Position numbers and translations under genes: made by a program | Origin: Hyphomicrobiaceae bacterium | GTDB taxonomy: Bacteria > Pseudomonadota > Alphaproteobacteria > Rhizobiales > Hyphomicrobiaceae | Reading direction: 5' to 3' | Length of the DNA stretch: 51,649 nucleotides | Assembly (NCBI GenBank): GCA_031409695.1 | Contig: JANNXS010000075.1 | Coordinates: 1-51,649, forward strand | The notes under the pieces: generated by a model | Databases searched by the model: none | The model's input: only the letters and a program-made list of their open reading frames with translations | Told to the model about the DNA's origin: nothing | In this document: positions 1-51,649 of the stretch, piece by piece | Numbering within the stretch: the first letter of the stretch is position 1 | Layout of the letters: the number at the start of each line of letters is the position of its first letter

Positions 1-110
1 ACGACGAACCGGTGTCCACTTCGTCGGAAAATGCTTTGATCAGGTCTGGGCCGTTTTGATCCCTCTGTCCGTCTTGACAGCATTCGTCAGGAACCGGCGG
101 CGGCTGAGCC

Positions 111-145
111 AATAAAAAAAGGCGGCGAGGCTGATGCCTGCCGCC
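111..145 (-). terminator. Rho-independent terminator downstream of ftsH
   Basis: The minus strand reads GGCGGCAGG-CATCAG-CCTCGCCGCC (stem with one bulge) followed by TTTTTTTATT. It begins about 25 nt after the ftsH stop codon. Confidence 0.7.
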
Positions 146-170
146 CTCTATGTGTTTGCGCGTTTGGGGC

Positions 171-2093
171 TCACGCTGGTTGCGGCGCCGCTCCACCCGG
201 CTCTTCGCGCGCGGGCCGGGCTTGTCCTGTGCTTGGCACGGCAGGACCCGCCGGTTTCGCATCGTCGTCGTCAGCTTTGCGAACAATCCTGCCGCCGTCC
301 ATGACCAATTTGGTTTCTTCGCCCGAGAGAGTCTCGAATTCCATCAACGCCTGGGTGATGCGCTCCAGCTTGTCACGGTTGGCGAAGATGATCTCGCGCG
401 CCTTGTTGTAGCCATCGGTGACGATGCGGCGCACTTCAGCGTCGATCATCCTGGCAGTTTCTTCGCTCATCGTCTGACGCTGCGTGATGGAGTGACCGAG
501 GAATACCTCCTGCTGGTTCTCAGAATAGCGCAGAGGACCAAGCTTTTCGCTCATCCCCCACTCCGTGACCATCGAGCGGGCGAGGTTGGTCGCTTGCATG
601 ATGTCGTTGGAGGCGCCGGTGTTGAGGTGCTCTTCGCCATAGATCAGCTGCTCAGCGACCCGGCCGCCAAATGTCATGGCAAGGCGAGCCTCACACCAGT
701 CCTTGCCGTACGAGAGCTTGTCGCGCTCGGGAAGGCTCATGGTCACGCCGAGGGCGCGGCCACGTGGGATGATTGTGACTTTGTGGAGCGGATCGGTCTT
801 TGGCATCAACACATTCACCAGCGCATGGCCGGCCTCGTGATACGCCGTCGCGATCTTTTCTTCTTGCGTCATGGCCATCGACCGGCGCTCTGCACCCATC
901 ATGACTTTATCTTTGCTGTCCTCAAACTCACCCATGGTCACCAACCGCTTGTTCCGGCGGGCGGCCATGAGAGCTGCTTCGTTGACGAGATTGGCGAGAT
1001 CGGCGCCAGAGAAACCCGGCGTACCGCGTGCCAGAACTTTTGCGTCGACATCCGGCGCCAACGGCACCTTTCGCATGTGCACGCGCAGGATCTTTTCGCG
1101 TCCGCCAACATCAGGGTTCGGGACCGTGATCTGGCGATCAAAACGGCCGGGACGCAACAGAGCGGGGTCGAGCACGTCGGGCCGGTTGGTCGCCGCGATG
1201 ATGATCACGCCCTCGTTGACTTCAAAGCCATCCATTTCCACCAGCAGCTGGTTGAGTGTCTGCTCACGTTCATCGTTGCCGCCACCGAGGCCAGCGCCGC
1301 GATGACGGCCGACGGCATCGATTTCGTCGATGAAGATGATGCAAGGTGCGTTTTTCTTCGCCTGCTCGAACATATCGCGGACGCGGCTGGCACCGACGCC
1401 AACAAACATTTCGACGAAGTCAGAGCCGGAGATGGTGAAGAACGGCACATTGGCTTCACCAGCGACAGCGCGCGCAATCAATGTCTTGCCGGTGCCAGGG
1501 GGACCAACAAGCAAGGCACCGCGCGGGATTTTACCGCCCAAGCGTTGGAACTTGCCGGGATCTCTCAAAAACTCGACGATTTCCTGCAGATCGACCTTTG
1601 CTTCATCGACCCCAGCGACATCTTCAAAAGTCACCCGACCGTGGCGCTCCGTCAGCAGTTTTGCTTTCGACTTGCCAAAGCCCATGGCCCGGCCACCGCC
1701 CGATTGCATTTGACGCATGAAGAAGATCCACACGCCAACGATCAACAAGATCGGCAGCCAGTTCAGCAGGAATGACCAGAACGCAACATCCTCATCGGGT
1801 GCCTTGGCCGTGACTTTGGCACCTTTTTCGGCGGCACGCTTGGCAAGCGTTGGGTCATCGGGCGCGATGGTCAGGAAGTTGCCCGTGCGGTCGCGCAGGC
1901 GGGTCTCAAACTTGTGCCCGCGCACCTCCATCTCCGTGACGTTGCCGGCTTCCACGGCGGTCAGCAGTTCCGAGTACGGGAGATTAGTTGCCCCGCGCGT
2001 TCCTGATGTGTTGCTCTGGAACAAGTTAAACAGCGCCACCAGGAGCAATGCGATGATCACCCAGATCGCGAAATTGCGGAAGTTGGAATTCAT
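171..2093 (-). CDS. ftsH: ATP-dependent zinc metalloprotease FtsH
   Basis: 640-aa ORF with an N-terminal TM helix, Walker A GPPGTGKT, an AAA+ core and the zinc motif HEAGHA. It sits in conserved tilS-ftsH synteny. Confidence 0.97.
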
Positions 2094-2290
2094 GGTGGCC
2101 CTTCGTGCTCGCGACCGCTGAAACGGGCGCGGGCCCCGGTTCTAAGGTGTGTCCGTTGTCGGCGATTGACCAAACGGCTGGTTTAACCGAAGGCTTTAAC
2201 GACGATTAACAAGGGTTGGCTCTCGCCTAACCGTCGGCTGGTAGACCATAGATAAGCGTCTGCAGGATGTTTGCCAAGTTGATCCCGCGC

Positions 2291-3796
2291 TTATTCGACA
2301 CCCCGCTTACGGCTTTCTCGCGCGATCAGTTCGCTCCGCGGATGAAACCACATGCAGCCGACATCGTCGACCGGCGTCGGGCCAATCTCCGGGCCAATCT
2401 CCGGGCCAGCGCACAATGCGGCCAACGCCGGCACAGAGATCAGCGTGTCACCCGACCAGAATGCCGGTACAGTATGCAAAATGTCAGCAGTGACCTTCTC
2501 GGGCAGAGTAGTTTCGGGCGAGCAGCCCACATCACGCAGCCGTTTGAGCCCGTCTGGCCCAAGATGCCGAACGGTGATCCGCCGGGTCATTTCTGGGCTT
2601 GCCGCCGCCAAGCGTGTGACCCAAAAGCGATTGTCCCACAACAGGGTCTCCCCGGGTGCGATCTCGACCACCGCTGGCGGACGGCCAGGCTCACGTTGCA
2701 TCCGCAGGCAGTTCCCGGTCACGATAAACTTAACACACGCATAGGTTGCGACGTAAGCCGCGCGACCTGGTCCCGTCGACTTGCGACCAGACATGTCTTC
2801 GGACATGCATGATGTGACGGAAGCTTCAATCTCCTCGAGCTTGGCGCGCGATAAGAAATCGTCGACCCCACCCACATGGCGAACCAGAGCGGCAAGAACC
2901 CGCAGGCGGATCTCCCTTGGCTCGGACGTCCAACTGGCTCCCGTCAGCGTCGCAAAACCAAGGTTGTGCAGTATCACGCGCTCAGGGTCTGCCAAAACCC
3001 GCAACGTATCGGCAAGGACAACGTCTCGAGCGCCCTGGAGCCGGCGGGCTGAACGCGCCATGGCTGCACCAGAAATGCCAAGACCTTCGAGCACCACAAG
3101 GGCCTTGCGCATCCGCACGCGCTCCGAGAGGTCGTTGCTATTCCCGGGATCCTCGCGCCACGGAATGCCACGGGCCTCGGCTGTTGCCATCAAACGACCC
3201 TTGGAAACCTCAAGAAACGGACGCCGCACCACAAGAGCACCTGCGGCCGTCATCAGCACAGATGTTGGAGACATGGCCGACAGGCCATCGACGCCGCTGC
3301 CACGCGCCAGACGCATTAGAAACGTTTCGGCCTGATCGTCACGGGTGTGGGCCGTCACAACAGCATGAGCATGGTTGCGCCGGCACGCCGCGGCCAGGAG
3401 GCCATAGCGGGCAAAACGTGAAGCCGCGGCAATGCTTGCCGTCGGTCTGGCGTCACCCCAGACAAGCGTCTCATGATCGAGACCGAGCCGCGCTGCCAGC
3501 TGCGCGACAAAGGCCGCTTCGTCCGCTGATTCGGACCTCAGGCGATGGTCGACGGTCGCGACCATCAGGCGAGCCTCATGCCCGAGGCGCAGCCGAACCT
3601 CTACAGCGAGGTGCATCAGCACCATGCTGTCGACCCCGCCCGAGACGGCCAGCAACAGGCCTTGGCCGGCCTCGCCGAGCAGCAGTTGACCAAGACAGGT
3701 GTCTGCCTCCGCGTCCGACAGCGGCGCGTCTTCGTTCGGCGCCCCAGCTTTAGGCACCCCAGCTTTAGGCACCACAACCCTAGGCAACCAGGTCAT
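2291..3796 (-). CDS. tilS: tRNA(Ile)-lysidine synthetase TilS
   Basis: PP-loop motif SGGVDS near the N-terminus, and position between cpoB and ftsH. The start is set at ATG 3796 (TGATG overlap with the cpoB stop); ATG 3805 is an alternative. Confidence 0.85.
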   Translation of the reverse strand: MTWLPRVVVPKAGVPKAGAPNEDAPLSDAEADTCLGQLLLGEAGQGLLLAVSGGVDSMVLMHLAVEVRLRLGHEARLMVATVDHRLRSESADEAAFVAQLAARLGLDHETLVWGDARPTASIAAASRFARYGLLAAACRRNHAHAVVTAHTRDDQAETFLMRLARGSGVDGLSAMSPTSVLMTAAGALVVRRPFLEVSKGRLMATAEARGIPWREDPGNSNDLSERVRMRKALVVLEGLGISGAAMARSARRLQGARDVVLADTLRVLADPERVILHNLGFATLTGASWTSEPREIRLRVLAALVRHVGGVDDFLSRAKLEEIEASVTSCMSEDMSGRKSTGPGRAAYVATYACVKFIVTGNCLRMQREPGRPPAVVEIAPGETLLWDNRFWVTRLAAASPEMTRRITVRHLGPDGLKRLRDVGCSPETTLPEKVTADILHTVPAFWSGDTLISVPALAALCAGPEIGPEIGPTPVDDVGCMWFHPRSELIARESRKRGVE

Positions 3797-4842
3797 CACA
3801 CACACCCAAGCCGGCGGCGTTCATTATCCGCACGTGAGCGGACAGCACCAGGTGCATTGGGATAGCGCGTGTTCAGCTCCGAGAAGGATTGGCAGGCTGC
3901 ATCGCGCTGGCCGAGCCGATCCAACGACATGGCAAGCTTCAGCAGGCTATCCGGTGCCTTCGATGATCGGGCATAGGCTTGATAGCCCTTCAAGAACGCA
4001 GCTGCTGCGGACTTGAAATTGCCGCGTACGTAGAACGTCTCGCCAAGCCAATACTGGGCATTGCCCGCCAGTTGATCATTCCCAAATCGCCGGAGGAACT
4101 CATCAAATGCGGCTTCGGCCGCGCCATAGTCCTGTGCCAGCAGCAAACCATAGGCCGTCGCATACAGATCCTTGGCCGAACCATCGGCCGCGCCGGCCTG
4201 GGGCAACGACGGGTTTACGGCGGCGGACGGATTTGAACCGGGTTGGCCGATGATGGCGCCGATGGGATCGTTGCCGTTGCCGGGGGTCACTTGGGTCTGG
4301 AAGCCGCCGGGGCCAAGGGTCGGTGGCGAGGCAGCAGGTGGAGGCACTGACGCCTGCTGTCCTGGTCGGCCCTGACCCGAGTTTTGGCCCTGGTTTTGGC
4401 GCTGCTGCTGTTGCATCTGCTCAACCATATTCGAGAGCACACGCACTTGGCTCTCCAAGGCATCGACCCGGGTCGTATCCGCGCCGCCACCCGCTGGCAG
4501 GCCGACAGGCTGACGGCCAGCCGCGGCGGCGCCGCCGCGCGAGAGCGATTCAAGCGTGCCGACAGTCACCTGCATGTCGACAAGCTGCTCTTCCAACTGC
4601 TCGACGCGTTGACGTAAGGCTGCTGTGTCGCCACTGCCCGACGGAGCGGACGGTGGCTCGGCCGACGCTTTTGATGGCGCCGGTGCCGCCTGTTTGTTTG
4701 GGGTTGGGCGCGGCTGTGCACCCGGCTGCTGGGCTGCGGCGGTCGACACTAGGCCCATTGGTTCCGTGCCACCTGACACCATGCCAAATGCCAACGCCGC
4801 GACGAGCGCGGTCCCTGGCCAAACACTGATCCGCTGCATCAT
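3796..4842 (-). CDS. cpoB: Tol-Pal system protein CpoB/YbgF (signal peptide, coiled coil, Pro/Gln-rich linker, C-terminal TPR)
   Basis: 348-aa ORF with a signal peptide (VAALAFGMVSG). The C-terminal TPR block (YWLGETFYVRGNFKSAAAAFLKGYQAY...LKLAMSLDRLGQRDAAC) is typical of YbgF, and the gene lies upstream of tilS. Confidence 0.8.
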   Translation of the reverse strand: MMQRISVWPGTALVAALAFGMVSGGTEPMGLVSTAAAQQPGAQPRPTPNKQAAPAPSKASAEPPSAPSGSGDTAALRQRVEQLEEQLVDMQVTVGTLESLSRGGAAAAGRQPVGLPAGGGADTTRVDALESQVRVLSNMVEQMQQQQRQNQGQNSGQGRPGQQASVPPPAASPPTLGPGGFQTQVTPGNGNDPIGAIIGQPGSNPSAAVNPSLPQAGAADGSAKDLYATAYGLLLAQDYGAAEAAFDEFLRRFGNDQLAGNAQYWLGETFYVRGNFKSAAAAFLKGYQAYARSSKAPDSLLKLAMSLDRLGQRDAACQSFSELNTRYPNAPGAVRSRADNERRRLGCV

Positions 4843-5011
4843 GGCCTCATCCCCAAAAGCTTGCGTTCAAAATGGCCCCGAAATTCCCCCGAACCGGCGC
4901 CCGTTGTCTGAGCATGATCTGCTTCGCACCCAGCTTGTCAACGCATCTAACAAGCCGAGGCCGTTTAAGCTCAGGGTCCAAACCGCCGTGGTTGAAAACT
5001 CCCGGACCGCG

Positions 5012-6013
5012 TCACTTGACCGGCACACCAGCGGTCCGGTTCGGCCCGCGCGTGATCTCAAAGGCAAGACCCGGCGGCAGGCGGGTGATAACCGTCACCA
5101 CGCGACGGTTCTGCGCCAGACAATGCGCCTCTGCACAATCGGCGACCGGTCGTTCCCGTCCGAATGCCACAACGCTGATGCGGTCGGCTGCTACACCGAG
5201 GTCGTGAAGGCGCAATTTAACGGCATAGGCGCGCTTTTCGGCAAGCGCGCGATTGAACTCGCGGCTGCCGTGGTCGTCGCTGTGGCCTTCCACTAAAACG
5301 TCGACCCCGGGATAGCGGGCCAACCAACCCGCCTGGGCTTCGAGCGCTGTTTTCGCACGCCCACCAAGATCACTGCTGGCATCGGCAAAAAAGATCCGGT
5401 CTCCGGCCAGGTGGCGAAAATCCTCGCTTGCGTCGCGCAGAGGCGTCCCCGTCTCAGGGCCCGCTTCGAGCAACCGCGTCGACGCCATTGGCGCAGCATT
5501 AGCCGCGGGTGTCAGCAGGGATTGCGGCAGCTGGGAAGAGTTCGGCAGCTGGATTGTCCGCGCGGCCGGAACGGTCGCTGGCGGCGGCGTTACCCCAAGC
5601 TGCGTAACCCCAAGTTGTGTCGACCCAAGTTGTGGTGTGCTGCGCGCGTTGACATAGAATTGTTGCAAATCCCGCCGCGCCACATCGGCCAGGGGGCTGG
5701 TCGGAAAACGCGCCACAAGAACTTCGAGCCGACGTTGGGCAACGCCATATTGCCCGGCTTCGAGGTCGCTTCGGGCATCGGCATAGAGGCGGGCTGCCTC
5801 GTCGGCTCGGCCCCCGTCTTGGGACCCGTCTCGGCCCCCGTCGGGCTTAAAATCAGACTTGAATGGTTCAGGCGGTTGGATCGAGGCTGGGCCAGAACGT
5901 GACCAGAACGATCTGTCCGGCGACTGGCCAAACGCCTGCGTGCCGCAGATCATCGTTGCGAGCGCCACAAACGATATTGCCCAATGCGAGGGCTTGCTGG
6001 AGAGTAGGGTCAT
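5012..6013 (-). CDS. OmpA-family peptidoglycan-binding protein in the Pal position (long, with TPR-like middle region)
   Basis: C-terminal OmpA_C domain (FFADASSDLGGRAKTALEAQAGWLARYPGVDVLVEGHSDDHGSREFNRALAEKRA). Start moved to the internal ATG (MTLLSSKPSHWAISFVALA..., hydrophobic signal). The ORF track extends to 6058. Confidence 0.75.
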   Translation of the reverse strand: MTLLSSKPSHWAISFVALATMICGTQAFGQSPDRSFWSRSGPASIQPPEPFKSDFKPDGGRDGSQDGGRADEAARLYADARSDLEAGQYGVAQRRLEVLVARFPTSPLADVARRDLQQFYVNARSTPQLGSTQLGVTQLGVTPPPATVPAARTIQLPNSSQLPQSLLTPAANAAPMASTRLLEAGPETGTPLRDASEDFRHLAGDRIFFADASSDLGGRAKTALEAQAGWLARYPGVDVLVEGHSDDHGSREFNRALAEKRAYAVKLRLHDLGVAADRISVVAFGRERPVADCAEAHCLAQNRRVVTVITRLPPGLAFEITRGPNRTAGVPVK

Positions 6014-6240
6014 CGGTCGTCCGGGGATAAATCCGTCACCGCGCACGCCGCCACACATTTACGGCCGAACTGAGATTATTCCGGCCGGCGGCATACACCA
6101 TACGTGAAGATGGCACCTGTATCTTCATCTCCTGTAGCATAACGGTATCAGTGGTCTGCGGCGCCACGGAAGCACAGCCATCTGGGTTTTCGTGAAAGTT
6201 TAGCCCGCTTCAAGGTCAGTTCTCGCTCGGTGGATCGAAC

Positions 6241-7110
6241 GTGGCATTTCGCCTGCCTTTGGATGATTTGAGGCGCGGCGTTGCCGGCATGGCTCAATTG
6301 CAATTGGAGCGATTGGGCAAGGCGGTGCAGCAGTGTGAGCCCGCCCTTGAGCAGCGCAAACGGTTGAAAAAGCTACGTGCGCTGTTGAGCCTTGGCGAAA
6401 CAAGCCGCAACACCCGTGATTTACGCCGTTGCGACCGGATGCTCCGGGATGCAGGCCGGGCGCTTGGCTCGGTCCGCGACAACGCAGCCCGCGAGACCAC
6501 ACTGAATGGCCTCGTTGGCCTTGGGCTCGTCACACGGCCAGGGCTTGAGCAGGCGCTGCGGGAGGAACTCGGTCAGCCAAACCTCAAGGATATGCCGAAA
6601 CTTGATACAGACGCCATGGCCGATCGTCTCAGCCGCCTCGACTTGCACCACGTAACCCGACAAACCGTTATTGACGCGGCAGCGATAGGCTATAAATCCG
6701 CACGGCGCGGCCTTGAGTGTGCGCGCGACCACGGCACCAGTGACGCGCTGCACGATTGGCGTAAGACGGTGCAACGGCATGCACGCCACATGCAGCTTCT
6801 GGGCGATCTGTGGCCGGCCGACCTCGAAATGCGCTCAGCCGTCGCAAAGGACCTTGCCCGGGGCCTTGGCGACGAACATGATTTACATGTGTTCGCGGTC
6901 TGGATCTCAACCTGCACTGTGCCACGCGGCGAACGCGAAGCATTGGCTCTACTCCGTAAAAGCGTGATCAAACAGCAACTTTCGCTGCGTCCACACTTGC
7001 ACGCCCTCGGTGGTAGACTGTTTGCCGAAAAGCCCCGGCACTTTCGCCTGCGAATCGCCGTCTATGGCCGCCATCACGCAGCGCCGAATATCGCGCATGG
7101 TGGCCGTTGA
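6241..7110 (+). CDS. CHAD domain-containing protein
   Basis: 289-aa helical protein with a CHAD-like conserved His/Arg pattern (DALHDWRKTVQRHARHMQLL). It has a GTG start. Assigned by pattern recognition only. Confidence 0.5.
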   Translation: MAFRLPLDDLRRGVAGMAQLQLERLGKAVQQCEPALEQRKRLKKLRALLSLGETSRNTRDLRRCDRMLRDAGRALGSVRDNAARETTLNGLVGLGLVTRPGLEQALREELGQPNLKDMPKLDTDAMADRLSRLDLHHVTRQTVIDAAAIGYKSARRGLECARDHGTSDALHDWRKTVQRHARHMQLLGDLWPADLEMRSAVAKDLARGLGDEHDLHVFAVWISTCTVPRGEREALALLRKSVIKQQLSLRPHLHALGGRLFAEKPRHFRLRIAVYGRHHAAPNIAHGGR

Positions 7111-7202
7111 GTGCTTGTCCCAAGTGGGCAGCTGCTATACGGAAACGCCGTGCTCAGGGTGGCTAGTCGAGCAAACAACTTCACTTGGGGATGAGGGTAA
7201 CA

Positions 7203-7847
7203 ATGCGCATGTCGCTTCCGCGGCTTAAGCGCAGTCGCCATATGGTGGGCGTACTGGTTGGGGCCAGTTTCGTTCTTTCGGCGCTGTCTGGACCTGTAAC
7301 ATCACAGCCAACGGCGGGCCCCGAGGCCCTCGCTTTGCCGGACCTGCAGCTACGCCTTGAGGCGTCACGGACGGCCGTGCGAAACTATTCGGCGCTGCTC
7401 AAAGCGCGTATTGCTGAGGCCATTAAGGCTGGTGGACTGAAAGGCGCGGTTGGCAGCTGCAATTCACTCGTGCCCGACCTGAGCGCCGAGGTCGGCGATC
7501 AAACCAACGTCGAAATCGTTCGCACGGCCTTGCGGTTGCGCAACCCAGACAACGCTCCAGATCCTTGGGAGATGGCCAACCTCGAGCTGTTCCTCAAACA
7601 ACTGAACGCCGGCGGCGATCACAAGACGATGGAAGCCTACGATGTTCTCACGACCAAAGAAGGGCAACGCCTGTTTCGCTACATGAAGCCGATCATGACC
7701 AGCGAGGCTTGTCTCGGTTGCCACGGCACGGCCATCCCCCAGGAGGTCAAACTTGAGATTGCCCGCAATTATCCCGAAGACAAGGCCACCGGCTTCAACC
7801 TCGGCGAAATGCGCGGCGCGTTTTCGGTCATTCAAGAGGTCGAGTAG
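7203..7847 (+). CDS. DUF3365-type periplasmic haem-binding protein
   Basis: Signal peptide, a single CxxCH motif (CLGCHG) and a C-terminal GEMRGAFSV pattern typical of DUF3365/Tll0287-like proteins. Start chosen at the ATG preceded by GAGGG. Confidence 0.55.
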   Translation: MRMSLPRLKRSRHMVGVLVGASFVLSALSGPVTSQPTAGPEALALPDLQLRLEASRTAVRNYSALLKARIAEAIKAGGLKGAVGSCNSLVPDLSAEVGDQTNVEIVRTALRLRNPDNAPDPWEMANLELFLKQLNAGGDHKTMEAYDVLTTKEGQRLFRYMKPIMTSEACLGCHGTAIPQEVKLEIARNYPEDKATGFNLGEMRGAFSVIQEVE

Positions 7848-8002
7848 CATCCCTTGACGCATGCGGGCGCGCTCACTACCTCTTAAGTGATGCAATCATG
7901 ACAATGATCGGCGACGCCGGTCGCGCCGGTCTGACCTATTCCGTGTTACAACTGCTTGTCTCGACGTGCAGATGAAGCGATCGAATCCCCAGGAGAAAAT
8001 CC

Positions 8003-8335
8003 ATGCCCGCGAGCGATACGCATTACGTTTCGGATGCTGACTTCAAGTCAGCCGTGCTCGACGCCAAAGAGCCCGTCGTGGTCGATTTCTTTGCGGAGTG
8101 GTGTGGGCCTTGCAAGGCCATGGCACCGGCGCTCGACCAAGTCGCGACTGAAATGAAGGGCAAGGTCAAGATCGTCAAAGTCGACGTCGACCAAAGCCCG
8201 GTAACAGCCCAAGCTTATCGCGTACAGGCTATGCCAACCATGATGATCTTCAAAGACGGCAAGGTCGTCGACCAACATGTTGGCGCGCTAGTGCAGAAGG
8301 CCAAGCTTGAGGCGTGGATCAAGAAATCAGTTTGA
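8003..8335 (+). CDS. trxA: Thioredoxin
   Basis: 110 aa with active site WCGPCK and a typical TrxA length. Confidence 0.95.
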   Translation: MPASDTHYVSDADFKSAVLDAKEPVVVDFFAEWCGPCKAMAPALDQVATEMKGKVKIVKVDVDQSPVTAQAYRVQAMPTMMIFKDGKVVDQHVGALVQKAKLEAWIKKSV

Positions 8336-8415
8336 GCGTCTCTTACAGCGTGTGTGTTTGTGTCGCCTGTCGCGTTAGTCGCGACGGGCGATGTCGATTC
8401 TAGAGATGCTGAAGT

Positions 8416-9348
8416 ATGATCACTGGCCCCGAGACTTCGACCGACATACCACAGCGGACGTGGCCACTTCTCAAGGACGCGCAATGGCGCGTTGAGTACG
8501 GTCTCCTTCGCCTGGTCATTGGCTTTATCCGCGCGCTGCCGCTCGAAACCGCCACCAAGGTGTCGGCGTTCTTTTGGCAACTCATTGCCCCACGCCTGCG
8601 CCGTCACACCCGCGCGCTGGCCAATCTCGCCATCGCATACCCGGATATGCCCTTGGCCGGGCGCGAAAAGATTGCCCGCGCCATGTGGGGTAACCTCGGC
8701 CGCGTGATGGCTGAGACGATGCAGATCGATCGCATCATCGCTGATCCCACGCGCATAGAGATCGTCAGCCCGACATTTGCGCGCTACAAAGACAAACTCG
8801 GCCCCGTCGTCGGTGCCTCACTCCACATGGGCAACTGGGAACTCGCCATCTGGCCGCTGACAATCGCCGGCGCCACACCTGCCGCCGTCTACCGAACCGT
8901 CAACAACCCCTACGTTGACGCCTATCTGCGGCATCAGCGCCGCAGTCTCTATCCCGGCGGGCTGTTCGGCAAAGGCACGCTCGACGATCGGATGAAAGCC
9001 ATCCGCCACATGACCGACTACGTGCGTACCGGTGGCCGCCTCGGTATCGTCTCCGACTTGCATGACCACAAAGGCGTGCCCATTTCATTTTTCGGCACAC
9101 CCGCACCAACCACGCTTGCGCCCGCTCTGATCGCGCGCCGCACCGGTGCCCGAATCTGGGCCGCCCGTTGCCTGCGCATTGGCACCTCCAGCCGCTTTCG
9201 CATTGAGCTTAAGGAAGTGAAAGTCCCGCGCACCAGCAACCAAGGCTCCGACATCCAGGCGGCGACGGTCGCACTGCAAGCCCAGTTCGAGGCCTGGATC
9301 CGCGAAGCGCCGGAACAATGGATGTGGTCGAACCGGCGCTGGAGTTAA
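8416..9348 (+). CDS. Lipid A biosynthesis lauroyl/late acyltransferase family protein (LpxL/HtrB-like)
   Basis: 310 aa with an N-terminal membrane-anchor region and family-like blocks (ANLAIAYPDM, HMGNWE). The HxxxxE/D acyltransferase motif is in the expected place. Confidence 0.6.
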   Translation: MITGPETSTDIPQRTWPLLKDAQWRVEYGLLRLVIGFIRALPLETATKVSAFFWQLIAPRLRRHTRALANLAIAYPDMPLAGREKIARAMWGNLGRVMAETMQIDRIIADPTRIEIVSPTFARYKDKLGPVVGASLHMGNWELAIWPLTIAGATPAAVYRTVNNPYVDAYLRHQRRSLYPGGLFGKGTLDDRMKAIRHMTDYVRTGGRLGIVSDLHDHKGVPISFFGTPAPTTLAPALIARRTGARIWAARCLRIGTSSRFRIELKEVKVPRTSNQGSDIQAATVALQAQFEAWIREAPEQWMWSNRRWS

Positions 9349-9399
9349 CGGCGACGCCCAGGCGCAACGAGGCCCGAGCGCAGCGACGATCGCACGCGA

Positions 9400-10524
9400 T
9401 CATAAGACCCCAAAAGCCGCAGCCCGCGCGGCTTCAATCGCCGCCGCCTGATGTGCCAGGAGCGGCGAGGCTGGGAGCCCGCTCATGCGCTTAGCAATCG
9501 CATTTTCGATTCCCGCCACATGGCCCGACAACGTCTCAAAGATCGGCAGTGCCAGGAACGGGGCTGAGGGCGCGTGATAGCCGCCCTCATGCGAGAGCAC
9601 GAGCCGGCCGCCGCATAAGTCTGCTGCAGCCGACTTCATCGCAGCCGTCATCCAGCGGAAATCTTCCGGCCCAAGCGTCATCCGGCCAAGTGCGTCGTGA
9701 TTGCCGGCATCCAGGCCGCTGGCGACGAAAATGAACTCTGGTTTAAATGCCTGCAGTGCCGGCAGGACAATCCTCTCAAATGCAGCCGTGTACGCACCTG
9801 TGCCCGATCCTGGCGGCAGCGGCACATTGATGGACGTGCCCTTGCCGCTGCCACTCCCCGTCTCGGAAATGGCGCCAAATGGCGGATTGCCCGCCTGCGG
9901 AAACAGCGCCTCCTGATGCAGCGAAATGGTCAGGACAGAAGGGTCGCCGTAAAACACCGTCTGCGTGCCATTGCCGTGGTGCACGTCCCAGTCGACAATC
10001 GCGATGCGCCCAACGCCGTGATTGGCCTGTAGCGCGCGCACGGCAACGGCTATGTTGTTGAACACGCAAAAGCCCATGCTCCCGTCAGGCCCGGCATGGT
10101 GTCCCGGTGGCCGCACGAGCGCATAGGCATTGGCGACTTGCCCGAGGACGACCGCCTCAGCCGCCGCCAGCGTCGCACCAGCCGCAAGCAATGCAATCTC
10201 ATAGCCACCAGCACTCGTGAAGGCGCTGAGGCCAAGTTGCCCGCCCTGCGCACCTGAAATGGCCTGCACCTCGGCCAAGTGCCGCGCCGTGTGCACGCGC
10301 CGGATATCCGCGACGGTCGCCGCCTCTGGCGTGATCACGGCGAGGTGCTGGGTAAAGCCGCTGGCATCGAGCAAATTCTTGATCCGGCGCTTTGCTTCCG
10401 GGTTCTCCGATGCCTCGCCTGGCTGCACCCATCCGATGGCCCGCATCGGGCCAGCGAAGGCGCCTCCGTCAAACCACATCATGCGCTCGTGCCAGACCAA
10501 CCCCGTCGCCAATTCGTCCGCCAT
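9400..10524 (-). CDS. Histone deacetylase-family amidohydrolase (HDAC class II-like / acetylpolyamine amidohydrolase-like)
   Basis: Motifs RPPGHHA, DWDVHHGNGTQ and SHEGGY. Start set at ATG 10524 (GGGGGAG Shine-Dalgarno upstream); the ORF track starts at a GTG at 10548. Confidence 0.9.
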   Translation of the reverse strand: MADELATGLVWHERMMWFDGGAFAGPMRAIGWVQPGEASENPEAKRRIKNLLDASGFTQHLAVITPEAATVADIRRVHTARHLAEVQAISGAQGGQLGLSAFTSAGGYEIALLAAGATLAAAEAVVLGQVANAYALVRPPGHHAGPDGSMGFCVFNNIAVAVRALQANHGVGRIAIVDWDVHHGNGTQTVFYGDPSVLTISLHQEALFPQAGNPPFGAISETGSGSGKGTSINVPLPPGSGTGAYTAAFERIVLPALQAFKPEFIFVASGLDAGNHDALGRMTLGPEDFRWMTAAMKSAAADLCGGRLVLSHEGGYHAPSAPFLALPIFETLSGHVAGIENAIAKRMSGLPASPLLAHQAAAIEAARAAAFGVL

Positions 10525-10759
10525 AGCGTCAACTCCCCCAAACGGCACGCATGGTCGAGCATCTCATATCGGGGGCCGCATGCAAGACGCGCTGACCACG
10601 TTGCCCGCGGCCTTACGCCAGACGCCGGTTGAATGAGGGACTGTCGACTTGAGGACTTGTGTCCGTACCCGCCCACCCGCATTGTGCCCTCCGCCAGGGT
10701 GCCACGCAGTGCGCCAGCTCGCATTGTAAACGGCGGCACGTCGAACAGCAGAGCCACCC

Positions 10760-11359
10760 ATGACCACATTGATTGCAGGCCTCGTCACTTTCATCGGCAT
10801 CCATCTGGTCCCGACCGTTCCGTCCTTGCGCGACAGCCTGCGCGAGCGTTTTGGTGCCAACGGGTATAAAATACTCTTCTCCGTGCTCTCGTTTGCGACG
10901 TTCATGCTGATTGTATGGGGCTATGGCGAAGCGCGACGCTTGCCAGCGGCAGTCAACCCGCAACTCTGGGTGCCACCAACCTGGGGCCGTCATGTCACGT
11001 ACCTGCTGATGCTCCCGGCCATGATCTGCCTCGTCGCGTCCAATGTGCCCTCACGCGTGCGCGATCTGGTCAAGCATCCGCTTCTGCTGGCAACGAAACT
11101 GTGGGCCCTTGGCCATCTGTTCGTGCGCGGCGATCTCGTCTCCTTGATTCTGTTTGGCTCGCTGCTCGCCTACGCTGTCTATGATCGCATCTCCGTTAAA
11201 AAGCGCGCCGCGCAAGGGGCGCAGGTGTCTGGGCCGCTTGGGGATCGCAAAGGACAGCTGATGGGCGACGTCGTCGTCATCGGCGGTGGTGTTGCGCTGT
11301 ATCTTGCCTTTGTGTTCTGGCTGCACGCTTGGTTCATCGGCGTCGCCATCGTGCGGTAA
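10760..11359 (+). CDS. nnrU: NnrU family membrane protein
   Basis: 199-aa polytopic membrane protein whose N-terminus (MTTLIAGLVTFIGIHLVP...) and length are typical of NnrU. Confidence 0.65.
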   Translation: MTTLIAGLVTFIGIHLVPTVPSLRDSLRERFGANGYKILFSVLSFATFMLIVWGYGEARRLPAAVNPQLWVPPTWGRHVTYLLMLPAMICLVASNVPSRVRDLVKHPLLLATKLWALGHLFVRGDLVSLILFGSLLAYAVYDRISVKKRAAQGAQVSGPLGDRKGQLMGDVVVIGGGVALYLAFVFWLHAWFIGVAIVR

Positions 11360-11378
11360 AGCATTCGGGGATGACGTC

Positions 11379-14309
11379 ATGCCAGATCTCGCCGATGCGA
11401 TCACCCGAGCGCCGGTCTTGCATGATCTAGCGCTCAGTGCCCGGCACCGGAGCGAGCTCGATCAGGTCATCGCCAACGACCCGACACTCACGGCCCTACG
11501 CGCGGTGCTCACGAAGCCCGCCGTTGCGGCTCTGTTAGATGGCGTTTTCAGTGCGTCGGCCTATCTCACGGGGATTGCGCTGCGGCGTCCAGCGATTTTG
11601 CAACGTGCGCTGACAGCCGATCCGTCGTTGCAGATGGCGGAGCGAGCCACGGAACTCGCACGCGACATGGCCCTGGCGACGACGCTGGCTGAGGCCATGC
11701 GGCCGCTGCGCCTGTTTAAATCCGATGCGGCACTCTTTCTGGCGCTCGCCGACGTTGGCGGCATCTACCCAGACGTTGAGGTATCGCGCGGGATCGCATT
11801 TGTGGCTGACACGGCCGTCCGCGAGGCCCTTAGGTTCTTGTTTCGCCAGGCGCAAGCGCGCGGCGACTGGCTCGAAGGCGCCCCCCAAGCAGAAACTCGG
11901 TCCGGCTACATGGTCATCGCCATGGGCAAGCACGGGGCGCACGAACTCAACTATTCCTCCGACATTGACCTGATCGTATTTTTCGACCCGGACAAGAGCG
12001 CCAGCAAACTTGCCGAAAAGCACGATCAACAAACCTTTTTTGTGCGCCTCACCCGTGATCTCGTGCGCCTGCTGCAGGAGCGGACCGAGCACGGCTATGT
12101 CTTCCGCACGGATCTGCGCTTGCGCCCAGATCCAGGTGCCATGCCGATCGCGATCCGCCGCGAGACAGCGCTCAATTACTACGAGAGCTTCGGCCAGAAC
12201 TGGGAGCGCGCGGCCATGATCAAGGCGCGCGTGATCGCGGGCGATTTTGATGCGGGCCAAAGTCTACTTGGCGAGCTGCGGCCCTTCATCTGGCGCAAGT
12301 ATCTTGATTTTGCCGCCATTGCCGACATTCAAGCCATGAAGCGACAGATCCACGCAGTGAAGGGCTTTGGCGAAATCCGCGTTGGCGGCCACAACATCAA
12401 GCTCGGTCGTGGCGGCATTCGCGAGATCGAGTTCTTTGTGCAAACCCAGCAGTTGATTGCCGGTGGGCGGCAGGTCGATCAGCGCTCGCCCGAGACTTTG
12501 CTGGCTCTAAGACAGCTCGAAGCGCGCAACTGGATCACGCCGTCGGTGCGCGAGGACCTGCACAAGGCCTACGTGCACCTGCGCACGATCGAACATCGAC
12601 TGCAAATGCTCGACGATGAGCAGACCCAGACGCTTCCCAACGATGCAGAGGGTCTCGCGCGACTTGCGCACTTTGCTGGATATGCTGACACGGCCGCATT
12701 TTCCGAGGCTTTGACCAAGACGCTCGAAACCGTGCAGCGCCATTATGTGCGCCTGTTTGAGAAGGCGCCTGCGCTCAGCTCCGGCACAGCCAATATGGTG
12801 TTTGCCGGCGAAGCCGACGATCCCGCAACATTGCAAGCGCTCGCTGACCTGGGCTTTGGCAAGCCGGCGGGTGTGATCGCCCTGGTCCGTGGCTGGCATC
12901 ATGGCCGCTATCGGGCCGTGCGTTCAGCCCGCGCGCGCGAACTGCTGACCGTCGTGCAGCCGCTGCTGATTTCAGCCATCGCCAAGACCGCCGATCCCGA
13001 CGATGCGATCCTGGCATTTGACCGATTTCTGTCTGAGTTGCCGTCTGGTGTGCAGTTGTTTTCACTGCTCAAGGAAAACCTGAGTTTGCTGGATCTGGTG
13101 GCGGCGGTCATGGGCACCGCGCCGCGCCTCGCAACGGTGCTCAGCCGTCACCGCCGTGTGCTTGATGCGGTTCTCGATCCGGGCTTCTTCGGCGCGCTCG
13201 CAAACCGCGATATGTTACGCGGCATTGTCAAATCTGAAATGGCGACAGCTACCGATTTACAGACGGCGCTCGAGCGCGCGCGCGCCGTCGGTCACGAGCA
13301 AGCGTTCCTGATCGGCGTGCGTGTGCTGACGGGCACCATCGAAGCTGACAGGGCTGGCGGCGCCTATGCGCTGCTGGCTGATCAATTGATCGACGCGCTC
13401 GCCAGCCGCGTGCAAGCGGAGATGGAGCGGTCCCACGGTCGTGTCGCGGGTGGCTGTGCCGTGGTCATTGCCATGGGCAAGCTGGGTGGCCGTGAGATGA
13501 CGGCATCATCGGACCTCGACCTGATTGTGGTCTACGATTTCCAGCCGAACGCTGTGGCGTCCGATGGACCAAAGCCCCTGGCACCAACGGAATACTATGC
13601 CCGTTTCACGCAACGCCTGATAGCGGCGTTCAACGCCCAAACGGCCGAAGGTCGACTGTATGAAATCGACATGCGCCTGCGCCCTTCCGGGCAGAAGGGA
13701 CCCGTTGCGACACAGCTGACAAGCTTCATCGACTATCAAGCCAAAGACGCCTGGACCTGGGAGCACATGGCGCTGACGCGCGCGCGCGTCGTGACGGGTT
13801 CGCCCGACCTCACAGCCAAGGTCGAGCGGACGATCAACGACACACTGACGCGGCCCCGAGACCGCGCCAAAATCGCCGCCGACGTGCGGGAAATGCGCGC
13901 GCTCATCGCGGCCGAAAAGGGCACAACCGACATCTGGGACCTGAAGCAAGTGCGCGGCGGTCTCGTGGATCTAGAATTCATCGCCCAGTATCTGCAGTTG
14001 GTGTCGGCTGCAGAAACCCCCGACGCGCTTGATCAGAACACGTCTCATGCCCTGGCGAAATTGCACGCGGCGGGCCACTTGGCCGCGGAACCTGCCGCTC
14101 AATTGCTCGCAGCTGCGACCCTGCTGCACAACTTGACCCAGGTGCTGCGCCTCTGCCTTGACGCGCCCTTCGATCCTTTAAAGGCGCCTGATGGCCTCAA
14201 CATGCTGCTTGCACGCGCGGCCAATCTGCCATCGTTTGCAGCGCTCGACGCACACCTGCGCGCGACCGTCGCTGATGTCGCGCGCCTGTTCGATGAACTT
14301 GTCCGTTGA
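11379..14309 (+). CDS. glnE: Bifunctional glutamine synthetase adenylyltransferase/adenylyl-removing enzyme
   Basis: Two nucleotidyltransferase repeats (GKHGAHELNYSSDIDLI and GKLGGREMTASSDLDLI), about 976 aa. Start moved to ATG 11379 to avoid overlapping nnrU. Confidence 0.93.
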   Translation: MPDLADAITRAPVLHDLALSARHRSELDQVIANDPTLTALRAVLTKPAVAALLDGVFSASAYLTGIALRRPAILQRALTADPSLQMAERATELARDMALATTLAEAMRPLRLFKSDAALFLALADVGGIYPDVEVSRGIAFVADTAVREALRFLFRQAQARGDWLEGAPQAETRSGYMVIAMGKHGAHELNYSSDIDLIVFFDPDKSASKLAEKHDQQTFFVRLTRDLVRLLQERTEHGYVFRTDLRLRPDPGAMPIAIRRETALNYYESFGQNWERAAMIKARVIAGDFDAGQSLLGELRPFIWRKYLDFAAIADIQAMKRQIHAVKGFGEIRVGGHNIKLGRGGIREIEFFVQTQQLIAGGRQVDQRSPETLLALRQLEARNWITPSVREDLHKAYVHLRTIEHRLQMLDDEQTQTLPNDAEGLARLAHFAGYADTAAFSEALTKTLETVQRHYVRLFEKAPALSSGTANMVFAGEADDPATLQALADLGFGKPAGVIALVRGWHHGRYRAVRSARARELLTVVQPLLISAIAKTADPDDAILAFDRFLSELPSGVQLFSLLKENLSLLDLVAAVMGTAPRLATVLSRHRRVLDAVLDPGFFGALANRDMLRGIVKSEMATATDLQTALERARAVGHEQAFLIGVRVLTGTIEADRAGGAYALLADQLIDALASRVQAEMERSHGRVAGGCAVVIAMGKLGGREMTASSDLDLIVVYDFQPNAVASDGPKPLAPTEYYARFTQRLIAAFNAQTAEGRLYEIDMRLRPSGQKGPVATQLTSFIDYQAKDAWTWEHMALTRARVVTGSPDLTAKVERTINDTLTRPRDRAKIAADVREMRALIAAEKGTTDIWDLKQVRGGLVDLEFIAQYLQLVSAAETPDALDQNTSHALAKLHAAGHLAAEPAAQLLAAATLLHNLTQVLRLCLDAPFDPLKAPDGLNMLLARAANLPSFAALDAHLRATVADVARLFDELVR

Positions 14310-14347
14310 CCGTTCTCTGGTGATCGTCGTGTGGCGTTGCGTCGTCG

Positions 14348-15112
14348 TCAACCGCGGCCTTCGAAAGGCATGTTCGTTGCCTTGATGGTCATGGTCAGAA
14401 TGTTCGCGTCGAGCGGCAGCGATGCCATATAGCGGATCGCCGAACCGCAGTGTTCAACGTCCATAACGGGTTCCGGCTGGATATCCCCGCGCGCCTGGGG
14501 CACGCCGGCTTTCATGCGTCCGCCCATGTTGGTGTCGGCATTGCCAACGTCGAGCTGGCCGCAGGCGATGTTGAACGGACGCCCATCGAGCGCGATGCAC
14601 TTCGTCAGGCCACTGATCGCATGTTTGGTCGCCGTATAGGCCGTCGAGTGCGGTCGCGGTGTGTGCGCCGAGATCGAGCCGTTGTTGACGATGCGTCCGC
14701 CTTGCGGGGACTGCTTTTTGAACTGACGAATGGCCTCCTGCGCGCACAGGAATGAACCTGTCAGGTTGACGTCTACGACTGCCTGCCAGGTCGCAAACGG
14801 CAGATCTTCAAGCGGCACAGCGGGGGCGCCCATGCCAGCGTTGTTGAACAGAAAATCCAACCGGCCAAAGGTATTCACAACATCGGCAAACAATGTCTTC
14901 ACATCAGCCTGCCGACCGACATCAGCCACAAAAGATAGCATTCGGCCGCCACAGGTCGCCGCCATCGCACAGGTCTTGTCGAGTTCCTCTTTGCGACGGC
15001 CGGTAACCGCGACGGTCCAGCCGTCACCTTGCAGCGCAAGCGCGGCTGAGCGTCCGATACCGGTGCCACCTCCGGTGATCAGTGCGACTTTTCCAATGCC
15101 GGGTAAGGCCAT
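14348..15112 (-). CDS. SDR-family oxidoreductase
   Basis: Cofactor motif [13 protein letters not shown] and the catalytic YTATK. Confidence 0.88.
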
Positions 15113-15177
15113 GATTGCGTGCTCCGTGTTGATCTTGCCGGGGTAGGATTAAGGCTGCCGTCAAACGGCGACCGGTT

Positions 15178-16047
15178 TTAAACGAATGTCCGTTTCAGCG
15201 CTTCAACGACGCCATTCGGCGTTGCCGCCACGGTGACACCCGCTGCTTCAAGCGCCGACCTCTTGCTCACGTAGCTGCCGAAGGTGCCGACAACAATGGC
15301 ACCAGCATGTCCCATCTTGCGGCCCTCAGGCGCGGCCGCGCCGGCAATAAACGCGGCGATCGGTTTTTTCATCGTCCTGGCGTAGTCGGCCGCCTCCTCT
15401 TCCAAGGCGCCACCAATCTCGCCGACGAGCGCGATGCGCTTGGTCCGCGGGTCCAGGTCCAGAGCCTTGAGTGCATCGAGCGTGGTTGTGCCAATGATCG
15501 GATCTCCCCCGATGCCAATAAACGATGACACGCCAAGGCCAGCCTGGGAGAGGTTGAGGCACAACAGCGTGCCAAGCGAGCCCGAGCGTGAGATCACCCC
15601 AACATCGCCCAATTGAAACACCTTCGAATTAAAGGCTGGCATGAAGCCAACGAAGGTTTCGCCGGTGGTGACAAGACCAGCCGTGTTAGGCCCGATGATC
15701 TGTACACCGCGCTCGCGCGCGGCCGCGAGCACATACATCGTGTCATGCACGGGAACGTGTTCGGTGAGGCAAACGATGGTCTTTACGCCAGCCGCGATGG
15801 CATCCAACGCCGCAGCCTTGACCCCGAGCGGCGGGATAAACATGACCGCGGTGTCGAGTGCGCCGACGGCCGCGGCGTCCACGGCTGAGCCCCACACCGG
15901 CTTTCCGAGATGTGTTTCACCGGCCCGTTTCGGATTGACGCCGCCCGCGATGTTGGTGCCGTAGGCAGCCATTTTCTCGGCCCAGAAAGTGCCTTGCTTG
16001 CCAGTGATGCCGAGCACGAGCACACGGTCTTTGCGGGTGATGATCAT
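15178..16047 (-). CDS. Succinyl-CoA synthetase alpha-subunit-like CoA-binding protein (orphan alpha subunit)
   Basis: 289 aa with GITGKQGTF (CoA-binding), SRSGSLG and the phospho-His loop MGHAGAI. Start moved to MIITRKDRV; the upstream 133 codons of the ORF are Arg/Ser/Pro-rich shadow sequence. Confidence 0.8.
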   Translation of the reverse strand: MIITRKDRVLVLGITGKQGTFWAEKMAAYGTNIAGGVNPKRAGETHLGKPVWGSAVDAAAVGALDTAVMFIPPLGVKAAALDAIAAGVKTIVCLTEHVPVHDTMYVLAAARERGVQIIGPNTAGLVTTGETFVGFMPAFNSKVFQLGDVGVISRSGSLGTLLCLNLSQAGLGVSSFIGIGGDPIIGTTTLDALKALDLDPRTKRIALVGEIGGALEEEAADYARTMKKPIAAFIAGAAAPEGRKMGHAGAIVVGTFGSYVSKRSALEAAGVTVAATPNGVVEALKRTFV

Positions 16048-16135
16048 GATGTCACTGGAAACGAGAGTTCGACCCGGCCAACGCTGTGCACGTGTTGACC
16101 TGCACCGCGGACAAGTCAAGCTTAGGTGGCGCCGT

Positions 16136-16606
16136 CTAGGCGGGGGGCTCAAATACGGGTGGCTCAAACACTTTGGCAAAGTTGGCGAAAAATTCATCGG
16201 CGTTTTTCTTGGCAACGCTTGCCACAAGGCGGCTGCCGAGTTGGGCGATCTTACCACCGACTTCGGCCTCGACGTCGTAAACGAGCCGCGTTTGTCCGCC
16301 GTCTGTATCTTCAAGACGCACCTTCGCGCCGCCTTTGGCGAAACCTGAAATACCACCGTCACCCTGGCCCACGATCCGGTAGCTGTTCGGCGGTTTAAGG
16401 TCGAGCAACTGCACGCGGCCTTTAAAGCGCGCCGAAACGGGCCCAATTTTCACCTTCGCGACCGCCTGAAAGGCATTGTCGTCGACGGCTGAGAACATCT
16501 CGCAGCCCGGGATGCACGCCTGCAGGACCCCGGGGTCATTGAGCCTGGCCCAAACGGTGTCCTTGTCAGCGGGGAGAACGAATTCTCCGTTTAAGCTAAG
16601 TGCCAT
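16136..16606 (-). CDS. CoxG-like SRPBCC family protein
   Basis: 156 aa; VAKVKIGPVSARFKGRV...GGKIAQLGSRL is characteristic of the carbon-monoxide dehydrogenase subunit G family. Confidence 0.8.
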   Translation of the reverse strand: MALSLNGEFVLPADKDTVWARLNDPGVLQACIPGCEMFSAVDDNAFQAVAKVKIGPVSARFKGRVQLLDLKPPNSYRIVGQGDGGISGFAKGGAKVRLEDTDGGQTRLVYDVEAEVGGKIAQLGSRLVASVAKKNADEFFANFAKVFEPPVFEPPA

Positions 16607-16723
16607 TGTCAGCCCTTGATCAACGGGTGTTGATGCTGGTCATGGGGCCACCACCGAAAGTGCGCAACAGCAATGATTGGCCAATGCTCGCGTGCGGTGT
16701 CTCCCGGAGATCAGGGGCCGTAC

Positions 16724-18268
16724 TCAGGCGGCCGACCGTCGAGCGGCCACAAGGGCGAGAAGTCCGGCCAGTGTCACGCCGGCCAGCATCAGCCACGCCT
16801 CGTTGGTCGCAAGCGTCAAGGCGGCGGCTTTGACAAGAGGCTGCGCCAGCGCCAGATCTTCAGCCGAGGGTGAGACGCCTGGCGGGGGCAATAAACTGAC
16901 GGGGATGCCCATGAAGTTTGCGGCCTCGACGTTGCCCGCCATCAGCTTGCGACCCAGGGCGTCGGCATGGTGGGGTGTGCGCAACCACAAAACCGTGTCT
17001 GTGACGGCGATACCGATGGCACCGCCTAGATTGCGCATCAAATTGAATAGTGCGCTTCCGTCCGGCACGCGCGCCATGTCGAGGGCGCCAAGGGCAAGGC
17101 GTGTTGGCGGGATCAGGCACAACATAATGCCAACGCCTCGCACAACCTGCGGCCAGAACATTTCGTTATAGTCCGTGGACGGGGTTTGCCACCCGCTCAT
17201 GGCCAGTCCCGCGGCAAATATGACCAGCCCGGCGGCCGTCAACACCCGCGCATCGGCACGCAATTCAAGCTGCACCACAGCCGGCGCTGCAACCAGCTGT
17301 GCCAGCCCGGTCACCAACATGACCAACCCGATGGCCAAGGGTCCGTGTCCGCGCACCAGCCCAAGAAACACCGCCATCAGATAAACGGTCGAAAACAGCC
17401 CGATCCCGAATAGAAAACTGATCACACTCGCAACGGTGAAATTGCGATCGCCGAACAACCGCAGATCGACGATTAGTTTGTCATGGCGCAGGGTGCGCAC
17501 GAGGAACGCCGTGGTCGACGCCAGAAACAAGATCGTGAGCGGCAGTGCCGGCAGGGCTAACCAGCCCTGTTGTGGCCCCTCTTTCAGCGCAATTTCGAGT
17601 GCGGCTAGGCCAATGGCAAGGCACCCGACCGCGATCCAATCGATCTGCCCCAACACCGCACGGTCACCGCGCCCCCGCGGCGCCAAGGCCGCGGTGATGG
17701 CAATAGCCAACGCACCCGGTGCGACGTTGACCAGGAACAGCCACGGCCAACTGTACGTCTGGGTGATGTAGCCGCCGATCGTCGGCCCAAGCGTTGGCGC
17801 CAGAACGGCCATCGCCCCTGCAACGGTCGTCGCCATGCCCTGGCTCGCCTTTGGAAACATCAGGAAGACCGAGGAAAAAACCAGGGGGATCAGGCAACCG
17901 CCAGCCAAGCCCTGGACAATACGGGCCGCCACAAGGCTTACGAAACCTGTGGCGAACGCGCACGCAATCGACGCCAGCGTAAAGACCGAAATGGCTATGA
18001 GAAACAAACCGCGCAACGACAAGGCGCGGGTCAAGAGCCCGGTCAACGGTATGGCGATCACTTCGGCTATGAGATACGCCGTCTGAACCCAACTCATCCG
18101 ATTTTCGGGAATGTCGAGCGCTTTGGCGATCGCGGGCAGCGAAGTGACGACGATTTGAATGTCGAGGATCGCCATGAACATGCCAAGGCACATGGCGAGG
18201 AAGCAGGTCCAGACGGCGAAACCCGCCGGCGCGACCACTTCGTCCGCGCCTAGACTTGGGCCGCTCAT
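16724..18268 (-). CDS. MFS transporter, DHA2 (EmrB/QacA, 14-TM) drug/metabolite exporter
   Basis: 514-aa polytopic protein with N-terminal DIQIVVTSLPAIAKAL and a DHA2-like layout. Its ATG overlaps the upstream gene stop (ATGA). Confidence 0.85.
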   Translation of the reverse strand: MSGPSLGADEVVAPAGFAVWTCFLAMCLGMFMAILDIQIVVTSLPAIAKALDIPENRMSWVQTAYLIAEVIAIPLTGLLTRALSLRGLFLIAISVFTLASIACAFATGFVSLVAARIVQGLAGGCLIPLVFSSVFLMFPKASQGMATTVAGAMAVLAPTLGPTIGGYITQTYSWPWLFLVNVAPGALAIAITAALAPRGRGDRAVLGQIDWIAVGCLAIGLAALEIALKEGPQQGWLALPALPLTILFLASTTAFLVRTLRHDKLIVDLRLFGDRNFTVASVISFLFGIGLFSTVYLMAVFLGLVRGHGPLAIGLVMLVTGLAQLVAAPAVVQLELRADARVLTAAGLVIFAAGLAMSGWQTPSTDYNEMFWPQVVRGVGIMLCLIPPTRLALGALDMARVPDGSALFNLMRNLGGAIGIAVTDTVLWLRTPHHADALGRKLMAGNVEAANFMGIPVSLLPPPGVSPSAEDLALAQPLVKAAALTLATNEAWLMLAGVTLAGLLALVAARRSAA

Positions 18269-18789
18269 CCAACGTGCTCTGGTAACGGGCCTAGCGGCTC
18301 GGCTTCGGCCAACGCCGACGCCTCAGCCTGAATGCGAACCCACAGCACGGCGGCATTGAGAACGGTAAAGATGATCGCGATCCAAAGCTGACCAAAGACC
18401 ATCGGCAAAGCGATCAACTCGGCGGCGACCACAAGATAATTGGGGTGATCGACAAATCGAAACGGCCCGCCGCGGACCCGGGCCTCGCCCGGCACCACAA
18501 TGATGCGCGTGGTCCAACGTTCGCCAAGCGTCGCAATGACCCAGACGCGCAATCCCTGCAGCACGACAAAAACGGCGAGCCACCACACATCCACGGCGGT
18601 CGCGGTGAACGCGACGTACCACAGCAGCACCAGCCAAGCCGCATGCATAACCACAATCGCCGGGTAGTGGCCGGGCGACTTTTCAACGCCGCCGCGGGCA
18701 AGGAGCCGCGCGGTGTTGCGGTTTGCGAGCACGAGTTCAGCCAAACGTTGCAGTGTCACAGCTGCGAGAATAAACATAGCGAGCGACAT
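18265..18789 (-). CDS. Isoprenylcysteine carboxyl methyltransferase (ICMT)-family membrane methyltransferase
   Basis: 174-aa membrane protein with C-terminal GPFRFVDHPNYLVVAAEL (ICMT/PEMT-type motif). Start moved to MSLAMFIL, 10 nt after the PKS stop. Confidence 0.7.
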   Translation of the reverse strand: MSLAMFILAAVTLQRLAELVLANRNTARLLARGGVEKSPGHYPAIVVMHAAWLVLLWYVAFTATAVDVWWLAVFVVLQGLRVWVIATLGERWTTRIIVVPGEARVRGGPFRFVDHPNYLVVAAELIALPMVFGQLWIAIIFTVLNAAVLWVRIQAEASALAEAEPLGPLPEHVG

Positions 18790-18799
18790 GGCCAAGACC

Positions 18800-19852
18800 T
18801 CAAGACCGAACAGTGACAGGCACGGCGACGGCCGTAAACCCCGGACCCAGCGCCGACATGAGGCGGATCCCAGGCGTTGCGTCCGCCAGCAGGCGTTGCA
18901 GAACAAACAGCACCGTTGGCGCTGACATGTTGCCGTGGTCGTGCAGGACGTCGCGTTCCGTGTCGAGCGAGCCGGCCGCAATATCGAGCGACGCCTCGAG
19001 CGCTTCTAATACCTTGGTGCCGCCGGGATGAAAGCCGAAGCGGTGAATCGACTCCCGCGTCAGCGAAAGCTGTTCAAGAAAACCTTGCACGACTGGCGAG
19101 ATCTGACGCCGGACGAACGGCGGAATATCTCGATCAAAGACAACCTCCAACCCGTCGCGGCTCACGTCCCAACCCATGATGCGTAGCGTGTTGGGCCATG
19201 TGTACTGACAACCGACGCCAACGATGTGCCGATCCCCGGGTCGCGCCGTCGTCAGAACCGCGGCGGCAGCACCATCGCCAAACAGCGCCGTTGCGACGAT
19301 GTTCGATTTTGTCAGAGTGTCTTGATGGAACGACAGCGTGCAGAGCTCCACTGCCACAACAAGAACCCTGGCTCCGGGAGAAGCGCGGGCCAACTGACTG
19401 CCGAGCGCCAATCCGCAAAGGCCGCCCGCGCAGCCCAAGCCAAACACGGGTACACGCATAATATCGGGCCTGAAACCGAGTTCGTCGGCGGCTCGCGCCT
19501 CCAAGGTCGGGGTGGCGATGCCGGTTGAACTTATCGTGATAACGGCGTCAACATCTGCGGCCTTGATCCCTGCAGCGCTCAAAGCGTCGCGTGCGGCTTC
19601 AACAAATAAGCGTCCGGCGACCTTGATGTAGGCCGCATTCCGCTCCTCCCACCCGCGCGGTTGAAGATACCATTCAATAGGCATGGCTGTCGCCCGGCTG
19701 GCGATCCCAGCATTGGTAAATACGGGCGCGAGGCGATGAAAGTCTGGAAAGCGGTGCTGAAACTTGTCACGCGCCGCGGCGAGGGCGTCGGCCTGTGACA
19801 GCCGATGCTCGGGGAGGGCTGTGCCAAGCCCCATAAGAGCGATATCGACCAT
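18800..19852 (-). CDS. Type III polyketide synthase (chalcone/stilbene synthase family)
   Basis: Catalytic Cys in FGLGCAGG, His in FHPGGTKVL, Asn in GNMSAPTV; 350 aa from ATG 19852 with a GAGAGG Shine-Dalgarno. The ORF-track N-terminal extension to 20056 is rejected. Confidence 0.9.
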   Translation of the reverse strand: MVDIALMGLGTALPEHRLSQADALAAARDKFQHRFPDFHRLAPVFTNAGIASRATAMPIEWYLQPRGWEERNAAYIKVAGRLFVEAARDALSAAGIKAADVDAVITISSTGIATPTLEARAADELGFRPDIMRVPVFGLGCAGGLCGLALGSQLARASPGARVLVVAVELCTLSFHQDTLTKSNIVATALFGDGAAAAVLTTARPGDRHIVGVGCQYTWPNTLRIMGWDVSRDGLEVVFDRDIPPFVRRQISPVVQGFLEQLSLTRESIHRFGFHPGGTKVLEALEASLDIAAGSLDTERDVLHDHGNMSAPTVLFVLQRLLADATPGIRLMSALGPGFTAVAVPVTVRS

Positions 19853-20024
19853 ACTTAACCTCTCAACAACGCTCTGACGCATACGGCGGGTCGACCTGAC
19901 CGGATTGGCTCTGCACCAACTGAAGACGTGGCTGAGGGTCGGTGACATCGTGCGCAACTCTGCAACGCGCCGGGACAGACGCGCGGCCGCGCTGGACTTC
20001 TCGGCGCCACGGGGCCAAACATGA

Positions 20025-20105
20025 CCCATGAGCGATGGGTCGCTCGTCTTGCCCATGAGCGATGGGTCGCTCGTCTCGCCCCTGAGCGACGGATCGCTCG
20101 CCTAA
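20025..20105 (+). repeat. 3 x 27-bp tandem repeat, each unit carrying the palindrome GAGCGA-N4-TCGCTC
   Basis: Units lie at 20025-20051, 20052-20078 (26/27 identical to unit 1) and 20079-20105 (degenerate). The palindromes are at 20030-20045, 20057-20072 and 20084-20099. The array ends 18 nt before the ATG of the SBP gene. Confidence 0.9.
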
Positions 20106-20122
20106 CGTTTTGCGGAGGAACT

Positions 20123-21739
20123 ATGCGCGCACAGCCAATCAAATTCAGTATCGGGTCGATGGCCCTGGGCCTGCTGGCCAGCGTGGCAGTCGACGCGCTC
20201 TCAGCCAGCGCGGCACTCGCCCAGACGCCCAAGGACACCGTTGTCATGGCCAAACAGATCGATGACATCATTTCGCTCGATCCGGCCGAAGCGTTCGAGT
20301 TTTCTGGCGTTGAAGTGGTCACCAACGTCTATGACAAGTTGATCGGCATTGATCTCGCCAAGAACAACGCACTCACGCCGGAACTGGCCGAGAGCTGGAT
20401 CGTTAGCCCGGACAACCTCACCTATACTTTTAAGCTTCGGAAAGGCGTAAAGTTCCACTCCGGCAACGCGATGACGTCAGCCGACGTGGTCTACTCGTTC
20501 CAACGCGCCGTCACCTTGAACAAATCACCGGGTTTCATCCTGCTGCAATTCGGCTTCACCAAGGAAAACGTGCTTGAGAAAATCAAAGCGCCAGACGCGG
20601 ATACTGTTGTGATCACGGTGTCGAAGCCCTTTGCGCCTTCATTCTTCTTGAACTGCCTGACATCGGGTGTCGCAAGCGTTGTCGACAGCAAGACTGTCAT
20701 GGCAAACGTGAAGGGCGATGACTTTGGCAACGAGTGGATGAAGCTGAACTCGGCTGGATCGGGCGCATATTCTGTTCGCGCCTACCGTCCGAACGAGCAG
20801 TATGCCCTTGAAGCCCATGCCGCCTGGTACAAGGGCGCGCCGAAGAACAAGCGCGTGATCGTGCGCCATGTGGCCGAGCCAGCCTCGCAGCGCCTTCTGC
20901 TCGAAAAAGGCGACATCGACATCGCCCGCAACCTGACCAAGGACCAATTGGCAGCTGTCAAGACGAAGCCGGAAATCGCCATCACCCAGGGCGACAAAGG
21001 CTACATCTTGTATTTGGGCCTGAACACCAAGAACGCCAACTTCGCCAAGCCTGAGGTGCGCGAGGCCATGAAGTGGCTGGTCGACTATTCATCGATCGAA
21101 ACCAACATCGTCGAAGGCACCTACAAGCCGCACCAGGCATTCCTCCCCAAGGGCTTCCTCGGCGCAATCGACGATAAGCCCTACAAGTTCGACCCCGCAA
21201 AAGCCAAGGAACTGCTCGCCAAGGCCGGATTGCCGAACGGCTTCACCGTCACCATGGACGTGCGCAACACCTCGCCGATCCAGGACATCGCCCAGGCCAT
21301 TCAGGCACAATGGGCGCAAGCGGGCGTCAAGCTTGAGCTGATCCCGGGCGACGGCAAGGCGACACTGACCAAATATCGTGCACGCACGCATGATATCTAC
21401 ATTGGCCAGTGGGGGCCGGATTATCTCGATCCCCACACAAACGCTGAAACCTTCGCCATCAACGAGAACAACGGCGAAGACGCCAAGTCAAAGACACTCG
21501 CCTGGCGCAACGCTTGGGACATCCCTGAGATGACCAAGATCACGCAGGCAGCCGTGCTTGAAACCGACAGCGCCAAGCGTGCGACCACCTACGGCACGCT
21601 GCAGCGCGAGCACCAGAAGATCTCGCCGTTCGTGATCATGTTCCAGCAGGTCGAAGTCTCGGCGCAGGTCAAGTCCGTCGGCGGCTGGATCATAGGACCG
21701 AGCTCTGACTCGAACTTCTACAACACGATTACGAAGTAA
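20123..21739 (+). CDS. ABC transporter substrate-binding protein, family 5 (peptide/nickel/opine type)
   Basis: Signal peptide (MRAQPIKFSIGSMALGLLASVAV...ALA) and family-5 SBP blocks (FKLRKGVKFHSGN). GGAGGA Shine-Dalgarno 4-9 nt upstream of ATG 20123. Confidence 0.85.
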   Translation: MRAQPIKFSIGSMALGLLASVAVDALSASAALAQTPKDTVVMAKQIDDIISLDPAEAFEFSGVEVVTNVYDKLIGIDLAKNNALTPELAESWIVSPDNLTYTFKLRKGVKFHSGNAMTSADVVYSFQRAVTLNKSPGFILLQFGFTKENVLEKIKAPDADTVVITVSKPFAPSFFLNCLTSGVASVVDSKTVMANVKGDDFGNEWMKLNSAGSGAYSVRAYRPNEQYALEAHAAWYKGAPKNKRVIVRHVAEPASQRLLLEKGDIDIARNLTKDQLAAVKTKPEIAITQGDKGYILYLGLNTKNANFAKPEVREAMKWLVDYSSIETNIVEGTYKPHQAFLPKGFLGAIDDKPYKFDPAKAKELLAKAGLPNGFTVTMDVRNTSPIQDIAQAIQAQWAQAGVKLELIPGDGKATLTKYRARTHDIYIGQWGPDYLDPHTNAETFAINENNGEDAKSKTLAWRNAWDIPEMTKITQAAVLETDSAKRATTYGTLQREHQKISPFVIMFQQVEVSAQVKSVGGWIIGPSSDSNFYNTITK

Positions 21740-21783
21740 GGTCGGCTCGAACTAAAGCTCGTGTTGATCTGGCACACGACGTG

Positions 21784-21811
21784 GGGGCGGGCGTTCACGC
21801 TCGCCCCTTTT
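21784..21811 (+). terminator. Rho-independent terminator after the SBP gene
   Basis: GGGGCGGGCG-TTCA-CGCTCGCCCC 10-bp stem followed by TTTT. Confidence 0.75.
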
Positions 21812-21845
21812 GCGCACTTTCAACCGAGTGGCATGACCGAGCGCG

Positions 21846-24455
21846 ATGAGAATAGAACTCCCCGACTTCTGCCTCGTCTTGCTGATCGGTGCCTCGGGCT
21901 CAGGCAAATCAACGTTCGCGCGCACGCATTTTAAACCGACGGAGATTATCTCATCGGACCATTATCGTGGCGTCGTTGATGATGATGAGAACAGCCTGGA
22001 GGCCAGCGGTGACGCGTTCGCGGCCTGCCACTTCGTCACGGCGACACGCCTCAAACGTCGCAAGCTGACGGTCATCGACGCAACCAACATCCGGCCCGAA
22101 GACCGCGACAAGTTCATCTCGATCGCGAAGCAATACCACGCCATCACTGTCGGCATCGTCATCGATCCCGGCGAGCGCGTCTGCCACGCCCGCAACGAGA
22201 CGCACCCCGATCGGCAATTTGGCCCGCACGTGGTGCGTAACCAGATGGCCAGCCTGCGCCGCGGACTAAATCGTCCCGATAAGGAGGGCATCCGCTACCT
22301 GCACTGGCTCGAGAGCGTCGACCAGATCTCCGCTGTAACCGTCACGCGAATCCGCACCTGGACCGATGCGCGCCATGTCGAGGGGCCGTTCGACATCATC
22401 GGCGATGTGCATGGCTGCGCGGATGAGTTGCAGGAGCTACTGGAGAAACTCGGGTACGTGGTCGCCTGGGCCGAGAGCCTCGGTCGTCGCACCGTCCGCG
22501 TCACGCCACCAACCGGCCGGCAAGCTGTGTTCGTTGGTGATCTCGTTGATCGCGGTCCGAATTCGCCGGATGTGCTGCGCATTGTCATGAGCCTGGTCGC
22601 CGACGGCCGCGGGCTTTGCGTGCTCGGCAACCACGACATCAAGTTTTGGCGCTGGCTCTCGGGAAAAACCGTGACGCTGACCCATGGCCTCGATAAGACC
22701 GTCGCGCAGATGGAGGCGGCCGCCAAAGTCGACACGTATTTCAAACGCGAGGTGGCGACGTTTGTTGGCAATCTTGTCAGCCACTTCTGGCTCGATGGTG
22801 GGCGCCTTGCCGTGGCGCATGCTGGTGTCAAAGACGAGATGATCGGACGCGCCTCGGGCGCGGTGCGCGAGTTCTGCCTGTACGGTGAAACAACCGGCGA
22901 GAGCGACGCGTTTGGCCTGCCAATCCGGCACAACTGGACGGCCGATTACCGGGGTAAAACCGTCGTCGTGTATGGCCACACACCGACGCTCAACGCCGAA
23001 TGGTTGAACGACACCATCTGCATCGATACGGGTTGCGTGTTCGGCGGCCGTCTCACGGCCCTGCGCTGGCCGGAGCGCGTGTTGGTTGATGTACCGGCGC
23101 GCCAAGTCTACGCCGAGCCGAAACGTCCGCTTGCGCCACCACCTGAGCCACAACTCACGGCCCAACAAGCGCAGGACGATCTGCTCGACATTGATCTGGT
23201 CATTGGCAAACACATCGTCACAACGACACTCGGCAAGACAGTGACCATAGACGCGGCCCAGTCGGCCGCGGCGCTTGAAATGATGTCGCGTTTCGCCGCC
23301 AATCCAAAGTGGCTGATCCATCTGCCGCCGACCATGTCGCCATGCGCAACATCACTCACCCAAGATCCACCGGACACGACGAAATCGCACAGCCTCGCAG
23401 ATATGCTTGAACAGCCGGCCGCCGCCTTCGAGTATTACCGCGACGAAGGCGTTACCGACTTGGTCGTGCAAGAAAAGCACATGGGGTCGCGCGCGCTTTT
23501 GCTCGTCTGCCGGGATGTTGATACGGCCCGCATGCGCTTTGGCGTGACCACCGGCGAAACGGGCATGATCATGACCCGGACCGGTCGTGCCTTCTTCAAC
23601 GATGGCGTCACTGGCGAAGCGTTGCTGGCGCGTGTGCGCACAGCGATGACCGAAGTCCGTTTCTTTGAACGACACGCAACCGATTGGGCGCTTCTCGATG
23701 CGGAGCTTATGCCGTGGTCGGCCAACTTGCAGGGGCTCATTGCGGGCCAATACGCACCGACCGGCGCGGCGGCCACGTCCGACCTGAGCGTGACGGCGCA
23801 GCTATTAGCTGAGGCTGCTACCCGCGATCCATCTGCTGTAGACATCGCCGCGCGCTTTGCGGCTCGCACGTCACGCGCCGAAAAATATGTCGACGCCTAT
23901 CGTCGGTATTGCTGGCCCGTGACATCGCTCGGTGACTACCGCATCGCGCCATTCCATGTGCTCGCAACCGAGGGTGCCGTGCACATGGACAAGGAGCACA
24001 TCTGGCATATGACTGAATGCGCGCGGCTCGCTGAGCCCGGCGATCAGATTCTTATCGCGACGGCACACCACGTGGTCGATGTCACCAATGACGCGAGCAT
24101 CGAACAGGCGACGGACTGGTGGCTCGCGCTGACATCGATGGGTGGCGAGGGCATGGTGGTGAAACCACGCAGTTTTATCGCGCGCGGTCGCAAGGGCATT
24201 GTCCAACCGGCCATTAAGGTGCGCGGGCCCGAGTATCTGCGCATCATCTATGGCCCCGAGTACGACCTGCCCGAACACCTCACCCGGTTGCGCAAGCGCG
24301 GTCTCGGCAAGAAGCGTTCATTGGCCTACCGTGAGTTCATTCTCGGCCATGAGGCCCTGACGCGTTTCGTTGCCAAGCATCCCCTGCGCAAAGTGCACGA
24401 GGCCGTGTTCGCCATCCTCGCGCTCGAAAGTGAGCCGGTTGATCCGCGACTTTGA
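21846..24455 (+). CDS. pnkp: Polynucleotide kinase-phosphatase (Pnkp): 5'-kinase / 2',3'-phosphoesterase / ligase-like adenylyltransferase
   Basis: 869 aa. N-terminal P-loop GASGSGKST. Central calcineurin-type phosphoesterase motifs GDVHGC, GDLVDRGP, GNHD and GHTP. C-terminal nucleotidyltransferase lysine motif EKHMGSR and EGMVVKP. The three-domain order matches bacterial Pnkp. Confidence 0.9.
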   Translation: MRIELPDFCLVLLIGASGSGKSTFARTHFKPTEIISSDHYRGVVDDDENSLEASGDAFAACHFVTATRLKRRKLTVIDATNIRPEDRDKFISIAKQYHAITVGIVIDPGERVCHARNETHPDRQFGPHVVRNQMASLRRGLNRPDKEGIRYLHWLESVDQISAVTVTRIRTWTDARHVEGPFDIIGDVHGCADELQELLEKLGYVVAWAESLGRRTVRVTPPTGRQAVFVGDLVDRGPNSPDVLRIVMSLVADGRGLCVLGNHDIKFWRWLSGKTVTLTHGLDKTVAQMEAAAKVDTYFKREVATFVGNLVSHFWLDGGRLAVAHAGVKDEMIGRASGAVREFCLYGETTGESDAFGLPIRHNWTADYRGKTVVVYGHTPTLNAEWLNDTICIDTGCVFGGRLTALRWPERVLVDVPARQVYAEPKRPLAPPPEPQLTAQQAQDDLLDIDLVIGKHIVTTTLGKTVTIDAAQSAAALEMMSRFAANPKWLIHLPPTMSPCATSLTQDPPDTTKSHSLADMLEQPAAAFEYYRDEGVTDLVVQEKHMGSRALLLVCRDVDTARMRFGVTTGETGMIMTRTGRAFFNDGVTGEALLARVRTAMTEVRFFERHATDWALLDAELMPWSANLQGLIAGQYAPTGAAATSDLSVTAQLLAEAATRDPSAVDIAARFAARTSRAEKYVDAYRRYCWPVTSLGDYRIAPFHVLATEGAVHMDKEHIWHMTECARLAEPGDQILIATAHHVVDVTNDASIEQATDWWLALTSMGGEGMVVKPRSFIARGRKGIVQPAIKVRGPEYLRIIYGPEYDLPEHLTRLRKRGLGKKRSLAYREFILGHEALTRFVAKHPLRKVHEAVFAILALESEPVDPRL

Positions 24456-24469
24456 CGGCTGTTGCACCG

Positions 24470-26062
24470 CTACAATCGCTTGGCCGCATCGAGCTTTGCG
24501 AGCGTGGCGTCGGCGGTCTCAAGCAGGGCTGCGCGCTTTTCGGCCGTCATCTTGTTCCAACTGCTGTACATCGTTGTCATGCGTGGATTTCCGCCCAGCT
24601 TTTCGCGGTGGCGATCAAGGAAAGACCAGTACAACGCGTTCATCGGGCACGAGGTCGGCCCGGTCGTCTGCTTCACGTCATAGCGGCACGTCTTGCAGTG
24701 GTTTGACATCCGATTGATGTAAGCGCCCGAGGCGACATAAGGCTTTGAGGCGAGAACGCCGCCGTCGCCGAACTGGCTCATGCCCAGAGTGTTCGGCAAT
24801 TCGACCCACTCATAGGCATCAACATAAACCGCCAGATACCACTCATGCAGCTCCTGCGGAGAAACGCCGGCCAGGAGCGCGAAATTGCCGGTGACCATGA
24901 GGCGCTGAATGTGGTGAGCGTAGGCATGCTCGATGGTCTGTGACACCGCCGCGCGGACGCAAGCCATATCTGTCTCAGCGTTCCAGTAAAACTCGGGAAC
25001 GGGGCGCGTATGGGCGAAGTAATTCTCTGCCACATAGGCCGGCATTTTATGCCAGTAGATGCCGCGCACATACTCACGCCACCCGATGATCTGCCGGATA
25101 TAGCCCTCAGCGGCGTTGAGCGGCACACGGCCCTCCGTGTACGCAGCCGCTACGCGTCGACAGACGGTAAGTGGGTCAATCAGACCGATGTTGATGTAGC
25201 CGCCAAGCAACGAGTGATACAGAAACGGCTCCCCCTCCAGCATCGCGTCCTGGTAGTCACCGAAGCGGGCGAGGCCATGGGCGACGAAATGTTCGAGCGC
25301 TCGCTCGGCATCCGCGCGGGTGACAGCAAAACCGAACGGCTCCAACGTGCCGATATGGTCGGGAAAGCGTTGCGCCACGAGGTCGAGAACATCTCGTGTG
25401 ATCGCATCGGGCACCACGCGGAAAGGCTGCGGCATGAACAGGTCCGCTTTGGCCGGCTTGCGGTTGTCGTGGTCAAAGTTCCACTGGCCACCTGCGGGTT
25501 GATCGCCCTCCATAAGCAGCCCGGTTTTGCGCCGCATGTCGCGATAGAAGAACTCCATGCGCAGCTGTTTGCGGCCGTCCGCCCAGGTGGCAAACTCGCG
25601 GCCCGAACAGATGAAGCGGTCATCGTCGCGGATGTCGACGGGGACCCCGATATCCTCAGCCCACCCGCGCATATCTTCAAGCAAGCGCCACTCACCGGGC
25701 GACGTGACCATGACACGTGCGGGCTTGTGCGTTTTAACGGCGCGGGCGACTTCTCCTCGGAGCGAACCGCTGTTGGCTGGATCATCGAGACGGCGATAGT
25801 CGACGTTCAGCCAGCCCGCCTCTCTGAGTTCCTCGGCAAAATGGCGCATGGCCGAAAAAACAAACGCGATTTTCTTCTTATGGTGGCGCACGTACGTTGC
25901 CTCGGCCTGGACCTCAGCCATCAGCACGACATCGCGCGCCGGATCCGCGTCTGCGAGGCTCGACAGACTTGGCGTGAGATGGTCCCCGAGTACGAGAATG
26001 AGGTTTCGCCCAGAGGCGGGTCGTGTGGAGGCGGGTTGTTTAGAAGTGGGGCGGGGCGGCAT
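24470..26062 (-). CDS. Cryptochrome/photolyase-family protein of the FeS-BCP type ((6-4) photolyase PhrB/CryB-like)
   Basis: 530 aa. The N-terminus LILVLGDHL and RHHKKKIAFVFSAMRHF are typical of the photolyase-related/FeS-BCP group. Four Cys are positioned as in the 4Fe-4S ligand set (DMAC..., HCKTCRY, TSCP). Confidence 0.8.
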   Translation of the reverse strand: MPPRPTSKQPASTRPASGRNLILVLGDHLTPSLSSLADADPARDVVLMAEVQAEATYVRHHKKKIAFVFSAMRHFAEELREAGWLNVDYRRLDDPANSGSLRGEVARAVKTHKPARVMVTSPGEWRLLEDMRGWAEDIGVPVDIRDDDRFICSGREFATWADGRKQLRMEFFYRDMRRKTGLLMEGDQPAGGQWNFDHDNRKPAKADLFMPQPFRVVPDAITRDVLDLVAQRFPDHIGTLEPFGFAVTRADAERALEHFVAHGLARFGDYQDAMLEGEPFLYHSLLGGYINIGLIDPLTVCRRVAAAYTEGRVPLNAAEGYIRQIIGWREYVRGIYWHKMPAYVAENYFAHTRPVPEFYWNAETDMACVRAAVSQTIEHAYAHHIQRLMVTGNFALLAGVSPQELHEWYLAVYVDAYEWVELPNTLGMSQFGDGGVLASKPYVASGAYINRMSNHCKTCRYDVKQTTGPTSCPMNALYWSFLDRHREKLGGNPRMTTMYSSWNKMTAEKRAALLETADATLAKLDAAKRL

Positions 26063-26144
26063 CGTTGAGGCCTCATGCTATGGTCTGTGGCCGCCGTATG
26101 AACGTAATCTGCGACGGCGCCATCTTGTGATGAATTGAGGTACG

Positions 26145-27593
26145 ATGACGACGCTTGTTTGGTTCCGCCAGGATCTGCGCCTTGCGGATAATCCCGCGCT
26201 AGCGGCCGCCGTGGCGCGTGGCGCAATCGTGCCAGTTTACATCTTGGATGACACATCCGGCGTGCGTGCAATCGGGGCTGCCGGGCGCTGGTGGTTGCAC
26301 CATAGCCTTACCGCACTGTCGAAATCACTTGGCGGGCTGGTTTTGCGCCGGGGTGATCCGTCGACGGTTCTTGCGGCCCTGGTGTCTGAGACCGGCGCCA
26401 CCCGCGTGGTCTGGAATAGATGCTACGAACCAGAAGCCATTGCCCGTGACACGGCCATCAAGACCGCGCTCACAGCGTCGGGCATTGAGGTCGAGAGCTT
26501 CAATGGCAGTCTGTTGTTTGAGCCGTGGGAGCTTAAAACACTGACCGGCGGGCCATACAAAGTGTACTCACCGTTCTGGCGTGCGTGCTTAAAGCTGCCC
26601 GTGTCCGCGCCAGTTTCAGCGCCGAAGCTGAAACCCACGCTGCATGGGGCCAAAAGCGATCCGCTTGCCAGTTGGACACTTTTGCCGAAACAGCCGAATT
26701 GGGCCGCCGCGTTCGCGCCCGAGTGGACCCCAGGGGAAACAGGCGCGCGCGCGAGGCTGGAGACGTTTTTCGTCGGCGGCCTCGCCGGCTATGGCGAATT
26801 GCGCAATCGGCCGGATTTGCCGAACATCTCGCGTCTGTCGCCACATTTGCACTGGGGCGAGATTTCGCCGCGCCAGATTTGGGCCGCGACGCACATGCGC
26901 ATCGAGACATCCACCAGCCCGCGCGGTGACGCCGACAAGTTTCTCTCGGAAATTGGCTGGCGCGAGTTCGCCCATCATCTGTTGTTTCACTTCCCGACGC
27001 TGCCGACGCGCAACTGGAAACCGGCCTTTGACGCCTATCCGTGGTCAGATGATAAAGCCCAACTGGTTGCCTGGCAAAAAGGGCAGACCGGTTACCCCAT
27101 CGTCGATGCGGGGATGCGCGAACTGTGGGCGACGGGCTACATGCACAACCGCGTGCGCATGATCGTCGCCAGCTTCCTGATCAAACATCTGCGCATCGAT
27201 TGGCGCCAGGGCGAAGCTTGGTTCTGGGACACGCTGCTGGACGCCGACCTCGCCAACAACGCGGCCAGTTGGCAATGGGTGGCAGGCTGTGGCGCAGATG
27301 CCGCGCCGTATTTCCGCATCTTCAACCCCATGGAACAGGGGCGCAAATTCGACCCTAACGGCGACTATGTCAGGCGGTGGTGCCCGGAAATTGCGCGGCT
27401 GCCCAATACCGTGCTGCACGCACCCTTTGAGGCACCGGCCGAAATTTTACGTGCTTGTGGCGTGTCGCTTGGAAAGACCTATCCCCGCCCCATCGTTGAC
27501 CATGCGACCGCCCGTCAGGCAGCGCTTGCCGGATATGGTGCCGTCAAGGCCGCGGGGGCAGAGGCGGCTGATACCGTCGGTCAAAAGCGTTGA
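26145..27593 (+). CDS. phr: Deoxyribodipyrimidine (CPD) photolyase, class I
   Basis: N-terminus LVWFRQDLRLADNPAL; FAD-binding blocks TGYPIVDAGMRELWATGYMHNRVRMIVASFL and WQWVAGCGADAAPYFRIFNP. Confidence 0.93.
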   Translation: MTTLVWFRQDLRLADNPALAAAVARGAIVPVYILDDTSGVRAIGAAGRWWLHHSLTALSKSLGGLVLRRGDPSTVLAALVSETGATRVVWNRCYEPEAIARDTAIKTALTASGIEVESFNGSLLFEPWELKTLTGGPYKVYSPFWRACLKLPVSAPVSAPKLKPTLHGAKSDPLASWTLLPKQPNWAAAFAPEWTPGETGARARLETFFVGGLAGYGELRNRPDLPNISRLSPHLHWGEISPRQIWAATHMRIETSTSPRGDADKFLSEIGWREFAHHLLFHFPTLPTRNWKPAFDAYPWSDDKAQLVAWQKGQTGYPIVDAGMRELWATGYMHNRVRMIVASFLIKHLRIDWRQGEAWFWDTLLDADLANNAASWQWVAGCGADAAPYFRIFNPMEQGRKFDPNGDYVRRWCPEIARLPNTVLHAPFEAPAEILRACGVSLGKTYPRPIVDHATARQAALAGYGAVKAAGAEAADTVGQKR

Positions 27594-27676
27594 CCGACGG
27601 TATCAGCGTTTTCTGCTTGCGCGCGGCCGCCCCACCAACCCCGCGCGCGGATACCATCGGTCAGAAATCATGACCG
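27568..27676 (+). repeat. ~108-nt structured intergenic repeat, copy A (terminator hairpin + GC hairpin + small hairpin)
   Basis: Perfect 17-bp stem CTGATACCGTCGGTCAA-AAGCG-TTGACCGACGGTATCAG (27568-27606) followed by CGTTTTCT. Next comes GCGCGCGG-N14-CCGCGCGC, then CGGTCA-N7-TGACCG. Near-identical in reverse complement to 32381-32486. The first stem arm encodes the last codons of phr and the second arm contains its stop codon. Confidence 0.9.
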
Positions 27677-27682
27677 CTGTTA

Positions 27683-28374
27683 TTAGGCAAACATTTCGAA
27701 GACAGCCATTTGCGAGGCCGCACCGAGGCGCGCATCCTCTGGCCCGAGTGGAGAATTAGTTGCCATGTAGCCGAACGCCTCAGAGACGCGTGTTGCCCAG
27801 GCCGCAAACTCAGCCCGTGTCCACTCGAAGCGGTGATCGGGGTGGCGCAACTGCCCCGGTTTCATGGACTCGAATTTGGCGTTGTATTCGATATTCGGCG
27901 TTGTCACGACGATCACACCCGGACGCGCCATTTCAAACACAACACGCTCCACGGCGACCAATCGATCGGGATCGACGTGCTCGATCACCTCGACCAGTGA
28001 CGCGCCATCGAAGCCAGCGATGCGCTTGTCCCGATAGGTCAGCGCGCCCTGGATCAGCTTGATGCGCTGGCGCTCGGGGATCGTCTCGAGGCGCAAGCGC
28101 TTTGCCGCCATTTCAAGATCCCCAATGCTAACGTCGAGCCCGAGGATCTCGGTGAACTGCGTTTCAGCCAGCAACCGTTTCAACAGCTTGCCCGAGCCGC
28201 ACCCAAGATCGACCACGCGAGCGCAAAGGTGCACCGCGTCACTGTCGCCTCCGGGTAGAACATGTGCGCATGACCAAAGGCGAGTTCGATGGACTGCGTG
28301 CGCGTGGGGTTCTTGTGCAGGAGATAACCGAGGTCCGTCGCGGGCTGGTGCGTTGTGGTGACGGTGAGGAGCAT
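27683..28374 (-). pseudogene. hen1: hen1 (RNA 3'-terminal 2'-O-methyltransferase) remnant: internal deletion plus frameshift
   Basis: ATG 28374 (AAGGA Shine-Dalgarno) opens MLLTVTTTHQPATDLGYLLHKNPTRTQSIELAFGHAHMFYPEATVTRCTFAL, a Hen1-type N-terminus, and stops after 64 codons. From about 28216 downward a different frame encodes VVDLGCGSGKLL...VEVIEHV...RHPDHRFEWTRAEF, the complete Hen1 methyltransferase domain. The region between the two is absent. Confidence 0.78.
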
Positions 28375-28505
28375 GACCTATTTCCTTAGCACATGATCCC
28401 GACAGCGTGACGGCAATGGCGACAATCGAGGCTGACATGATTGTGCCGAGTTTCATACCTGAAGCGCGAAGACAACGTCAGCGAACAGCGCCCTTGGACC
28501 GCCCC

Positions 28506-28925
28506 CTACACCGACGAAGTCGGCTTGCCGCGTATGCCGCGCGAGCGGGATGGCTTGGCTGCGGACGGCGCAACCCCATGGACGCGACCCGCCAGCAAAG
28601 CGTCGATATCAGCAACCCAGCGCTCCGCAAGATCCTGCACGATGCCGACGGGCGAGAGCACAACGCCGTCCGAACGCAGGCGCTGCATCTGCTCATCGCG
28701 CCTCAAATGTCGGCCCACGGCTCCACCGTCGGCGACAACGCGCCACCAGGGAACGCCCTCGCGATCACCGTCATCAAGCGTTGCCAAGATATAGGCGACA
28801 TGGCGCGGCATGACCCGCAGGTGTGCGCCAATCTGTTTGTGGGTCACAACCCGCCCCAGCGGAATGCGCATGGCGATCGCCATCACGTCTGCCTTGATCC
28901 GTGTGTAGGCGTCAGATCCAGCCAT
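28506..28925 (-). CDS. MGMT-family / alkyltransferase-like (ATL) DNA-binding protein lacking the acceptor cysteine
   Basis: 139 aa with IPLGRVVTHKQIGAHL...VPWWRVV. The PCHR active-site position reads PWWR, i.e. no Cys, as in ATL/YbaZ-type proteins. Confidence 0.72.
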   Translation of the reverse strand: MAGSDAYTRIKADVMAIAMRIPLGRVVTHKQIGAHLRVMPRHVAYILATLDDGDREGVPWWRVVADGGAVGRHLRRDEQMQRLRSDGVVLSPVGIVQDLAERWVADIDALLAGRVHGVAPSAAKPSRSRGIRGKPTSSV

Positions 28926-28931
28926 GGCCCA

Positions 28932-29465
28932 TCATCCCGGCGTGCTCGGCGTCGCCCTCTTGGCCGCTTCAGTCGTTTTAGCAGTGAGCGCCGCAGCAAC
29001 CCGTGGTGACACAAACGACGTCACATTCCCCCCCATCTGCGCAATCTGGCGCACGAGGCTGGCTGTGATGTGGCGGACTCCAGGAGACGCTGGCAGAAAC
29101 ACGGTCTCGATATCCGGGGCCATGGCGCCGTTCATGCCAGACAGCTGCATCTCGTAGTCAAGATCCGTGCCGTCGCGCAGGCCACGGAAAATGCTGGTTG
29201 CTGCATGGGCACGGGCTGCATCAATGGTCAGTCCGGCGAATGTCACCGGCTTGATCTCGCAACGTGTTGCCGTGGAAATCGCAGTGCACTCAGCGGCCAG
29301 CAGGTAGATCTTTTCTTCGGTCGAAAACATCGGCGTCTTACCTGGATGCACGCCGATACCGATGATCAACACATCCACCAACCGCGCGGCACGGTTGATC
29401 TGGTCGAGGTGGCCAAGCGTCACCGGGTCAAAAGAGCCCGCGTAAAAACCAATTCGTTGCGCCAT
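28932..29465 (-). CDS. coaD: Pantetheine-phosphate adenylyltransferase
   Basis: [21 protein letters not shown] (nucleotidyltransferase T/HxGH motif) and ISSTLVR-like ITASLVRQ; 177 aa from the internal ATG 29465. Confidence 0.9.
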
Positions 29466-29599
29466 GGTAACCGTGGGGTGGGCGAGTGGCCGAAACCTAG
29501 CCGATACCACGCCGTGCCACATTATGTGTAATCGGTCACGGCCCAGAGCCGCACGTTCGATGCCTCTCGGCGACAAACTTGGTTACAAACTTTGCCCAA

Positions 29600-30073
29600 T
29601 TACAAAGCTGGGCGCGGCGGGTTCGGCGCCAGTGAATTCGGCGACACAGGGTCAGCGTCAATGATGAGTCGGACCGTGCGCCCGGTGCCGGCGTCCCGGG
29701 CGGTCACTAACATCTTGGCCTGCCCCGCCTCAGCTTCTATTTCGGCACCGAGACCCGTCCCGCGTGGCAGCGGCCGCACGTCCAGGATATCCAACGGACC
29801 CAGGTCTATGCGTGTTGCACTTGGCCGTGTTGTATCGGGGACGACAGCAGGTTGAAGCGCCTTTTGCGCGGTGAGCCAGTCCGCTTCGCTCGCCGGGCGG
29901 TTGACCGCAACCGGCTTCACAAACCCACCCCATACGTCCGCCTGTCGCTCTTGCGAGGTAGGAAACCCGCTGGTGACCCAGCTTTCGCTGCCGAGCATAG
30001 CGAGGCTCGCAGCTGCGATCCCGGCGCACCCGCAGACAAGAACCAATTGACTGACGCGACTGATGGAAACCAT
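29600..30073 (-). CDS. Hypothetical exported protein
   Basis: ORF with a hydrophobic N-terminus (MVSISRVSQLVLVCGCAGIAAASLA) when started at ATG 30073. No family recognised and the start is uncertain. Confidence 0.4.
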   Translation of the reverse strand: MVSISRVSQLVLVCGCAGIAAASLAMLGSESWVTSGFPTSQERQADVWGGFVKPVAVNRPASEADWLTAQKALQPAVVPDTTRPSATRIDLGPLDILDVRPLPRGTGLGAEIEAEAGQAKMLVTARDAGTGRTVRLIIDADPVSPNSLAPNPPRPAL

Positions 30074-30167
30074 GGAGCAGGACCGGGTTAGGGGCACACA
30101 TGCCCGCAGACGCTCGACACCAGACATATAGGTGCATGTGGGGATAGAGAAAAGGTCCCGTTCCGGA

Positions 30168-30602
30168 TCACTCCTGTCCATCGCGACGCGGTGTGGCGTA
30201 CGCACTGCGCAGGTGACGTCCAATGGCAAGGTTAGTGGCAACCAACGACGCGAAGGCGAGAGCAAGAAGGGTTAGCGTATATCCGGGCGATGGGCCGTAG
30301 GTCTCGCGCGGGGTCTCACCTGGAAACGTCGGCACTGCATTGATCATAGTAGGAGGCGGCAGCAATGCACTCGCGAGGCTGAGTTCGGGCGGTGGTGGAG
30401 CTGGGAAGGCAATGCTCGGCTCGATGTTGAATGCACCGGCCAAGACTGCAAACAAAAACAGTGCCGCGGCAAAATCGACGGCAGACCGCCGCAAAGAACG
30501 TGCGCTCGACACCACAAAATCTGCGGAAATCAGTTCAGCGGACCGTGTCGTTTCCATGTCACTCGTGTCCATGTCACTCGTGCCCATCTGTCCATATCCC
30601 AA
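30168..30602 (-). CDS. Hypothetical two-TM membrane protein
   Basis: 144-aa ORF with two hydrophobic segments (FAAALFLFAVLAGAF; LTLLALAFASLVATNLAI) and a Pro-rich loop. No family recognised. It contains a 15-bp in-frame tandem duplication at 30553-30582. Confidence 0.4.
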   Translation of the reverse strand: MGYGQMGTSDMDTSDMETTRSAELISADFVVSSARSLRRSAVDFAAALFLFAVLAGAFNIEPSIAFPAPPPPELSLASALLPPPTMINAVPTFPGETPRETYGPSPGYTLTLLALAFASLVATNLAIGRHLRSAYATPRRDGQE

Positions 30603-30793
30603 CTAGTGTCTATCCGTGTCGCGGATCAACGGCCGGTGCAAATCGCCGAGCCTTGAACGGTCGCAAGGGGACGGCTGAGCCCAACACCCGGTCAATCCTC
30701 GTATCAGCCAGAGACCAGCTGAATCGGCCTACAATATGACAGCCTTGGAGCCGCTACATGACGGTCTCGTGATCAAGCTTTGCGCTCAACGTC

Positions 30794-31582
30794 CTAAGAG
30801 CCAGTCCACACCGGCGCGCGCCTGTCGATGAAGGCGCTGATGCCCTCCGACGCATCGTTGGCGAGCATGTTCCGCACCATAACCTCGGCCGTCTGAGCGT
30901 AGGCCTCGGCGAGCGGCGCCTCAAGTTGTCGGTAGAAAGCGGCCTTGCCTAGGGCAACTGTCAGCGGCGACTTCGCCGCGATCTGGCGCGCCATGCGCTC
31001 AGCCTCAGTGACAGCCTCGCCCGCCGGCACAACCCGATTGACCAAGCCGAAATCGCGCGCCCGTTCCGCGTCCAGCATCTCGCCGAGCAGCAGCATTTCC
31101 ATGGCATGTTTGCGCGACACGTTGCGCGACAGCGCGACCATCGGCGTTGAGCAAAACAGACCAATATTGACACCTGGCGTGGCAAACTGCGCTGCAGCCC
31201 CAGCGACCGCCAGATCGCACGTCGCAACCAACTGACATCCCGCCGCCGTCGCAATCCCTTCAATGGCGGCAATCACCGGTTTCGGGCAGGCCACGATCGC
31301 CTGCATCATGACCGCACACGTATCCATGATGTGTCCGAAATAGGCCCGCCCGCGATCGGGATCGCTGCGCCGAGCGGTCAACTCCTTGAGGTCGTGCCCG
31401 GCTGAGAACGCTGGTCCATTCGCCGACAGCACGATCGCGTGCAGGCCGGTGTCCCGGCTCGCCAGATCGATGGCCCCCGTGACCGCCGCGAGCATGCCTT
31501 CCGACAAGGCGTTGCGCGCCGACGCCCGGTCCAGCGTCAGATGTAGAACGGCGTCTTTGCGGACCTGCGTAACAAATGACAT
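30794..31582 (-). CDS. Enoyl-CoA hydratase/isomerase (crotonase) family protein
   Basis: Crotonase blocks LTLDRASARNALS, FSAGHDLKE and AAIEGIATAAGCQLVATCDLAVA; 262 aa from ATG 31582. Confidence 0.88.
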   Translation of the reverse strand: MSFVTQVRKDAVLHLTLDRASARNALSEGMLAAVTGAIDLASRDTGLHAIVLSANGPAFSAGHDLKELTARRSDPDRGRAYFGHIMDTCAVMMQAIVACPKPVIAAIEGIATAAGCQLVATCDLAVAGAAAQFATPGVNIGLFCSTPMVALSRNVSRKHAMEMLLLGEMLDAERARDFGLVNRVVPAGEAVTEAERMARQIAAKSPLTVALGKAAFYRQLEAPLAEAYAQTAEVMVRNMLANDASEGISAFIDRRAPVWTGS

Positions 31583-31693
31583 GGCGGCTCCGAGAGGAAC
31601 GAAGCAGCACTCAAGTTGTGGACCAACGGGAGGCTGCATCCAGCCACCACAGATGACCGTTGGTTACGCGGCGTGCAAGCCGTAGGGGTCACA

Positions 31694-32296
31694 TCATAAA
31701 GCGCGACGGCTCTTGATGGCGGCCGACAGCGTCCCCTCGTCGAGGTAGTCAAGCTCGCCACCGACCGGCACACCACGGGCAAGCGTTGAGACCTTGATGC
31801 CGGTCGACGCCAACTCCTCATTTAAGTAGTGGGCGGTCGATTGCCCCTCAACGGTCTGCGACAGCGCCAGCAGGATTTCTGTCACCGGCGGCGCCGCCCG
31901 GCCAACCAGCGATACGATGTTGAGTTGTTCGGGCCCAAGCCCATCCAGCGGCGACAGATGTCCGCCGAGCACATGGTAGCGCGCGTTTAACACGCTCGCC
32001 CGCTCCAGCGCCCAAAGGTCCCCTATCTCTTCGACCACAACAATGATCGACGCGTCGCGGCGGTTGTCGGCGCAGATGGTGCACGGCGATTGGGTATCGA
32101 GATTGCCGCAGGTGTTGCACGAAACGATCCGATCGAGCGCCTCGGTTAGCGCGCGGGTTAAGGGCTCAAGCAGATCCGCTCGGCGCTTGATCAACGCCAG
32201 CCCGGCCTTGCGCGCCGAGCGGGGTCCAAGACCTGGCAACCGCGACAGCAACTGAATAACGCGCTCGATTTCTGGTCCGGCGATCTTTTTCGACAT
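31694..32296 (-). CDS. recR: Recombination protein RecR
   Basis: HhH motif [11 protein letters not shown], zinc finger [16 protein letters not shown] and a Toprim region; 200 aa from ATG 32296. Confidence 0.93.
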
Positions 32297-32380
32297 GAGA
32301 CAAAGGCTCCTTGAACGAGGGCCTACGCGATTCACATGCGTTCAACGAGTAGCGATTGGTATCTGATGGCCCATAGCAGA

Positions 32381-32486
32381 GGTCATATCTTTTGACCGTT
32401 GGTATCCGCGCGGGGTTGGTGGGGCGGCCGCGCGCACACAAAAAACGCTTATACCGCCGGTCAATTGTTTTGACCGTCGGTATCAG
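32381..32486 (-). repeat. ~108-nt structured intergenic repeat, copy B (inverted relative to copy A)
   Basis: The reverse complement aligns along its length with 27568-27676, with a 32-nt core (GCGCGCGGCCGCCCCACCAACCCCGCGCG...) identical. On the minus strand the hairpin (32486-32448, 2 mismatches) starts 6 nt after the ankyrin-gene stop and is followed by TTTTTT. Confidence 0.9.
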
Positions 32487-32491
32487 TTGGC

Positions 32492-33214
32492 TCAGCGCGC
32501 GCCCGCGGCCTCAAGGATCGCGATGATCTGCGTCAGCCCGCGGGCGCGGGCATGTGACAGTGCCGTGTCGCCCTTTTTATCGGCGATGTCAGGGTTTGCC
32601 CCGGCCTTCAGGACGAGGCGGATGATCTCCTGTTGATTCGGCCCGCCGTCGCCAAGAATGACGGCTTCGAGCAGGCACGTCCAACCGAGGCTATTGATGT
32701 GATCGACATTGATCTTGGCGCTGAGCAGCAGCTTGACCGTGTCAACGTAACCGTAGTGGCAGGCCGGTATCAGTGCGGTACCGCCGTAGCGATTGAGTTT
32801 CGACAGGTCCGGCCCCTTGGGGATCATCAGCCCCAGCATTTCGGTGCGCCCACGGGCACCAGCCAACAACCAGGGCGTATCGAGATCATTGGCGACAGCA
32901 TTGATGTCAGCCCCCTCGCTGAGGAGCACTTTGAAGACCTCTATTTTGTCGGCTGCAACAGCGAGATGAAGGGGCGTGCGACCGAGGTCATCGCGCACGT
33001 TGACATTGCCGCCCGCCATCATGACGCGATTGATGGTCGAAACATCGCCGCGTTCAGCCGCATCCAACATGACCCGCCGCTGCCGTTCGATGGTGCCGGC
33101 ATCGGGCAGTTGGGCGTGAGCGTTGGGTAAAAACAGCACGCCGAAAAGCACGAGGAGGACAAGGCGCCCTCTCGCACCCCGGGGCAAGTGTGCCGTGCCA
33201 TTTGGCTCACTCAC
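32492..33214 (-). CDS. Exported ankyrin-repeat protein
   Basis: Ankyrin repeats (GRTPLHLAVAADKIEVFKVLLSEGADINA..., GDTALSHARARGLTQIIAILEAAGA) after a signal peptide (LVLLVLFGVLFLPNAHA). The only plausible start is GTG 33214, which forms a GTGA overlap with the upstream stop. Confidence 0.75.
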   Translation of the reverse strand: MSEPNGTAHLPRGARGRLVLLVLFGVLFLPNAHAQLPDAGTIERQRRVMLDAAERGDVSTINRVMMAGGNVNVRDDLGRTPLHLAVAADKIEVFKVLLSEGADINAVANDLDTPWLLAGARGRTEMLGLMIPKGPDLSKLNRYGGTALIPACHYGYVDTVKLLLSAKINVDHINSLGWTCLLEAVILGDGGPNQQEIIRLVLKAGANPDIADKKGDTALSHARARGLTQIIAILEAAGAR

Positions 33215-33864
33215 GATGGATACCTCAACTTGAGTTCGGCAACTTGATCTGGCGTGAGCGGATTGATGGCCTCGCGGCGCAACAGCAGGAACAAGCGCGC
33301 GGTCTCCTCTAGTTCTTCGATCGCGTCGGTCGCCGCGGCAAGCGTCGTGCCGGCGACAACCGGGCCGTGGTTGGCGAGCAGGATCGCGTGGTGGCGGCCC
33401 GCGAGTGCGCCAACGGCATCGGCAAGCTTTTCGTCGCCTGGCGGAAAGTATGGCGCAAGCGCCAGCGCGCCGACGCGCATGATCGAATAGGCTGTGATGG
33501 GCGGCAGAACGTTGTCGGGATCGAGGCCTTGCAAACAACTGACAGCAACGGAGTGATGCGAGTGCAGATGCACAACCGCGCCACTCATGGGACGCTTGGC
33601 ATACATGGTCGTGTGCAGGAAGGCCTCTTTCGTCGGCGCATCGCCGCCAACATGGCGGCCTGTTGCGTCAAGTGACGAGAGGCGCGCCGGATCAAGAGTA
33701 CCAAGCGACGACCCCGTCGGCGTCATCAGCCAGCCACCATCGTCGAGACGCACGGAAATGTTGCCCGTCGAGCCGTGCGTCAGACCGCGGTTGAACAAGG
33801 ACGCGCCAATGCGAACCATATCGTCGCGTATTTTCGCGTGCGAGGTCACGCCAATTTCCCCCAT
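33211..33864 (-). CDS. otnC: Class II aldolase/adducin-family protein, probable 3-oxo-tetronate 4-phosphate decarboxylase
   Basis: Class II aldolase blocks (GSTGNISVRL, VVHLHSHHSVAVS). It lies directly downstream of, and overlaps, a DUF1537-type kinase gene, the canonical OtnK-OtnC pairing. Confidence 0.65.
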   Translation of the reverse strand: MGEIGVTSHAKIRDDMVRIGASLFNRGLTHGSTGNISVRLDDGGWLMTPTGSSLGTLDPARLSSLDATGRHVGGDAPTKEAFLHTTMYAKRPMSGAVVHLHSHHSVAVSCLQGLDPDNVLPPITAYSIMRVGALALAPYFPPGDEKLADAVGALAGRHHAILLANHGPVVAGTTLAAATDAIEELEETARLFLLLRREAINPLTPDQVAELKLRYPS

Positions 33865-35123
33865 GCCTTGGTGAAGAAATCCACCGTGCCGAAGTTGCCG
33901 GATTTGAGCGCCAGCACAAGATCTACCCCGCCCGCGGCGCGCTTGCGTGCTTTGGTCCAGGGCACACCCGGGTCGATCTCGGGGCCGATCTCCAGGGCGT
34001 CGACCCCTAATCCGTTGACGACGGCACCCGAGGTTTCGCCGCCGGCGACGATGAGGCGAGTGAAGTCGGCGGCGATGAGGTGTTTCGCCGTCTCGGCCAG
34101 CGCCCGTTCGACGAGTGCGCCAGCGGCGTCACGGCCGAGCGTGGCCTGAACCGCCCGCACGTTGTCGGGATCATCGCTTGAGTAGATCAGCACGGGTTTG
34201 GTCGCGGGTTGGGCGCGGGCCCAGTCCGAGAGGTGCCTCGCCGTGACGGTGCCGTCGGCCAGTTTGGCTGGGTCTATGCGATAGGCAGGGATGCCAGCGG
34301 CGACGGCCGCTTTAACCTGGTTGCGTGTCGCCTCTGAGCAGGAGCCGGCAAGGATGGCGGCACGGCCCGGGCTGGCAGTCATCGTTTGCGGCGGTGGGGT
34401 GGCCGTCATCAGGCCGCGCTTGATGTATACGGATGGCAAGCCGAGCGCGATGCCAGAGCCGCCAGTGATCAGTTTCATGTCGGCCGCAATTTTGCCGAGG
34501 TCGTAGAGGTGCTCGTCTGTAATCGCGTCGCACACGACATACCGTTCCCCGCGCGCACGCGCGGCGCGGAAGGCATCGTCAATGGCGTCGGCGCCTTTGT
34601 TGACGGTGGCAAACGGGACGAGGCCGACCTTGTGTTGCGTTTGCCGCTGCATGACTCGCACGAGGTTGGCATCCCGCATGGGCGTAAGCGGATGATCCTT
34701 CATTGGGCTCTCGTTGAGCGGGGCGTCGCCAACGAAAAGATTGCCCATGTAGATGGTGCGCTTGTTGGTTGGGAAGGCGGGACAGACGATGGCGAGATCG
34801 GCTTTCAGGCGGATCATCAGCGCGTCGGCGACGGGGCCGATGTTGCCTGTTTCCGTCGAGTCGAAGGTCGAGCAATATTTGAAGAACAGTTGTTTTGCTC
34901 CGCGCGCCAGCAACGCCTCGGCGCTGGCGAGCGACAGGGTAACGGCATCGGTTGACGGGATTGTGCGCGACTTCAGCGCCACGACGACGGCGTCGTAGCC
35001 GTCGAGGTCTGTTGTTGCGTCCGGCACGGCCATCACTTGCACCGTGCGCATGCCCGCGCGCGTGAGCATGAGGGCGAGGTCCGTTGCGCCCGTGAGGTCA
35101 TCGGCGATGCAACCGAGAAGCAT
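33846..35123 (-). CDS. otnK: Four-carbon acid sugar kinase family protein (DUF1537), probable 3-oxo-tetronate kinase
   Basis: N-terminal MLLGCIADDLTGATDLALML (signature DDxTGA), 425 aa, C-terminal nucleotide-binding domain (VAGGETSGAVV). Confidence 0.75.
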   Translation of the reverse strand: MLLGCIADDLTGATDLALMLTRAGMRTVQVMAVPDATTDLDGYDAVVVALKSRTIPSTDAVTLSLASAEALLARGAKQLFFKYCSTFDSTETGNIGPVADALMIRLKADLAIVCPAFPTNKRTIYMGNLFVGDAPLNESPMKDHPLTPMRDANLVRVMQRQTQHKVGLVPFATVNKGADAIDDAFRAARARGERYVVCDAITDEHLYDLGKIAADMKLITGGSGIALGLPSVYIKRGLMTATPPPQTMTASPGRAAILAGSCSEATRNQVKAAVAAGIPAYRIDPAKLADGTVTARHLSDWARAQPATKPVLIYSSDDPDNVRAVQATLGRDAAGALVERALAETAKHLIAADFTRLIVAGGETSGAVVNGLGVDALEIGPEIDPGVPWTKARKRAAGGVDLVLALKSGNFGTVDFFTKAWGKLA

Positions 35124-35200
35124 GATCGGCCCCTATAAGCCACGAATGCTGCGCCGATCGTGGCGCCGAAAGAGAAACACTCCAGGCTTTTTTGCCAGTC

Positions 35201-35884
35201 TCAGGCCTTCACCGGCGCCCAGAGCCACCAGAACGCGAGTTGCTTGATCGCCATTTCCGCAATCATCACGGCCCCGAAGCCGAACAGCGTCAAGCCCGCG
35301 ATCCGGTTCATGCGACCGAGCCAGCTCGCGTCCAAGTCGTCACGCCACCGACTGATCAGCTTTGAAACCACCACCCAGTAGCAGAAACTGCCGCCCATGA
35401 CAGACGCGGTCAGGGTCAGTGCGTCGATGGTCGAGGAGACATCGACAAACGTCGACAGGCCGCCGAACATGGCAATCAGTCCAAGCACGGCACCTGGATT
35501 GGTAATGGTGAGAAAGAACGCTTTCGGGATGTCCCAGACGTAGTCCAGCAGCGACGCGCTTTCAGCGTCGCCAGCTGTCGCAAATTGCGGTTTCTCAAAG
35601 AACAATTTGGCGCCAGCAACCATCAGGGCGAGGCCGCCGACAATCTGGATCACGGTTCTATATTGGCGCATGGCGCCCGAAATGGCATTGACCCCGAGGG
35701 AGGCACCGATGGCGATGAGGCCATCACCGAGCAGAACCCCGACACCGATGGCAAGGCCGCCAAAATAGCCTCGCTCGACGGCACGTTGCAGTCCGAGTAC
35801 GTTCATTGGGCCGAATGGAAGTGCCAGTAGCACGCCCATCAGGAACCCAAGCGGGATGATCAACGGGTTTGGGATGTACGCCAT
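35201..35884 (-). CDS. LysE/RhtB-family amino-acid exporter
   Basis: 227-aa six-TM protein with N-terminal PFGPMNVLGLQRAVERG typical of the LysE family. Confidence 0.75.
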   Translation of the reverse strand: MAYIPNPLIIPLGFLMGVLLALPFGPMNVLGLQRAVERGYFGGLAIGVGVLLGDGLIAIGASLGVNAISGAMRQYRTVIQIVGGLALMVAGAKLFFEKPQFATAGDAESASLLDYVWDIPKAFFLTITNPGAVLGLIAMFGGLSTFVDVSSTIDALTLTASVMGGSFCYWVVVSKLISRWRDDLDASWLGRMNRIAGLTLFGFGAVMIAEMAIKQLAFWWLWAPVKA

Positions 35885-36024
35885 GGGGCCGGTGTGACAT
35901 CACCCGCAAGAGGGTTGAAATGGCCAGGACACAGTCAGCCGACACGCGGGCCGGGAGCCATACCAGGAGCGGGTCCAGCAGCAAGTGGCGGCGCGAAGCG
36001 AGACCAACACCGGGGCGTCTCCTC

Positions 36025-36651
36025 ATGAACGGAATAGAGCGCGGATCAATGTCCTTGGGCGCAGTCGCCCTATTGGTACTGGCCTTGCCCGGCCTTGTCC
36101 ATGTGGATCGGTTCAATCAAGCCCAGGCACAGACGAAACTCACGGCAAAGACATCCACTCCGCCCGACAGAGCTGAGGCGGCGGCCAAAGCCGCGGCAAC
36201 GCCCGCTGCTTTGCCACGGCAAGTTGTGGACATGGTTGAGGCCATTCTCACAGCGGTCCGTTCAGGCGCGATTGCCGATCTCGAGGACGCCGTCGACTGG
36301 AATGAGATGAAGCCTGATCTTGGACCCACGTTCGTTGCAAACCCGGTTGCCTATTGGAAAGCCTTGTCTCGGGACGGCGAGGGGCGCGAGATCCTTGAGA
36401 TCCTTGGTAAGTTACTGGCAGGACAGCCAGCCGTCGTTCCCTTGGGCAAGGATATCGAGAACAACCGCCTTTACGTATGGCCAGCCTTCGCCGACACGCC
36501 GCTTTCGAAATTGCGGCCACCAGAGATGGAGGCCCTGGCTGGGCTAACGACCGCACAAACGCTGCAGACCATGCGCGAAAAAGATCGGTACGCGGGTTGG
36601 CGCTTGGTTATCGGCGCCGATGGCACCTGGCACAGTTTCCGTCCTGATTGA
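36025..36651 (+). CDS. Hypothetical periplasmic protein
   Basis: ORF with a signal-like segment (MSLGAVALLVLALPGLV). No family recognised; the start could be ATG 36025 or 36049. Confidence 0.45.
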   Translation: MNGIERGSMSLGAVALLVLALPGLVHVDRFNQAQAQTKLTAKTSTPPDRAEAAAKAAATPAALPRQVVDMVEAILTAVRSGAIADLEDAVDWNEMKPDLGPTFVANPVAYWKALSRDGEGREILEILGKLLAGQPAVVPLGKDIENNRLYVWPAFADTPLSKLRPPEMEALAGLTTAQTLQTMREKDRYAGWRLVIGADGTWHSFRPD

Positions 36652-36840
36652 GCGCGTTCCAGTCGAGCCGCTCCTATCGGCCCTTGATGGCTTCATTCAT
36701 GACACCGAGCGAACCGTTGCTCTGGCGCCGCGGTACGACCGAAAATGCACACGGCCGCTGGAGTTTTCCCGTGAAAAGCGCTCGAATCGCCGCAAAGCAT
36801 ATTCCGAATGTGAAACTCTTAGCCATCGGCGGACCGGTTC

Positions 36841-37200
36841 ATGTCGACCATGAAACATGCAATCTTCGTATTGGTCACCGCGATTGCTCTGGTGACCAGT
36901 CCTTTTGACGTCGCGCCCCCGGCCAGCGCATCCGAGTCAGGCATGGCCAGTATTCATACGTGGCGCAAAGTCGGCAAAAAGACGTGCCTTGTTGGTCATC
37001 AGCACGCAGGCAACGGATCGGGAAATTCCCTGAAAGCTGCCCAGGCCCAGGCTATTGGTTCATGGTCGAGCTTCACGGATTTGGAATATGGCTCTAGCTG
37101 GGCGAGCTTCGGCATTGCCATCGAAAAAATCATGAAATGTTCACCCGACGGCAGCGTGGTTCAATGCGATTTGCTGGCGACTCCCTGCCGCGGCTGGTAG
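36841..37200 (+). CDS. Small secreted Cys-containing hypothetical protein
   Basis: 119 aa with a signal peptide (MKHAIFVLVTAIALVTSPF...ASA) and four Cys in the mature part. No family recognised. Confidence 0.5.
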   Translation: MSTMKHAIFVLVTAIALVTSPFDVAPPASASESGMASIHTWRKVGKKTCLVGHQHAGNGSGNSLKAAQAQAIGSWSSFTDLEYGSSWASFGIAIEKIMKCSPDGSVVQCDLLATPCRGW

Positions 37201-37323
37201 TGGGAATGGACGGGACGAGTGGGTTCCTTGTTTGCATGTTCGTTTCGCTTGCGCCCAGGCGTTAGCCGCGCAACAAACAGCCAAGGGAAATTCCGCGTTT
37301 TGCGCGGCCTTGGAGTTTGGTCC

Positions 37324-38511
37324 GTGTCCACACAGTCTTACAATGCCGCGCCAGCGATCATCGGTTGGGCACATTCGCCATTCGGCAAACTCGACGCCGT
37401 CGACACCGAGAGCCTGATTGGCTTAGTGGCCGCTGACGCTTTGGCGCACGCGGGCGTCGGCCCGGCCGACATCGATTTCATCACCTGCGGCGTCTACAAT
37501 AACGGCTTCACCAAACAGGGCTTTGAGGCGTCGTTGGTCGCCCTGTCGATTCCCGAGCTTGGCGAAACACCCGCCGTACACGTGGAGAATGCATGCGCCA
37601 CAGGTTCTGCTGCCATCCACACCGCCCTTGACTACATTCAATCCGGTCGCGGCAGGATCGCCCTCGTTGTGGGCGCCGAGAAGATGACGGCCACGCCAAC
37701 GGCGGAAGTTGGCGATATCCTCTTGTCCGCCTGCTATCGCAAGGAGGAGGGCGAGATCAACGCGGGCTTTGCTGGGATCTTTGGTAAGATCACCGCTAAC
37801 TATTTCCAGCGCTACGGCGACCGCAGCGCCGAACTGGCCATGATCGCCGCCAAGAACCACAAACACGGCCTCGCCAATCCGTGGGCGCAGATGCGCCGCG
37901 ACTTCGGTTTCGACTTCTGCAACACGGTGTCCGATAAAAACCCGATCGTCGCCGGCCCGCTCAGGCGCACGGACTGCTCGCTTGTATCGGATGGCGCGGC
38001 GGCGCTTGTGCTGGCCGACGCGGAGACGGCCGCAAAAATGCAGCGCGCGATTGGTTTCCGCGCCCGACAGCACGCCAATGACTTCCTGCCGATTTCCAAG
38101 CGCGACCCGATCGCCTTCAAGGGCGCGCACCGCGCCTGGGCGCAGGCAAAAGCACAAGCCGGGATTGAAATCCTCGATCTCGACCTTGTCGAAACGCACG
38201 ACTGCTTCACGACCGCCGAGATGATCGAATACGAAGCCATGGGCCTCGCCAAGCCTGGTGAGGGCTGGAAGGTAGCACGGGAAGGTGTGACCAGTCGCGG
38301 CGGCAGACTGCCGGTCAATCTATCCGGCGGGCTGAAGTCAAAGGGCCATCCCATCGGCGCCACCGGCATTTCCATGCACGTACTTGCGGCCATGCAGCTG
38401 ATGGGCGAGGCCGGCGACATGCAGTTGAACGGCGCCGAACTCGCGGGCGTGTTCAACATGGGTGGGACAGCCGTCGCCAACTACGTGTCTATTCTTGAGC
38501 GGGTGAAGTGA
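37324..38511 (+). CDS. Thiolase-domain protein (SCP-x/lipid-transfer type acetyl-CoA C-acyltransferase-like)
   Basis: Active-site Cys in VENACATGSAA and C-terminal thiolase blocks (ETHDCFT, GGLKSKGHPIGATG). Start set at in-frame GTG 37324 (GGAG upstream); the ORF-track N-terminal extension is not thiolase-like. Confidence 0.8.
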   Translation: MSTQSYNAAPAIIGWAHSPFGKLDAVDTESLIGLVAADALAHAGVGPADIDFITCGVYNNGFTKQGFEASLVALSIPELGETPAVHVENACATGSAAIHTALDYIQSGRGRIALVVGAEKMTATPTAEVGDILLSACYRKEEGEINAGFAGIFGKITANYFQRYGDRSAELAMIAAKNHKHGLANPWAQMRRDFGFDFCNTVSDKNPIVAGPLRRTDCSLVSDGAAALVLADAETAAKMQRAIGFRARQHANDFLPISKRDPIAFKGAHRAWAQAKAQAGIEILDLDLVETHDCFTTAEMIEYEAMGLAKPGEGWKVAREGVTSRGGRLPVNLSGGLKSKGHPIGATGISMHVLAAMQLMGEAGDMQLNGAELAGVFNMGGTAVANYVSILERVK

Positions 38512-38619
38512 GCCCCTGCCAGCGTCAGCTGACCCGCGTTGAACGGTCGCTAGACAGGCAACTCTGATACACCTATATACCGGCCGACCAATCGACCTCT
38601 AACGGGTGTTCGACGGTCC

Positions 38620-38695
38620 GCCTGGGTAGCTCAGTTGGTAGAGCATGCGATTGAAAATCGCAGTGTCGTCAGTTCAATTCTGACCCCGGGCACCA
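38620..38695 (+). tRNA. tRNA-Phe (anticodon GAA)
   Basis: 76-nt cloverleaf: acceptor GCCTGGG/CCCGGGC, D-loop AGCTCAGTTGGTAGAGC, anticodon stem TGCGA/TCGCA with loop TTGAAAA, T-arm GTTCAATTC, encoded CCA. Confidence 0.93.
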
Positions 38696-38896
38696 TCTTT
38701 AACCGCTGAAAACGCTGCGTTTTTGAGCGAGCTCATAAGACAGCCGTCTGGCATTTGATCATTACTGGGCGACCAATGCGGCAACGGCCAGCTTGCCCGC
38801 GAAACAAAGAACGCTGTGATGGCATAGCAGTGACCCGCGCACGCCGAGCGCTTTGGCCGATCAAAAGACTTTCCGATCAGTTCACGCGGTTAACGT

Positions 38897-40075
38897 TCAC
38901 GCATCTTCCGCCGACACGTCCTTTCGAAATGGAGCGTACTCGGCCAACAGTTCGCGCTGCTCAGCCACATGGGCACGCTCTTCATCGAGAAAATTTGACA
39001 CGGCCTTGCGGAAGCTTGGGTCGGCGACCCAATGCAACGAGTAAGTCGTTTCAGGCATGTAGCCGCGCGCTAGTTTGTGTTCTCCCTGTGCCCCCGCTTC
39101 GACCCGCGCGAGCTTGCGCGCAATGGCGACGTCAATCGCCTGATAATAGCACACCTCGAAATGCAGGCAGGGGTGATGTTCAATACAGCCCCAATAGCGG
39201 CCATAAATACAATCGCCGCCAATGAAGTTGAGTGCACCCGCAATCGGTTGACCGTCACGCTCGGCAAAGATCAGCAGACATTGCTCGGGCATGGACATGC
39301 CAATCAGCGAGAAGAACTTACGATTGAGATAGGGCCGCCCCCATTTGCGGCTGCCGGTATCCATGTAGAATTTATAGAATACGTCCCAGTCGGCATCTGT
39401 GATGTCGCCGCCGGAGACATGGCGAACCGTCAACCCAGCTGCGAGTGCTTCGACACGCTCCTTGCGCATGTTTTTGCGCTTGCGCGATGACAGCGCCGCC
39501 AGGAAGTCGTCAAACGACGTGTAGCCGTTGTTAGCCCAGTGATACTGCTGGTGCGTGCGTTGCAACAAACCGGCCGCACCCAATCGAGCCCACTCCGCTT
39601 GCGAGGCAAAGGTTGCATGCAGAGACGATAGTTTCGCACGCTTCGTCACTTCAATCGCCGCCGCGGCCAGCAGGCGTTCATGCTCGTCCGCGTCAGGGCC
39701 TGGCGCCGCCATGAAACGGCGACCTGGGACGGGCGTAAAGGGCACCGCAATTTGCAGTTTCGGGTAGTAGCGGCCACCCGCACGATGCAAGGCTTCAGCC
39801 CAGCCATGATCGAACACGTATTCGCCCTGGCTGTGGCTCTTGAGATAAGCCGGTGCGACCGCCACGATCTCGCCCGCCGGCGTTTCCAGCAAGAGGTGCT
39901 GCGGCGCCCAACCGGAGCGCCCGCCGACACATCCGGCATCCTCAAGCGCGTGTAGGAAGGCGTGCGATTGGAAGGGATTATAGGTGGCGGGATCGGGGTT
40001 CGCGCACCTGTCCCAGGCGGCCGATGAAATGTCCGAGATCGTCTCGACGACGCGTAACTGATGCGCTGAACTCAT
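38897..40075 (-). CDS. FemAB-like/DUF482 GNAT-fold acyltransferase family protein
   Basis: 392 aa. N-terminus ...ISSAAWDRCANPDP...NPFQSHAFLHALEDAGCV and overall length resemble the conserved proteobacterial DUF482 (peptidoglycan biosynthesis/recognition-like) family. Confidence 0.6.
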   Translation of the reverse strand: MSSAHQLRVVETISDISSAAWDRCANPDPATYNPFQSHAFLHALEDAGCVGGRSGWAPQHLLLETPAGEIVAVAPAYLKSHSQGEYVFDHGWAEALHRAGGRYYPKLQIAVPFTPVPGRRFMAAPGPDADEHERLLAAAAIEVTKRAKLSSLHATFASQAEWARLGAAGLLQRTHQQYHWANNGYTSFDDFLAALSSRKRKNMRKERVEALAAGLTVRHVSGGDITDADWDVFYKFYMDTGSRKWGRPYLNRKFFSLIGMSMPEQCLLIFAERDGQPIAGALNFIGGDCIYGRYWGCIEHHPCLHFEVCYYQAIDVAIARKLARVEAGAQGEHKLARGYMPETTYSLHWVADPSFRKAVSNFLDEERAHVAEQRELLAEYAPFRKDVSAEDA

Positions 40076-40172
40076 AGCGCCAGCTCTACGCGGCCAAAGG
40101 CCAGTTTGTCATCGGGGGGCGAGGGGGCTTTTTCGCGCAGTCTTGTGCAGCCGATCCTCAATCGGCGAACCC

Positions 40173-40706
40173 TCACTCCGCTTGCGGCTTCATGAGCGCA
40201 GCATACTTCTTCCAGTTTGCCACATAGTGGGCAGCACCGCGTTGCATACGGGCAACGTTTTCTGGCGTCAGCTCGCGAATGACGCGCGCGGGGGCGCCGA
40301 CGGCAAGGCAGTTCGGCGGGATCTCCTTGCCTTCGCCGACCACGGCGCCCGCACCGATCAATGAACCTGCGCCAATCTTCGCACCATTGAGTACGATGGC
40401 GCCTATACCGATCAGCGCGCCGTCGCCGATCGTACAACCATGCAACATGACCATGTGGCCGATGGTGCAATCCGAGCCGATCGTGAGCGGAAAGCCGGGA
40501 TCGACATGCAGCACACAACCTTCCTGGATATTGGTGCGCGCGCCAATGTGGATCGGCTCGTTGTCCGCCCGGATCGTGCAGCCAAACCAGACGCTGGCGT
40601 CGTCCTCAAGCGTAACATCACCGACCACAACGGCATTGTCCGCAACCCAATATTTCCCTCGGCCGGGCGTTTTCACGCGCTTGCCGTCAAATTCATACAG
40701 CGACAT
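40173..40706 (-). CDS. Gamma-carbonic anhydrase-family (left-handed beta-helix, YrdA/PaaY-like) protein
   Basis: Hexapeptide repeats throughout and a conserved N-terminus (P...G..WVADNAVVVGDV.L.DD.SVWF..TIR.D). Confidence 0.85.
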   Translation of the reverse strand: MSLYEFDGKRVKTPGRGKYWVADNAVVVGDVTLEDDASVWFGCTIRADNEPIHIGARTNIQEGCVLHVDPGFPLTIGSDCTIGHMVMLHGCTIGDGALIGIGAIVLNGAKIGAGSLIGAGAVVGEGKEIPPNCLAVGAPARVIRELTPENVARMQRGAAHYVANWKKYAALMKPQAE

Positions 40707-40738
40707 GGCGCTTGTCCTCGATGGCGCGACGCGAGACC

Positions 40739-41314
40739 TCAGGCATTCGCAATCGGTGCGCCTTCGGCCCCGGCCTGGTTCCGGCGCTGCGTGTAGAGGG
40801 CCGCGAAATCGATCGGGTCAAGCAACAGTGGTGGGAATCCGCCTTCACGCGTAACGTCGGCTGTCATGCGGCGCAGGAACGGAAAGATCAGCGCCGGGCA
40901 ATTGACGAGCAGGAATTGCTCCAGCACCTGCTCGGGCATATTCTGGAGATCGAACAGCGCCCCGTAGACGATCTCAAATTCATAAAGCACGCCCGCTTTG
41001 GCGTTGCATTGAGCCTTAAGCGTGATGGCGCTTTCATAGACCGTGTCGCCTAGCCTCTGGGCATTGACATTGACCTCGACGCCGAGATTCGGATTTTCGC
41101 CCTGCGCCAGGATCTGCTTACCTATGCTGGGGTTCTCGAACGACATATCCTTCACATACTGACTGATGACACGAACTTGGACCTGCACGCCTTGAGCGTC
41201 ATCTGCGCTGGCTCCATTCCCTTGGCCGTTGCCCGGACCATTGCCTTGGCCATTCTCTCGGCCGTTGCCAAGCGTACCGCCGCTTGAGGTCGCGGGTTTG
41301 GGCGGAATGGCCAT
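40739..41314 (-). CDS. secB: Protein-export chaperone SecB (with Gly/Asn-rich N-terminal extension)
   Basis: Core VISQYVKDMSFENP...CPALIFPFLRRMTADVTREGGFPPLLLDPIDF is SecB-typical. Start set at ATG 41314. Confidence 0.85.
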   Translation of the reverse strand: MAIPPKPATSSGGTLGNGRENGQGNGPGNGQGNGASADDAQGVQVQVRVISQYVKDMSFENPSIGKQILAQGENPNLGVEVNVNAQRLGDTVYESAITLKAQCNAKAGVLYEFEIVYGALFDLQNMPEQVLEQFLLVNCPALIFPFLRRMTADVTREGGFPPLLLDPIDFAALYTQRRNQAGAEGAPIANA

Positions 41315-41488
41315 GGCCGGGTGTCCTTCACGATGCTGTGCGGTGGGCGCTGAGTCGGCGCGACCTAATGAACTTGCGCTAGCATGGGACCATGGCAGCG
41401 GCAACCGATCGCCCAGTTCCGGCAGTTCCGGATCGCTCAGTTACCGGTCTTCCGGGCATGAGGGGGCATCGAACGTGCCCCGACGCCA

Positions 41489-42058
41489 TTACTCTTCAAG
41501 CAGCATCCGGCCGTTGCGCATTTCGTAGCGGTTGAGGCGGCTTAAGAATGAGTTGCCGAGCAAGGTAGTCTGTAGCTTGCCGCGCTCGATCACGGCCGCC
41601 CGGACATTGCGCACCATGATGTCGCCGATCATGACGCGGTCCAGGGTGACCGGGGCCACGCGGGCGACGCCGTTGGCGGTTGAAACCTGATGCGTAAACT
41701 CACTTTGCGCGGGGCCAACGCCGATTGCAACCGCATCGTCATAAGTGAGCGCGACAATTGAGGCACCCGTGTCGACCATGACGTCAATGCGGCGGCCATT
41801 GATTTCCGCTGCTGTGAAAAAGTGTCCGTTGACGCCGACGTTAAGCTCAGCCGTGTTGCGACCGCCCGCCTCAAGCTTGCTGCGCACAGGTGTTGTAGCG
41901 GCGGCTATAGTGCGCACAGGCGGCTGGAGGCCCAGCATGGCGTATCCCGCCATTTTGATTTCGGGTGCATAAACAATCGCGGCGATGCCGAGCACAATCG
42001 CCATGGCCCATCCGGCCAATTCACCCAATATGCTCCGGCCACCGTAAGACAGTGCCAT
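41489..42058 (-). CDS. TIGR02281-type clan AA (retropepsin-like) aspartic protease, membrane-anchored
   Basis: Active-site MVDTGASIVALT, an N-terminal TM helix and the C-terminal LLGNSFLSRL motif. Start at MALSYGG chosen by analogy with the paralogue. Confidence 0.72.
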   Translation of the reverse strand: MALSYGGRSILGELAGWAMAIVLGIAAIVYAPEIKMAGYAMLGLQPPVRTIAAATTPVRSKLEAGGRNTAELNVGVNGHFFTAAEINGRRIDVMVDTGASIVALTYDDAVAIGVGPAQSEFTHQVSTANGVARVAPVTLDRVMIGDIMVRNVRAAVIERGKLQTTLLGNSFLSRLNRYEMRNGRMLLEE

Positions 42059-42120
42059 GGACGCCTCGATACGCAGAGAACAAACAGGATGCATGTGTGC
42101 TCTGCGACCAAGGCTGGAAC

Positions 42121-42831
42121 CTAGATGCGCAAAGTCAGGTAGTCTCCCGAGAATTCATAAGACCTCAGTCTGTTTAAGAATGTCATACCAAGAAGGCTAT
42201 CTTTTAGCGAACCCGGCTTAGAGACGAGTGCATCCACGTCGCGCACCTGGATCGGACCGACCGACAAAGATTTGATGCGGACCGAGGCAGCGTACGTTGT
42301 GCCGTTGGCGGTCTGGACCGGTACCGAGTAGCGCAAACGGTCGATATCGATGCCAAGTTTCTGGGCATCTGTCGGTTTCAGCACAACAGTAGACGCACCG
42401 GTGTCAATCAACATTGACATGGCTAACCCCTCGACTTCAGTGCGAGCGATGAAATGACCATCCGGACGGCGACGGATGCGCACCGCATTGTCGGCATCAA
42501 GTTCTGCTGTGGCGTGCAGGCTGGACGGGCGTTGAACATACTCGCCCGTCACACGATGGACGGCCGAGACAATATCGAAGCGATAGTTGTATCCGGCAAC
42601 AAGTGCCGTTGCGAAGACAAGGCCGGCCGCAAAACCCCGCACTGAGCGGACAAGTTCTACGCGGTCACGCGAGAGGAGGAGTGTTGTGACAAATGCCGCT
42701 GCGGCCATGACGCCCGCAACGACCACAAGCTCTCGCACATCGAGCCCGGACGCAGTTTCAATTTCGGGTGCATACAGCGCGGCCCCCGTCGCCACGACCA
42801 AGCCCACAAATGACGATCCGAGACGCATCAC
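42121..42831 (-). CDS. TIGR02281-type clan AA (retropepsin-like) aspartic protease, membrane-anchored (paralogue)
   Basis: Active-site LIDTGASTVVLK, three N-terminal hydrophobic segments and C-terminal LLGMTFLNRL. Confidence 0.72.
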   Translation of the reverse strand: MMRLGSSFVGLVVATGAALYAPEIETASGLDVRELVVVAGVMAAAAFVTTLLLSRDRVELVRSVRGFAAGLVFATALVAGYNYRFDIVSAVHRVTGEYVQRPSSLHATAELDADNAVRIRRRPDGHFIARTEVEGLAMSMLIDTGASTVVLKPTDAQKLGIDIDRLRYSVPVQTANGTTYAASVRIKSLSVGPIQVRDVDALVSKPGSLKDSLLGMTFLNRLRSYEFSGDYLTLRI

Positions 42832-43080
42832 TTACTCCGAGCCCAGACCTCCGGCCCTGTCCGACAGAGCCCGTCCGCCGGGAACATAAGTGCTACGTGC
42901 TCCCGACCTGGACACCTGTCAACGATATGTTGACCATTTGGTGGCGCGGCGATCTCAATCACTGGGCAGTCTAGGGCCTCTCCGCCACATTTTAAGTGGC
43001 ACTGCACCATTCCTCCGCATGCCTCACTGTTGCGCCAGATCTGCGCGCGTTTGATGGCGCTGGTCGGCTCGGCACGCACG

Positions 43081-43389
43081 TTCGACTACAGGCTGCGTTG
43101 GTGCATCGTCATGCCGGCGGCGTGGTTTCCGTGCAACGCGATGTTGTCCGACATTAAGGGGCGTGGCTTCGGAACCGAAGGCAGCCAATTGCAACGTACC
43201 AACCGCATCGCGCGCATGATGCTGATCATGACGCTTGCTTCCTATTGGACCGCCCCGACGCGCATTTGGGCGTCAGAGAAAACGGCACGCTCCGCCCCAA
43301 AAAAAGACGCTGCGTCTCGTCGCAGAGGAGGGCGGAGCGGCTTAATGCCGTCTTTCAAGCGTGGCCTGCACCGCATCCAGACCTGCCTG
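43081..43389 (+). mobile_element. IS4-family transposase remnant (C-terminal fragment only)
   Basis: The translation FDYRLRWCI...MLSDIKGRGFGTEGSQLQRTNRIARMMLIMTLASYW...SFKRGLHRI resembles the YxxRWxIE...K(S)RGFxLE...RL..L...LA..W C-terminal block of IS4-type DDE transposases. It carries an insertion, and no N-terminal or DDE-core part is present. Confidence 0.45.
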
Positions 43390-43522
43390 CAGCCCTTCGC
43401 GCGTGAGACCAAGCCTCTGGTCGGTCGTAGGGAATTGGTGGATGGTGAAGGGGGGAGGGCACCTCACGGCCTTGCGCCTTTTGCCGACTGTGTCTATTGA
43501 GCGTGCGGCAGCGGCTATGCGC

Positions 43523-43596
<74 letters not shown>

Positions 43597-43778
43597 ACAA
43601 AATCAATGACTTACGAAACTTAACGGGCCAGCCAGCGGCGAATAGCTAACCTATAGCTAACCCGCGCGGAGTAGAATTTCAGGCCAGATTGCCGCACTAG
43701 GCCCTGTTGAGTCAGCACTAATCTGGCTGCTGCAGAGTTCGGTTGCACCGAAATGTGTGCGGCAAGGTGTACCCTACC

Positions 43779-43850
43779 GGCACAGCACGTGGGTGCTGCA
43801 CCTATGTGCAGTTAGAACCGTTTCGGGCTTTTCGGCACAGGTGTGCTGCG
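43779..43850. promoter_or_regulatory. Candidate recombinase-binding (res-like) subsites upstream of the serine recombinase gene
   Basis: Two sites share the half-sites GGCACAG and GTGCTGC with different spacing: GGCACAGcacgtggGTGCTGCAC at 43779-43801 (containing the palindrome CAGCAC-GTGG-GTGCTG) and GGCACAGgtGTGCTGCG at 43834-43850. They lie 40-110 bp upstream of the recombinase start. Confidence 0.35.
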
Positions 43851-43889
43851 TCATCATAGGCACTGACGCACACAACGAAGGGTCGATGC

Positions 43890-44459
43890 TTGGGGACAGT
43901 TCAGCGGGTTGGGTACAAGAGAGTGAGCACGGTCGATCAAGTCACGGACCGGCAGCTGGACGGCGTAGCACTGGACAAGACCTTTATCGAGTACGCGTCA
44001 GGCAAGAGCGCCGACCGGCCACAGCTGCAACTCGCGATCGCCTACGCGCGGGAAGGGGACACCTTCGTAGTACACTCCATGGACCGGCTAGCGCGCAACC
44101 TCGATGATCTCCGCCGGCTGGTGCGAGAACTGACGAGCAAGGGTGTTCGGGTCGTGTTCGTCAAGGAGGCCATGACGTTCACCGGCGAGGCGTCCGCCAT
44201 GGCAACGCTCATGCTGTCCGTGATGGGCGCCTTCGCCGAGTTCGAGCGGGCGCTGATTCGCGAACGCCAGCGAGAAGGTGTGGCACTGGCCAAGAAGCGC
44301 GGCGCTTACAAAGGGCGGAAGCGCGTTTTGACTGGTAAGCAGATCGAGACCCTGCAACAACTAGCCCTGCTAGGCGTCAACAAGGCGGCGCTAGCGCGGG
44401 AGTTGAGGATCGGCCGTCGGATCTTGTACGCGTACTTGCAGGGCGGTCGAGCCGCCTAA
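43890..44459 (+). CDS. Small serine recombinase (resolvase/invertase family)
   Basis: N-terminal VGYKRVSTVDQ (catalytic Ser), DRLARN, a GAFAEFERALIRERQREG E-helix and a C-terminal HTH (NKAALARELRIGRRILYAYL). The apparent start is TTG. Confidence 0.9.
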   Translation: MGTVQRVGYKRVSTVDQVTDRQLDGVALDKTFIEYASGKSADRPQLQLAIAYAREGDTFVVHSMDRLARNLDDLRRLVRELTSKGVRVVFVKEAMTFTGEASAMATLMLSVMGAFAEFERALIRERQREGVALAKKRGAYKGRKRVLTGKQIETLQQLALLGVNKAALARELRIGRRILYAYLQGGRAA

Positions 44460-45601
44460 GGCGGCAGCTTGGTTGAGGAAGCCGAAGTCGGCATGCGAGT
44501 CGATCTGATCCTCATGCCGAGGCTGAGCCGCGTCCTCAGCATTTCAGTCAGCGGATACAAAGTGGGAAGGTCGGCGAGGTTGAGGTGGCCGGTAAGGACA
44601 TTGGAAACTGCGCGCAAAGGCTACGGAAATTCGCCCTTCCTTTAATCGACCCGGGTTTCGATTGATGTTATGAACCAATGCGTCGAGCCGGAAAAGATGC
44701 CGAATTTCCCTATGATGGCGAGAATTTTGACGGCGCAAAGCCGCCTGAAGGACAAGAATCTTGGCGTAAGCCAACCTTGGGCCCGGCTGGCGCGAACTAA
44801 CAGCGCAACAACGGTGCAGTTCGGAGTGCCGATGTCGTTCGGCAAAAACCAACGATGAACTGGTCGCAGCCGCAGTGACGCGCGCCCATGCGAAGGCGCT
44901 GTGTGGTTCGGGCGCAACGCTGCGTCACCTTACAATCAGCTGATCGGGCCATGCGACGCGTGCCAAGGACTCGGCAAGCGAAACGCTCGCCTGGATCGCG
45001 GATCGTCTTGCGGGTCGGCGAGCCCCGACCGATTGTGGGGCCATTTGAAGCGCTACAATTAAAGGTCGGCCCGCCGGTAAATAAATGAACGCTTCAACGG
45101 CTTGGCTGAGACGCAGAGAAAACCGACATCGAGATGCGGCCATCGTCCGCATCAGGATTATTGGGTTGGCACGGTCGGTCGGTAGACCACCGACAACGGA
45201 TCCTTGGCTTCTCCTACTCTGGACAAGCGGGGCCGTGCGGGGGTCGTGCGTGATCTCCTCAATCAGTGAGGTGGTCCGAGACTGACCGTCGTGCTCCCCT
45301 CGTGATGAGGCAGAAGCGGAGTAAGAACCGAACGATTGGTCTGCTCTAAGAAGCTTTTTATTCTGCAAAGTGACGCAATGGACGGCGACATCTGTTGCAG
45401 TGCAACCAACTCGGCTGACAAGTTCTGAGGCGGACGGCATTACGTTCTATGAAGTCAATCGCCAGTGACCAATGGTCCTTCGTCCCAACTGAGGCAAACA
45501 GAGCGCCATCTGTCCGGCTCACTGGTTTAGTTTCTATTGCGTTTTTTTACCGGAGGCTGAAAAACCAAATCTGCCCCATGGGCTCGATGCGTGATCCAAA
45601 A

Positions 45602-46048
45602 CTACCCTTTTGCGAGCGCCTTTGCAAATTCAATCACAAGCTGTCGGTCGGCGCCCGGCAAGCGGCCATAGATGCTTACAATCGCAACGACGTCATCGCA
45701 TATCGCGTTTTTGGTCGCAGCGTGTTCCGAGTGTAGAACATGATGGGGTTTCTCCGGAGTTACTGGTCCGACCGCCTGCCCCTGGTCCATTCCGAGAAAA
45801 AATGAACGAACTGAACACCTCAACAACGTACTTAGCTCCAATAGAAGTCTAGGCGACGGCCGCTCAATGCCCGCCTCGATCGTTGTCACTTGTTCGGCGG
45901 ACAGCTTCATCGCCCCTGCTAGATCAGAAGCTGACATTCCAAGTTGAACGCGCCGTGCCTCGATCCTTCGACCGATCGACTTGTCGACCGCTCTAGCTCG
46001 GGTAAGGGCACTCTCAACGGATGAGATGTCATCCGAACCGTTTGCCAT
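45602..46048 (-). CDS. XRE-family helix-turn-helix transcriptional regulator
   Basis: HTH_3 pattern IGRRIEARRVQLGMSASDLAGAMKLSAEQVTTIEAGIERPSPRLLLELSTLLRCSV. Start set at ATG 46048 (MANGSDD). Confidence 0.75.
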   Translation of the reverse strand: MANGSDDISSVESALTRARAVDKSIGRRIEARRVQLGMSASDLAGAMKLSAEQVTTIEAGIERPSPRLLLELSTLLRCSVRSFFLGMDQGQAVGPVTPEKPHHVLHSEHAATKNAICDDVVAIVSIYGRLPGADRQLVIEFAKALAKG

Positions 46049-46192
46049 TTTACCACTCCGACTCAGAATTGCGCGAGCCAGTATGCACATTGTTGTTAGC
46101 AAGCAGAAGGCTCGCATACTCTAAATGTCTTTCCAAGGACACACATAATGGCAGTCCGTCCGCGTTGATTCTTGCGCCGAAGGGAGACTGCC

Positions 46193-47032
46193 ATGACGAT
46201 GCGAAGCAGTGAACACAAGCACACAAACGCTGCCCAGAAGACAGCGGATATCGCGCCACCTGAACGAACTGAGCGTGTACTGATACTGGACCAAGTTTTA
46301 CTTGAACATGGGCCGGCTGCATTGATCGGGCGCTTTTTGCTCAAGGCTGAACATGCCGCACGTATGCGAGGTGTGACGCTGACCATTGAACCGATCGGTG
46401 CTCTGGGTGATTTTACGAGGCAGCACCTTCCTATGTGGCCGCCTCTACCAATGTTCGACCCCATGCCGATGGCGTTCCCTAATGATAGCGCATTTTGCAT
46501 CATTGGGCGTGACGTCAACGGCGCTGTCGTCGCCACGCAGGCAGTGCGTGCCTATAATTGGCCAACGTCGTGCCTTCGAGACGAGGCTGAGAATTTGTCC
46601 TTGTTCTACGGAAGCGGCGATCGTCCCGAGGGTGCGCGCTGTGCCATCGCAGCATCTGCGGCCGCTTCCATAACGGGCATGATGGCGTATTCTGGCGGTG
46701 GATGGTATGCAACGCAGTTTCGGGGTCGCGACCTATCTGCGATCTTACCGCGGCTGTCACGAGCTTTAGCTCTCGCTCGCTGGAACACTGATTTTACCGT
46801 GTCGTTTGTCGATTGGAAACTCGTCCACAAGGGCATCGCAGCCCGCTATGGCTACAAAAACGTCGATGACGGCGTCCGGATCGAGGGTATTGTCGATGAT
46901 ACATTTGATGCTGCCCTCGTCTGGATGAGTCGCGCTGAGTTAATTGACGATCTAAGCGCCTTTGTTGAAACATTCGACGCCCCGTCAGACGGCTTCGCGC
47001 AAAATCGACGCGCTGACCAAGTACTGTCCTAA
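46193..47032 (+). CDS. Hypothetical protein, possible GNAT-fold acyltransferase
   Basis: 279 aa from ATG 46193 (AAGGGAGA Shine-Dalgarno). The segment GAVVATQAVRAY...ITGMMAYSGGGWYATQFRGRDLSAILPRLSRALALARW resembles GNAT beta4-alpha3 (R-G-x-x-L motif A). There is no firm family assignment. Confidence 0.45.
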   Translation: MTMRSSEHKHTNAAQKTADIAPPERTERVLILDQVLLEHGPAALIGRFLLKAEHAARMRGVTLTIEPIGALGDFTRQHLPMWPPLPMFDPMPMAFPNDSAFCIIGRDVNGAVVATQAVRAYNWPTSCLRDEAENLSLFYGSGDRPEGARCAIAASAAASITGMMAYSGGGWYATQFRGRDLSAILPRLSRALALARWNTDFTVSFVDWKLVHKGIAARYGYKNVDDGVRIEGIVDDTFDAALVWMSRAELIDDLSAFVETFDAPSDGFAQNRRADQVLS

Positions 47033-47833
47033 AACTGGGTCATTGAGTGGGATGACCAGACGACGGTAACGCACATTCACTTCGGCGGCCTGCGCTTGCT
47101 GAATGCGTGCCGTGATGTCACTGAAATCCGGAGCGCGGCTTATCGCTACGCTTCGGTATGCTTCGGTAATCCACATCCCATAAGCATGGTCTGGCTCATC
47201 GACTAGCAGCGTTCCAGTTGCGATTGTCACATACGATAGGTCATAACAAAAGTAACCTCTGCCCATTGCTTCGACCAAGAATTCGCCATTGTTCAGGGGG
47301 CGCACAATCGTGTACCGACCTTGAAAGTGCTCGTCGCAATAAGCAGCTACCTCGTCTCGCGATCTGACGTCAGACGCACGCCACCACTCAAACATGGAAA
47401 GGATACTATGATCCGCCCTCATTTCGGCAATAGATAATTTATCGTTTCGAAAGCGAGCCCTGTCATCTTTCCAACCCAATTGACAAAGAACTTCGAGGCG
47501 GGCCGCGAATGTTGCGATGTTGGGCAACAATTCTGCATCGTGGTCGGATCCGAAAACCTGCAATGCAAGCCGTCCAACCCATTTTGCGTCATGCAACCAG
47601 AACAACAGGCCGATTACGGCGAGAGACGAGACCTTGCGTGGGCTGAGGGTTACTACTAGGCTTGGTCCTCGCCGTCGAACTTCGACAAATCCCATCTTTC
47701 CAACCATAAAGCCACGGAGTTGCTCGGGCGAGATGTCTGTCTGCAGGGAACGCCGCAGATCAGTGTCCGTGCTCTGCCATATTCGACCTTCCTCATCGAT
47801 GAACCAACGTTCGAGCTGTTCGCGATTCTGCAT
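46985..47833 (-). CDS. Hypothetical protein with C-terminal PAS_5/DUF1457-like region
   Basis: 282 aa from ATG 47833 (GAGGGA Shine-Dalgarno). The C-terminal half (YTIVRPLNNGEFLVEAMGRGY...YRRLVIPLNDPVLGQYLVSASIL) resembles alphaproteobacterial PAS_5-type domains. The 3' end overlaps the convergent gene by 48 bp. Confidence 0.4.
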   Translation of the reverse strand: MQNREQLERWFIDEEGRIWQSTDTDLRRSLQTDISPEQLRGFMVGKMGFVEVRRRGPSLVVTLSPRKVSSLAVIGLLFWLHDAKWVGRLALQVFGSDHDAELLPNIATFAARLEVLCQLGWKDDRARFRNDKLSIAEMRADHSILSMFEWWRASDVRSRDEVAAYCDEHFQGRYTIVRPLNNGEFLVEAMGRGYFCYDLSYVTIATGTLLVDEPDHAYGMWITEAYRSVAISRAPDFSDITARIQQAQAAEVNVRYRRLVIPLNDPVLGQYLVSASILREAV

Positions 47834-48127
47834 TGTGACAGTTCCCTCGTGCATCAGGGATTTATCGGGGCAAGCTGCTTCGCCTGCAGAATGGGCGGAC
47901 AAGTCCGGTTATTCACCACTTTAAATGTGACATGAACATACACTGCCAATCAAGCGCTGCATGATCGGTCACACCTCGTCGCTGATTGACATGTCCGGTA
48001 CGTCGGTGTTGACCTCTTGCCGAGTGTGAGGACGATTGCAGCAGGAGAACTTTTTAGCCTGAAGGGTGAGGGGCACCGTAGGTGAGTTCCACGCAGACCA
48101 GGGAAATCTTTTCATATGGAGTGGCGA

Positions 48128-48143
48128 TTAACTACCTTAGGTG
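48128..48143. promoter_or_regulatory. Operator-like site O1 (TTAACTACCTTAGGTG; core palindrome ACCT-N-AGGT)
   Basis: Its reverse complement matches 48671-48686 at 15 of 16 positions. It lies 71 nt upstream of the XRE gene start. Confidence 0.5.
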
Positions 48144-48213
48144 ATTGCGAACTTTGAGCAGTTAGCAGTTTTGGCATTGAGTTCTGAGTGCAACACTGAC
48201 CGGACAAAATTCC

Positions 48214-48645
48214 GTGGGTAAAAGTAAGAGCGTGGTGCCGCAGTCTCCAAGCCAACAAGCGCGCAAACCGACCGATATCGATATCCGGATCGGTCAGCTG
48301 ATCCGAGAGCGGCGGCAAGAACTGTCGATGTCGCAAGACGAACTATCCAAAGCGCTGCAAATTGCGCAACACCAGCTGCAGAAGTACGAGACTGGCGAGA
48401 ACCGCATCTCAGCATCAAGATTGGTAGAATTGGCGCGCGTTCTGCGGGTGGCTATTACTTGGTTTTATCAATGGACCGAGCCTCATCTCGCGGATACGCC
48501 GCCAACGCGCGGCAGTCTCGATGAAACTACTCTTATCGAAACGTTCCGGGATCTTACACCAGCAGGCCGCGCCCAACTGGTCAGCATTGCGGAAGTTTTG
48601 CGCGGGCAAAAGCCCAAGGCCTTGCGTCGAAGGAAGCACACTTGA
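48214..48645 (+). CDS. XRE-family helix-turn-helix transcriptional regulator
   Basis: HTH_3 pattern IGQLIRERRQELSMSQDELSKALQIAQHQLQKYETGENRISASRLVELARVLRV. GTG start, position uncertain. Confidence 0.75.
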   Translation: MGKSKSVVPQSPSQQARKPTDIDIRIGQLIRERRQELSMSQDELSKALQIAQHQLQKYETGENRISASRLVELARVLRVAITWFYQWTEPHLADTPPTRGSLDETTLIETFRDLTPAGRAQLVSIAEVLRGQKPKALRRRKHT

Positions 48646-48670
48646 CGCGCTCTGTGCTGCCAATTAAAAC

Positions 48671-48686
48671 CACCTAAGGTACTTAA
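48671..48686. promoter_or_regulatory. Operator-like site O2 (CACCTAAGGTACTTAA)
   Basis: Second copy of the ACCT-A-AGGT palindrome with a shared flank. It sits between the XRE stop (48645) and the RBS/ATG (48704) of the next gene. Confidence 0.5.
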
Positions 48687-48703
48687 CTTTGGTTGAGGTT
48701 GGC

Positions 48704-49519
48704 ATGGCTGGTCCCACGACGCATTCGGCCTACGCATCGAAAGTCAGTCCTACGAAATCTGTCAGAGTGGCACCTAGTCCCGCAAAAGTGGTAGCGGCAT
48801 TCAACACCTGGGCCTTTAAGCGACAACAGCCATCGAGCGCCGAACAACTCAACGCCGTCGCGGCTCATGCACTGCAGGGTTCGACTCCCCTCAGATTCGT
48901 TCTCTATTGGGGCAAGGGACCTAGAGCCGTAGTTCGCGGTCCCGAACGGCAATGCCTCGATTTTCTCGCCAGAATGGGGCAGCGTGTGGCAGACGTCTAC
49001 GCGCAGGGGGTCCAGTTCGAACTTCTACTGACCGACACTCACGCCGAGCTAAACGGCCATCCAAGTGATCAGACCCATGCCTATTTTGCCGATGTAACCG
49101 CTGCGGCGGCAGACAAAGGCTTCACCACGCGACTACTGAGTTCCGTGGTGGTAGAGGCAGGCGTGTCGGCAAACTCGACGAGTTTTGCCGCACCATCGCA
49201 GGAAACGCTCCTCGGACTCGAGGAGTGTGCTGAAAAATGGTACCGCGGACGGGGCCGGTTCATTGATGGGGCAGCGGCCTATTACGCCATGAACATGAAT
49301 GAGAAGCGCGCCGTCGAACTGTGCTATCCGAACACAGTATTCGTCACCTTCAACTCAGGTGCGATGCGTGTGCTATTCCCAGACCGAATGCCCATTTTCT
49401 ATATGTATTCTCTGCGCAAGGGATGCGCAACCAAGCCCTGGTTTACGGACGACGAGCCTCTCGCGAACCCTCCACGGATGGCACGGGAATATTTAACGCC
49501 GGTTCCCGCCGCTGGCTGA
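48704..49519 (+). CDS. Hypothetical protein (weak DIT1/PvcA-like pattern)
   Basis: 271 aa from ATG 48704 (GAGG Shine-Dalgarno). PLRFVLYWGKGPRAVVRGPERQCLDFLARMGQRVADVYAQGVQFELLLTDTHAELNG loosely follows the PI.FVLPAFPFKSPN...G.PD..E..L..L......IY.PG....I.SDG.VF pattern of the isonitrile/N-formyltyrosine synthase family. Unverified. Confidence 0.45.
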   Translation: MAGPTTHSAYASKVSPTKSVRVAPSPAKVVAAFNTWAFKRQQPSSAEQLNAVAAHALQGSTPLRFVLYWGKGPRAVVRGPERQCLDFLARMGQRVADVYAQGVQFELLLTDTHAELNGHPSDQTHAYFADVTAAAADKGFTTRLLSSVVVEAGVSANSTSFAAPSQETLLGLEECAEKWYRGRGRFIDGAAAYYAMNMNEKRAVELCYPNTVFVTFNSGAMRVLFPDRMPIFYMYSLRKGCATKPWFTDDEPLANPPRMAREYLTPVPAAG

Positions 49520-49566
49520 GCCACTTCGATCCGTCGTAACACGTCTGGCCGTTGGAGTTTCCCGCG

Positions 49567-50298
49567 ATGGATTGGTCTGCGATGACTTTGGCTGGAATAG
49601 GCCTCGCACTTGCCGGAGTGCTCAAGGGGGCAACAGGCCTCGGTTACGCTTCCTGTGCCCTGCCTTTTCTCGCTGCAGCGATTGGTCTGCAGGCTGCCAT
49701 GGTAGTGGTCCTATTGCCGGCAATGGCAACAAACGTTGGCCTCGCGTTGGCTACGGGGCATCTGGTCGAAACGCTGCACCGCTTCAAGAGGCTCTACGTC
49801 GCCATGCTGCCAGGCATCGTGTGCGGGATCTGGACGCTGATTTGGGTCGACCAACTCATTGCAACACGCTTGCTCGGGTTGGTCATGGTCTCTTACGTGG
49901 CACTCGCCCTGACAAAGCCGTCTATGGCTATTCCAGCAAACCTACAGCTGTCACTGCAATATCCTACTGGCTTCCTGAACGGTGTCGTAACTGGTGTCAC
50001 CGGCGCTCAAGTGATCCCGTTGTTCCCCTACATTATGGGGCTTCACATGGATCCAAACCGAACAGTCCAGGCCATAAACCTCGCTGTTCTGATCGCCTCA
50101 ACGGTGCTAGGTTTTGGACTACTAATTGCAGGGATCATGACCCGCGACACGTTTGTGCTTTCATTGGTCGGCATTGTACCTGCCCTCGTCGGCGTCGCTA
50201 TTGGAAACCGGGCCCGCCAGTTCTTGCCTCCGGATCGGTTCCGGCGGATCGTTCTCCTAACGCTATTGGTCATCGGGACTCTACTCATATTCCGTTGA
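49567..50298 (+). CDS. TauE/SafE-family (DUF81) anion exporter
   Basis: Polytopic membrane protein with N-terminal GLALAGVLKGATGLGYASCALPFL and a C-terminal repeat typical of TauE/SafE. ATG 49567 has GGAG upstream. Confidence 0.8.
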   Translation: MDWSAMTLAGIGLALAGVLKGATGLGYASCALPFLAAAIGLQAAMVVVLLPAMATNVGLALATGHLVETLHRFKRLYVAMLPGIVCGIWTLIWVDQLIATRLLGLVMVSYVALALTKPSMAIPANLQLSLQYPTGFLNGVVTGVTGAQVIPLFPYIMGLHMDPNRTVQAINLAVLIASTVLGFGLLIAGIMTRDTFVLSLVGIVPALVGVAIGNRARQFLPPDRFRRIVLLTLLVIGTLLIFR

Positions 50299-50306
50299 GC
50301 TAAGCA

Positions 50307-51649
50307 TCACGCAGCGCGGGCCAACCAGATCTGAGCCGCTGACATCGGACGTCCGAACAGGTAGCCTTGCGCAATCTCGCATCCTAGTGACCGCAAGATA
50401 TCCGCTTGTGCTGTTTCCTCTACGCCTTCAGCAACCGTCTTCATGTTCAGTTCCTTGGCCAAGGTGATAATGGCGCGTGTGATGGCAACCGCCTTCGAAT
50501 CGGTGCCAAGTTTAGCAACGAATGAACGATCGATCTTGATGCAATCGATTGGATAGCGTTCGAGATATCCGAGCGACGAATAGCCGGTGCCGAAATCGTC
50601 CAAAGAAATTCGAATTCCCAGTGCGCGAAGTCTCTCAAGTTGGCCGACGATCGTCTGCTCGTTTGACATCAGCATCGATTCTGTGATCTCAACCTCAAAC
50701 CTGTGAGCCTGCAGGCCGCTTACCCGAAGCGCTTCGCTCACCGTCTCGACCACGTCGCCGCGCGCAAACTGGGTTGCAGAGAAGTTCACCGCAATGGTCT
50801 CCTTGCCTCCGCGCTGAGCGAATTCGCGGCACACTTCTTCCACGATCCACGCCCCAAGTTGGATTATGAACCCAGTGTCCTCGGCAATTGGGATGAAATC
50901 GGCGGGAGACACCATGCCACGCTTGGGATGGCGCCACCGCACCAAGGCCTCGAAGCCGATTATTTGTTGAGTTCCGTCAAGCGCAACCTTCGGCTGGTAG
51001 TGCACCTCGAACTGATTGGTCTCGATAGCGCCGCGCATGTCGGCTTCCAATGTCTGGCGTTCAAGCAGAGCAAGATTTAACTCCGCGCCGTAGACGCGGT
51101 GCGTCCCTCGTCCACTCCCCTTTGCCGCGTATAGAGCAAGGTCTGCGCCCCTGAGCATGGCCGTATCATCTCGCAGGTCATCTCCCGGAATGGCAATTCC
51201 GATGCTCGCTCCGACGAATAGGCGGTGGCCTGAAATCTCAAACGGCTCGGCAATCACGCGGCAGATGCGCCGTGCGGCTGCCTCGGCGTGATCCAATGAC
51301 AGAGTGTCCCACTGCAGAAGGGCGAATTCGTCTCCACCCAACCGAAACACGGTGTCACCCCGTCGCACCGTGTTGCGCAGACGCTGTGCGACAGCACACA
51401 GCAACTCGTCACCGACAGGATGGCCATGGGTATCGTTGACCGCTTTGAACCGATCTAGATCAATCAGGTGCAACGCAAAAGGGCGAACCGATAGTTCATT
51501 GTTAGTTGCATCCGAAAGAGCCTCCCTAAACGAAAGCCGGTTCGGCAGTTTTGTAAGGGAATCGGCATGCGCCAGTTGGGTGATATGGCGGACATGACGG
51601 CGTTGACGCGCCACCGAGGTGCTCCCTGCAATCAATACGATCAGCGATA
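50307..51649 (-). CDS. GGDEF-EAL diguanylate cyclase/phosphodiesterase (5' end outside the window)
   Basis: GGDEF domain (DSLTKLPNR...RLGGDEFALL) followed by an EAL domain (FEALVRW...DDFGTGYSSL...KIDRSFV). The reading frame stays open to the window edge, so the N-terminal sensor part is missing. Confidence 0.9.
   Translation of the reverse strand, partial: SLIVLIAGSTSVARQRRHVRHITQLAHADSLTKLPNRLSFREALSDATNNELSVRPFALHLIDLDRFKAVNDTHGHPVGDELLCAVAQRLRNTVRRGDTVFRLGGDEFALLQWDTLSLDHAEAAARRICRVIAEPFEISGHRLFVGASIGIAIPGDDLRDDTAMLRGADLALYAAKGSGRGTHRVYGAELNLALLERQTLEADMRGAIETNQFEVHYQPKVALDGTQQIIGFEALVRWRHPKRGMVSPADFIPIAEDTGFIIQLGAWIVEEVCREFAQRGGKETIAVNFSATQFARGDVVETVSEALRVSGLQAHRFEVEITESMLMSNEQTIVGQLERLRALGIRISLDDFGTGYSSLGYLERYPIDCIKIDRSFVAKLGTDSKAVAITRAIITLAKELNMKTVAEGVEETAQADILRSLGCEIAQGYLFGRPMSAAQIWLARAA

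Follow-up and report, generated by a model that had tools for sequence, protein, structure and literature searches.

An intact pnkp and a decayed hen1 separated by a photolyase gene pair in a Hyphomicrobiaceae-like alphaproteobacterium

Genes at the Locus

Within a 51,649-nucleotide stretch of DNA (the window, meaning the entire sequence analyzed), five genes lie side by side in a region otherwise populated by housekeeping genes (ftsH, tilS, pal, glnE, coaD, and recR). All five occur where a first-pass annotation had placed them, and profile searches for Pnkp, Hen1, FeS-BCP, CPD photolyase, and ATL confirm every one. The features are as follows.

21846-24455, + strand: pnkp, intact, encoding a trifunctional polynucleotide kinase / 2',3'-phosphatase / ligase of 869 aa
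23718-23945, + strand: coding region of the Pnkp helical insert, aa 625-700, between ligase motifs III and IIIa
24470-26062, - strand: gene for an FeS-BCP / PhrB-type prokaryotic (6-4) photolyase, 530 aa; PF04244
26081-26107, + strand: putative ECF11 (RpoE-ChrR)-like promoter motif, TGGTCT-N16-CGTAA, 38 bp 5' of the phr start
26145-27593, + strand: phr, encoding a PhrA-type (class III) CPD photolyase of 482 aa; PF00875 and PF03441
27567-27607, + strand: strong terminator-like hairpin (stem of 18 bp) where phr ends, lying between the convergent phr and hen1 remnant; from the terminator scan and as inverted repeat I1
27683-28374, - strand: hen1 pseudogene, with codons 1-~52 and the methyltransferase half in different frames
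27683-28456, - strand: hen1 remnant open reading frame, a partial TIGR04074 match
28506-28925, - strand: ATL gene, 139 aa; PF01035

The convergent pnkp and FeS-BCP genes have stop codons 14 bp apart (24456-24469), and the divergent FeS-BCP and phr genes share an 82-bp spacer (26063-26144); both distances are exactly as first annotated. The hen1 remnant is convergent with phr and also with pnkp, 3.2 kb away, and the photolyase pair separates intact pnkp from broken hen1. The ATL gene lies between coaD and the remnant, downstream of the former and directly upstream of the latter, and shares their strand. hen1 is the last gene of this co-oriented coaD-ATL-hen1 array, which runs on the strand opposite pnkp.

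The initial description of an intact, + strand Pnkp of 869 aa holds. Specifically, the protein matches TIGR04075 from end to end (model positions 1-851 of 851, 1278 bits against a cutoff of 750), and every motif originally quoted is in the translation (GASGSGKST, GDVHGC, GDLVDRGP, GNHD, GHTP, and KHMGSR, aligned with 19 homologs). The Pfam domains PF13671, PF00149, and PF16542 reside in one polypeptide, and PDB matches span all three domains of Clostridium thermocellum Pnkp. The protein is a bacterial Pnkp (TIGR04075), possessing kinase, binuclear metallophosphoesterase, and adenylyltransferase (ligase) modules with their catalytic motifs. The 5' end of the gene is complete, and dN/dS relative to clade members is 0.08-0.19 in every domain. 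By these sequence measures, the gene is intact and subject to purifying selection.

Both photolyases have their best solved relatives in Agrobacterium, from which a PhrA/PhrB photolyase pair has been described (PMC3204975). The FeS-BCP protein aligns with A. tumefaciens PhrB (4DJA) at 683 bits over residues 20-527 (508 residues), scores 287 bits against PF04244, and retains the four Fe-S cluster cysteines, features that place it in the FeS-BCP / prokaryotic (6-4) photolyase family (PhrB, CryB). The phr product had been called a class I CPD photolyase. It is instead PhrA-like and class III: PhrA (4U63) scores 565 bits, followed by plant cryptochromes at ~386, and E. coli class I 1DNP at 293. 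Assignment to the E. coli Phr type was rejected because the 1DNP score falls well under that of PhrA. Likewise, the match to PRK10674 (349 bits) is under the cutoff of 506, and the best NCBIfam model is a plant cryptochrome subfamily, with a score under its own cutoff. In the window, the two genes are divergent neighbors with an 82-bp spacer, flanked by pnkp and the hen1 remnant. A 72%-identical FeS-BCP ortholog is likewise divergent from phr in L041/L042. Together, the two enzymes could repair CPD and (6-4) lesions in the manner of a PhrA/PhrB pair.

The 82-bp spacer contains TGGTCT-N16-CGTAA, the sole match to TGRTCY-N15-17-CGTAW in the window. The same motif precedes the orthologous phr in L019 and L040, making three orthologous positions including the window. 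RpoE-ChrR (ECF11) promoters have the published consensus TGATCC-N16-CGTA, and the core of that regulon includes the photolyase gene phrB (PMC5507510). The window phr resembles regulon members in carrying TGGTCT-N16-CGTA, as do its orthologs, and all four -10 positions match; it differs in that only four of six -35 positions match and in that rpoE-chrR genes were not found in the window. The motif is absent 5' of pnkp. Expression of phr probably depends on a dedicated photo-oxidative stress promoter of the ECF11 (RpoE-ChrR) type.

The fifth gene was correctly recognized as an ATL-type member of the MGMT family that lacks the acceptor cysteine. Its product contains PF01035 only, with no N-terminal MGMT domain and with PWWRV in place of PCHRV. 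The best PDB match is to the Vibrio ATL vpAtl (2KIF), with which it shares a single MGMT-type DNA-binding domain and a tryptophan in place of the acceptor cysteine (PWWRV aligning with PWFRV); the likeness is weak (33 bits), and the window gene adjoins the hen1 remnant. Other ATLs are known from E. coli and S. pombe. By analogy, the window ATL would flag O6-alkylguanine for excision repair.

Decay of hen1

The hen1 gene is broken, as the first-pass annotation had it, but not by 5' truncation. The native start and codons 1-~52 persist at 28374-28220, and the methyltransferase half (~aa 300-476) follows at 28219-27683 in another frame. Specifically, in a tblastn comparison, aa 1-56 of the full-length Hen1 from L024 align at 28374-28207 and aa 300-476 align at 28219-27695, in different frames. 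DNA alignment opens a 742-column gap, corresponding to the internal loss of ~742 nt (codons ~54-299) at the junction 28220/28219. Thus, with the start retained, the damage is an internal deletion. Only positions 284-461 of the 462 in TIGR04074 are matched (266 bits, cutoff 340), so the window encodes no full-length, two-domain Hen1 at this site, and no further hen1 piece occurs anywhere in the window. [quoted passage not shown] The match to the crystallized Anabaena methyltransferase domain (3JWJ) begins only at chain residue 21, and in that alignment motif I (VVDLGCGSG) and the metal-binding EVIEH and DHRFEW are intact. The 3' end of the gene is complete.

From the sequence comparisons, we conclude that hen1 has been inactivated by this internal, out-of-frame deletion of ~742 nt and that the event is evolutionarily recent, because what is retained is free of stop codons, still has the catalytic residues, and shows no faster divergence than intact Hen1 proteins. 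The retained segments, moreover, co-diverge with Pnkp: the identity ratio is 0.96-1.11, versus 0.91-1.05 for intact pairs. Because their divergence has proceeded in step, the window pnkp and hen1 are identified as former partners.

A corresponding change may be present in Pnkp. An insert between the Pnkp ligase motifs has a role in Hen1 binding (PMC3675462). In an AlphaFold2 model of the window protein, a two-helix hairpin (aa 626-688) lies between the strands bearing motifs III and IIIa, and we infer that aa 625-700 constitute the Hen1-binding module. Window-specific changes affect 13 of 59 positions in the insert and 38 of 636 elsewhere (Fisher p=1.2e-4); by the same test, L019, L002, and L020 display no such excess. 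This burst of substitutions would fit loss of, or change in, the Hen1 partnership.

Gene Order among Relatives

In all 28 loci that display the pair together with upstream sequence, hen1 is directly 5' of pnkp on the same strand, and the two closest Hen1 homologs also sit 5' of a large gene. The earlier premise that pnkp and hen1 are adjacent, co-oriented partners therefore stands, but its order, pnkp followed by hen1, does not, since hen1 comes first in all 28. The window lacks this cassette. Compared with the Pnkp-Hen1 cassettes of C. thermocellum and Anabaena variabilis, the kinase-phosphatase-ligase architecture and all catalytic motifs are shared, and both ends of the hen1 remnant show homology to the cassette Hen1. 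In contrast to those cassettes, the window hen1 is on the opposite strand, 3.2 kb off, frameshifted, and without codons ~54-299, and the closest relatives of the window likewise have no upstream hen1. A precedent for hen1 residing away from healing and sealing genes is the Capnocytophaga Pnkp1-Rnl-Hen1 system (PMC4411300). There, Pnkp is divided between two proteins, Pnkp1 and Rnl, and the identity of Hen1 to its classical counterpart reaches only ~20%. The window Pnkp, by contrast, is classical and trifunctional, and its hen1 remnant is 72-77% identical to classical neighbors.

The window Pnkp groups with its four closest relatives in a clade with 100% bootstrap support, and no hen1 lies upstream of pnkp in any of them. 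A DUF59-family (PF01883) gene takes the place of hen1 in L002, L019, and L021, which span the base of the clade. Because these three have the PF01883 gene in common, separation of hen1 from pnkp probably predates the window genome. On the other side, a CPD photolyase gene is 3' of pnkp on the same strand in the window and in two other lineages (L019; L021/L022/L046). This order is kept across the three lineages at 71-83% Pnkp identity, with a gap of just 3 bp in L021. The typical arrangement in the clade is a PF01883 gene before pnkp and a CPD photolyase gene after it. No photolyase lies within 10 kb of pnkp in 28 other, more distant loci, and pnkp and phr are on different contigs in the closest genome-level relative. 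On the question of whether photolyases recurrently neighbor pnkp, the answer is yes in the closest clade and no in these distant loci and in the closest genome. As judged from these loci, linkage of pnkp to a photolyase gene is real but confined to the window's Pnkp clade.

Other repair genes also sit beside phr elsewhere. In L043 the neighbor is an ATL gene, in L046 it is an ATP-dependent DNA-ligase-like gene, and L041 has a cluster of three photolyase genes.

Interpretation and Alternatives

Most probably, the locus is part of the ordinary chromosome of a Hyphomicrobiaceae-like alphaproteobacterium in which known, separately transcribed repair genes lie side by side and a Pnkp/Hen1 pair is decaying. 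The genes encode well-known repair enzymes, and no new mechanism is needed; rather than a new repair system, the locus presents familiar families with a Pnkp/Hen1 arrangement that is uncoupled and in decay. As read from the sequence features, the repair genes are separate transcription units, because they alternate strands, a strong terminator follows phr, and the promoter motif is specific to phr. The juxtaposition may reflect the local gene-order history of the clade rather than an integrated machine. The N-terminal half of Hen1 is required for Pnkp sealing (PMC3675462, PMC4411300). Without that domain, the window Pnkp could still heal RNA ends via its kinase and phosphatase. Hen1-activated sealing and 2'-O-methyl marking, however, would be impossible if the genome has no other hen1 copy outside the window.

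How the two genes came apart is a separate matter. It is possible, although we doubt it, that inversion of pnkp-FeS-BCP-phr (about 21.74-27.68 kb) split an ancestral coaD-ATL-hen1->pnkp-(FeS-BCP)-phr array. Reversing this inversion restores both the canonical hen1->pnkp order and the pnkp->phr order of the relatives. Neither hen1 at its 3' end nor pnkp at its 5' end is truncated, and the constraint on hen1 until recently is easier to explain if the gene was close to pnkp. However, the PF01883 gene 5' of pnkp in L002, L019, and L021 suggests that the uncoupling came before the window lineage arose, and the scenario needs at least one more rearrangement. Moreover, in L046 a DNA-ligase-like gene, not hen1, follows phr, neither inverted repeats nor remnants were found at 21740-21845 or 27594-27682, and an inverted-repeat scan found no repeats marking any breakpoint.

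The hypothesis that the genes constitute a co-regulated light-damage repair unit, in which Pnkp, possibly independently of Hen1, joins the photolyases in acting on RNA or DNA damaged by UV or photo-oxidation, strikes us as unlikely. Preservation of the pnkp->phr adjacency in three lineages, including the 3-bp gap in L021, could reflect a functional link. Furthermore, other repair genes recur beside phr (L043, L046, L041), the Pnkp ligase domain remains under purifying selection, and the literature searched makes no mention of a pnkp-photolyase link. Against such a unit are the 28 loci with no photolyase within 10 kb of pnkp, the separate contigs in the closest genome, and the alternating strands, terminator, and phr-specific promoter motif, which is missing 5' of pnkp. 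Synteny at such divergence can, in addition, persist without a functional link, and no sign of shared regulation of the window repair genes was seen. Of the RNA plus DNA repair neighborhood first proposed, the recurrence of pnkp->phr in the closest clade survives, whereas a wider distribution and visible co-regulation do not.

A bolder version, which we rate as quite unlikely, is that Pnkp in this clade has been freed from an obligatory Hen1 operon and recruited beside a CPD photolyase (DUF59 gene -> pnkp -> phr), with Hen1 lost and the insert remodeled along at least two lineages, those of the window and L021. Pnkp would then be a Hen1-independent end-healing, possibly sealing, enzyme for light- or UV-induced nucleic acid breaks, not a component of ribotoxin immunity.

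That the truncated hen1 is alive, with a 183-257-aa open reading frame yielding a stand-alone 3'-terminal RNA 2'-O-methyltransferase, is improbable. The frame is open, the gene caller predicts a 183-aa product with GGAGG 13 nt 5' of its GTG start, motif I and the metal-binding residues (EVIEH, DHRFEW) are intact, and the Hen1 C-terminal half alone is an autonomous methyltransferase (PMC3675462). Yet the remnant lacks a conserved helix (LxEQRL...) that precedes motif I in all homologs, the methyltransferase frame is out of register with the native start, and the "short" Hen1 homologs in databases are contig-end fragments or split genes. Finally, all four SNPs between two assemblies are located within the remnant.

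Very improbable is the original proposal that a pnkp->hen1 operon was split when hen1-phr-FeS-BCP underwent a single inversion between breakpoints at 24456-24469 and 28375-28505. Convergence of pnkp with the hen1 remnant 3.2 kb away and their partner-like co-divergence accord with it. However, flipping the block back yields an order found in 0 of 28 loci, all 28 having hen1->pnkp, and therefore restores no canonical operon. It also puts phr on the strand opposite pnkp, contrary to L019, L021, and L046. hen1 retains its 5' end and start codon, and the lesion is internal, at 28219/28220 rather than at 28375-28505, and inverted repeats were not found at the proposed breakpoints.

The misassembly raised as a concern at the outset was checked against independent Logan assemblies, which match 21622-25484 at 100% identity and 27638-29389 at 99.77% identity; the independent contig L044 differs by 4 SNPs, shows no gap, and has the same hen1 deletion structure. 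Given this agreement, neither the pnkp/FeS-BCP junction nor the hen1 deletion is an assembly artifact. An artifactual gene arrangement or deletion is extremely improbable: the phr/hen1 (27594-27637) and FeS-BCP/phr junctions do fall outside independent contig coverage, but the SBP-pnkp-FeS-BCP and coaD-ATL-hen1-remnant stretches recur in L001 and L044, and FeS-BCP is divergent from phr also in L041.

Significance

Here, we favor the reading of known, separately transcribed repair genes beside a decaying Pnkp/Hen1 pair. [quoted passage not shown] The window genome amounts to a natural hen1 knockout with pnkp intact and a lineage-specific change in what is probably the Hen1-binding module. Thus, it offers a test case for the role of Pnkp without Hen1 and for the meaning of its recurrent photolyase neighbor.

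Gene content of the repair locus

The first-pass annotation placed five genes in this locus, and the open reading frame (ORF) list and profile searches uphold all of them at their coordinates. One promoter-like motif accompanies them:

21846-24455, plus strand: pnkp, 869 aa, full-length match to TIGR04075 at 1278 bits (cutoff 750)
24470-26062, minus strand: FeS-BCP gene, PF04244, matching Agrobacterium tumefaciens PhrB (4DJA) at 683 bits over 508 residues
26081-26107: ECF11-like motif TGGTCT-N16-CGTAA, in the spacer between the FeS-BCP gene and phr
26145-27593, plus strand: phr, photolyase, PF00875 and PF03441
27683-28456, minus strand: hen1 remnant ORF, 257 aa, matching the 462-position Hen1 model over 284-461 alone and scoring under its cutoff
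28506-28925, minus strand: ATL, MGMT DNA-binding domain only, with PWWRV replacing PCHRV

Profile searches divide the Pnkp into AAA_33, Metallophos, and PNKP_ligase domains, and its three parts match the domains for which Clostridium thermocellum Pnkp structures exist: kinase, phosphatase, and ligase. The pnkp and FeS-BCP stop codons lie 14 bp apart. The four cluster cysteines of PhrB align in the FeS-BCP protein, whose gene diverges from phr across an 82-bp spacer. The phr product, initially read as a class I CPD photolyase, is instead of the class III, PhrA type: its top solved relative is class III PhrA (4U63, 565 bits), plant cryptochromes come next, and the E. coli class I photolyase scores only 293 bits. 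Independent Logan contigs from run SRR20217191 recover positions 21622-25484 at 100% identity and 27638-29389 at 99.77% identity, the second alignment being free of gaps. All four SNPs that separate the two assemblies fall inside the hen1 remnant, but three of them are clustered, so their placement is too weak a sign to indicate relaxed constraint there.

The surroundings are housekeeping genes (ftsH, tilS, pal, trx, glnE, coaD, recR, and secB), GC content is uniform up to 45 kb, and the only Rfam families in the window are two tRNAs. The coaD ORF (28932-29576, minus strand) is listed with a TTG start 37 codons upstream of the conserved start; translation probably begins at the ATG near 29465 instead. 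A 27-nt tandem repeat (20025-20100, 2.8 copies, 91% match) separates a type III polyketide synthase-like gene (18800-20056, minus strand) from the solute-binding-protein gene and inflates the listed 5' ends of both ORFs. Another repeat, of 15 nt (30548-30587, 2.7 copies), separates an unassigned ORF from an enoyl-CoA hydratase gene, in a region that matches no family. Two tandem paralogous retropepsin-like aspartyl protease genes (41489-42831, PF13975/PF13650) adjoin secB. Finally, 43523-48645 resembles a small element integrated at a tRNA gene: after tRNA-Gln (43523-43596) come a serine resolvase gene (43890-44459) and several helix-turn-helix and unassigned ORFs, and GC falls to 0.52-0.57 within the interval.

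An internal deletion in hen1

A minus-strand ATG at 28374 begins MLLTVTTTHQPATDLGYLLHKNP..., the canonical Hen1 N-terminus, in a frame different from that of the 257-aa ORF. In tblastn with a full-length Hen1 from a relative (480 aa, locus L024), residues 1-56 map to 28374-28207 and residues 300-476 to 28219-27695, again in different frames, and the DNA alignment contains a single 742-column gap with its junction at 28220/28219. Thus, both ends of hen1 are retained and the gene is frameshifted. The deletion removed almost the whole ligase-activating N-domain (PF12623) together with the conserved helix preceding methyltransferase motif I; against the crystallised Anabaena methyltransferase domain, the remnant match begins no earlier than chain residue 21. 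Neither a second hen1 piece nor the missing middle of the gene is present elsewhere in the window, and the same holds for a PF01883 gene.

The 229 retained codons contain no stop codons, and catalytic residues are kept. Dividing Hen1 identity by Pnkp identity, genome pair by genome pair, gives 0.96-1.11 for the remnant versus 0.91-1.05 for intact pairs. These features lead us to infer that hen1 still worked until recently, having apparently co-diverged with the window pnkp as its vertical partner.

We also considered "short Hen1" proteins as a stand-alone class and rejected it: of the two contexts inspected, one was a fragment at a contig end and the other a split gene upstream of a large pnkp-like gene.

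Gene order among relatives and possible routes to the present arrangement

We scanned a collection with one genome per species, along with JGI metagenomes, and obtained 34 loci. For 28 of these, upstream sequence is available and the Pnkp is ≤66% identical; in every one, hen1 immediately precedes pnkp in the same orientation, the order pnkp-hen1 never occurs, and no photolyase lies within 10 kb of pnkp. The JGI metagenomes, scanned for nearer relatives, yielded only Pnkps of ≤65% identity, every one at a canonical locus. The two nearest homologues of the Hen1 C-terminal region likewise lie upstream of a large gene. One canonical locus, L005, has an unusual 487-bp hen1-pnkp spacer (9514-10000) and an apparent pnkp frameshift (10656-10672); it could be a further cassette in decay or the result of misassembly.

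The first-pass annotation described a broken pnkp-hen1 operon that inversion of the hen1-phr-FeS-BCP block would restore to pnkp followed by hen1. That reading is supported in part: the operon has been broken, though in another way. Because all 28 loci read hen1 then pnkp, the proposed inversion yields an order that is never seen, and hen1 still has its 5' end, which contradicts the right breakpoint proposed at 28375-28505. An alternative is that inversion of the pnkp-FeS-BCP-phr block may have separated hen1 from pnkp; undoing it would bring back both hen1-pnkp and pnkp-phr. However, a PF01883-pnkp junction common to the base of the Pnkp clade described below suggests that hen1 and pnkp parted before the window lineage arose, and candidate breakpoints carry no repeats: at 21740-21845, 24456-24469, 26063-26144, 27594-27682, and 28375-28505, inverted and direct matches are short and at chance level. 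We infer that the path to the present arrangement needs at least one inversion breaking at the hen1-stop/pnkp-start junction, plus at least one other rearrangement.

A Pnkp clade uncoupled from hen1

The nearest Pnkps are those of contigs L019 (83% identity), L002 (82%), L020 (77%), and L021/L022/L046 (71%). Together with the window Pnkp they form one clade with 100% bootstrap support, in which the window is sister to L002 plus L019. All of these relatives lack hen1 upstream of pnkp. In L020, a rubrerythrin/VIT1 gene occupies that position; in three others, a PF01883 (DUF59-type) gene lies immediately upstream of pnkp:

L002, 9490-9924: PF01883 gene
L019, 327-761: PF01883 gene
L021, 8235-8669: PF01883 gene

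This gene, of the DUF59/Fe-S assembly type, encodes 145 aa, is 85-94% identical between loci, and is missing from the window.

Downstream of pnkp in L019 and L021/L022/L046 lies a same-strand photolyase gene 74-80% identical to the window phr, across gaps of 88 bp and 3 bp, respectively. In L046, phr is followed by a convergent ATP-dependent DNA-ligase-like gene and no hen1; that gene (3762-4550, minus strand), present as a C-terminal fragment, is one more repair gene in this setting, its family assigned by eye from the translation. The metagenome-assembled genome containing L002 carries its phr orthologue (82%) on a separate contig, flanked by arsC and gmk. In L041/L042, a phr relative diverges from an FeS-BCP gene (72% identical to that of the window) within a three-photolyase cluster, and in L043, one diverges from an ATL-like gene. 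In L041 (6225-11419), a second PF00875/PF03441 photolyase is fused in an operon with DUF2256, followed by DUF3253 and FeS-BCP genes and then the phr orthologue. From these contexts, it follows that the pnkp-phr linkage is real but limited to this clade, and that the divergent FeS-BCP/phr pair is a recurring unit, the rest of the neighbourhood being fluid.

Constraint on Pnkp and its putative Hen1-binding module

Pairwise dN/dS within the clade is 0.08-0.19 across the kinase, phosphatase, and ligase domains. [quoted passage not shown] An AlphaFold2 model of the window ligase domain (pLDDT 86), from which we took the module bounds, places a two-helix hairpin (aa 626-688) between the motif III and IIIa strands; this hairpin would be the Hen1-binding module. 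Window-specific substitutions affect 13 of its 59 sites versus 38 of 636 elsewhere (Fisher p=1.2e-4). Among the changed sites, A628 and L667 are invariant and K627 is nearly invariant in the other 19 sequences. The L021 module has lost 15 aa and differs at four sites that are otherwise invariant. These sequence changes fit a Hen1 partnership that has been lost or altered in the lineages of the window and L021. L019, L002, and L020 show no such excess in the module, and their sequences suggest that they may still have a Hen1 somewhere in the genome.

Other insertions mark the clade. A 12-aa insertion at the start of the ligase domain (window aa 505-516, nt 23358-23393) is clade-specific, occurring in the window, L019, L002, and L021 but not in L020, and an insertion of about 30 aa in the phosphatase domain occurs in L002 and L020 only.

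Transcription units

The locus genes alternate between strands. A hairpin, seen by eye, follows the solute-binding-protein gene ahead of pnkp, and an 18-bp-stem terminator lies at the end of phr. The motif in the spacer upstream of phr is the single window match to TGRTCY-N15-17-CGTAW. It resembles the published ECF11/RpoE-ChrR consensus, TGATCC-N16-CGTA, whose core regulon includes photolyase (PMC5507510), and the same motif as in the window also precedes the orthologous phr in L019 and L040. No ECF11-type motif is found upstream of pnkp or within the pnkp 3' end of L021.

Significance

What the first-pass annotation took for a candidate repair cluster is a neighbourhood limited to the clade and made up of known genes in separate units. 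In the literature searched, we found no link between Pnkp/Hen1 and photolyase. Mildly new is a clade of Pnkps no longer coupled to hen1, in which a photolyase recurs as neighbour and one lineage has been caught just after hen1 inactivation.
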